The notes below the pieces were generated by a model that searched no databases, was not told where the DNA came from, and was given only the letters and a program-made list of their open reading frames with translations. From Catajapyx aquilonaris (Eukaryota): a stretch of 40,722 nucleotides of DNA. The position numbers and the translations under genes were made by a program. How positions within the stretch are numbered: position 1 is the first letter of the stretch; the number at the start of each line of letters is the position of its first letter. Below, piece after piece: positions 1-40,722 of this stretch. The stretch is taken from positions 1 through 40,722 of the forward strand of contig JYFJ02003504.1 in NCBI GenBank assembly GCA_000934665.2, written 5' to 3'.

Positions 1-678
1 AGACGAAGTCCGGGTTTCTCCCAGACAATCTGGCGGCAGCTTAAGCCGCCACCAGGATGTCCTTCAACATTTTTACGCCACACAACCAGGATCTGTCGTT
101 CCTGAAGAGGGCATACGTGACACCGACACCCTCACCTTTAATTTTGTATACTTCGAAAAAGTGCTTCCAATTTCATCAAGTAGCCTAATCTCCCAGAAGC
201 TTGTGTGACCTTGAACCCCCAAAAAATTTCGCCTGCGGCGGGCCTTTGCTCCCCGCACGCCTGCACCTCCTACCTGGCCGTTTTCCTACTCTACAAAAAA
301 TCGCTCTTTAAAATAGCATTAGCTGTTTAAAATAGCTGCTAATACTAAATAGCAATAGCAGTGATAGCTGCTTCTGAAAAAGAGCAGTCAGGCCCATCGC
401 TACTTCCGAGGTCCCTCAACCGACGCGCCACAGACAACCAACAACCAACCAGGCTCACTCGCTCCTTCCATCCCTTCAGACTACAACCATGACAGTTCCC
501 CTTCCCTCCGTCGTGAAGGGGAGTTGTGGCGCCACCGGTTGGATTCCAGTCCCCCGGATGCGTGACAGATGGTGGCATCTGACGGGGACTAGTCGCAACA
601 GGGCTCAGGCACCTTAATTATTAAAACCATAATTACGCTAAATTACACTGTCAGAGCAATACTACGTTTCAAGAGTAT

Positions 679-847
679 ACATCAGTATCTGCCTTTTGGA
701 TCAAAACTATAGGCAATGTTTTGGGAGTTATGTAACTACTGGTCTTATTGAGCTGCGAACGGACCGTTCGCAGCTCAATAAGACCAGTAGTTACATAACT
801 CCCAAAACATTGCCTATAGTTTTGATCCAAAAGGCAGATACTGATGT
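679..847. repeat. Perfect palindrome, 84-bp arms, 1-nt spacer (763)
   Basis: 679-762 is the exact reverse complement of 764-847. Confidence 0.95.
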
Positions 848-920
848 TCCGCTTTCACTATAAACCTACAAAAACAGTGCAGGGTAATCCATCCGAGCCA
901 GCGGAACTAACAAGTACGAG

Positions 921-976
921 CAGGGATGGAAAAAGAACCGCTTCTTTGGGAGGAAGCGGTTCTTTTTCCATCCCTG
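921..976. mobile_element. 56-bp hAT-type MITE
   Basis: 24-bp perfect TIRs (CAGGGATGGAAAAAGAACCGCTTC) with an 8-bp TSD AGTACGAG at 913-920 and 977-984. Confidence 0.85.
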
Positions 977-1111
977 AGTACGAGGAATAATATGGTCCCA
1001 CGCAGAATATTATTTTCATGGTTGTCATCAGCATAGAACTTTTGTTAACCTTGCTGTTATTGTCACTACTTCTCCGGCATCAAAGTAAAATTCATGCTTA
1101 TGTGTGCTCCA

Positions 1112-1423
1112 TTCCGTGTTAAAGTTAGTAAATAATAGTATTTAAAAAAACAGAATTCGAAGCCCTCGGGCTGAAGAACACCTCGAATCATTGATTCTTA
1201 TCGAAGGAAATACTTCGAAATCTTGATAGAGATAGTAAATAGATTGTGTTGCAGAGAAAAGTGAGTAATTGCTGATGAAACTTTTGAAATCTTAAAATTA
1301 TACAATGCCATTGTTTAATTATTATTTTGTTGTTAATTACAATTTTAACGCTTCTCTCTGTCTCATTTATTTAACAAAGCCAAAGGGCTTCGAATTCTGT
1401 GTTTTACAAACTTTAACACGGAA
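1112..1423. mobile_element. Degenerate MITE-like element
   Basis: Imperfect terminal inverted repeats: TTCCGTGTTAAAGTT...CAGAATTCGAAGCCCT at 1112-1172 versus 1378-1423. No clear TSD. Confidence 0.55.
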
Positions 1424-2852
1424 AAACTTCTTTCGCAAGCTACTTGGGTGAAATAATTAATGTTAGCATGATGTACTGTGTACGGGATTTGTAGGCAACT
1501 CCTCGCCTGTCATACTATATTCCCCGGTCAGTACTTCTGCCCTGCAGTCCCTGCAGGACTTCTCAATCCGAACACCCTACATAATATTGGCACTTTTATT
1601 ATTTTTTTGTGGTGCATTGTGGCAGGATTTATTGCTGTATATACACTACTGTATTGTAGGTCTCTACCCTACACGAAGCACTGCACCCGTTATATTACAA
1701 TGCACTATGTGTAGGCCTACTCCAGTTCTTGCCAAAGAAGGGAAAGGAGCCCCCGGAACCTGATGATCCTCTACCTGGAACCTCATATTAAACATGTGTA
1801 TTGAATGCTTCAAATATTCAGCATTAAAAACAGCAATATTAGTATTGTGTGTTGGTAAATTTTTAAATATTTGGAACCTGACCCATTTACTTACATTATA
1901 ATTTTGTTTCGTTTTACCCCTTTTCATTTTACACCGCATGTTGCTGGAACCAATCCCCGGCGTCAAACGAGGAGTATACCTGTCAGTACAATTATTTCAT
2001 TTCAATTTTGGCTCTTTCGGACATAATTTTTCTCATGTTTTCGCTCCGTCTGCCTCAGCCCCCTGCCACACCGACCCTAGCCTTATTGGTGACGGTAGGG
2101 AACTTCAAAGTCTCCGCCACCCCGGATTTGGCGCTGGCGGCGCTCCACAGGCATCTATGCGTGCATATATGCCTGTCGGCAAATATGAAATACTCATCAG
2201 TATTTAGCTGCATCAATTGTATACAATGAACGTGGACCATACATAACATGAGTGTACTGTAGGCTTGGTTGTGGTGCATAAATGAGGCATGCATTTGTTA
2301 GGAAATAGCAGAGCTTTTGCTCATCCTCAATTTCTATTTATTATTGCAATGGAAGCTGCCATTTTGGATCCTACGGGACCAACATAGACAGAGGTAAGTT
2401 TGCATTGATCTGGAAACTCAAACCGTATCCGTATAGCCGTATCCTGCGAGGATACTACCCTCATTGCCCGATGGTAACAGTGTTTCAGTGTGCATTACTG
2501 CCATTACAGGCATGCGGAAGACAGAAAATGTGCAGATTCGTTGCAATATTGGCGAATTGGCTATAACTGATTGATTTCTATTTACCCTTGAAGTCTGTTA
2601 TATCCGGAGTGTACTGAATGGGTCTTGCAATTTTTACTCCTCATACAAAATTAGACCATTAGTTGGCTTACTACAATTTGAATGGTTATTTTTTTACTGA
2701 GAGAGATTTTACAAATTGTCATCAATTTATTTATTAGTGTGTGAAAGAGAATGACATTATTTTGTCTATAATCTGTTATCTTTATCGCAACACCAACACA
2801 ACAAATTACAACGACCAAAAAATGTAGCAGTAAGAGGAGAGGTTGTACAGTA

Positions 2853-3004
2853 CTGGCCAATAATCGAGGCAACGACTAGCGACATTTTCCCGAAGCGGCA
2901 GAAGAAGGAATCGAAGATAAGCATGCTACAAGCCGGGCGAGCAAGATTCCTTCTTCTGCCGCTTCGGGAAAATGTCGCTAGTCGTTGCCTCGATTATTGG
3001 CCAG
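2853..3004. mobile_element. TA-flanked MITE with 60-bp perfect arms
   Basis: 2853-2912 is the reverse complement of 2945-3004, with a 32-bp loop and TA on both sides (Tc1/mariner-type TSD). Confidence 0.85.
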
Positions 3005-3013
3005 TATACTGTA

Positions 3014-3164
3014 CTATGGGGCTCAAACTGTTTTGGCAACTTTATCCTGGTTTTGAAGCAACCCTTCACACACCCACACACCCACACACAGCTCAACGTG
3101 GGGCCTGTGCGAAAGGTTGCCTCAAGACCAGGATAAAGCGGCCAAATCAATTTGAGCCCCATAG
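3014..3164. mobile_element. Second TA-flanked MITE, ~60-bp imperfect arms
   Basis: TA-CTATGGGGCTCAAA...TTTGAGCCCCATAG-TA. It is absent from the homologous 3' flank of IR-b. Confidence 0.8.
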
Positions 3165-3248
3165 TACAATATTACTATTTTATCAACATGGTGCCACATC
3201 TGATATGCATTCACAGGAGAAATGAAGACGGGTGTGTTGAGGACGAGA

Positions 3249-6200
3249 CTACGGCAAAAACGGGTAGATGGGGGACATTATAATGCCTTCGGACCTCTTC
3301 CGAGGAGCCAACAACTCTGAAAGTAATACGAGGATGGATAAACCCACTCCGAAAGACCACACGAGGAGAACAGGGGACATCTTGTAAAAGGTCAGGACAC
3401 GGTCATCAGAAGTTAAGCTGCCATCTTCGGAGGCCAAGAGTCGTGCTTGCAGGATGCGACGGAGGAACTTGCGGTGATTGGCGTACTCTTCTCTCTGGGA
3501 ATATATGCCGGATTCCATCATGTGAAGCGATGCTCTTATAATTCGTGGAGCGTCTATTTCATCCCGTGGCAAGGCTAGTCCTGTGTAGGTGGGAAAATAA
3601 TACTCTGGAATCAAATGCACCATCGGATTCCCGTTGTGGTCCACGAAGTTCACCGACTCTCGGCGATAATGGTAGTCTGTCACGACACAAGCAAAATCCT
3701 CGAGAATTACTCTCTCGAAACACTCCTCCCAACGGGACACTGTTTCACTCCTGTCGTACATTTCCTGCGCATATTTCAACCCACTCATCTTGATTCCTTT
3801 CCCGATGAGAATCCTCAGTGCCAGCAATATACCAATGGGAAATTTTGAGGCGTGCAATTCCCTGACTGTGTTGGGAAGGACCTCAGTCTCTGGGAAAGTG
3901 AGCAGAGCGACGATTCTGGACTTGTACAGACATCCAATCACCAATGAAAACAGCAACACGTACGAATAAAAGGCTCGAATAGATGGGTAAGGTGCGAGTG
4001 AAATTGCTTGCTCGATTATTTCGCGCATGATTACTCTCAACATGTTTAGGAGAGACGAAGCTCGTTCATTACCTGTCATAATAGCTGTTCGTATCCTTCC
4101 TTCGACATTTTCAAGCATGTACAATATTATGGACGAGAAAATGACTGTCAGAAACACACCCAACCAAGCTGTTGGGGTGTAAGGCTGGACAATTAGGTAC
4201 CACTTTATGTCTGGAAGAGCATGCCTTCTTATGAAAGAAAATCTAAGGAAAATTATAGGAAACGGTGCAGTGACTGCTCGGATTGACTGGGCAGTAAAAT
4301 ATAATACCATTGTTGAATCAGCCTGCCCATAGAAAACAGAGCCAGCGAAACCGCTGTAAGTACCATTGGGGTAAAAATTATCCAGGGTTAGGTCTGGGAC
4401 GTACACGCGTATTGTTACATTCCGACGTTTTTCTATGTCCAGCAGTGCATACTCTTCCAGAGAGAGGATGTACTTGTCGGGATCTTTGGCCCTCTCTCGA
4501 GCTCTGTTCATGTCAACTTCTTCATGATAAACGGCTCGGTAAATTTTCCCCCACCTATTCGGACTAGCAGGTATCGGAAAGAGATGGTCTCGTCCCAACA
4601 GTTTGTAGAGTGACTGTGGTATGGTTGGGTTGAGCTTGTCCTCTGGCTGGAAACAAAAGTAGCAGACGTTGTGCAGGATTAGTTTCCTCTTCCCTGGAGA
4701 GTATTGCGAGAGGAGCTTGAGGAAGATTCCTCTGGCCGGGTGTGCGAGGAGGATTCTCTCTGGGTCCAGCAGCCCATCGGAGGTGTGGATGAGGGTCGGG
4801 TCGAACTGGTTCCTGAACCTGAAGGTCGTGACTGCGTGCAAGACTAGGTCTGGGAAGTGTCGTGGGTGGGTGGAGAGGAGAAGGTTGAAGGAGCATTTCC
4901 CCCCGTTCCACGTCCGGGAGAAGAGGTCAGGGGGCATGGTCCTGAAGGAGTAGAGCTGCTCCTCCTTCCAGATGACCGGGTGGTCCTCGACGGACACCCT
5001 GAAGGTCTGTCTGTCCATCCGACCAGTGACCACCGGCCGGTACCTGCCCCCCTGGTGACGGGATATCAGACCCTGCATCGCCATCAGGCCAACCCTGTCC
5101 GAGTCGGTGTCCATGTTTAAGAAGCAGTCCGGGTAGTGGGTGTCCAGCAAGTGAAGGACCAGCTCCGTTAACAGGACGTCCTCATCTGGGTCCGGTGTCA
5201 GGGACACGTTCGAGCAGAGAGAATTCATCTGGAAAATGCGGAATTGATAGTGAGATGGTGTTCTGCAGAGATGTCATTATTTTGGTTTTTTTTAGTGTTT
5301 TTATCGAATTACGCCAGGCAGTCATCGTGTGACACGAAATTCGTCACTATTGACACTCAGAAAACGTGGACGTATCTCCACCCAGCGCAGCGGCCGGGGT
5401 TGTAAGTTCTTGAATGCTGAAATGGAGGTTGGCTACAGCAGGCAATGAGGAAACGACGCTCGGAAAACGTCTAATGCGAATTTTTGCGTGGTCGGGTGCC
5501 ACCAGTCATATACAGCCGAGGTGTGCCTGGAACTATGCTCTATACACGTTTCCAGGAGAGCCCTGGGAAAAGGAGTAGCGCTCCTAGTGGATTCAGGCAG
5601 TGAAAATAATCAAGTTTCTAAGTTTGCTTCATGAGAAATGTTGATGAGCACTCCCAAATCACTCCAGGGGCGGGCTACCCCGGGCCGGATCCCCCCATCG
5701 CCGAGCGAAAGTAACAATCAATTTTCGCCCCCAAACAATGAATTGGTCTCATCGCTCGGCGATGACATCGCTGCAATATCGCTAATCAAATCGCTCACAC
5801 GTAAACGCGGATTTAATCCTCGATCGAGTCGGACGTGACCTTCAAGTCGAGGTCATTCTGCTCTATTGCACACCTTCCTGTCACCCCCGTGAGCTTAGTT
5901 GTTCCTAGCCGCCGAAGTGTGGTTTCCGATTTGGCGCTGGTGTCGCTCCACGGTTTCTAAGGCGGTTCCTGGCGGCCGGCTTTGCGAACGTGCTTCGGAC
6001 CCAGCTGCAGGCCTTCAGTGGTTGGCAGTGGTCCTTTTTCATTACAGCTGGGTCAGGAGCAAATTTGCATTGTCGTCCGCCAGGAACCGCCTTAGAAACT
6101 GTGGAGCGACACCAGCTCCAATAACCACACCTCGGCGGCTGGGAGCAACTAAGCTCACGCAAAAGGGGAAGGAGTGTCCTGACCTGAGTATTTTAAGACC

Positions 6201-6442
6201 AGACCTGACGTATTTTATGCCGTAGTGTCGACCATCTACCATGTGCGGAAATACACCTTCCAATAATTCTCTATTTTAGGTAGTACAGGCCATTCCGTAA
6301 AAACTCGTTAACTGACCAATAATGGAGTAATGAGCATAAATAAATATGTGATAACGAGCAACCTTGGATTCGTATGACATCTGACCTGTTCTGCAAGGAG
6401 CATCTGACCCCAGACGAAGACGAGTAGACGGGTTAGCAGCAT
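3249..6442 (-). CDS. Divergent ionotropic receptor IR-a (iGluR-family chemoreceptor), 2 exons: 6442-6386, 5228-3249; ~678 aa
   Basis: Exon 1 encodes a signal peptide (MLLTRLLVFVWGQMLLAEQ) ending at CAG|GTCAGA, phase 0. The acceptor ttttccag precedes 5228. The 659-aa exon has an S1 lobe (NGTYSGFAGSVFYGQAD), the QPYT..W pre-M1 motif, M1, a pore EQ motif, M2 (SIRAFY...LYKSRIVALLTFP), S2 and a terminal TM (VLTFYKMSPVLLVWSFG...LSEL), which is the divergent IR architecture. Confidence 0.9.
5888..6159. mobile_element. Foldback/MITE in IR-a intron, ~120-bp imperfect arms
   Basis: CGTGAGCTTAGTTG...CCCAGCTG (5888-6008) versus its reverse complement at ~6043-6159. It is GC-rich and absent from the IR-b intron. 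Confidence 0.75.
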
Positions 6443-7643
6443 GGTGATTCGTGATTGCACGACCACTTCCGAAGGGCGACAAAGCTCCAATGACTGCGTC
6501 GTACGCAGAAGTGCGACGTGTCCCTCATTCCTAAGGACACGTTAGCAACACGTGGGGTGTGGGGACCTCGAAAGGTGACCTGCCCTTTAATGTTGCTGTT
6601 TTCCAAGCTGATGGCCATCGAGAGAGTGCTTTCTGGGCACCACTACATTACTTTATGGTGAATAATTAAATAATATTCGCTGCTAAATGAACCTTGCTTT
6701 TGGCGCAGTCCAAGTCCGTTAATGCATATTTCAACGCTTCGGTACTACTTAGACTTCATGACTTCTTAACCTGCCGCATACATTTCGTTGATGGAATCTG
6801 TGTCCGAAACACCAACACCTCTACATTAAAAATCCGTAATGTGCCTCACTACCATTTAATTATTTCGCCTTCTTAATTTCAGATCATCAATTCCAGTTGG
6901 CTATGACGTACTTGTACAAGATGTAAATACAACAGGGCGCATAAGGTTTATTTTTATTGGACAAGAGTGGCAATGGCCAATGGCAGGGTTAATTAAACAT
7001 CGTTTAATTCTCATGAAAATCATGAGATGTACTGATGCACCATATTCCTTTTAGTTCCAGCTGTACCCATAAAAGTATTTCTTATTCATTGTTGTGAGTT
7101 TTGAGTTATGATCCGAGCATTATTGTATAAGACAAACCCTTACGCCTATACTCTTCGGTTGAAATCACATGGTGCCAGGACAAACGAATATAGGCAGGGT
7201 ATGGAACAGTGGTCATGTTGTTTTTGGTCAGGAAGTCCCTGACAGGAGGAAGTCCCATGGAATGGAAGGTTTGAAATCAAGAAGGCGAAGCAATTAAATA
7301 GCAATGAGGCACATCACAGTAGGTAGGAAACGGCGTGTGTGATTGTGGCCATAGATTCCATCAACAGAGGGTACGGTCAGCTGTAAGGGAATAACCTATG
7401 AAGTACATGTAGTGCGGAGGAAGCTTTTGAAATGTGCGTTGCGCTCACATAGAGTACCGGTAGCTATTAAATCAGCCTAGAGCCTTTAGCCGCCAATATT
7501 ATTTAATTCGCCATAAGGTGTAATGGAGTGGTTCCCGGAAGGCACTATCTCGATGGCCATCTGCTTGGGCAACCACAACATCAAAGGGCTGGTCACCTCA
7601 TTGGAGCTTCGTCGCCCTAAGGAAGTGGTCGTCCATCATCACC

Positions 7644-10261
7644 ATGCTGCTCACCTGGCTACTCCTCTTCATCTGGGGGCAGATGCTCCTTGCAGATCAG
7701 GTCAGATTTCATACCAATCCAAGGTCAATTGCTATCACCTATTTATTCATGCTAATTACAAAATTAATGGGCAGTTAACCAGTTCTAGGGCATGGCATGT
7801 ATCTGTAGAGATCTGGAAAGTGTATTACGTCGCTCCCTTGCAAGATGTTCCACAGTACGGCGCAACATGCTTCAGATATTATCATTAGCATATGACTGGT
7901 CTTGTCGTCTCTTAAGGGATTTTATGGCTCAAGTTGTTGACAGCCTGGAGTAGTCTAAACAATGTGTCACACTAAAACCTCGATATAACACTCTCGCTTT
8001 TAACGCCCCATTTTTCCTGATCCTCACAGCAAGTGCGGCACTAAGCATCAGTTGCATATTTTAATAGTTTTTCGGAGGACCCACATATAGATTAATGTCA
8101 TGCATCAGGCCACTTTGAAATCTAATAAGGTAAGGTGTACATTGTCCGTTACTTTTTTCTCACTTGTTAATTTATTACTGAGGGAGTAGCATGCCTTCTA
8201 ACTGCAACTAAACTAAATCCGACCGCCCTTGCCCCGCTTTACCATTGATATATTGAGAAGAATTTTATCGTATCAATTCCGCCTATTCCAGATGAATTCT
8301 CTCCGTCCGAACGTGTCCCTGACACCTGACCCAGATGAGGACGTCCTGTTAACGGACCTGGTCCTTCACTTGCTGGACACACACTACCCGGACTGCTTCT
8401 TAAACATGGACACCGACTCGGACAGGGTTGGCCTGATGGCGGTGCAGGGTCTGATGTCCCGTGACCAGGGGGGCAGGTACCGGCCGGTGGTCACTGGTCG
8501 GATGGACAGCCAGGTCTTCAGGGTGTCCATCGAGGACCACCCGGTCATCTGGAAGGAGGAGCAGCTCTACTCCTTCAGGACCATGCCCCCTGACCTCTTC
8601 TCCCGGACGTGGAACGGGGGGAAATGCTCCTTCAACCTTCTCCACTCCACCCACCCACGACACTTCCCAGACCTAGTCTTGCACGCAGTCACGACCTTCA
8701 GGTTCAGGAACCAGTTCGACCCGACCCTCATCCACACCTCCGATGGGCTGCTGGACCCAGAGAGAATCCTCCTCGCACACCCGGCCAGAGGAATCTTCCT
8801 CAAGCTCCTCTCGCAATACTCTCCAGGGAAGAGGGAACTCGTCCTGCACAACGTCTGCTACTTTTGTTTCCAGCCAGAGGACAAGCTCAACCCAACCATA
8901 CCACAGTCACTCTACAAACTGTTGGGACGAGACCACCTCTTTCCGATACCTGCTAGTCCGAATAGGTGGGGGAAAATTTACCGAGCCGTTTATCATGAAG
9001 AAGTTGACATGAACAGAGCTCGAGAGAGGGCCAAAGATCCCGACAAGTACATCCTCTCTCTGGAAGAGTGTGCACTGCTGGACATAGAAAAACGTCGGAA
9101 TGTAACAATACGCGTGGTCGTCCCAGACCTTACCCTGGATGATTTTTACCCCAATGGTACCTACAGCGGTTTCGCTGGCCATGTTTTCTACGGGAAGTGT
9201 GATGCAGCAGTGGTATTTTATTATACTACTGAATCAATCCGAGCAGTCACTGCACCGTTTCCTCTTATTTACTTTCAATTTACTTTCATAAGAAAGCATG
9301 CTCAGCCAGACATAAAGTGGTACCTCATTGTCCAACCTTACACCCCAACGGCTTGGTTGGGTGTGTTTCTGACAATCATCTTCTCATCCATAATATTGTA
9401 CATGATTGAAAAAGGCGAAGGAAGAATGCGAACAGCTATTATGACAGGTAATGAACGAGCTTCGTCTCTCCTAAACATGTTAGGAGTAATCATGCGTGAA
9501 ATAATTGAGCAAGCAATTTCACTTGCACCTTACCCATCTATTCGAGCGTTTTATTCGTACGTGTTGTTGTTTTCATTGGTGATTGGATGTCTGTACAAGT
9601 CCAGAATCGTCTCTCTGCTCACTTTCCCAGAGACTGAGGTCCTTCCCAACACAATCAGGGAATTGCACGCCTCGAAATTTATCATGGGTATATTGCTAGC
9701 AATGAGGATTGTCATCGGGAAAGGAATCAAGATGAGTGGGTTGAAATATTTGCAGGAAATATACGACCGAAGTAAATCCGTGTCCAGCTGGGGCGAGTGT
9801 TTCGAGAGAGCAATTCGCGAAGATTTTGGCTGTCTCGTGACAGACTACCATTATCGCCGCGAATCGGTGAACTTTGTGGACCACAACGGGAACCCGATGG
9901 TGCATTTGATGCCAGAATATTATTTTCCCACGTACACAGGACCAGCCCGTCCACGGGATGCAATAGACGTACCAAGAATTACAAGAGCATCGCTTCACAT
10001 GCTGGAATATATTCGCAGAGAGAAAAGCACGGCAATCACCGCAAATTTTTGCGTCATATCCTGCGAGCCCGACACTTGGCCTCCGAAGATGGCAGCTTAA
10101 CTTCCGATGACCGTGTCCTGACCTTTTACAAGGTGTCCCCTGTTCTCCTCGTGTGGTCTTTCGGACTAGGTTTATCCAGCCTCGTTTTCCTTTCGGAGTT
10201 GTTGGTTCCTCGGAAGACGTCGAAAAACATTAATGTCCCCATCTACCCGTATTTGCCTTAG
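7644..10261 (+). pseudogene. Divergent ionotropic receptor IR-b, frameshifted (exons 7644-7700, 8292-10261)
   Basis: Exon 1 is accATG, MLLTWLLLFIWGQMLLADQ|GTCAGA, and the acceptor ctattccag precedes 8292. It is a close paralog of IR-a. Alignment shows a 7-bp deletion (ATCCGGC) at ~10006/10007. The shifted frame stops at 10100, and the missing terminal TM lies in another frame ending at TAG 10261. Confidence 0.85.
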
Positions 10262-12156
10262 TCTCTTCCGCCCAACACGAAAGTATTTACGTCTCCTTCA
10301 GGCAGTTTGTCAATGTAATATGCTTGATGTTGCACCATCTTGATGAAATGATATTGTACAAAATAATGCAAGTAGTTAGAGTCGTTGATTTTTTGTGGTA
10401 TTGGTGTTTCGATAGAGACACAGATGCCTTTAGATAACTCACATAATAATATTATGTTAGTCAAAAAATGTTATAGTGTATTTTCAAATGCAATTGATTC
10501 AATATTAAGATTTTAATAACATTTTATGAACATGTCGGAAGAACATTTCCCGAAGCACAGAGACAATTCAATTCGTTGCAGAAACCTGAAGAGTAATAAT
10601 TAGGCTTCTTTTCTTATTCTACCCTTGGCTGTAAAGTTTGTCACTAGAACTTCCATTATTTTCATGTAGAGAAAATAGTATAATAAATGTATCTGTGGCT
10701 CTGTGCTCATTGAAGCTGTACAATCTATTTAGAATACAACCGTTAAACAAAACGAGGGAAACCCTGTAATCATTCTGATTTATCCAGATTACTTCATCCG
10801 TTGCAGCACTAAAAAAAATTATTACGAAACGCATAAGATGCAGTCATCTAATATAAATTCCTCAAGTACAAATTGTAACATTGGAGATAATACGTATAAG
10901 TGCATCGCCAACTACTACTACTGGATAATGAGTAATACACTATGTATTGAAGGGCATTCGCTAGCTGTACTGGCATGCAATTTGAGCATTGCTTTTCCAG
11001 CCTAATAATATATTCACCTCTCCTCTACATTAGCATATGAAAATTTGACAAAATTTTAAATAACAGGGAAAAAAGAAAAGGTAAACTGAAAAATCATATG
11101 TAATTAGCATTAAATTTAATCTGGATTTTACCGTTGCGCTTAATCGATATTAGACCCATTTCTTTTGATACATTTTGCAATCAATTCTTAGAAATATCTT
11201 TCATAATAGTAATAACCCCTCAAAATACTCTCCTGCCAATTAGAAAATCAAGAGTGTAATTAGGGATTTACTTGCCCAAATTCATAATTACTCCGTCACC
11301 CAGAAGAAATGGAGTGATGGGGTTATAGCAAGATGTGATAAAAGGTTCCCATTATGATTATCTGGACTTTGGTATGGATAATTATGAATGGTAACAATTT
11401 AGCTAGGAGAATACCAAAGTTGAAGTAAATTTGACAGAATCTTCCTCAGAGCCTTGCGTAATAGATCAATTTTTTGCCTTTTGACCCCCGCATCTCAAAA
11501 GCTATTGACATCTATAGGGCTCTTCAGGAGAGCTGTTTTCTTTCTAGCAGATAGATAACCTGGAAAAAAACACAATTTGAACATGAACTTCAGACAGTAA
11601 TTGTTCCCTTATGATTCGTGTATGACGCTATAATTATGACCATGTCTGTTTCTCCTAAACTATGAGCCAATCAACAGATTTTATTGTCATTTTCGTGTTC
11701 AGTACCTCGAAATATTAGTCAAGGCTTTGAAATGAAAATGAAAATGGCGCTATTTTCATTTCAAGCCCCTTTTCAGTGTTGCCCAGTGTATTTAGACGAA
11801 TTTACGACAAAACCATTCTGCAACAAATTCTTGGTTAAATAAACCAACATTAATTTTGATCGTGTTGATGATATAATTTACATAACTTGACAAATATGAA
11901 TTTTAGAATAATGAACACTCGCAGCCGTCAAGCCAACATCGCTACTGCCGCGAAACCCGCAATTACTTGTGCAATCAGATACGAGGACAACAGAGATGAC
12001 ATTGACATTCAGTGAGTTACAATTACGAGATGAATAATCAAGTGTTTCTCCAAGAAACGACGCAGGCTGTTACATCGACGTGGAAATATGCCAAAATGCG
12101 TAGAAATATGTGTAAGTACAACAGGTCAGGACAGTCTAGTAACTGGCATACGAAAG

Positions 12157-14894
12157 ATGTCGTTCTCCTGCATAGCCTTCATCTGTGCTGCGCTAATGAG
12201 CCTGTCCACTAATGAGGTAAGCATATTCGTGAAGTTCACGTGAGGCATATCAGTTGTGTCTCGGTATGATGTATTATCATGTAATTTGAAATTGTCCTGA
12301 ACGTATTCGAAAAAATGTTTTACTAGATAAAACCACATGATTTCTAGATTGTAACACGTAGAGAGGAATTGTAATCTTGATTTTGCTACAATCAGAGAAA
12401 AAATATATTGTATACAAGAGTATGTAGCGACATTACAAGTGAGGACTAGTTTGTGCAACGGGGTGTAAACATTACAAGCCTCGTGTTCAAATCCATATGT
12501 GCAGGGTATTTCATAATTTAACCACAATAATGCGCGGAAATTTATTGCACCAACTTTTCTGTTTCTATAGGATTTTACAGCAATTTTTTTCCAAGTCTAT
12601 TTTCCCGCTTTTAAAAATATTAATTTAATTACGTGGAGTAATATTTTCATCTGTAATGACCATGCGCTAACTTTCAAGTTTTCCTTTGCAAGGTTAAGCT
12701 GCACGAAGTATTTACGTAACATTTGCTATATCAATTGCAATTAGAGCGGTTCGATAGTTTGTTGGGGCCAGTGTGGGAGTACGTGAACAGGTGCAAACAT
12801 TAATTATGTATTATCTTGTCAGTACACGACATTACTAGAAACGTTGTCGCAAATAGAGTTGGTCCGTATATCTCAAGCAGCGCAAACAAAGTCAGTCTAG
12901 ATATAATGTGCAATCCGCCTAAATTTCTGCAGGTGAATCCTCTCTCTCCGAACGTGTCCCTGACACCTGACCCAGATGAGGACGTCCTCTTAACGGAGCT
13001 GGTCCTTCACTTGCTGGACACCCACTACCCGGACTGCTTCTTAAACATGGACACCGACTCGGACAGGGTTGGCCTGATGGCGGTGCAGGGTCTGATGTCC
13101 CGTCACCAGGGGGGCAGGTACCGGCCGGTGGTCACTGGTCGGATGGACAGCCAGGCCTTCAGGGTGTCCATCGAGGACCACCCGGTCATCTGGAAGGAGG
13201 AGCAGCTCTACTCCTTCAGGACCATGCCCCCTGACCTCTTCTCCCGGACGTGGAACGGGGGGAAATGCTCCTTCAACCTTCTCCTCTCCACCCACCCACG
13301 ACACTTCCCAGACCTAGTCTTGCACGCAGTCACGACCTTCAGGTTCAGGAACCAGTTCGACCCGACCCTCATCCACACCTCCGATGGGCTGCTGGACCCA
13401 GAGAGAATCCTCCTCGCACACCCGGCCAGAGGAATCTTCCTCAAGCTCCTCTCGCAATACTCTCCAGGGAAGAGGGAACTCGTCCTGCACAACGTCTGCT
13501 ACTTTTGTTTCCAGCCAGAGGACAAGCTCAACCCAACCATACCACAGTCACTCTACAAACTGTTGGGACGAGACCACCTCTTTCCGATACCTGCTAGCGA
13601 GAATAGATGGGGCATAAAATACCGAGCGGTTCATTACGAGGAAGTTGACATGAATAGTGCTCGAGAGAGGGCAAAAGATCCGGACAATGTCCTGTCAGCT
13701 GTAGAGTCTGGAATGTTGGAAGTAGAAAGACGCATTAATGTTACATTTGAAGTTTATGTCCCAACTTTCTCTCTGGATGACTTCTACTCAAATGGAAGTT
13801 ACACGGGAATTACGGGAGCTATTGCTTACGGAAAGGCAGACATTGCGATGATTAACTTTTACACATTTGTGTCCATTAAAGCTACAGTCCTTCCGTCTCC
13901 CGTATTTTACCTTCACGTGTCTTTTTTTAGAAGGCATCCAAGGCCGGACATAAAGTGGTACCTTATAGCACAACCATACACGGCTATGTCATGGCTATCG
14001 GCCTTAACAACCGTCATTATTTCATCCGTTACACTGCACCTATTAGAGAAGTGTGAAAAGAAGCTAGGTAATCCGAGCATGCATCTTGTTTCGTCTTTTG
14101 TAAATAAGTTGCGACTAATAATGCGAGAGCTTATCGAGCAAGCAGATTCAATACCTCCTTACCCATCCCTACGAGCTTTTTATTCATACGTACTAGTTTT
14201 CACTCTAGTCTTCGGATGTTTGTACAAAGCCAAAATATTCGCCCTGCTGACATTCCCTGAAACGGAAATTCTGCCCAACACAACTCTGGAATTGTACCAC
14301 TCTAAGTTTACATGGGGCACAACACTTGCTCTTTACATTCTACTTGGAGCTGGGATAAAGAGAAGCCAGGTGGAATATTTGCAGGAAATGCATAAGATGA
14401 CTCAGCCAGTGAATGACTATCGCGATTGCTTCGAAAAAGCGATTGAAGAGGACTTCGCTTGCATTTTGAGCGATTATCTTTACGAGAGAGAATCAGTCAA
14501 ATTCGTGGACCACAAAGGTGAGACGAAGGTGTATTGGATTCCGAACGATTTGAACTCGATTTTCATTTACACTGCTCCTGCGTTCCCACGAGATGCAATA
14601 AATATTCCTGCTTCTCTGACTGGAATACTTCGCATGACTGAAGCGAATTTATTCAAGCAAAGGGAGGATTCTGTCAACCATCTCCAATTTTTGCGTTATT
14701 ACATGCGAGCCAGAAAGTCGGCGGAATATGACGGAACAGCACTTGAAGATGACCGGGTATTGACTCTGTACAAAGTCAGGCCTATTTTTTACGTGTGGTC
14801 ATTTTGCATTGTCATGTCCATCTTGGTATTTTTGTTCGAGTTTGTTGCTAGAAAGAGAACTACAAATAATGTATATCCAGGATACTTGCCGTAA
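12157..14894 (+). CDS. Divergent ionotropic receptor IR-c, 2 exons: 12157-12216, 12933-14894; ~673 aa
   Basis: Exon 1 is MSFSCIAFICAALMSLSTNE|GTAAGC (hydrophobic signal, phase 0). The acceptor tttctgcag before 12933 sits at the same position as in IR-a/b. The ORF is intact, with S1 (NGSYTGITGAIAYGKADIA), QPYT..W, M1, pore EQ, M2 (SLRAFY...LYKAKIFALLTFP), S2 and a terminal TM. Confidence 0.9.
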
Positions 14895-15060
14895 CAACAT
14901 TTTTAAGGCGGGGGAAATGCAGCGAACAGTGAAGCTCAGTTGCTAATATTCACACTGAAAAATTAAAGAAAAAATATATTATTATTATTATTATATTATA
15001 GAAAGGTTTTACTGTAACAAATGCACATAAAATGCACAGTTTGCTTATACTTCAATCCAT

Positions 15061-15183
15061 ATATTTGACGGCATATAAGACGCACTTTTCTCCTCCAAAA
15101 TGGCTCAAAAAATTAGGCACAATACGAACTTTTTTCCTGAATATGATCTGCTGAAATGGACTTATATGCCATCAAATACTGTA
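15061..15183. mobile_element. Small degenerate TIR element (Tc1/pogo-like MITE remnant)
   Basis: TATTTGACGGCATATAAG ... CTTATATGCCATCAAATACTGTA inverted termini. Confidence 0.6.
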
Positions 15184-16276
15184 ATTATTGCAAAATTGTA
15201 ATGAAGCAGAGAAATTTTGGCATCTATGATAAATCACCACTTTACTTGTCAATTATGGTAAAAATCTTCTGCTGATTTTTTCAAGCCATATGTCCCTTCA
15301 TATTAAATGTATTGATAACTTATACTCACACCCAGATGTTAATGGTCCAATCACCTCATCACGATAATATGACACAATCTAACCTGTGTGGTAGTTATAG
15401 TTAGTTCATCAGAGAAAATGCCATGAAAACAGGAGATATCCGTTTGCCTAACGAGAGAATAAGTCAAGGACTTTGAATAATGCTTTAAATACTATGCAAC
15501 TGTTTTGATGATCCTGCATAAACTTCCTTGAACTTTCTCAAGCCAGAGGCGCACCGATTTTATTCTGTTAGTGTCCCAGTAAAACATATACGTGTAAGGC
15601 ATCGAGTAGCTGAAAAATTATTAAATTATAGGCCTATATAAACAGTTGAGTTGTATAATAACTTGGTGTCAATAATTGATGCTCAATAAATTATTTTCAA
15701 AAACAACTTCATCGTGTTTCACTCTACTTTCCACGTACAGTACGTTCCCAGTTGTCTTATTTTTAGGCTGAATTAATTAGGCCTATACAAAATATTTCCC
15801 GGATAGTCATATAGAGTGGGCGTACATTTCTCAAGGTCTGGATGCAACGTACAGCATGCACAATACATGTTTGCTCACCATTCGTTTTGTACACCATTGT
15901 CGTCAGGAAGTTTATGCAAATAAATTAAACCGATGCTTATCGTTCCCAGCAGAAAACAACAAAAGCTACTTCCGCTTTTGACATCTTTGTGAGTATAGGC
16001 CTAACGAGTAATATCTACATACACAAATAATTGCATCTGACTATTAATCTGGTAACATTTATTGCCAAATTTTGAGCCGTACCGGTCCGTACCGACTCAT
16101 CAGCGATAGTGATCATTTGCATTGTCGATTCTCACAATATGCTCACAATATGTTAATGAAAGCGGATGCAATTGAAAAAGCACGAGACGAGAGCCCTGTG
16201 GTAACACCGCCGGCAACACCCTCCTGTGATTACACAGCCAGATAACCAGCACCTTCGACCCTGGTGCCACACAGCA

Positions 16277-16283
16277 TATAAAA
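16277..16283 (+). promoter_or_regulatory. TATA box of OBP-like A
   Basis: TATAAAA starts 56 nt upstream of the ATG. Confidence 0.6.
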
Positions 16284-16332
16284 ACCCATAGTTTTCACGC
16301 CTCCTTTCCACACTGTACTTCCATCTGAGAAC

Positions 16333-17096
16333 ATGAAGAACCTGCTCTACCTGGCTGTGGCTACGGCCCTATTTGTAGGGACATTTGCACAAACGGTATG
16401 AATTGTTGCAATCAAATAATAATTTTAAAATAGATCCAGCTGATGAGTTGAATTATTGTTGCAGTGTCCATCTAAAGAGACGCTGATGAAGGAGTTTGAA
16501 GTATGCAAGGTGGATGTGGCTGGACCAGAAGCCAAAGATGCCAGCATCATGGAGCTCTGGCAGGAACATGGATCGGTATGTTTCGGATGCAAATATCATG
16601 CAGCATAATACATAATTTTTTTCGATCATTACAGTGCATTGTGAAGTGCATGATGAACAAGTTCGGAATTGTAAGTATGACTCTCTGGTTTGGTGTTGCT
16701 TAATCTAATGTGTATGTGCATTTGTGCGCAGCTTAATCCGGATGGTATGATCAACAAGGAGTATGCGACCACATTGGCCAAGGACTGCAAGGCTGTGCAT
16801 ACCGACCTGGCAGACAAGATCGAGAAGGCAGAGCAGTGCATGGCACAACATGGTACGTCACACACTCATTTTTGCGCATGTTTTGCATACAAATGATTTA
16901 CAAATGAGTTGATTTTTGACCACTTTTTTTTCAATTTGGGGCCATATGTGGTGCGCGTTACAATTGGTGCTATGCAATTGTTGTCTAACTTGGAAATTTT
17001 TCAACAGCCGACGCCATCGATCCGTCCAAGCCCAAGTGCTCCGGATACCATGAGCTCATCTCGTGCGTCATGCAGCATTTCAGGAAAGGGGCGTAA
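16333..17096 (+). CDS. OBP-like secreted protein A, 8 Cys, 139 aa; exons 16333-16395, 16465-16575, 16635-16670, 16732-16852, 17008-17096
   Basis: All introns are GT-AG with phases 0,0,0,1. Translation: MKNLLYLAVATALFVGTFAQT-CPSKETLMKEFEVCKVDVAGPEAKDASIMELWQEHGS-CIVKCMMNKFGI-LNPDGMINKEYATTLAKDCKAVHTDLADKIEKAEQCMAQH-ADAIDPSKPKCSGYHELISCVMQHFRKGA. It has a signal peptide and the OBP hallmarks C-X3-C, LxxDG and C-X8-C. TATA at 16277, AATAAA at 17233. Confidence 0.85.
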
Positions 17097-17808
17097 AGAT
17101 CGTTGCGTCACATCCGTAACATCAGCCTGTGCCTTCTGAATCGGACCCGTAACGGGGGGTGCTGGGATTCCCTTCTTTGTATTTTAGTCACATATTTTTT
17201 GGCAGGAACATTGAACTCGTTTGCACCGGACCAATAAAGACATCGGAAACACAGCATTGTCTACTTTTTTTGTCACAGTTCGTAACGGATGGACATCATT
17301 TCTAAGTGAAAATTTCAAGTACTGCCAAAAATGCTAATTATTGCTTTTATGGTATGTCTTTTGGGTGTGGTAGCTGGTAGGGACAGCCTGTGTCAGACAC
17401 CAAATTGCTTGTATCGCCTGCAACATTTTTCATGACCAACGTTGCAGATTGTGGGGAGACAAAGGAGGAAATGCAGTCCGGCTGGACTATAATAATTGCA
17501 CGTTCACAAGGCACGCACTGCTGCAACAATAGGACGTCTACAATTCCCACGAGCACGATAGCATCTCTTCAGCAAACCAAGAATAATCTCACTTTGCCCC
17601 GCTCTTTGTTTGCCGGATTGTGAATGAAAAGGGGAATTCAAGGTCGACTGTTACGAGGCACCAGAAATTGGAGGCAGATTCGGATCTGGTTGGGGGTCAG
17701 ATCATCAGATGACGTGTGTAATTCGAGGATAAAAAGAAGGGTCGAGGCAACGTTTGGGTTTAGGATCGCAGCAGGTACAGCGGTACGGCACACAAGCACC
17801 ACTCAACA

Positions 17809-18611
17809 ATGAAAAACCTGTTGTACCTCGCCTTGGCTTCGGCCATCTTTGTTGTGGCCATGGCAGACAAGGTGAGTTAACAGTGCAGCTTTCAGGATTT
17901 GGGCGAGGTGACCTTTGACCTTATGGTTTCAGTGCCCAGAAAGAAAAGAACTCAAGACAGAGTTCGAATCCTGCAAGCTTCAGGTGGCTGGCCCTGACGC
18001 AAAGGATATCGACATCATGACTCTGTGGCAGGAGCACGGATCGGTTTGTACATAATAATTATATGCACACAAAATATATGTAACTAATTCAGGAGATACA
18101 CAATAATGATGAGCATTTTTTTAAATAATTTCAGTGCATCGTCAAGTGCATGATGCAACAATTCCATTGGGTAAGTACATGTCACAATATTGTACAATGA
18201 AGACCTGTTTTGACTTGTAAAATATCCATACATATTTGCATATTATACTTGAAACGTAGAATTTACACAACTAGCAGCAAATATACACTTTCGCTCTAGG
18301 TAGGTAGTAGTTGAGGGTTTGTTTCTTAAGAGTAAGCTACTGCATCTAAAATTAGTCGTAAAAACACGAGTTGTTGGAGACTTATTACTTAAGCACTGTA
18401 ATATTACAATGCTTAAGTAATAACTAATAAGTCTCCAACAATTTTCATCACGTTTATGACTAATTGGTTGATTTTTGCTGTTTCTCATCTAACAGCTAAT
18501 TTCAGTCTACACTAATTAGCAATCATGTAGGGAAATTAATTATTAATTAGATTATACACAAATGAATAAATTTCATATGCATAGCCACCTTCTCTATTGA
18601 ACTATATTGCA

Positions 18612-18646
<35 letters not shown>

Positions 18647-19263
18647 ATATATTTAACGAATTACCTAATGCGCAATGACTTACAATTTGCTCCTGACAGA
18701 GCATTTCTAACAATATTGCTGATGATCGACGAATACTTACCTTACTTTACATTTTACTACGATTAACTACTTATTATTCATACAATATTGTAATAAAATC
18801 ATACAGTGAATGGATTTCATACCTTTAAAACACGTAATTTCTGCATAAAAGTTTATTAATATCGAACCAACTGAAAGCTGTTATCATTGATTTGTTAGAC
18901 AAAAGTGCAAATTAGTACTAATCACACATTTTTCTTTATGAATCTAATTAGTTGGACGCAGACGGCAAGATCAAGAAGGAGTGGGCCATCGCCATGGTGC
19001 AAGACTGCAGGAAGGTTCATTCTGACCTGGCGGAAAAGATCGTGAAGGTCGAGCAATGTGTCGTCGATCACGGTCAGTATATAGAGAAAAATTCCACAGA
19101 ATTTTAAAGTCTCAAAGTGTTACTGCAACCTGGCCTGATATTTATTTATATTTCTCATGAAAAAAAAAAAAAAGCTGACAACGTGGACCCGACCAAAGAG
19201 AAGTGCGCCGGATACACCGAAATCATCATCTGCATGATGAGCCAGTTCAGGAAAGGAGCGTAA
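17809..19263 (+). CDS. OBP-like secreted protein B, 8 Cys, 139 aa; exons 17809-17871, 17933-18043, 18135-18170, 18952-19072, 19175-19263
   Basis: Exon sizes and phases match gene A. Translation: MKNLLYLALASAIFVVAMADK-CPERKELKTEFESCKLQVAGPDAKDIDIMTLWQEHGS-CIVKCMMQQFHW-LDADGKIKKEWAIAMVQDCRKVHSDLAEKIVKVEQCVVDH-ADNVDPTKEKCAGYTEIIICMMSQFRKGA. AATAAA at 19464. Confidence 0.85.
18612..18644. repeat. (ATT)n microsatellite in OBP-B intron 3
   Basis: Direct reading. Confidence 0.9.
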
Positions 19264-19677
19264 AAAAAATATTCTTCTCCGAGAGAATACACTCCAATGG
19301 CGTTTTCCAATCGTTTGGAGTACTATGTAAATGACATGGAAAAAACAATGGATGCTTAATTAACAGAGAGCTGGCAACGTGCCATCTCCCCACTCTCCCC
19401 ACCACCGCCTCGTCCTCTTTGTTGTACCAAAACCCTCCCCATTGCATTGTTGTTCTCATAGACAATAAAACATTAAGCTATCTGCACCACCTCTGCATTT
19501 AATTCTAGTTTATTATTATACTGGACCGCACTCTTCTGTTTCATGTCAATCTGACTTGGGGTCATACCACCACCTGGTGACCTTCCCAAATTGACCTCTA
19601 CAATGAAGGTACAGGCTAATAACCTACCGCGTCTGATAAAAATATCGGAATTCGACAGCTCTCGATTGAATTTACAG

Positions 19678-20143
19678 TTAAACCAACAACAGGATCATCA
19701 CCATGTTGCAGTTCATGTAAATTAGCAATTAATGTAGTTGAGGAAAATAAATTACAGTAAGTTTATATTTTTGTGAGTCAAAGCTTTCTCATAATTATGA
19801 TGACATTGATTGGGCTGAATTTATTAGCAAATTATGATGTCAATGAATCAGATTGAATTCTTGTAGCTGTTATAATGGATAGTTACTAAATGAATTTACT
19901 ATTAAACCAATATTAGCAGGATCATCAACATGTAAATTAGCAATTAATATAGACTGATCAAAATAGCACATTTTCGCATGTAATTAAATATTACGGTAAG
20001 TTTATATTTTTGTGAGGAAAATTTCTGGAGGCCTTTTTTTCATAATTATGATGACATTGCTTAGGATTAATATTAGCGAATTATGATGTCACAAGATTAA
20101 CACGAAATTCTTGCAGCTGTTAATTAATTGATGGCTACTAAAA
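19678..20143. repeat. Diverged tandem duplication, two ~220-240-bp units
   Basis: The blocks CAGGATCATCA, CATGTAAATTAGCAATTAAT, GTAAGTTTATATTTTTGTGAG and CATAATTATGATGACATTG occur twice in the same order. Confidence 0.8.
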
Positions 20144-20690
20144 TAAGCATCACGTTATTAGAACAAGTGGTAACTCTCAGCAACTACCGGTAATTATAAT
20201 ATTGAGTAGGCCTCCTAAAAACAATCGTCATAAAAATGGCATCACCCACAGGAAGGAGTAATTATTAATGAAGATGCGTGAAACTAATTGTATAATTAGT
20301 TACGTTTCCAACAACGTCGTGCTAAATTTCAGATTAGTAAATTTTTCCCATGCCCTTTTTTTCTTCCACGGCCATTCGTTTATCCTGCAAACTTGAAACT
20401 GACGTCAGAAGCGAGTAAAACTGTTCTGTTCCGCGTAGTGTTACGTAAGAGGCGGAACATCCTTACCAGAGACAATCGCCCCAAAAAATGTCGGATTTAT
20501 ACGTTTACAAAAACCTCTTTTCATCCCTATATAACCTTCAGCAAAATAGAGCACGGAAAGTACGTCAAGAGCCCGAGGATGCCAATAATAACCGGAAGGG
20601 AGGGTAATGAGAAGAGATGCCAAACCAAATTTGCGTCCAGTTGACATCCCTTGCTTGGCCTTGCTTGTCATTATATACAGTGTCCGTGCA

Positions 20691-20697
20691 TATAAAA
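20691..20697 (+). promoter_or_regulatory. TATA box of OBP-like C
   Basis: TATAAAA starts 84 nt upstream of the ATG, in the same GCATATAAAA context as gene A. Confidence 0.55.
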
Positions 20698-20774
20698 TCA
20701 AGAGGAGTCTACTTTCCGGCTCTTATCTTTTTTTATTTGCCATTTTATCTGAGACCGGACAAGAGAGAAGCAGG

Positions 20775-21700
20775 ATGAATCCTCTTCTGGTGTGCTTCAT
20801 CGCACTTTTTGGCACCCTCGCCTACGTGCAGGTCAGTTATGTAACACCCTGTTGCCACACATCAATTAATCGTCATTAGAAAGTAACGCAAATTGTAACT
20901 CAACGTGGAATCAGCTATATTTATGCTACGGTACAATCTGTCTAAACTGGCTATATTTTAATTACTTTGTGATCTGACAGTCAGTTGAAGTGCACAAATA
21001 ATTGGGTTTACTACAACCTGTGTAGAAAGTAGCCTACTAGTAAGGAGAGTAATTAAAAAAAATTCAATTGAACTGTTTCAGGCGGAATGTCCATCTCTTG
21101 AGTCGATGTTTGCTATTGGAATGGACTGCAAAATGAAGCACAAGGAATTGGGAGTAAGTGAAAAAAAAAATACAGTTTCTTTTAAGTAAAAAGGAAAACT
21201 AATATTTAAAAATCCAATTTTGATTCCAGTGCATTGCGCAGTGCTTCTTGCAAGAAATGGAACTGGTAAGAGCATGAGCCTATAGCTGCCTGTATGTAAT
21301 ACGTTGTGAATTAAAATGCGAATATGTTTATTTATAGACGACGCCTGATGGACAGCTGGACAAGCCAAAGCTGGAGAAATTCGCGAAGGCCTGCGAAAAA
21401 ATTGCTGCAGAGCATGGAGTCGACCTTCCTACGATCAAGACTTGCATCCTTTCAAAACGTAAGTTTCGCAAAGAAAATCGCTCATTATTATTTCAGCAAA
21501 ATTACGAGCTCATTTTGCATACCAAAAAATGTTTCAAGCGACATTTTATTCAATAACCAATGAGAATATTTCATTTTTAATTTAAGTTTGATTACCTCTT
21601 ACAAATTTTTTGTTTTGTTTCAACTCCAGCTGTGGACACGAGTCTGCCAGATTGCGGAGGTTATGCTTTCATGGTCGCCTGCGTCTCTCCGCAGAAATAA
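20775..21700 (+). CDS. Short OBP-like secreted protein C, 8 mature-region Cys, 118 aa; exons 20775-20831, 21082-21153, 21230-21265, 21338-21458, 21630-21700
   Basis: GT-AG introns with phases 0,0,0,1; exon 3 is 36 nt and exon 4 is 121 nt, as in A/B. Translation: MNPLLVCFIALFGTLAYVQ-AECPSLESMFAIGMDCKMKHKELG-CIAQCFLQEMEL-TTPDGQLDKPKLEKFAKACEKIAAEHGVDLPTIKTCILSK-PVDTSLPDCGGYAFMVACVSPQK. TATA at 20691, AATAAA at 21814. Confidence 0.82.
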
Positions 21701-22479
21701 GGTGCTAAAATATTCATCCGTTGTCGTCTAGGTTCACTAATGTCAAAAATAACAATTAAAAATATATATCATCGGGACTCAATCATCATTACAGCTTCAT
21801 TCGAGCGTCAGTTAATAAATTTGCTATTTTGTGCAATCCTACTTATCTTATTTCCTGATTGATTACTGGCAGAGGTGTCCCAAAATGTCTTTTTTTCAGC
21901 TTAGCAATTTTAGACACTAAAGCTGCTTATTTGGAAGCAGCTGCTTCATTTTTCTCATAACAAATTGATGTTCAATCATAATTGTTCCAATGATCAGCCA
22001 TTTGTGATCGGAAATTCTTTTAAATTTAGAGCTCGAATCCATCTGACTAATTCTGGCGGCCAATAACTACTAAAAATAACTATTCAAAAGCAGTCTAAGC
22101 AGTTTAGTGCCAAATATTGGCAGCTTTCAAGGGGCATTGTTTATTTAAAATTCTCGTGTTCTCATTTTGTTGATTACGTTTGGACATGATGTGTAATTTG
22201 TTTCCTTCCGGTCACGCAAAACATGATCGTGACATACAATGACATTACGTGATCGCAAAAAAATTATGTCAACCCATTTCACATATCAAAAGCATCCCCC
22301 CAGCAGAGCAACACAAAACACAGGGGAAAGGTAATCGCAGGAAAAAAACAATCACTGCAAACCTATACTGCATTTGGTTATGACCTTCAGGTGGGTCATG
22401 TTTGGGAAATAAAAAGAGCAAGTACACTGCGTAACAAGTTCATTTCATTGGTATAACCCACAGCAGGGAGTGGGTCGAG

Positions 22480-23090
22480 ATGAACCTCATTTACGTGTGT
22501 CTGGTAGTGATTAGTGTCACCTACGTGCAGGTGAGTTCACTGGTTTAATTATTCGCATAAGTGCACTTTATGTGATTGTTGTCACAATTTTTTCAGGCCG
22601 AATGTCCGTCCATGGAATCACTTATCGCGATCGGAGCCGAATGCAAAGCTGAGCATAAGCACATGGGGGTATGATCTCTGTACAGTATAGTACCGGTATG
22701 TCCTTCACTGACTCAACAGCAATTATTTATTATTGTAATATGTTCATTGCAGTGTGTGGCCAAGTGCTTCCTGGACAAGATCGAAATGGTGAGTCTTCGC
22801 ATTCTTCTCTTACAGCGACTGTAACATACAGTACATTTTCAGACAACGCCTGACGGTCAGCTGGACAAGAGCAAAGTTGACCCGTTTGTGGCCAAGTGCA
22901 AGGAAATGGCTGCCGAACATGACGTCGACCTTCCCAAGCTTGCTGCTTGTGTCTCGCGGAAACGTAAGTTCATGTGGTGCACAATTACCAACCACTAAAT
23001 GCGCTAATTGTGCGTGTATACTGTACAGGTGTGGACACGACCAGACCAAACTGCGCCGGATACCTCTTCATGCTGGCCTGCTTCATGTGA
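22480..23090 (+). CDS. Short OBP-like secreted protein D, 8 mature-region Cys, 113 aa; exons 22480-22530, 22597-22668, 22753-22788, 22843-22963, 23029-23090
   Basis: Paralog of C with the same phases. Translation: MNLIYVCLVVISVTYVQ-AECPSMESLIAIGAECKAEHKHMG-CVAKCFLDKIEM-TTPDGQLDKSKVDPFVAKCKEMAAEHDVDLPKLAACVSRK-RVDTTRPNCAGYLFMLACFM. AATAAA at 23100. Confidence 0.82.
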
Positions 23091-23639
23091 ACCCATTGTA
23101 ATAAAAACAGTTGCAACGATGTCTCTCAAGACGAGATGACTGCAAGTACTTTTTACTTACCGTTTCAGGTATGATCCATTGCCTCCAGAACTGTACACAC
23201 ATCACACACACACACCCACTATAAGATCACGAATCGACTGAACAAACAAAGCCGAGTGTGTGATGAGACGATTAGATTTTGGTCCCATTTTAACACCTAC
23301 CTCGTATTGCTCATTTAAACAGCTATAATTAAATGCCTATTTAGGAGCCAATAGGACTATCTTTTGAATTAGATTTGTCCCATTTTTACAGGGTGGCCCA
23401 AAGTTTTCAAAACTAATATCATATTAATTGTTATCCAAATATTCAGAGTTCACGCGAATTACTAAATTAGAATTGAAACAGTTATTTTTCCACCGCATAA
23501 AACTAATGTTTAAAGTCTTTAAACTACGATTACTCATTTAACGTCTATAAAATATTACCAGCCAATTTAGGGGCCAAAGGAACACCTTCCACGTGGTCAA
23601 ATTAGTAATTAAAGGCCAGTGAGATATGGTACTGTACTC

Positions 23640-23781
23640 TAAGGTCGGGTTTCACCAACCTGGTTCAAGCTTAAACCTCGTCGTTGCCATTGCAACCATT
23701 CTTAACAGCAGTTCAAGAGTAATTATTTTCCGGAAAGAAACTCGGGTTTACAGTATAACCGGCTGGATGAAACCGGCCATA
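23640..23781. mobile_element. Small degenerate TIR element (possibly PIF/Harbinger-type MITE)
   Basis: TAAGGTCGGGTTTCACCAACCTGGTT ... AACCGGCTGGATGAAACCGGCCATA imperfect inverted termini. Confidence 0.5.
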
Positions 23782-25270
23782 AATGCAAGTTAATTCAACA
23801 GATTTGGATCATAATCCAGCAGTCAGAAACAAACTGTTGAAAAAGTTTGTATACACCTGTGATTGGAGATTTGGAGCAGGAAAATAAAAAAAAGTGACAT
23901 TGCAACATTTGTTCGGATTTAAGCCGAAAGGTAACGCTACACCCTTTCTTTATTGATCATTTGTTTGATCTCCTCCATTGATTTGGGGCACAGATGACGA
24001 AAAAACCCAACAACAGGGTGGGCCACAATTAAAAACCAGAGCATGTCGTCTCCAACCCCTGACCGTTTTTTTTTCTCCCTATTAAGGGAGAGTCACATCA
24101 TCATTCAAGTTGTGGGGGGGGGCATATAAGGTCAGCTGTGACATCCCCTAAAGGTCAGGTCAGGAGAGGGAGGCCCCCAACAAAGCTTGTTTTACTAAAA
24201 ATACAAACGAGAGGAGAGGGGGGTAAAGGGCGTTACGAAAATCTGTGACCTGCAGGTCATATCCCTGCAGGGTGGAAGCAGATTGACACAAATTAAAAAC
24301 ATTTGGTGCCAGGTGAAGGTTTTAAAGGGAGAGGGAGGCTGTATAGGAAAACTCATGTCTCATTCTTGCGTTTCATTCACTTTGAAAAAGAAAAATTCTG
24401 TCACGCCTCACATCCTTCGGTATGTTCACAAAAAAACGCATCATATAAAATATAATATAGCAATCGTCGCTCCCTGGACCAAGCTACAGGCGTACCACAG
24501 TGTTATCGTCGTCTTTCATTGGTTTGTGATTACTTACTTACTTAGGTAGTTATATATTATTATTATTATTATTTAATGGTTATGTAATAGCGAGTTTTTC
24601 TTAAAATTGGAAACAACGATGCTTCCTGCAAATACTCTCACTTAATTACAGCTGCTACGAACATGGCCAAAAACCTATGCCTTCATCAAAAAATCTGTAT
24701 AGGAGAGGTGGATGGGGTATGGGATATAATCGGAGCAAGCGATAATGAAGTGTATTATAATTCGGGTTAACTAGAAGCTACAAATTCTTCTTTTTTTGCG
24801 CCTAACATTTCTTTAGTGTCACGTGGCATGAGCAATGCAGCACTTTGTCGTTAATATTATTCCCTTTCACCCTTCCTTCGAGGCTTTCAACGCAAGGACA
24901 CTGGAGGATCTTCGTTTTGTTGGAACCAATAGGTGACTAGAGGATGGAAGGGGAAAAGAAAAATTTGGCCGAAAACAATAAACATCGCCAACACCAGCGG
25001 GGATGGAGTATTACCTTTTGTTTTTGGATGCGGGGGAAAGGGTTGAGATTCTGGCAACATTTCTTTTTTGTTTTGGTCACTGGTGAGTTTCTGGTCCAAG
25101 CTTGAGAAAGAAGGTCCCACTGATCGACACTCAGGGAGAGAGAAAAAGAAATGCGACGGAAATGCAAAGAAAAGGCAGCAGCCCCACCACCTAATTATTT
25201 CTGTAATAATATGCGCGCTGCTGGCCACCTTAGTTATGAATAATTACTCGGGTCTTTTTTAAAAATCTTT

Positions 25271-25469
25271 TCACTCCTTCCCGTCCCTCTTGAGTTGCTT
25301 CTCTTCCACCATGAATCGGTCCATGGCTTCTCTCATTGCATCAGACATCTCCTCTGGGTTGCCCTCTGCCACTGTGGTCACCGTCTCGGTCACTTCTTCG
25401 CCGTCCTCTCCCGTCCGGGTCACCGTGTGGGTGGTCACCACTCTGCCAAACACACCAAGAGTCACGTCA
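25271..25469 (-). CDS. Terminal coding exon of the giant gene (..VVTTHTVTRTGEDGEEVTETVTTVAEGNPEEMSDAMREAMDRFMVEEKQLKRDGKE*)
   Basis: The phase-2 acceptor cattttag starts the exon at 25469; an alternative in-frame acceptor tggcag starts it at 25442. The stop TGA is at 25273-25271. It is a GC-rich coding island in AT-rich flanks. Confidence 0.7.
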
Positions 25470-25529
25470 CTAAAATGTAATTACTTCTAACGTACTGCTA
25501 TCTTTACTACTTTACTTTAATTCATTACT

Positions 25530-25847
25530 AACTTTAGTAGTACTTTAGTAGTACTTTAGTCATACTTTAGTAGCACTATAGTAGTAGTACTTTAGTAGCA
25601 CTATAGTAGTAGTACTTTAGTAGCACTACAGTAGTAGTACTTTAGTAGCAGTACTATAGTAGTAGTACTTTAGTAGCAGTACTTTAGTAGTACTAGTACT
25701 ATACTAGTACTTTAGTAGCAGTACTATAGTAGTAGTACTTTAGTAGCAGTACTATAGTAGTAGTACTTTAGTAGCAGTACTATAGTAGTAGTACTTTAGT
25801 AGCAGTACTATAGTAGTAGTACTTTAGTAGCAGTACTATAGTAGTAN
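25530..25847. repeat. Minisatellite (~28-bp unit TAGTAGCAGTACTATAGTAGTAGTACTT) ending at an N
   Basis: Tandem TAG/TAC-rich units. The N at 25847 suggests an unresolved or collapsed array. Confidence 0.9.
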
Positions 25848-25999
25848 TACGTAACGCAAGTGTTGCCTACGTGCACAAGAGTATTTTATTATAACAATGC
25901 CAGGATGCATGCACTGCATGCTTAATCCATTTCATGTAATGTGTGGGTATTGTTACAATAAAATACGCTAGTACATGTCTGCAAAACCTGCGTTACGTA
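25848..25999. mobile_element. MITE-like hairpin with ~54-bp imperfect arms in the last intron of the giant gene
   Basis: TACGTAACGCA...GTATTTTATTATAACAAT versus ATTGTTACAATAAAATAC...TGCGTTACGTA. Confidence 0.65.
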
Positions 26000-26140
26000 C
26001 GGACAATATGGCCGCCTTTCGTGGAATTGCCCTGCTACTAATGTACGGTACTACTAAAGTACTGCTACTATTACTACTACTTAAAAGTAGGTCACCACAT
26101 ACACTTCTGAAGGTGAGCTAGACACAAAATGAAGACTCAC

Positions 26141-26231
26141 CTGGAATACGCGGTTCCGTCTCCAACATCCGGTGGCGGAAACTCTTCGACGTGAACAGGC
26201 TGCATCACTTCTCGATGAATCGTTTCCACTT
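26141..26231 (-). CDS. 91-nt penultimate exon (EVETIHREVMQPVHVEEFPPPDVGDGTAYS), phase 1-2
   Basis: Acceptor ctctttctctcgaattttccccag and consensus donor CAG|GTGAGT. It connects in frame to the last exon. Confidence 0.7.
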
Positions 26232-27076
26232 CTGGGGAAAATTCGAGAGAAAGAGCGAAAGGGTCAGTCGCTTGCAACAATGCAGAGTAGGTTTAGTAAC
26301 AATGATGATGTCAACGTGACAAACACGGGTCTTCAAATATCACACAAGTCGAGAAACATCACAGAGCAGAATGGGGACACTTTTATAAGCGAGAAAAACG
26401 ACCTTGGTAGATGGACAAGTAGAAGACGGAAGGGGAAAAAATGCAAAACACCAATGGATCAATCCTTTGTGTAGAGATGATGGTCATGTAGTGATGATGA
26501 TGTCGTATGTGGATGACTGGCTGTTAAAATAATGAGGGGGTTGTGCCATGTCATTAATGTTGTTGCATTGCTTGAATCAAGAGGGTAAGTGATCAGCTTG
26601 AACCTTGGTCGCATATGAGATGATTTGGGGGCAGTCATATTATTACCATCCGGGTTATTATCTTATGTTGATCGACTCTAAAACCGGTTCGAGGCAAGTA
26701 GTACTGCTAGTGGGCACAAACAAACAACTCGAGTCCACAGCTGTTGACGGTAACTAAACCAAGCTGTCAACACGCGCTGCCTTCTGAACAAAATTATATG
26801 AGCTTATGTCACGGTAAAACAAACTGTCTTGTAATCTGCACAGAAATTCGTATACATATTGATATGATATTGATCAACTATTGGCAGGTTCGGGCTAAAT
26901 TCAGTTTCCTGGTGGTCTGATGTAAACGGTGTTAATGTGTCATCCTGAATGACGTGTTCTTTTTAAATCCATGCAGAGAGAGATAGAGAGCAGAGAGACA
27001 GGTAACAAATGATTGTTTTGATCCTTCAAGAGCTGTACAAAGGAGCAGCAACAGTCAGAGTTGAACCAGAACTGAC

Positions 27077-27217
27077 CCCCTGAGGCACCCTGGGTGCTGC
27101 TGGAGAGATCGAGCAGCCAATCGTGCTCGTGTATGTCCACGTCCACGTGATCCTCTGCGTCTTCATCTATGCTTGGTGCACCAGGCACTGAGGAGGAGGA
27201 AGTGGTGGTGGTGCAAG
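27077..27217 (-). CDS. 141-nt phase 1-1 exon (ACTTTTSSSSVPGAPSIDEDAEDH...QGASG)
   Basis: Acceptor ...cttttggttttcgcctgtag and donor GGG|GTCAGT. The frame is open and the composition matches the rest of the gene. Confidence 0.6.
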
Positions 27218-28952
27218 CTACAGGCGAAAACCAAAAGCAGGGGAGGGAAAACATATGTATACTATTATATGGATTTTTTGGGGGGGTTGGGATTAACTAT
27301 AGAGTAATCGGAACCCTAACAAATAGTACAGGATTTTACCAAGAGAGAAAACGATAAGGTCTAGTGGGTGACCTTCAATGGGATTGTTCTGCCCTTCCTC
27401 TCTGGTGATATCAGGGCAGATCAGATAGTTATACACAGTGTGCGTGATGCGGGGATACAGTTCACAGGAAGAGGGTTAGGCTGCTGTTACCAAGAACACC
27501 AAAGATTTCTCGTGTCAGATAACATTGTAATATCTAAGCCAAGAATTAGCTTTTTTAAAAAATATGCAAGCTACAATAGCATCAACTAGACTAATAATGG
27601 CAGTAAACTGCAATCAACGTGACCACATAAATATTTTTAAGGTAATGTAATTACAAATTTATACCAAATAAAACTGTTATGCTATTTCAATTGCAACAAG
27701 TAATGAAATTTACATTTTTAACACACAAAATGATCCCATCATCATAGCATAAAATTTACATATTACTCTAAGAAAGGCAATAAAATATGATTTGTAGCTA
27801 ATAATAAAATTATTGTAAAATATCATTCCTCGTGACAATGTGTGTGGAAGCAACAGGTTAACCTCCTCGAGTTATGTAACCTAATGATCTTAATAGTAGC
27901 ATGAAAGTAAACTATCATAACGTAATGGTTGTCACGTTACGTAAGATAATCGCACAAATTGCTCTAAACATCCAAGTGCATCACAATGACATTCACAGCT
28001 GAAGCACAATGAGATTTTTTCCCCCTTTGCATTATTAAAATCTACGGGGCATGCCAACAGCATGCAGCAAAAATAATTTCAAGGACAATAATTATTATGG
28101 CAAGCCAGCAGGAGGCATGTTGGACAGTCTCAATATCAACATTAATGCTGTCCAAAATGATTCTTTTTTATATAAAATTCATAAAATTCACTCCTTGGGT
28201 CATGTGTGATGGACAGATGAGAATAGTGACTATAACAATTGTGCGAAAAGACTCTTATCCCTACACAATGAGATTGTGTCTGCAACAAGAAAGAATTAGT
28301 GTCCAATTCCTATATACGAGGAGGGGGATGATGCTATGAAAAAAACCTGAATGATGAAATGATCGTCATCAGAAACAAAGGGGATTGCACCCAACAAATA
28401 TTTTTAATCCCGGGACACGGGGGGGAGGGACATGACCATCTCAGGCTTGTAAAATGTCTCCAGAGGGATACGGAAAGGAGTTAAATGAAACTGCCAACAA
28501 TGCAAATAATAATTGATAAAATTAACGTAACGCTGGTGAATTAGCCGCTAAGTTTCTATAGCTTCATTGCTAATGCAAACGTACTTTTTTTTCTCCTTGT
28601 GATCAATAATATGGCAGAAACTCTGCTTTATAACAGGCTCCAATAACACCGCCTTTGCCATCATTTTTTCTTAACAATGATAATAATGGCATGGCGTAAT
28701 TTGGACCATTAAAACATACTTTTTTAAAATGAAATTATCCGGAATGTGTAAGGAATGAAATGTGGTGCTCATGAACTCAAATCCTGAGCGTACTACTTTT
28801 GACACAAACTCTATTTTTCTATCTCATTCGGAACAAAACCAATCAAACAGGCAAAATGCAATAAAAAAGCGAACATAACCACTTTCCTCTTTTCGTAATG
28901 ATAAGAAGGCAGCAATAAGTAATGAAAATGTGAAAAAAGAGTAGGTATTAAC

Positions 28953-29009
28953 CTCGTGGTGTGGCCGCATAGGCTGCTTCCTCTGTCCAGGGAGAGCTGT
29001 CAGTGCCAC
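28953..29009 (-). CDS. 57-nt phase 1-1 exon (GGTDSSPWTEEAAYAATPR)
   Basis: Strong pyrimidine tract tttttctcttttcctccccttcttcctgtag and donor GAG|GTTAAT. The frame is preserved. Confidence 0.62.
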
Positions 29010-29882
29010 CTACAGGAAGAAGGGGAGGAAAAGAGAAAAAGCGCCAGGTTAGATCAAAGGATGGCCAAAATACTTAGCTTTTTTATGTTTTGTTTGTTTT
29101 TTTGTAATGTTTTTTTAAATACATAAATGGCAAACCGAATTCAGCTCAGGCAGGAAATAATTTCTGGCGGAGAAAAAAAAATTAAACGCGAAATTATACT
29201 TTCGTGTTTTCCTTCCTAACTTTTTTTTTTTCTCCTGGCGCCAGCACACACACGAGTTTTTTCTTTTCTTTCAAAAACCAAAATTTAAAGGGCAGCATCT
29301 CGCCTTTTTTTTGGAACATAAATTACAAGGAAATGTATTCAAAAATGTATCAAAGTCAAGAGTTCTACTTGTCGATGAACAATTTGTCGTTACACTCGCT
29401 CCAAGAAGTGCATGCATGGTGGTGTTTTTCACTTACTAAAATTACGTTCCTTCATCATCATCTTTTAAATATGATAACGTTTAAACAAACGTGTCCACCT
29501 AAGCAAACAATACAAAAGAATAAAGCAGAAATCAAAAAAGTGGCCACCAATATGAAACGCAACAGGAACTGAAATAAAAATGAACAAGTACGTGGTGCAA
29601 CCGGACACAAGTGATCACTCATTTCCATCAAACTAAAATAAAAAGGAGTGGAACAAAAAAATTATACACATATCAAATACTGAACCAAGAAAACGTGGCG
29701 TCAGGGGGAATGGTGAACGAAACCAAGTAAATATATTTTTGTGAGGGAAGGGGGGAGGGTTCGCAAATGTTGTCGTCCAGCAGAAACAAACCACAGGCCC
29801 AAAAAACCCAAAAATCAAAAACAGGCAGAACCAAAAGAGGTGAGTATACACAGGAGACGAGTCGTAGCTACTGGGCCTCTAC

Positions 29883-32800
29883 CTGCTGAAGTACTACAAG
29901 TTAGTCCCGGCTCGGGATGTCGGTGATGGGTGGTTGTGGTGGAGGTTGTGGACAGAGAGGTGCCAACAGGGTCTCCGGAAGATGAAGAAGAAGAAGAAGG
30001 GTGGTAATGGTGGTGGTAATGGTGGGCTGTGGGACGGTCCTTGGGTTCATCAGTCTCCGAGTCTCGAGTCAGTGTGTCAGTCTTGGGTGCAACTCGTACC
30101 ACCTTCTTTCTTCGAACAACTCTCTTCACAGTCCCGCCTTCGTGGATTGTCTCTTCCTCTTCTTCCTCTTCCTCCTCTTCCGTCTCCTGCTTTTGAGCCA
30201 TTCGTCTAAGGTACGCCTCGAGTTGAGCCTCAGGGTCAGACCCTGCGTCCGTCTCGACCACAAACCTCTTCTGGACCACGCGGGTCACATGAACATTCCC
30301 ATGCTCATCCGTCTCTTCCTGCTCCTGGATGAGTTCTCCAGGTCTGAACCTTTCGATGTAGTCCTCCACTTGTTTCTGGGCGTCCGGACCTGTGAAGGTC
30401 AGTCTCTGAATCTCAGGAGGCATTGCCACTGTGCGGTGTATCTCCTGGGCATACTCCGGGTCGTCGTCGCGAGAGTCTCTCCTGTAATATGTTCCTTCAG
30501 CACCGCGAAGAAGACCTTCGACCACTTTGTCAGGGTCAAGGTGCATCATGTGACCTTCGGATCCGGCGGCGGCTGCGGCGGCTGCAGCTGCTTGATCCAG
30601 AGCATCAGTGCTGGATACCATAGTGTTGGAACCTCCACTGGTGAAACTGGAGGACATGACAGAGTCGGTCTCACACTGGTAGGTAGCGTGTGTGGCCGTG
30701 GAGGAACTAGGCTCTAATGAATCGGTGCTTCCGGTCATTAGGAGGTCACGAGGCAACCCCATGGCCTTATCACCACTGTCGTCCTTCCCACTAGAGCTGA
30801 GGTCTCCTTCGCGCCCACTGGAGCTGCTTTGATCCTGAGCAGCAGCCATGTCTTTGGGAGAATCCGAATCAGCGTCTGGCTCTGAAGGTGGCGGTCTGGA
30901 GGCGCCTTCGACCTCTTCGACCGCCTCGCCACGTCTGTCCTCCTCGATCGAGTCCACACTACGGGTCAGGCCTCCAGAGTAGGCGTCTCCGGACCTGCAT
31001 GGACCGGCGGTGGTTGAGGCACTAGCGCCCAGCTCCAGGGAATCGGTGGAGGTGGTCATCACTCTGGAGGGAAGGTCGAGCGAGTCTGTGGACGTGGTCA
31101 TCATCTTCGTGTGCATCTCAATCGAGTCGGCCGAGGTGGTCATGGCTGACCTCTTGGCCGCTCCTTCCATCTCTATTGAATCTAACGAGGCTGTCATCGG
31201 ATCATCCTTGGTCTTTCCTGGGTCCAAAGAGTCTATGCTTTTGCCCATCGTGTCTTCCTCTCTGGTTCCGGCCTGGTATTCGATTGAGTCTGCCGAGGTG
31301 GTCATCACGTCTCCGGATTTTGTTTTCATCTCCAGCGAGTCTGTACTGGATTGCATCTGAGGGGCAGGAGGTTTGTCGCCCGATGATTCTACAAACGAAT
31401 CGTCGTCGTATGACCTGCCTTTCAGTGACTCGATGTCAAAGTGGGTGATGGTCGAACTTTGACCCGAGCCGCCGCTCATGGTTCGCGACGCAGGCAAGTG
31501 CGGTATGGTACGGAAGCCCTCAGGAGGAAGAATCTGATGAGGCAAGCTCGAGTCCAGATCCAGATCAGGCAAGTGCTCCTCTTCTAGGGAATCAGCATCA
31601 CCATCATCCCTCCCAATGGACTCGGTCTTATCCACGAGACTGCTGGCTGTGTCCCCTCCTAAGCTTTCCATCACTTCTCCAAGTGGAAGACCCAGAGGTC
31701 CGCTGCTGGTCGTCATGCTGCCGTCCCTGTCAAAATTCTCCACATTGGTCTGCGCCTGCCTGATTATCTCGTCAATCTCGAACATTCTCTTCTCGTAATC
31801 GTCTCCTTCTGATTCGTTATCAGTGTCAGTCGCTTGACCCGCTTCGGACAGAGTCTCTCTTCCCTCAGACTCGGACAGCTGGCTCTCATGTCCCTCCTCG
31901 ATTTCGGACAAGATGGCCTCTTCCTCCTGCGCTTTCTGCTCTATGGTCTCAGCCTCTATGCAGGCGCTTTCCAGTCGCTCGAACTCGTTCAGCGACGACA
32001 AGGACACATCGTCGCCCTGCCCACTACGACTTGGACGACGCCCGTTTAGCGAGTCCTGAGAACCAGAGCTTTGCCTTCGAACCGTGTCCATATCGAACTC
32101 CTGCTCAAGTTTCTCAAACTCCTGGAGGGAGCCCATGGATATGTCATCATGTTCACCGCTCCTTGTGAAAAACTTGCGTCCGGCCAAGACATCATACTCT
32201 GGAGTGCTGCTCAGAGACTCGGCTTTGCAGCGATCCAGATCTCTCCTTTCCAGGTCATCAGACTCGTCTTCCTGAGTCTCCTCAATGTCTTCTAGAGGCT
32301 GCCTGTAAACCTGGTCTGGCTCCGCGTCATAGCCCATGTCATACCCAGGGTCACCCACAGGCCTGTCAAATTGCATCTCCATCCATCGCTTGCTGTCTTG
32401 CACTTCGTACTCGTAATCCTCTGGATAACCGGACCGTTCAAATGACATTTCGTATGCATAAGCCGCATCGTCCCTTTCGGTTGGGACAGCATCGTCGTGC
32501 TCTAACATCTCTGTTTCTTCCTCTGAAGGAAAGAACTTGACGTCTGTCGGCTGTGCGGAGAGTGGAGCAGGAGAAAGAGGCTCGTCCGATTCCGTCAGTG
32601 GACGGCCGTCTTTGACCGACGTGTCTGTATCTTCCTCCAGGACAACCACGTACTCATCCGCCGCCATGTCAGTCAACTCCGATTTCTCGATCATCTCAAA
32701 CGATTCAGTTGACAATGACTTGAGCTGCATCTGACCTTCGCCAGATCCGTCTGAACCTCCTGGAAGATGCTGCTCCTCGGTCAGCATTGTCATTCCCATC

Positions 32801-35800
32801 CGTTCCAACACTTCTGCCTGCAGCTCAATTTCAGGTTCTTCCATAATAGCGTCGCCCATGTCCTCTTCCTCCAGAACATACTCTCGGCCCTGGTCAGTTT
32901 CAGTCTCCGACGACTTTTCTGACGCGTGGCTCGATCCGGAAGCTGGAGTCTGAGGAGTCGACTTACTGCTGGCACATTCCGGAAAGTCCTCCTCTCTATC
33001 CAGATCTGGGTACCTGAAGTCCTTGTGCACTGTCGGGCTGTGTTGGGTGATGGTAATGTCAGGAACATTCACATCAGTCAAGGGGGCCAGAGTGAGCCAG
33101 GTTTTCTCGTGAGGATACTTTCCTCTAGTTTCCAGCTCATGTTTCTCCTCAGGTTCTTCCTTGAGGGGGTCCAATGGCCGCTTCTCGTGACTTATTTCAA
33201 TCCGTTCGTCGTGATACACAGCGGCCTCAGACTCGGCCAGTTCATGCGACTGCCACTCGCGACTGTCACCGTGGGTCGCATATTCGGCTGCCCTACTACA
33301 GGCCCCTGAGTACTCAGACTCCAGCTCACTCACGCTCGCCTGCGCTTCTGATGAGAATTCGGGAGTGTCGTCCTTTATCTCATAGTCTTCGACAGGTTCT
33401 GGAGTGCTGGGACGCTCCAGAGGCTCTTCCTGATGCACCTCACTGGTCATCTCCATAATCTCTGTGATCTCAAGCTCAGGGTGGTCGTCGGAAAAGGCAA
33501 CGTCAGCCGACACTGGTCTTAGGTCGGTGTCGGACACGATGGAAGCAGGTCGACTGTCCTCTCTCTGCTCTGACTCTGGCTGTTCCATATCTGCCGCTGC
33601 TTCCTTCTCCTTCTTTCGTCCTCTAAGCAGCGCCTGGTCCGCTTCCGTTTCATACGACTCCTCCTCAGCTTCGTCCACATCTTTCATCTCCATGTCCAGA
33701 CCTTCCTTGGTTGTCAGGCTTTGCTCGGGCTCCTTGTATTTGTCGCTTTCTGGAGCGTCTTCAGCGGACGTGACGACTGACTCTTCGGGTCTTGGTCTGC
33801 TCATGGTGGTGGTGGTGACTGGGCCTTCATGCCTGGCAACGGACTCGGTCATCACCAGCTCGCGAACAAAGGAGTAAGTTCCGTCGCTGACACTCTCGTT
33901 CCGCCTGTGTCGACGTCGCTCGACGCGTTCGCCAGCTGGTGCCGTCCTTTCCCCTGTCGGAGCGTCGGTTTCTCCGCCTTGTGCAGGACCGCTGGCGTCG
34001 GCAGGACGGTCCATGTCGTCGTACTCGGGAACATAGTCCACCTCCGTCGGTCCGTTGCTGTGAGCGTACACTTCTTGATTGTCGTCGTCGTCGTCGTCGT
34101 CGTCCTCCCCTCCTTCCGTGGTGTCGGCGTATGATTCGGAAGTGACCTGGGTGCAGACGCTGGGGCCGCCGTCGCCCTCACCGCTGGGGATAGAGGACGT
34201 GGTAATGGTGACTGATTGCATGGCCAGGTTGGGTGGGGAGGGTGGGTAAGTAGTTGTGCTGACCTCGCTGGTGGTTGTGGTGCTGGTGGTGGCGGCTGAC
34301 GTCGTCGACGCCTCTGAGGTGGGAAGGAGGGCTGTGGAAGCGGTGGGCGACGCTGGGAGGGACGGCTCCTGGCGACCCTCAGCAGTGCTCAGCTGCTCCG
34401 ATGTGGCCGAGCTGGTCATGGCGCTCAGCTGCTCCACCAGCTCAGAGTCGGTCAGCGACGCCTGGTGGCTGGCCGCCTGTATCACCGTCCGAAGCGTCGA
34501 TTCGGACAGGCTGGACAAACTGCTGTGGCCTCCGTCGTCAACGCTTGAACTCAGCGTCACAGACATGTCGTCAATTGACTCCCCCATCACCGGAGCTTCG
34601 GGCTGGGACATTGGCGATTCCGAATGCGGACTCTCGGTGTGGATGGGTTTCGGCTCAGGATGGAAGGTCATCTCGATTGACCTCTTCATTTTGGGTGCAG
34701 GCGACTCCTCAAATGTTGCAGGGTGGAAGTCGCCGGAGGTTTTGTGGGCCGAGGTGTCTGCAGTCGGCTCGGTCGTCATTCGCGGTTGGAAGCCTTCGGA
34801 TATCATTTCGAAAGAGGTGGGCATATCCTCCTCCCTGGGCGTCAGAGCCCGTATGACGTGAGGAGGTATTTCCCTCTCGTACGGCTCCACGAACCTGTCT
34901 TCCGCCGCCTCGTCGTCGTCCATGACAGGAGTCTCAACCTCCCTCTCCATGTCTCTCTCCAGCTCAAGAGCGGACGGAACGAGGGTCTCTGAGGTTTCGC
35001 TGGAAGCTTCTACACTAGCTAGATGCCCGGAACTCTCAGAGCTCTCGATCGACTTCATGGACTCCCTTGAGCTGAGGGAGCTGACAGCAGTGTGGTACTC
35101 CTGAGACGTGGTGGTGGTGGCGACGGAGTGGTCTTGAGACGTGAGAGCCGACTCGTAGTCGGAAGAGCCAGCTGTCCCTGAACCGGCGATTAAGGCTTCG
35201 ACGTCTGATGAACATGGTCTGCTCATGGTGCGACCGCTCTCTGAGGTCTGCTCGAACGAGTGGTACCGACTTTCGCTGGAGCTGGACCAACCTTCGAAGT
35301 CGGCTCCAGAGCGTCGGTCCGCCTTAAGAGCGATGCCTCTCTCGTCTCTAGATCCCGAACTAGTGGAAGACTCAGCGTCAGATTTTCTGTCCGCTTTTGG
35401 GGATTTGTGGCTGCGAATCACAACGACCGTGTCTTTAGCCTCCAACCTCTCCTCTGCAGTGGAGTACTCTGTCGAAGATCTCTTGTGCTCTTCGTCAGAA
35501 GAGGTCCGTGTCAACCTGTCGTCTTTCTTCTCAACGACTTCGGTGGAAAATCTGTCAGTCTTTTCTTCTGACTTTTCCACTTTCTGGCTGACTGAATGAA
35601 CCTTCTCTCGGGTCTCTGAACCATTGTCGCGGAAGGTTGTTGTTTTTCTCGAGCTCTCCTCCGATTTTTTGGATTCGGAAGCAGTAGCTTCCTTGTGCTC
35701 TTCCTCCTTCGCATGTGACTCTACGGTCCCTTCTGGACTTTCTTCAACAGAGGCCTCCTGCACCCTAACAGAAATCTTCTCCCTGTGATCACGCTTTTCT

Positions 35801-37946
35801 TCGACAACAACACTCTCCTCCTCCTCCTCCTCTTGTTTCACGTCTGTAAATGTGACTGTTCGTTTCGTTTTAGTGTCTTTGCTTTCCTCTTGAATCACTT
35901 CGGATGCTCCCTCTTCCTCTTTCAGATGCCTTTTCTTCTCATCAGAGCCCTTTCGGAATTCGCGCTTCAAACTGTCATCCTCTGGCTTTTTGTCGTCCTT
36001 GGGAGCAGGCCCAGTTCTACGCGGAATTTTGGACTTTCGCTTTGACAAGTCTTCCTTGGTCACTGTCGTGGTGACAGTCGTCGTCTTCGTCACTTCCACT
36101 TTTTCTGGCTCTACCGTAGGCAACTCCTTTTCTTCAATTTCATGAATGGTTTCGGAAGTTTTTCCAAATGCTTCCAAGCGAAACTCGAATTCTGATGGAG
36201 ACTGTTGCACCTTCATCTCCTTGTGCTCGCTAAGCTCTTCTTGAGCCGCGCCTAATGATTCCCTGACTTCCGCTAAAGTTCTCCTCACGGTGTCTTCTTC
36301 AGTCATCATCCGCAGCTTTTCCGCCTGCGTTTCCGGTGGAGACATATCCCCACCGCTGCTTCTCAACTCTTCATCCGTTATATCCACGCTCTCGGTTTCT
36401 CCACGAGTTAGCCTCTTACGAAGTTCAACGGCTTCCTTCACCATTACAGAGTGAAGAGTTTCCTTCTCCAATTCAGCAGCCTTTTCCACGACCTCCTCGG
36501 CCATTTCAAACTCCGTGGCGACCTTTGCATCTGGCGTGACCCGAGGAAATATTGGCTCGGAGGATATCAAATCACTCCTCTTCGCCACCTCAGCCTCTAT
36601 CTCGTCCACCACTTCTTCCGCCAACTTCCTGGCCTCCTCCTGAGACAACCTCCTACTGTCTAACGCCACTGGAGACAGGCTTTCTCTCGCGTCCTGTTCC
36701 GTCGCATCGTCCTCAAACTCTGCCCCTTCAACAGGAGCCTCCTCACCCGAAAACTCTACCACTGCTTCGGGTACACCCGACTCTGGCTGGTCCTCCACCG
36801 GTACCTGCCAGAGTGTGTCAGGCAACTTTTCGACCGGATAGTGTATCTCCGGCTCTTCAGAGCGAGACTCCAAGGGAGGAACGACTTCCAAGACTTTGGC
36901 AGTCTCACCCACAAACTTTCCTTCAAGGATCACTGAGGTTTCTCCTCTCAGAGGTTCAGCCTTTATCGGCGGTTCAGCCTTTATCGGAGGTTCAGCCTTT
37001 ATCGGAGGTTCAGCCTTAATCGGAGGTTCGGCCTTTACCGGAGGTTTCTCCTTGTCAATCGGGAAGTCTTCAGGAGGCTCCGGACGTTTGCTTTTGTCTT
37101 CAGGCGGATGGATAGGAGGCTTTGGAGACGGAAGATCACCCTCGTATTCGGGAGACAGAGCCTTCTCCTCTGGGGCTAACGATTCTACGTGCTCTTCAAG
37201 CTCGCGAATAAATATTTCCGATTTGATCTGCCTGCTGATCATAACTTCCGAGTCTACCTCCTCAGTCTGATCAGGCGGTAAGGACTTGTGCTCGGGAGAT
37301 GGCTCTTCAGTCTGAGAGAGCTGCTCTGTCAGCATCTCGCGCTTAATTTGAGCCTCGAACAGCTCCTTCTTTTCTTTCACTCCTTTGAAGGCAATGTCCT
37401 CAGGCTCAAATACGTCTTCGGCAGGGGCTTCTTCCACAGATTCTTCGAGTGTGTCGATCTTTTCTGCGCCAAGGAACGCCCTGTTTTCAAACGCCACTGG
37501 AGACCCGTACTTTGCAAGGTACTCGGCCTCTGAATCGGTGCTGCCGACCGTCCTCTTCTTGGCATCTGCATCTGACTCGATGTCCGACTGACTCTCGCTT
37601 CGACTACTCTTGGTCAGACTGACCTTCCTAACGGTCGTGGTTGTCTCCCCTTTGCTCATGGACTCCTGGCTCTTCTGCTCCCAGAACTTCTTCCGCTCCG
37701 AGTAGCTCTGGATTGTCTCCTGCACTCCTTCTTCGGGCTCGTCAGTCTTGCCAGCATCCACCTGAGTCTGAGAAATTTCGCCTATGGATTGAGCAAAAGT
37801 CTGGGGTGATGCAGTGGTGGGTCCCGAGTCAGGAGATTTGGTTAGGGGTTTTTCTGGGTGGGGGGATCGCAGTGGTACATAGCTTTCCTCCACCTCGCGG
37901 TCGAGCCGTCCAACCCCCACGGGCTCCCCAGGTGTTAGTCTGCTCT
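29883..37946 (-). CDS. Ank2: Giant coding exon (8064 nt, 2688 codons) of a probable giant ankyrin (UNC-44L/Ank2-like) isoform
   Basis: The open frame covers 2701 aa and is E/S/T/D-rich and low complexity. The acceptor has a perfect TACTAAC branch point (37980-37974) and ends ...cctattctag; the donor is CAG|GTAGAG at 29883; both ends are phase 1. The paired SL[QN]EFE[KR]LE motifs, MTTSxDSL repeats and FTGPDA resemble my recollection of giant ankyrin tails. Ankyrin repeats, ZU5 and the death domain are not in the window, so the symbol is provisional. Confidence 0.72.
36951..37047 (-). repeat. Coding 18-bp tandem repeat (KAEPPI x~5)
   Basis: GGTTCAGCCTTTATCGGA units on the plus strand; protein PPVKAEPPIKAEPPIKAEPPIKAEPPIKAEP. 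Confidence 0.9.
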
Positions 37947-38604
37947 CTAGAATAGGATGACAACAGACGAGCCGTTAGTATCTACCTAGCCACTACAAAT
38001 AGCAAAAAAGCTAAAGTGCAGCAGAACAAGAAACTGGTTTTTTGTTGGTGGTGTTTTAGTTTTAAAGGGGGGCTAGGCGACAGACAAAAATAATTAGAGA
38101 TGAGTTCGCAAGAAGAATCGAAACTCATGAGCGAAGTTAACAGCACTGTCTTTACTTGTTAAAGTACAAGCTGTTAGAGAGAAAAAGAAACGAGGGGGCG
38201 TCGTCACCTTTTTACGTCCTACTGTGAAAGCTGACATTCAAAGGATATCATGAATGTTAGTGAATCCCTTGTGCAGCTGTGAGGAAAGCTCGTCAATCAT
38301 TAGTGCACATGTCTACAGACTATGTTAGGGCATGGTTCCACACGTGTCTTGAAACCTGTATGCATCGGACCGCCACAGTCCCGTTCGAACGGTCGCAAAC
38401 AAACTCTACTTGCAAAAGTGTACAGAAGCGAGGATTCATAACATAAGCACGGCTACAAGCGGTTCCCCCCTCTCCCCGAATGAAACCCGAAAAATTATTA
38501 AACATCAAAATTTACAAAATTTTATTGAAGCAGCTAACTCTCGCCAGTAACGGATAAATTGACAAGAGAGAGAGACAGAACAAGGCCAGCAGGGAGTTAA
38601 GTAC

Positions 38605-39285
38605 CTTCGACTACACCTAGCTCATCTTCACTAGAGGGAGTGTTCCCTTCGTGCACGGCTAGGTCGGAGCTGCTAGAACTAGGGAGAGGCTGGGACGACA
38701 GTGAGGGGGACTGCCCGTCCTCGTCATGCGTGCCAGCAGCCTCAAGAGAGCAGCCATCTGCAGCAGCCAGCAACACTGCATGCTGTACAAACTCATCATC
38801 ATCCTCATCGGGCCCATCTACTTCTCGGCCATGCAACAACTCGGGGGGAGGCAGGGAAGAAGGTGGTGGGCATGGGGCGATGGCGGCGACGTCTGCGGCG
38901 GCGTGCGATCCCGGCGAGGTCTCTCCTCTCTGGCCTACCCAAGCAGCCGTATTGGCGGAAGAGGATTGGGACCAGTGGTGACTGTGAAATGGGATTGGCT
39001 CGGGAGGGTCGTCCAGTGGCTCCCCGGTCTGTCCCAGGGAGGAGGCCACGTCCGAGAGGGAGTCGCAAGGGCTGTGTCGCACCGCAAGGGTCGAGGTGTT
39101 CTCATCGTCCTGGCAGGATATTATGTCAAGGGACGAATCGAGTCCGCTTCGGGAGAAGTTGGAGGAAGCCACTGGGTCGTCGGACAAGTTTGGGTACTCG
39201 TGCGGGTATGCAACTCCAGCATTCACATGCACTTTGCGGTGTGGGACGGACGAGGAAAAGGACGAGCGCTTTATCACCACGACAC
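38605..39285 (-). CDS. Upstream phase 1-1 exon (681 nt) of the same giant gene
   Basis: A 227-aa acidic/Ser-rich ORF bounded by ...caaaag|GT and GAAG|GTACTT. Its length is divisible by 3 and it joins the giant exon in frame (G+AG=Glu). The acceptor is weak. Confidence 0.6.
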
Positions 39286-40722
39286 CTTTTGTGTGTGTGT
39301 GTGGATTTAAAAACGGGGAGTGGGGTTTGTCCAGTAGAGATACACGAAAAGAGGGGGGGCGGAGATAGAGAGAGACAGAGAGATAGAAGGATAAAGAAAA
39401 GGAAAAAAGAAAAATGGGTGGCCATTACTACCCGAGCACGTCAATGCAACCTATACACGCAGAAAAGTGCGGTTTGCAATCAGTGGATTAAAAAAAATGA
39501 ATAACACACAAGTCCGCATCTAATCGACACCAATGAAATGAAAACTAACGCCAAACTATGCATGTTACTATATCAGAGACATGCGAAAATCTGCATCGAT
39601 TTCCTTGGGTCATTGGGCTGAAAAGCAACACTGTTATTATTATATAAAAACCACTCGTGGGGTGTAATGTCACAAGCCCCTTACCTTACTGGAACAAAAC
39701 TATTAGTCGCTACTCAAACTACAAAAAATGGAGCTTCAAACAGTGCAATGTTAGTTGCACCTCACTTTATGAAACTACTCAAAATTACCCACTAAAAAAA
39801 CTCACCCAAAAATATTTGGTTGGTTTCTTTGCATGAGAAACAAGGGGTGGGGCAATGCCAGTAATGATTCTGATCAGTTAGCTTTCACAGTGTCTTCCAT
39901 GAGTTAATGTCACACCATGCACAACATTATTAACTCTAGATTCACACTCTACTATTTATACCTGATTCAAACTCCCGTTTCAACGACAAAGCCGGATGCC
40001 GAAGGAAGACCTCTGCTTCAAAATCTCTGCCACTCATAAGACACGTCACAACCATTTTGTGTAACAGCCAACGTCTTTATATACAGTATATAAATTTGTT
40101 ACATGACACAAAATAATCACGCTTTAAAGGTACAACTTGCTATAGAACTATCGATGGGAGAATTATACAGCATTATTCTACCCAGTTCTGAATATTGCGA
40201 CCAGATCGACAAAAATCGCTCTCGTGTTTCTTAATCTTCATAATGAAAGAAATTAATACCTATCAGTCGACTAGTAGTATCCAGAATAAATTGTTGATAG
40301 AATTCGTATTTTTCGCTGAAAATCAACCTTGCAAAGTTGTTTAGCATTGATTTGTCGCTAATCATTTGCCTGCTATTAAACCGGCCTTCAAACATTCTTC
40401 CAAGTTGCACAATACTAGAAATTGACATATGTGAATGTTTTCCCCCCACCAACGTTCACCTTGAGTGTGTGCTTCCAGTAATTTATTAATTGCATCTGAA
40501 CAGTTTTTGTAACACTGAAGTACAGTATTGGATATTAATGGACAGCACAAGTATCGCCGCCTAGTGGAGTTTTTCTTTTCCTTCCTGCGGTTTCATGTAA
40601 AGAAAACGCTCCGCCAGGCGACGATACTTGTGATTATCCATCAATTTCCACCACTGTACATTCCGCAAAAGCTATCCTCTCAGTAAATCGATCTTGTCTG
40701 CATGTAGGTAAATGATATGATA

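Follow-up and report, generated by a model that had tools for sequence, protein, structure and literature searches.

The window, i.e. the whole stretch of 40,722 nucleotides that was analysed (contig JYFJ02003504.1 of Catajapyx aquilonaris), contains three genes, IR-a, IR-b and IR-c, which are paralogues in a large lineage-specific expansion of divergent ionotropic receptors (IRs), ion channels of the smell and taste type. They share one gene structure, with a single predicted intron after the signal peptide and the remainder in one open reading frame (ORF). The following features are relevant here:

6386..6442, minus strand: IR-a exon 1, predicted from sequence, a 19-codon signal peptide with a phase-0 donor
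3249..5228, minus strand: IR-a exon 2, intact, 659 codons, with half of an amino-terminal domain (half-ATD), S1, M1-M3, S2 and M4
4564..5212, minus strand: converted ATD block of IR-a
7644..7700, plus strand: predicted IR-b exon 1, a 19-codon signal peptide; this region shares 82% identity with exon 1 of IR-a
8292..10261, plus strand: IR-b exon 2, with a frame-shifting 7-bp deletion near 10008
8308..8956, plus strand: converted ATD block of IR-b; identity with IR-a extends to about 9069
12157..12216, plus strand: predicted IR-c exon 1, a 20-codon signal peptide; upstream DNA unlike IR-a/b
12933..14894, plus strand: IR-c exon 2, intact, 653 codons
12949..13597, plus strand: converted ATD block of IR-c, codons 6-222, modelled as one iGluR ATD lobe
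13598..13687, plus strand: shoulder of IR-c at the start of S1, codons 223-252
13688..14894, plus strand: S1-TM-S2-M4 half of IR-c, synonymously saturated against IR-a/b

The frameshift in IR-b leads to a stop at 10100 with loss of M4, and this gene is probably a pseudogene or null allele; the deletion does not appear in the original prediction. Each block also holds a 120-aa ORF in an alternative frame, which we take as a by-product of GC-rich codons.

The channel architecture S1-M1-pore-M3-S2-M4 is present, apart from the M4 of IR-b. Lig_chan was found in 43 of 46 members, with the window proteins scoring below the curated cut-off. The IR profile matches iGluR chains (E 5e-27), and an IR AF2 model with a pLDDT of 86 matches GluD2 in Foldseek (E 2e-19); in the alignment of the profile with GluD1, the M3 gating motif is degenerate relative to iGluRs and co-receptors. 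The short N-terminus (~200 aa) is, according to the model, structurally one ATD lobe. The top four VIA matches of the block model are iGluR ATDs (Z 10.4-10.7, rmsd 3.6-6.1, 163-188 aligned), and Foldseek with the ATD model gave no match at E<=0.001. On the sequence level the ATD had no Pfam match, and its profile gave no hits against PDB sequences. It retrieves 34 proteins, of which the full-length ones are distant and the named ones are springtail IRs. The animal's own genome has 1079 candidate IR places, with 151 matches from 150 scored; homologues of IR-c and of the 46-sequence alignment were not found among 8000 scored candidates each.

A block of about 650 bp is common to the three otherwise divergent genes. 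Its coordinates had been proposed from the letters alone together with about six differences between IR-b and IR-c, and the exact count is indeed six (IR-b positions 8348, 8357, 8381, 8463, 8515 and 8644). In 60-nt windows the identity of IR-b and IR-c amounts to 0.97-1.00 in the block, falls to about 0.78 at 13598 and to 0.45-0.75 beyond; the longest identical runs are 312 bp (b-c) and 305 bp (a-c). With a changepoint permutation p of 0.002, the minimum attainable with 500 permutations, chance is excluded for this pattern. The block ends at the ATD/S1 junction and has divergent flanks on both sides. As predicted, exon 1 and the intron of IR-c are unlike those of IR-a and IR-b, with no BLASTN match at word size 7 and E<=0.1. 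IR-a and IR-c have the same ATD and a remainder that is 52% identical. In the shoulder of IR-c the identity with IR-a/b is 76% compared to 58-62% beyond, likely a remnant of an older, longer conversion tract. The drop in GC across the boundary (40/60 at 8461, 22/60 at 9241) could be reproduced exactly, and GC3 of IR-c is 0.80 in the block versus 0.43 downstream.

The peptide differences quoted for a grouping of IR-b with IR-c inside the block (AVQGLMS/AMQGLIS and others) are real, and the grouping stands as similarity. As descent it is less well founded: polarised with the paralogue C3817 as outgroup, most sites that set IR-a apart were altered in that gene alone (7 of 9 such private changes are non-synonymous), and shared-derived support for b+c is confined to codon 183 and possibly codon 75, with a bootstrap of 61.

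Synonymous sites carry the main argument. Inside the block dS is 0.02-0.04 among the three genes (b-c 0.019), whereas pS outside it reaches 0.69-0.77 and the ligand-binding/pore half of IR-c is saturated against IR-a/b, in line with the strong divergence claimed for it. Saturation within the block, which would have pointed to purifying selection, was not found, and purifying selection alone is ruled out by dS as the cause of the block identity. Synonymous constraint or a low mutation rate is likewise ruled out, as four-fold identity is 0.97 within the trio, compared to 0.35 between groups (1500 sampled pairs), with saturation at 0.26. In AU tests with 11 genes, the ATD and LBD trees were each rejected on the data of the other half (p 4e-81 and 2e-5). 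The neighbours on C3232 provide a second clear swap, being sisters in the ATD tree and not in the LBD tree. Because synonymous sites are homogenised, the ends are sharp and the trees conflict, the block pattern is regional non-allelic gene conversion. With the raised GC3 and the coincidence of the block with a structural domain, the proposed domain-restricted concerted evolution is supported.

The assembly is built from short reads, and the four raw-data runs come from one sample, perhaps the assembly's own source. A single block pasted into three genes by assembly or polishing had therefore to be considered, particularly as 23 of 84 plus-strand IR matches lie on contigs broken inside the ATD and no listed contig piece crosses the full block. 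Contigs from the raw data, however, carry the block at 3-4x depth. Those assembled per run collapse 13118-13454 at a depth of 130 versus 44 in unique flanks (X1) and of 85 versus 21-24 (X2), and in all four runs an exact IR-c contig leads out of that gene's intron and enters the block. Since collapse presupposes near-identity and the copies retain private SNPs, an artefact could at most have lifted 97% to 99% or mis-paired 5' ends with LBDs, and we regard it as extremely improbable; the consensus artefact named beforehand as a refutation was not found. The breaks inside the ATD also imply that IR counts and rates of 'pseudogenes' or fragments are biased in such genomes.

To survey the family, 128 of 140 full-length IR ORFs, a sample picked by similarity from a much larger family, were arranged in 28 independent paralogue groups represented by one pair each. 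At four-fold sites the ATD was the more homogenised part in 23 of the 28 groups (17 significant, none reversed; sign test p=0.0009), and at third positions 20 were significant at p<0.01, again with no reversal. In the 15 mosaic groups the homogenised bins peak at codons 65-155 (13-14/15), compared to 0-1/15 for S1/S2 bins and 1-2/15 for TM bins. An 8-copy subfamily exhibits 97-100% identity in the ATD, 80-90% in S1 and 91-95% in TM. ATD-biased conversion is thus family-wide and recurs in many gene groups. A 'constant' N-terminal module kept for its function, as originally suggested, is not supported, and none extends across the family: amino-acid identity between groups is about 31% in the ATD, with four-fold sites near saturation, and every paralogue group has its own ATD. 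With 27% for LBD/TM, the N-terminus is here slightly more conserved on average, not the least conserved part of IRs as had been assumed. Positive diversification of the ligand lobes found no support either (a-b dN/dS about 1.0 in S1 and 0.38 in S2).

GC3 follows the same partition. In grouped genes (n=79) it is 0.64 in the ATD and 0.51 in the rest, compared to 0.56 and 0.52 in those lacking a close partner (n=49; p=3e-5). A polarised W>S/S>W test tended to a GC* of 0.67 versus 0.52, a difference that was not significant (p 0.07 and 0.55). The raised GC3 may reflect GC-biased conversion.

Our preferred explanation, to which we assign a probability of about 0.62, is that conversion is tolerated within the half-ATD but kept out of the ligand lobes, so that ATDs converge group by group. 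IR-c separated from the a/b ancestor long ago, and the copies still trade half-ATD DNA by non-allelic conversion, which would lift GC3 in the block. Tracts end with the homology, bounded by the fast-diverging intron and, at the opposite end, by the ligand-binding S1 lobe. Overwriting of the ATD may be tolerated owing to an assembly role common to neighbours, as in solved IRs the half-ATD of the tuning receptor lies against the co-receptor ATD; tracts entering S1/S2 would erase ligand specificity and be purged, or would find too little homology left. Selection against gene conversion is a known theoretical model, and it may act here in the ligand lobes. The ATD, as the longest ligand-independent stretch, would then become the main conversion island, and each local group would acquire its own converging ATD instead of one family-wide constant region. 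The TM/pore part, also ligand-independent, stays free of conversion in most groups, and likewise between IR-c and IR-a/b, which makes 'everything but the LBD' too simple. It also counts against this explanation that the most identical block is carried by IR-b, the probable pseudogene.

The position of the tracts is compatible with a DNA-level hot spot, too. Conversion would initiate in a break-prone or chromatin-marked core of the ATD-coding region and reinforce itself by identity and GC, with no selection needed. Tracts of unrelated groups are centred on the same codons 65-155 and fade outward, not filling the whole ATD (e.g. C3930, C4100); throughout the family the ATD has a lower CpG o/e than the part downstream (0.56-0.64 versus 0.72), and ATD GC3 is slightly raised even in 33 of the 49 genes without a close partner. 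We nevertheless consider this possibility a minor one, given that several groups have their 3' tract end at the domain junction (codons 196-222) and TM islands of homogenisation occur as well. A simple promoter-polar gradient is ruled out for IR-a/b, where exon 1 (82%) and upstream DNA (69%) are less identical than the LBD (88-91%).

Selection could instead favour a common ATD through which neighbouring tuning receptors retain a compatible interface for a co-receptor, perhaps one of several IR25a paralogues, or for trafficking. The block coincides with the half-ATD, the ATD core retains 33-41% aa identity even between distant IRs, and two tandem IR25a-like genes lie on C551. By analogy, the idea fits the available part of a cryo-EM preprint on other IRs (10.64898/2026.09.30.755715), in which the ATD of tuning IRs is an R2-only lobe touching the co-receptor ATD, a contact with a subfamily code. 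Such adaptive homogenisation appears unlikely to us, because the low between-group identity means that no single sequence is required, dN/dS within the block is 0.5-0.8 with mostly non-synonymous changes private to IR-a, and in an unconverted pair dN/dS of the ATD (0.23) is no lower than that of S1 (0.17) and S2 (0.12); moreover, the frameshifted IR-b is homogenised to an equal degree. A one-time chimera, in which IR-c gained its ATD when domains were shuffled between the a/b lineage and an old gene, would agree with the very sharp boundary at 13598. It is very improbable in view of the differences of IR-c on both sides, which need two exchange points and hence conversion, of the nested ages (block 98%, shoulder 76%, C3817 95%, C402 77%), of an a-b block younger than the a-b flanks, and of at least 15 independent groups that repeat the pattern. 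A more speculative and rather doubtful extension takes the half-ATD as an exchangeable assembly 'address', by which conversion would match IR groups to a co-receptor paralogue and re-address old ligand-binding halves; if true, a constant/variable logic would govern many hundreds of receptors in one family.

The process as such is known. A preference of conversion for the IR half-ATD throughout the family did not surface in the literature searched, and it falls on the domain that recent structures put at the co-receptor interface. No description of ATD-restricted IR conversion was found in the IR and chemoreceptor conversion literature, with most subscription texts and supplements outside the search. 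IR-a and IR-c represent natural ATD/LBD chimeras for probing the role of the ATD, and whole-gene IR trees blend distinct histories.

According to the available text, divergent ('tuning') IRs (PMC2924276, PMC6938034, PMC6175461) share with those described here the architecture, the one-lobe short N-terminus, near-intronless genes, pseudogenes and an IR25a co-receptor; the word 'conversion' occurs 0 times in the main text of these papers. Assembly with IR25a/IR8a and expression in sensory neurons are further marks of divergent IRs. In the available part of the cockroach IR paper most N-termini were trimmed from the alignments, the domain that is homogenised and relatively conserved here. In Drosophila, conversion was reported for some IR orthologue groups, where it altered the trees of two and possibly of another three (PMC4122928); unlike here, it was judged negligible for the family, and the available text states no domain restriction.

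The conversion of the IR block belongs to the same class as that of protocadherins and TLR1/6. The accessible account of clustered protocadherin variable exons in fugu (PMC1852091) describes a similarly sharp, domain-limited synonymous homogenisation among tandem paralogues. The converted part has elevated GC3, the effect is group-specific instead of family-wide, and the recognition domains are spared. There, membrane-proximal ectodomains in the 3' part are concerned, in contrast to an ion channel's half-ATD at the N-terminus here; the IR family is also much larger, with conversion in many groups that are dispersed. For TLR1/TLR6 and avian TLR2A/B, the available part of PMC3125219 reports few paralogues, conversion at both ends and positive selection, unlike in the IRs. 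As in the IRs, the receptors form heteromers with a common partner, and conversion curbs divergence outside the ligand-binding region while the latter diverges.

At the start of the window lie three genes resembling ionotropic receptors (IRs), IR-a on the minus strand and head to head with IR-b, with IR-c in tandem. Each comprises a predicted signal-peptide exon, a phase-0 intron and a single long second exon, placed from the sequence as follows:

6442-6386, minus strand, IR-a exon 1 (signal peptide, predicted)
5228-3249, minus strand, IR-a exon 2 (predicted)
7644-7700, plus strand, IR-b exon 1 (signal peptide, predicted)
8292-10261, plus strand, IR-b exon 2 (predicted)
12157-12216, plus strand, IR-c exon 1 (signal peptide, predicted)
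12933-14894, plus strand, IR-c exon 2 (predicted)

The reading frames of IR-a and IR-c are intact. In the assembled IR-b a 7-bp deletion near 10008 shifts the frame ahead of M4, which is lost; of the read-derived contigs listed for four DNA runs, all from one sample, none contradicts this deletion. Lig_chan matches of the three proteins in Pfam are weak only. A profile of 46 paralogues matched iGluR chains at E 5e-27, the structural matches of the AF2 model (pLDDT 86) are full-length iGluRs, and in the ESM Atlas the neighbouring clusters are Lig_chan/IR ones from arthropods. Those distant relatives of the N-domain that carry a name are IRs of springtails. The animal itself is an arthropod possessing IR25a and probably belongs to an early-branching hexapod lineage. 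Two IR25a-like genes occur in tandem on another contig (G000:C551:23300-34400, L178-L179), the second being more diverged than the first; the first contains two similar S2 exon-like segments (29988-29830 and 29662-29528), possibly alternative exons. On the contig G000:C662 (L098, L100-L102) kainate-like, glutamate-binding S1 exons form a tandem array of five or more.

The window also contains palindromic MITE-like elements (679-847, 2845-3014, 3003-3176, 5888-6159), repeats of very high run-contig depth (bins 3100-3500, 5506-5906 and 11120-11520, one within the IR-a intron) and a simple-repeat tract at 25513-26089 with an inverted copy nearby. An acidic, low-complexity open frame of 2719 codons (29815-37974, minus strand, GC3 0.52-0.70) matched no Pfam family, and 2000 aa of it gave no Atlas match; it resembles a very large exon such as those in genes of the cytoskeletal/ankyrin or MAP type.

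The near-identity of IR-b and IR-c described in the original prediction was recovered, with 6 differences between 8309-8956 and 12950-13597. Identity falls in a sharp step at 13598, GC drops from 40/60 to 22/60 across the boundary, and the upstream DNA of IR-c is without similarity to IR-a or IR-b. In the block (codons 3-222, Nei-Gojobori) dS amounts to 0.019 for b-c, 0.039 for a-c and 0.033 for a-b, so that the synonymous saturation named as evidence against conversion is not seen there. Outside, both comparisons with IR-c show saturation (pS 0.67-0.77) and a-b reaches 0.09-0.26, which makes the block younger than the a/b duplication. Codons 223-252 form a shoulder (76% identity vs 58-62% further on), and block identity to further paralogues is graded (C3817 95%, C402 77%), which points to tracts that arose at several times; a single chimera event is very improbable. 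The proposed association of IR-b with IR-c inside the block holds as similarity, but as a true grouping it is weak, with only 1-2 sites uniting both. Polarised with C3817 as outgroup, the a-specific sites are mostly private to IR-a (7/9 GC>AT, 7/9 non-synonymous). Truncated, decayed block copies with small deletions on the contigs C6276 (L005) and C8487 (L010) share the same inserted sequence just past the S1 start.

The concern that the identity is an assembly artefact was addressed with assembled contigs, not reads, of the four DNA runs, whose one sample is perhaps the source of the assembly. Positions 13118-13454 are collapsed in the run contigs, with a depth of 130 vs 44 in unique flanks (run X1) and 85 vs 21-24 (run X2). 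In 4/4 runs an exact contig connects the intron of IR-c itself with the block, and a further contig covers the unique 3' half of IR-c. Among the contig pieces listed none spans the block, and the pairing of 5' end and LBD is therefore unphased. The depth is that of a multi-copy block; three or four near-identical copies are real, and an artefact can hardly be entertained.

In the structure model an alpha/beta domain extends over residues 14-216 and S1 begins with the strand 228-233; the b-c identity changepoint is codon 222. Folded alone (pLDDT 87), the domain gave iGluR amino-terminal domains (ATDs) as its top four VIA matches among 48,161 chains searched, including 3qel_B (Z 10.7, rmsd 3.6, 163 aligned, chain residues 108-393), which suggests that the block encodes roughly one lobe of an iGluR ATD. 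Earlier literature, in the part available, described the IR N-termini of ~200 aa as being without ATD homology (PMC2924276), whereas the accessible text of a cryo-EM preprint reports the ATD of a tuning IR as an R2 lobe only, contacting the co-receptor ATD (10.64898/2026.09.30.755715). By analogy, such a contact may be inferred for IR-a and IR-c.

A TM-region search of the genome yielded 1079 candidate places, which are not gene counts, and 150 were scored. Stretches around the matches of this and further searches contained 140 ORFs with a length of 540 codons or more, 12 of which were dropped and 128 kept as full-length IRs, a non-random sample chosen by similarity. Genes were joined into a group if any 60 consecutive codons, irrespective of position, reached a third-position identity of 80% or more; this gave 28 groups (79 genes), each represented by one scored pair. 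ATD identity at third positions exceeded that of the rest at p<0.01 in 20/28 groups, the reverse in 0/28; at four-fold sites the ATD was higher in 23/28, significantly in 17, with 0 reversed. Homogenised bins of the 15 mosaic groups peak at codons 65-155 (13-14/15), with 0-1 in S1/S2 and 1-2 in TM bins. The partitioned trees suggested earlier (11 genes) reject each other for ATD and LBD/TM (AU p 4e-81, 2e-5). Grouped genes have a GC3 of 0.64 in the ATD against 0.51 in the rest; the other 49 have 0.56 against 0.52. An intron-containing subfamily of 8 loci shows 97-100% identity in the ATD, 80-90% in S1 and 91-95% in TM. For 23/84 plus-strand matches of the TM-region search the contig begins within the ATD, at codons 93-226, and for none does it begin in codons 231-300; on the minus strand 0/66 matches have a break in the last 230 codons at the 3' end (Fisher p 4e-7). 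This is the pattern that an assembler failing at near-identical ATDs would leave. Since genes broken in this way are absent from the 128, the pair test is conservative.

Homogenisation has its main island in the ATD, but some TM islands occur as well. The pair C5321:7258 and C6788:5396 shows 97% third-position identity in the ATD, about 90% in S1/S2 and just 50% in TM, the TM segment having apparently been taken from a third gene. In the family alignment CpG o/e is 0.56-0.64 in ATD-coding DNA vs 0.72 downstream, although ATD GC is higher; this may reflect methylation.

These data show that the DNA coding for the ATD undergoes recurrent regional conversion, which stops close to the domain junction and is accompanied by raised GC3; that conversion occurs there we regard as very probable. 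For its confinement we favour, at a probability of roughly 0.6, that conversion is tolerated in the assembly domain and halted by the intron and by ligand lobes that have diverged and are probably under selection. Overwriting of the ATD would be tolerated because it serves assembly, and a tract would run out at the intron on one side and at the diverged lobes on the other. A conversion hot spot at the DNA level in the ATD core is an unlikely alternative. Still somewhat more doubtful is adaptive matching of the ATD to a co-receptor, akin to the constant N-terminal module of the original prediction. Between groups the ATDs are only 31% identical in protein and their four-fold identity is near saturation (0.35 vs 0.26 expected), so no family-wide constant region exists. 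In an unconverted pair dN/dS of the ATD (0.23) is not below that of S1/S2 (0.17, 0.12), and IR-b is the most homogenised copy despite its frameshift. The expectation of a least conserved N-terminus was likewise not borne out (here N-domain core 33-41%, M3 46%, ligand lobes about 20-31%), and diversification of the ligand-binding halves by positive selection on the lobes finds no support in these data.

In Drosophila, conversion was recorded in some IR groups and judged negligible (PMC4122928). The portions searched of the literature, including passages of PMC6938034, PMC6175461, PMC2924276 and PMC13388675, contained no ATD-restricted IR conversion. Conversion of the IR ATD is real and well supported, a known process that is unusually systematic here. 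As far as the consulted sections describe them, protocadherin clusters (PMC1852091) and TLR1-family genes (PMC3125219) undergo regional conversion that works like that of the IR ATD.

Follow-up and report, generated by a model that had tools for sequence, protein, structure and literature searches.

Classic odorant-binding proteins (OBPs; Pfam family PF01395) have a C1–C2 gap of about 20–35 residues, and in the dipteran Plus-C members a Cys-Pro sits past C6. Six core cysteines with the spacings C2-x3-C3 and C5-x8-C6 are used as the OBP criterion (PMC8067015). Locust Plus-C type-B OBPs are defined by one extra cysteine ahead of C1 and one behind C6 (PMC6062766), and mass spectrometry and a crystal structure are reported to show the N-terminal cysteine of mite OBPs disulfide-linked to the final one (PMC8222343, PMC8269058). 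The kinship between the six-cysteine OBPs of insects and the OBP-like proteins of mites and centipedes is unsettled; a spider-mite paper states that no common precursor was found in databases (PMC8269058). The 109 OBPs of Blattella are described as the largest repertoire known in 2018 (PMC6175461), and a 2014 survey counted 8 OBP sequences across all basal hexapods.

Here we describe a cluster of four predicted genes (A–D) in a window of 40,722 nucleotides, the whole stretch analyzed, from Catajapyx aquilonaris (assembly GCA_000934665.2, contig JYFJ02003504.1, positions 1–40,722, forward strand). Our best explanation as a whole, with a probability of roughly 0.7, is that the four genes encode members of the OBP superfamily with a fourth disulfide bond, acquired through a switch of cysteine partners, and that the proteins act as carriers. 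The first-pass annotation had proposed four five-exon genes with intron phases 0,0,0,1, an exon 3 of 36 nt, an exon 4 of 121 nt, and two conserved extra cysteines. When the genes were rebuilt from the sequence, all of these features were recovered in 4/4 genes, each intact and on the plus strand. Core cysteines are numbered C1–C6; the extra cysteines are termed Ca and Cb.

16333–17096, plus strand: predicted gene A, 139 aa; exons 16333–16395, 16465–16575, 16635–16670, 16732–16852, 17008–17096
17809–19263, plus strand: predicted gene B, 139 aa; exons 17809–17871, 17933–18043, 18135–18170, 18952–19072, 19175–19263
20775–21700, plus strand: predicted gene C, 118 aa; exons 20775–20831, 21082–21153, 21230–21265, 21338–21458, 21630–21700
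22480–23090, plus strand: predicted gene D, 113 aa; exons 22480–22530, 22597–22668, 22753–22788, 22843–22963, 23029–23090
16465–16467 (A), 17933 (B), 21088 (C), 22603 (D), plus strand: extra N-terminal cysteine (Ca), in gene A followed by proline, from the sequence
16786–16788 (A), 19006 (B), 21392 (C), 22897 (D), plus strand: extra cysteine Cb, located between C3 and C4 at residue 19 of exon 4, from the sequence
16277–16283 (A), 17729 (B), 20691 (C), 22409 (D), plus strand: TATA-like element, pattern match only
17233–17238 (A), 19464 (B), 21814 (C), 23100 (D), plus strand: AATAAA, pattern match only

All 16 introns are GT-AG and measure 54–781 nt. The cysteine spacing given earlier for A and B (12,23,3,25,16,14,8) is exact in both genes, and C and D are spaced 12,8,3,25,16,12,8. 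The accompanying claim that the core follows classic OBP spacing thus holds for A and B, where the C1–C2 gap is 23, but not for C and D, whose gap of 8 falls outside ~20–35. Each gene has its TATA-like element 56–84 nt upstream of the ATG and its AATAAA 10–201 nt downstream of the stop. A and B are 60% identical in their mature parts, and C and D are 55% identical to each other. Across exons 2–5, dN/dS is 0.30/1.40 for A versus B and 0.33/2.18 for C versus D; the genes are under purifying selection. Exon 1 is basic-hydrophobic and 17–21 aa long in 4/4 genes and supplies the predicted signal peptide, as judged from the sequence and, for A–C, a hydropathy score. The mature products would be secreted proteins of 10–14 kDa.

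Membership of A–D in the arthropod OBP superfamily is very probable and would follow by transitive homology through paralogues that are themselves PF01395-positive. All six core cysteines, spaced C2-x3-C3 and C5-x8-C6, occur in 4/4 window genes and 11/11 modelled family genes. A profile of these 11 genes aligned to three paralogous domains on contig C485 with an HHalign probability of 94.3% (E 1e-7, 74 columns, one gap), and C2, C3, C4, C5, and C6 line up in the alignment. HMM scores against the three domains were 18.2, 24.8, and 20.7 bits, and for each 0/300 cysteine-preserving shuffles scored as high, so the similarity is carried by non-cysteine residues. The C485 domains are detected independently by PF01395, with 3/3 above its cut-off.

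Predicted structures, which covered only the C2–C6 core of one C485 paralogue and exon 4 of gene A, are in line with this assignment. The paralogue model has a pLDDT of 86.5, and 12 of its top 15 structural matches are titled OBP, PBP, or GOBP; the best match reached Z 8.3 with an rmsd of 2.2 over 76 residues, although the Z range of 5–8 for this model is middling for a helical protein. Helix boundaries match between the gene A exon-4 model and the paralogue model, and Cb, placed by the gene A model in the final turn of helix 4, aligns two residues after a tyrosine of the paralogue.

Direct searches returned little. PF01395 matched 0/11 window exon pieces and 0/2 paralogue exons when run against single exons, and a six-frame PF01395 search of the genome detected only C485. 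The paralogue model had no Foldseek match at E ≤ 0.001, a 10-sequence exon-4 alignment had no match among the longer proteins of the protein collection, and the C485 frame gave no candidate in protein collections. Exon 4 retrieved only short hypothetical proteins from the ESM Atlas, where recognition was under threshold, and the C485 alignment found one weak match among PDB sequences, OBP69a (E 0.2). Two sets of hits were attributed to a fortuitous resemblance in a D-x-D-G loop and set aside: 10 matches in a representative protein library, four of which were read and are repeat proteins resembling EF-hands, and calcium-binding proteins matched over ~16 residues in a PDB sequence search. An unrelated cysteine-rich helical family, with the x3 and x8 spacings arising by convergence, would account for exon pieces that find no direct Pfam, PDB-sequence, or atlas match. 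We consider this reading very improbable given the non-cysteine similarity to PF01395-positive paralogues (0/300 cysteine-preserving shuffles) and the agreement of helix boundaries between the exon-4 and paralogue models.

Within the OBP superfamily, A–D share with classic OBPs and PBPs (LmadPBP, 1OW4; HarmPBP1, 7VW8) a phase-0 signal-peptide exon, C2-x3-C3 and C5-x8-C6, 42 residues from C3 to C4, a length of 113–139 aa, and arrangement in tandem arrays. They differ in the two extra cysteines, with exactly eight mature cysteines in 11/11 fully modelled family genes as opposed to six, and C and D differ further in a C1–C2 gap of only 8. Dipteran Plus-C proteins (AgamOBP47/48) likewise have more than six cysteines on an OBP core, but theirs are added together with proline, number up to six, and sit on longer chains; A–D have no counterpart of this C-terminal portion. 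Locust Plus-C type-B proteins (LmigOBP6, SgreOBP9, and OasiOBP8, as reported in PMC5623057 and PMC6062766) are closer, with eight cysteines and a Cys-Pro ahead of C1, separated from it by 14 residues as compared to 12 in A–D. Their eighth cysteine, however, is at C6+9 (nine residues past C6) and not at C3+26. The type-B arrangement matches a six-exon sister type in the Catajapyx genome and not A–D; the earlier separation of A–D from the Plus-C signature, which considered the dipteran form only, stands, as 0/11 modelled genes have a cysteine past C6. Locust Plus-C type-A proteins (LmigOBP3/4/7/11 and orthologues) have a cysteine exactly 25 residues past C3, the spacing of Cb, in 11/12 cases by eye, but no cysteine ahead of C1, and they carry C4' and C5' around C5 for a total of nine, both absent in 11/11 genes here.

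Chelicerate and centipede OBP-like proteins (VdesOBP1, 7NYJ; TurtOBPs; Strigamia) share the N-terminal cysteine, often as Cys-Pro. VdesOBP1 has no helix 2, which is probably missing from C and D as well, and the Strigamia proteins form large lineage-specific arrays, as in the genome of A–D. The chelicerate and myriapod proteins are reported to be without the classic C2 and C5 (PMC5381604), both of which are present in 11/11 genes here. The chelicerate N-terminal cysteine is described as bonding to a cysteine past the classic C6, which the A–D type does not have.

These comparisons bear on the proposal that A–D form a distinct OBP subfamily, which holds in part: the combination of Ca and Cb was not seen in the sequences and literature compared, but each position has a locust precedent. 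Those two precedents would also suit the reading that A–D belong to a known eight-cysteine OBP subfamily of early-branching insects or cockroaches. We regard this as unlikely, since by eye Ca and Cb occur together in 0/52 locust OBPs, 0/10 mayfly OBPs, and 0/33 chelicerate and centipede OBP-like sequences (33 of 51 compared). No close sequence relative of A–D was found in the protein collections searched, and none of the titles and abstracts listed in literature searches describes an OBP type with Ca and Cb, a comparison that extends to neither the bristletail and firebrat OBPs of Missbach et al. 2015 nor the 109 Blattella sequences. A–D are a variant of the known OBP family in which only the combination of Ca and Cb without a post-C6 cysteine appears new; the cluster is not a new kind of system.

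The family had been described as one of four genes. It is larger, with at least 28 genes of the same Cb type, including A–D, modelled in the genome. The family signature, a 36-nt Cys-x3-Cys exon together with the flanking splice sites, occurs at 58 places in the genome versus 6 for the reversed pattern. Modelling of a partial sample yielded 64 distinct gene cores with five or six exons, and rough extrapolation gives ~110, close to the Blattella count of 109 and far above the 8 of the 2014 basal-hexapod survey, which indicates a large hidden OBP repertoire in C. aquilonaris. Profile scores of cores that had been selected for their likeness to the family are partly circular. The six-exon sister type keeps the N-terminal cysteine, has the C6+9 cysteine, and is without the helix-4 cysteine.

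The distribution of Cb and the C6+9 cysteine was compared in a gene-core set reduced from 68 raw models to 60 by merging anchors that share downstream exons, and to 58 by removing two near-identical copies. Cb is present in 24 of these 58 cores and absent from 34. Among the 24 Cb cores, 0/24 have an in-frame GT 21 nt past C6 or a short-intron exon giving a C6+9 cysteine. Of the 34 without Cb, 25 have the in-frame GT and 20 the C6+9 cysteine, 14 of them as Cys-Pro; by this sixth-exon test, for which the background is 318/4000, the remaining 14/34 have no C6+9 cysteine. The two cysteines are mutually exclusive (0/24 versus 20/34), though this may reflect one evolutionary event. In one of the Cb genes (L097 6550), a cysteine lies four residues past C6. 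An N-terminal cysteine was found by eye in 22/24 Cb genes, mostly 9–13 residues ahead of C1, and in 23/29 six-exon genes, mostly 15–16 residues ahead, although 6 of these 23 were found only in the second-ranked model.

A Fisher P of 3e-10 for the exclusivity was discarded as a measure: it overstates the effect, because the exclusivity rests on few events and paralogues are not independent. On the gene tree, from which 7 poorly modelled cores were excluded and in which 5 were replaced by full models, the exclusivity corresponds to three changes (bootstrap 3–4), and well-supported branches force only one. A single origin of the change gave p-AU 0.113 and is not rejected on this unrooted 72-column tree.

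From spacing and homology, the classic bonds C1–C3, C2–C5, and C4–C6 would be kept in A–D. Ca and Cb likely form a fourth disulfide, a proposal supported by the mutual exclusion of Cb and the C6+9 cysteine while the N-terminal cysteine is kept in both types. Such a bond would tether the beginning of helix 1 to the turn between helices 4 and 5. A and B would have space for all six helices; in C and D the C1–C2 gap appears too short for helix 2, and a more open pocket is expected.

A different wiring can be drawn, in which Ca–C6 and Cb–C4 bonds give a mite-like N-to-C closure, or bonds form between chains in dimers. It is suggested by the mite OBPs, which join the N-terminal cysteine to the last one, and by the nine-cysteine locust type-A proteins, in which Cb is apparently unpaired and 1/12 is without it by eye. 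By the same visual comparison these type-A proteins carry Cb with no N-terminal cysteine, so Cb without Ca is possible. The mite partner, however, is a cysteine past the classic C6, which is absent from the A–D family, and the even count of eight cysteines in 11/11 genes favors four internal bonds. The exon-4 model puts Cb (residue 19) in the final turn of helix 9–22 and C4 (residue 36) 12 residues along helix 24–39, which would be too distant for a Cb–C4 bond if the model holds. We therefore rate the different wiring as improbable and retain Ca–Cb. The Ca–Cb bond would derive by partner switch from an older eight-cysteine, six-exon form, still abundant in the genome, in which Ca bonded to the C6+9 cysteine of the sixth exon; this exon is absent from the A–D lineage, whose chain stops a few residues past C6. 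The direction of the switch, from C6+9 to Cb, is favored with some reservation.

Three divergent, single-frame IR-like (ionotropic-receptor-like) genes lie directly upstream of the cluster, with PF00060 matches of E 4.5e-4 to 2.9e-3, under the curated cut-off.

3249–5273, minus strand: IR-like gene (PF00060)
8217–10261, plus strand: IR-like gene with a frame break (PF00060)
12804–14894, plus strand: IR-like gene (PF00060)

OBP-like genes are also linked to IR-like genes on contig C3177. Location next to IR genes is in itself a poor guide to function. The most likely task of A–D is to carry or buffer small hydrophobic ligands in the extracellular fluid. For their setting we lean slightly towards a chemosensory role, most probably in the sensillar lymph of ionotropic and gustatory receptor neurons. 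A non-sensory carrier with the same fold and bonds, acting in gland secretions, haemolymph, or cuticle on pheromones, lipids, or defensive compounds, is a serious though somewhat less probable alternative. Expression beyond the sensilla is common among OBPs; the Plus-C protein PameOBP3 is reported to be ubiquitous and to show no good binding to any of 87 ligands (PMC5232348), and some of the Blattella Plus-C expansion is considered possibly non-chemosensory (PMC6175461). Fast tandem turnover and IR-like neighbors on two contigs fit chemosensory clusters instead, if weakly.

A fuller evolutionary scenario can be offered tentatively, and we hold it, taken as a whole, less likely than not: an early-branching, odorant-receptor-poor hexapod would carry about a hundred OBPs missed by gene callers on an ancestral eight-cysteine scaffold in which the insect core is combined with an N-to-C bond of the mite type. 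The A–D lineage would have lost the last exon and rewired its N-terminal cysteine to helix 4, and repeated loss of helix 2 would have yielded open-pocket miniatures. If so, the six-cysteine classic OBP is a reduced form, locust type-A and type-B each retain half of the history, and Ca–Cb is a disulfide topology so far undescribed. Should odorant receptors indeed be few or absent in the genome, the case that OBP expansion is independent of them would be strengthened. The receptor search was run exon by exon, a procedure that misses divergent receptors, and its one PF02949 match among 15 candidates was set aside for a better score as PF08395. One genome carries the full insect core with a mite-type terminal cysteine pair beside a form in which that pair is apparently rewired, so that a few recombinant proteins could serve to test how disulfides are gained, lost, and exchange partners.

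Rebuilt models of the four OBP-like genes in the window (A, B, C and D; 16333 to 23090, + strand) uphold the first-pass description: all four have five exons, intron phases of 0,0,0,1, a 36-nt exon 3 and a 121-nt exon 4, with GT-AG borders at 16 of 16 introns. The window is one complete contig (40.7 kb) of an animal assembly that totals 285.6 Mb across 20,583 contigs. The cysteine spacing previously given for A and B (12,23,3,25,16,14,8) was reproduced, and C and D follow 12,8,3,25,16,12,8. Besides the classic cysteines C1–C6, each protein has an extra cysteine followed by Pro at the mature N-terminus (Ca) and another with 25 residues intervening after C3 (Cb). TATA-like and poly-A signals lie on either side of each gene, and dN/dS comparisons among the window genes (0.30/1.40 and 0.33/2.18) place synonymous change far above non-synonymous change. 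A–D are intact, conserved genes with a signal-peptide exon and eight cysteines; the cluster is real, correctly described and belongs to the OBP superfamily.

The window does contain the proposed family of four, but the family is larger. Exon 4 of gene A as query picked up six further matches on C3177 plus a single match on contig C11342, and a seventh C3177 gene was located by local searches. The eleven full models share exon sizes and phases and have exactly eight mature cysteines (11/11), with one GC-AG intron and 17 to 60% mature-protein identity. A strict 36-nt exon signature matched the genome 58 times, versus 6 for a control. Since the signature's exact codon and splice variant is present in 5 of the 11 fully modelled genes, the genome may hold ~110 such genes by rough extrapolation; uncollapsed haplotype copies can inflate such counts, and the 2.6-kb C11342 (L016), carrying a near-identical copy of one C3177 gene, is probably one. 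From the loci and stretches around signature matches, 58 distinct gene cores (modelled exons around the 36-nt Cys-x3-Cys exon) were built, 5 of which overlap the 11 full models. There is a large lineage-specific OBP expansion in the Catajapyx aquilonaris genome. Arrays outside the window are as follows (L numbers label the stretches analysed):

C3177, 11.6-24.7 kb, minus strand (L013-L015): seven tandem genes of the Cb type
C524, 28-62 kb, both strands (L096-L099): at least 11 Cb-type genes, highly divergent and densely arrayed
C485, 66-84 kb (L017, L018), and C9691: arrayed OBP genes with two domains each

In one C3177 gene the C1-C2 linker is long and, like the tail, rich in Gly/Arg/Pro; one contains the GC-AG intron. 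Several C524 genes have very short C1-C2 gaps or additional cysteines.

Single exons of the spliced proteins gave no Pfam match, and the OBP link of A–D is transitive, through paralogous domains on C485. A genome search with PF01395 (the Pfam OBP family PBP_GOBP) gave one match, on C485, where C2–C6 occupy a single exon; three exons there score above the Pfam cut-off (27.3, 24.0 and 22.2 bits). The 11-gene profile aligns with the C485 domains over 74 columns with one gap and five cysteines in register, and the 11-gene HMM scores them at 18-25 bits. The earlier OBP-superfamily claim is borne out transitively by the profile probability (94.3%) and by cysteine-preserving shuffles, of which 0/300 reached the score for each domain. 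On sequence evidence, the family is homologous to OBP-fold paralogues. A predicted structure of one C485 domain (pLDDT 86.5) has a best structural match at Z 8.3, middling for a helical protein, with rmsd 2.2 over 76 aligned residues. OBP, PBP or GOBP titles account for 12 of its top 15 matches, and the remaining ones, THP12, Sol i 2 and a sand-fly salivary protein, share the fold. Weighing against the OBP assignment, like the middling Z values, Foldseek returned no match to this model at E <= 0.001. The model of gene A exon 4 comprises one helix at 9-22, which holds Cb (19), and another at 24-39, which holds C4 (36); they are predicted to match OBP helices 4 and 5. In the two-domain gene examined, each domain has an N-terminal cysteine and another at C6+9; the six-exon eight-cysteine type is present here as a tandem dimer. 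One copy in this array carries a frameshift and another an internal stop.

With Cb masked during the choice of models, the 58 cores split into 24 with Cb (five-exon type) and 34 without. Cb cores end a median of 8 residues past C6 (n=24). An in-frame GT lies exactly 21 nt after C6 in 25/34 cores without Cb versus 0/24 with it, and at 24 nt in 4 more versus 1/24. A short-intron sixth exon supplying a cysteine at C6+9 occurs in 20/34 (14 as Cys-Pro) versus 0/24, against a background of 318/4000. Read by eye, an N-terminal cysteine is present in 22/24 Cb genes, mostly 9-13 residues ahead of C1, and in 23/29 six-exon genes, mostly 15-16 ahead; 6 of those 23 appear only in the second-ranked model, and no usable upstream model was available for the remaining genes. 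Most simply read, Ca is always partnered: its partner would be the C6+9 cysteine in six-exon genes and Cb in five-exon genes, and Ca would be shifted about one helical turn between the two types. In moth PBP structures, the helix 1 start, the helix 4-5 turn and the helix 6 end meet at one end of the pocket. The unrooted tree of 60 cores needs three changes, well-supported branches force one, and a single origin is not rejected (p-AU 0.113). The exclusivity of Cb and C6+9 is one to four events, and these few changes and the retained single origin limit the weight of the test. Solely from the wide spread of Ca with C6+9 in locusts, a mayfly and chelicerates, we infer that this pair is the older.

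As first proposed, A–D differ from dipteran Plus-C proteins, whose signature is absent. Locust Plus-C type-B OBPs have, in the accessible part of the source, one cysteine ahead of C1 and one past C6 (PMC6062766); the sequences place Cys-Pro 14 residues ahead of C1 and a cysteine at C6+9, the arrangement of the six-exon type here. Locust type-A, as far as the accessible text and sequences go, shares the Cb position (exactly 25 residues past C3 in 11/12 sequences, by eye) but lacks the N-terminal cysteine and has two more around C5 (PMC5623057). Each extra position thus has a locust precedent, which qualifies the proposed distinct subfamily. What stands is the pairing: read by eye, Ca and Cb without a post-C6 cysteine occurred in 0/52 locust OBPs, 0/10 mayfly OBPs in the part available of PMC13205551, and 0 of the 33 sequences displayed from a chelicerate and centipede set of 51. 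No description of the combination was found in OBP literature covered mostly at title or abstract level, including the accessible parts of PMC4145409, PMC6938034, PMC6175461, PMC5381604, PMC3839933, PMC3595023, PMC5232348, PMC3134979 and PMC8067015; bristletail and firebrat OBPs (Missbach et al. 2015), Blattella sequences and cysteine-skeleton figures lie outside this comparison. Within the material compared, the combination of positions is new; the superfamily and each position singly are known.

Proteins A–D would be secreted, held by three classic disulfides plus a putative Ca–Cb bond, with a short C-terminus, and would bind small hydrophobic ligands. Helix 2 is probably lost in C and D, which would leave a more open cavity; VdesOBP1 likewise lacks this helix. 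We favor a role in sensillar lymph, at a probability of roughly 0.55, and regard action in glands or haemolymph instead as a somewhat less likely alternative.

Three divergent ionotropic receptor (IR)-like genes lie directly upstream of the cluster:

3249-5273, minus strand: IR-like gene
8217-10261, plus strand: IR-like gene with a frame break
12804-14894, plus strand: IR-like gene

Over ~600-760 nt of their 5' halves the three share 96-100% identity, but farther downstream the identity between the third gene and the other two falls to 52-72%. Such a mosaic points to recent gene conversion or an exchange of segments. The middle gene shifts frame close to its 3' end (overlapping frames 8217-10100 and 9776-10261), which marks it as either a recently formed pseudogene or a fault of assembly. 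Because a truncated IR copy at the start of C3177 shares 94% identity with the first IR gene of the window, the two contigs may belong to a single locus in which IR genes separate a pair of OBP arrays.

A mitochondrial-type contig has the gene order cox1-trnL(taa)-cox2-trnK-trnD, an arrangement that marks crustaceans and hexapods. Such sequence lies on C5905 and C8523 (L039-L043), and several frameshifts break the C5905 cox1, suggesting a nuclear copy. OBP-like genes are absent from crustaceans according to the accessible part of one report (PMC5952958), which makes a hexapod the likely source. The single PF02949 match, among 15 candidates, scores better as a gustatory receptor, which fits an early-branching, OR-poor lineage without proving it. 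One further frame was noted in the window:

29815-37974, minus strand: single open frame of 2,719 codons, acidic and Ser/Thr/Glu-rich

It has no Pfam match and is presumably similar to the neuronal-ankyrin giant exon.

Follow-up and report, generated by a model that had tools for sequence, protein, structure and literature searches.

A tandem pair of short OBP-like genes in Catajapyx aquilonaris that may encode carriers without helix 2

Classic odorant-binding proteins (OBPs) are six-helix bundles, in which the disulfides C1-C3, C2-C5 and C4-C6 surround one hydrophobic pocket. Helix 2 of these proteins locates within the segment between C1 and C2. The six cysteines follow a motif printed as C1-X15-39-C2-X3-C3-X21-44-C4-X7-12-C5-X8-C6 (PMC5958050), and a mature length of 120–140 residues is quoted for insect OBPs (PMC8222343). 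Members of the family are described as often sharing about 15% identity (PMC8269058). For Collembola, a few OBPs are on record (PMC4145409).

The chelicerate OBP-like proteins, VdesOBP1 of Varroa and the TurtOBPs of Tetranychus, are described with six cysteines at other positions, paired as C1-C6, C2-C3 and C4-C5, and with no equivalent of the classic C2-C5 bridge (PMC8222343; PMC8269058). In VdesOBP1, a disulfide fastens the extended N-terminus to the rest of the protein (PMC8222343; PMC8269058). The solved structure of VdesOBP1 (PDB 7NZA) contains five helices, a loop in place of helix 2 and a wide open cavity (PMC8222343). A five-helix OBP is thus already a known idea with a solved precedent. 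In the Plus-C OBPs, the printed motif permits C1-X8-41-C2, of which the lower bound already records a C1-C2 spacer of 8 residues (PMC4605488). Plus-C OBPs are further defined by additional cysteines, past C4 and past C6, and by a proline directly behind the latter, Minus-C OBPs by the loss of C2 and C5, and atypical OBPs by 9–10 conserved cysteines with an extended C-terminus (all as given in PMC12495806).

Here we analyze a window of 40,722 nt from Catajapyx aquilonaris, which is the whole stretch of DNA examined (assembly GCA_000934665.2, contig JYFJ02003504.1). Between 16.3 and 23.1 kb of the window, we rebuilt four tandem genes from the sequence, all on the plus strand, referred to as A, B, C and D. 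Each gene is split into five exons; all 16 introns, four per gene, have canonical GT...AG ends, and the exon plan and intron phases are identical across the four genes. Exons 3 and 4 have the same length in every gene, and the last intron is always in phase 1. The GC content is 0.50–0.53 in coding sequence versus 0.29–0.37 in introns. A TATA-like box precedes every ATG by 55–84 nt without an intervening ATG, and a polyadenylation signal is found 10–201 nt past every stop. When the window was translated in six frames and scanned with an HMM built from A–D, only the exons of these genes matched, so the window holds no fifth copy or relic.

Genes A (16333-17096) and B (17809-19263) are the long-form paralogs and serve as comparators. 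Gene A has exons of 63/111/36/121/89 nt and a 23-residue spacer between its second and third cysteines. Gene B has the same exon sizes and is 60% identical to A. Intron 3 of gene B, at 781 nt, is the only long one in the cluster (54–250 nt elsewhere). It carries a palindrome of about 70 nt that is close to perfect (18371-18441, plus strand), made of two overlapping inverted repeat pairs that are 95% complementary, and an (ATT)n run lies next to the palindrome at about 18615-18645. The palindrome may be a small inserted element.

Gene C (20775-21700) has exons of 57/72/36/121/71 nt. Its TATA-like box (20691..20698) precedes the start codon by 84 nt, and no other ATG intervenes. Translation starts in exon 1 (20775..20831, 57 nt), which encodes the greater part of the signal peptide and ends at the donor GTCAGT. 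Exon 2 (21082..21153, 72 nt), bounded by the acceptor ...tttcag and the donor GTAAGT, completes the signal peptide and provides the first and second cysteines and the 8-residue linker. Across intron 2 (21154..21229), exon 3 (21230..21265, 36 nt) holds the C-X3-C pair. Exon 4 (21338..21458, 121 nt) holds the fifth and sixth cysteines and is followed by the phase-1 intron. Exon 5 (21630..21700, 71 nt) encodes the C-X8-C pair and then 5 more residues before the stop codon. An AATAAA signal (21814..21819) lies 114 nt past the stop, with a further ATTAAA at 21755.

Gene D (22480-23090) has exons of 51/72/36/121/62 nt, and its TATA-like box (22409..22416) lies 71 nt upstream of the ATG. Exon 1 (22480..22530, 51 nt) contains the start codon and signal peptide, and exon 2 (22597..22668, 72 nt) the first and second cysteines with the 8-residue linker. 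After intron 2 (22669..22752), exon 3 (22753..22788, 36 nt) again carries the C-X3-C pair. Exon 4 (22843..22963) measures 121 nt, and exon 5 (23029..23090, 62 nt) ends the gene with the C-X8-C pair, followed by 2 residues and the stop codon. An AATAAA at 23100 is only 10 nt downstream of exon 5.

Three large intronless paralogous ORFs are positioned directly upstream of the OBP-like cluster, at 3249-5273 (minus strand), 8217-10100 (plus strand) and 12804-14894 (plus strand), with 627–696 codons from stop to stop. They give weak, sub-threshold Pfam matches to Lig_chan (E 0.0005–0.003) and weak PDB matches to kainate/AMPA receptors (E 0.001–0.006), on the basis of which the three ORFs are probably divergent ionotropic receptors. 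In a word-index protein search, no relative scored. Residues of about 100–200 are 97–99% identical among the three copies, whereas later parts are 45–65% identical. Such a distribution of identity suggests either gene conversion or strong constraint on an N-terminal module. In the second copy, the C-terminal end falls in another frame (ORF 9776-10261, plus strand), while the other two copies have the same tail in frame, which is a sign of a frameshift, of faulty assembly or of a pseudogene. The receptor-like and OBP-like genes are adjacent within 20 kb.

On the far side of the cluster, a single open frame of 2719 codons runs on the minus strand from 29815 to 37974. It encodes a very acidic, low-complexity sequence rich in Ser, Thr and Glu, in a GC-rich region (0.51–0.59) with strong AT skew. 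Pfam yields no match to this frame at E up to 0.01, and it probably represents one giant exon belonging to a larger gene. The window contains a single N, at position 25847. Neither tRNA genes nor Rfam families at gathering score were found in the window (1-40722).

The proteins of C and D begin with a hydrophobic stretch of 18–20 residues that ends in VQA, and we placed the signal-peptide cleavage after this motif by eye. With the cleavage at this site, the mature proteins have 98 residues in C and 95 in D, versus 120 in A and B. The proteins of C and D are about 10.5 kDa, and the mature pI of A–D is acidic (5.3–6.3). Eight cysteines are present in each mature protein, and all eight columns are invariant across A–D. 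Their spacing is 12, 8, 3, 25, 16, 12 and 8 in C and D, and 12, 23, 3, 25, 16, 14 and 8 in A and B. A preliminary description of this DNA had given C and D the pattern C-X12-C-X8-C-X3-C-X25-C-X16-C-X12-C-X8-C, mature lengths below 100 residues, and an end 2–5 residues past the last cysteine. We find these spacings to be exact, and the lengths agree, as do the tails of 5 residues in C and 2 in D. One correction is needed, as C and D each have a ninth cysteine, located in the signal peptide.

The preliminary description had also stated that the spacer of C and D is 15 residues shorter than that of A and B, with the loss confined to exon 2. The alignment bears this out. Relative to the long pair, C and D show one clean 15-column gap between the invariant second and third cysteines, which lies entirely within exon 2. 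This exon is 39 nt shorter in C and D than in A and B (72 versus 111 nt), and in C and D it begins two codons before the first cysteine. A smaller difference of 2 residues shortens the loop between the sixth and seventh cysteines (C4-C5 of the classic motif) in C and D.

A short spacer might also arise from an incomplete gene model, and the preliminary description had called for a search for a missed in-frame exon between exons 2 and 3. The lengths it gave for intron 2, 76 nt for gene C and 84 nt for gene D, are correct. Inspection of the DNA shows that intron 2 leaves no place in either gene for an in-frame mini-exon with introns of at least 40 nt on both sides. Reading on past the intron 2 donor, an in-frame stop appears after 3 nt in D and after 33 nt in C, and a longer exon 2 common to both genes is therefore excluded. 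There are only two weak extensions, and the genes do not share them. In C, the sole alternative is a weak GTTTCT donor adding 7 residues, which is absent from D. In D, it is a weak upstream acceptor adding 11 hydrophobic residues, which is absent from C. A missed exon in intron 2 of C and D is thus excluded on the DNA alone.

The two short genes are 54% identical at the protein level. By Nei-Gojobori counts, pN is 0.27 and pS is 0.70 between C and D (z = 7.1), compared with pN of 0.25 and pS of 0.63 between A and B (z = 6.6). The resulting ratio for C and D is about 0.17, a rough value, as dS is near saturation. The excess of synonymous change indicates that C and D are under purifying selection. 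The preliminary description had argued that both paralogs are intact, diverged and selected rather than decaying, and had proposed a dN/dS calculation; the open frames, the divergence and the counts uphold that argument. We also considered that C, D or both are unexpressed relics or wrong gene models, so that the short spacer would exist in no protein. This explanation draws on the fact that no annotated protein with the exons of C or D was found in the protein collections. It has to contend with frames open from ATG to stop, canonical splice sites at 8 of 8 introns, promoter and polyadenylation signals, a pN far below pS, and the stops in intron 2, and we regard it as highly improbable. C and D are real genes, predicted to be transcribed separately, which encode small secreted proteins and belong to the local four-gene family A–D.

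Whether this family is OBP is a separate matter, and the argument starts from the cysteines. Six of the eight fit the printed classic OBP motif (PMC5958050). In our test, we widened the C4-C5 range to 14, which is needed for A and B, whose spacer of 14 exceeds the printed X7-12. The spacings in C and D are 3 for C2-C3, 42 for C3-C4 (25+1+16), 12 for C4-C5 and 8 for C5-C6. Eight randomly placed cysteines fit the motif in 195 of 200000 trials at a length of 120 residues; at 98 residues with a relaxed C1-C2 range, 320 of 200000 fit. The composition of A–D is also helix-favouring by a crude Chou-Fasman estimate.

Homology searches were carried out with single exons of at most 40 residues, and their blanks are therefore weak evidence. 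Among seven exon-sized pieces of A–D, none matched PBP_GOBP (PF01395) in Pfam at E up to 10. The names that did appear, DeaD_dimer, E3_binding and DUF7249, are sub-threshold and attributed to chance. PDB profile searches with the alignments of exon 2, exon 4 and exon 5 returned no OBP, all matches having E of 0.13 or worse, and 7NZA was not retrieved by them. The EF-hand proteins, the ribosomal protein L32 and one hypothetical protein found in these searches are chance matches. In word-index searches restricted to longer proteins, exon 4 of C gave 3 word-sharing candidates and the four-gene exon 4 alignment gave 655, of which none scored. The exon 4 alignment likewise found no relative in an exhaustive profile search; the sole match of that search, a 767-residue repeat protein with five matches over 20 columns, is unrelated. 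A language-model look-up of exon 4 of A named no family, with a best score of 0.86 and recognition below the useful level. Three metagenome matches to the exon 4 alignment of C and D (L001–L003) come from contigs of 56–65% GC and cover only a stretch of 18–25 residues, and we set them aside as chance.

These results can be read in favor of a different origin, in which A–D are a lineage-specific, secreted cysteine-rich family that is not homologous to OBPs (for example cuticle, seminal, immune or signalling peptides). The fit to the motif would then be coincidence or convergence, and C and D would be loop-length variants. No exon is linked to PBP_GOBP or to a solved OBP by profile or sequence search, and the exon queries found no relatives in large protein collections. 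In addition, the long and short pairs (A/B versus C/D) are only 21–27% identical, so the family evolves fast. Such an origin must nevertheless account for exact C-X3-C and C-X8-C pairs in the right order, with 42 and 12–14 residues between, which random placement rarely produced. The proteins also agree with OBPs in size, in their signal peptide and acidic pI, and in a composition that favours helices, and queries of up to 40 residues are too short for a family in which identity is often about 15% (PMC8269058). We consider a non-OBP origin unlikely, though it keeps an appreciable chance. Our preferred reading is that A–D most likely belong to the insect-type OBP family or stand very near it, an assignment made from the cysteine spacing alone.

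If A–D are OBPs, the meaning of the short spacer depends on which cysteine corresponds to the classic C1. When the second cysteine is C1, the C1-C2 spacer of C and D is 8, outside the range of 15–39. When the first cysteine is C1, the spacer becomes 21, inside the range. A and B are inside it by either choice, with 36 or 23. It is therefore conceivable that C and D are compact six-helix classic OBPs, in which the N-terminal cysteine is C1, the additional pair consists of the second and fifth cysteines, and all helices are retained; so counted, they satisfy the motif printed in PMC5958050. We notice that the first cysteine stands only 2–3 residues past the predicted cleavage site, leaving no room for helix 1 before C1, which makes it the less likely C1. 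The second cysteine lies about 15–17 residues into the mature protein. Under the first-cysteine numbering, moreover, 21 residues must hold the end of helix 1, helix 2 and the start of helix 3, whereas in C and D the crude Chou-Fasman estimate shows a single helix running unbroken to the second cysteine, without another helix distinct from it. We find this compact six-helix form quite unlikely.

With the second cysteine as C1, the stretch missing from C and D matches the position of the classic helix 2, as the preliminary description had proposed. That description had supposed a five-helix variant with an altered or open pocket and a possible use outside olfaction. In A and B, this 15-residue stretch opens with Gly-Pro and continues as an amphipathic helix, according to the same crude estimate. 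Provided that this numbering holds, the 15 residues absent from C and D would be the helix 2 segment.

On this basis, we propose the following model. The proteins A–D would have the six classic cysteines plus an extra pair, of which one is at the extreme N-terminus and the other between C3 and C4. The ancestral gene of C and D would have lost 15 residues of exon 2 in one in-frame event, and with them the helix 2 segment; an 8-residue turn would now link helix 1 to helix 3. The product would be a smaller five-helix carrier, probably all-helical with four disulfides (helix content and pairing as predicted), whose hydrophobic pocket may be more open or shallower and whose fold may resemble that of the solved mite OBP without helix 2. 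We judge it rather probable that C and D are OBP-type carriers that lack helix 2 and have a pocket that is probably more open or smaller. From the sequence we infer OBP homology, helix content, disulfide pairing and pocket shape, and the same would hold for any ligand or tissue assigned to C and D.

Compared with classic insect OBPs (PF01395), C and D are likewise small, secreted and acidic, and such genes also lie in tandem clusters. The C2-X3-C3 and C5-X8-C6 spacings are exact, and C3-C4 and C4-C5 measure 42 and 12. The differences are eight cysteines instead of six, with the extras at the N-terminus and between C3 and C4, and a C1-C2 spacer of 8, with the second cysteine as C1, versus the 15–39 printed in PMC5958050. 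Moreover, the mature proteins have 95–98 residues versus the 120–140 quoted for insect OBPs in PMC8222343, and the tail after C6 is nearly absent.

C and D resemble VdesOBP1 in lacking a segment of the size of helix 2 and in having a cysteine at the extreme N-terminus. They differ in having eight cysteines with the insect-type C-X3-C and C-X8-C spacing, and do not show the cysteine arrangement of the VdesOBP1 type. With the Plus-C OBPs, they share a cysteine number above six and a spacer of 8, which the motif of PMC4605488 permits. In contrast, the extra cysteines of C and D stand before C1 and between C3 and C4, and C6 is followed directly by Val in C and by Phe in D, with the protein ending 2–5 residues after C6. 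Under the definitions of PMC12495806, we rejected C and D as Plus-C OBPs for the wrong positions of the extra cysteines and the missing proline past C6. They are not Minus-C OBPs, as both C2 and C5 are present in all four genes, nor atypical OBPs, as they have eight mature cysteines and a tail of 2–5 residues.

The mixture of chelicerate-like and insect-like characters allows a more speculative idea, in which the eight-cysteine proteins of this genome are a surviving intermediate between the five-helix OBP-like proteins of chelicerates and the six-helix OBPs of insects. C and D would then keep the older state, namely the absence of helix 2, a disulfide-tethered N-terminus and the insect-type C-X3-C and C-X8-C bridges, while the helix 2 of A, B and the insects would be a later insertion in exon 2. 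We hold this idea to be very doubtful. If true, it would supply the common precursor of chelicerate and insect OBPs, which the Tetranychus paper describes as not yet found (PMC8269058).

On present evidence, the proteins A–D are small and secreted and form an ordinary family, which evolves fast, has an unusual loop length and is placed among the OBPs by cysteine spacing. If they are OBPs, C and D would represent a natural, selected OBP fold of about 95 residues in a hexapod, without the pocket-closing helix of classic OBPs, and would offer a data point on the relation of the chelicerate and insect OBP folds. Their full-length sister genes A and B lie only a few kilobases away, and the two pairs would thus provide a clean paired comparison for the role of helix 2 in ligand binding.
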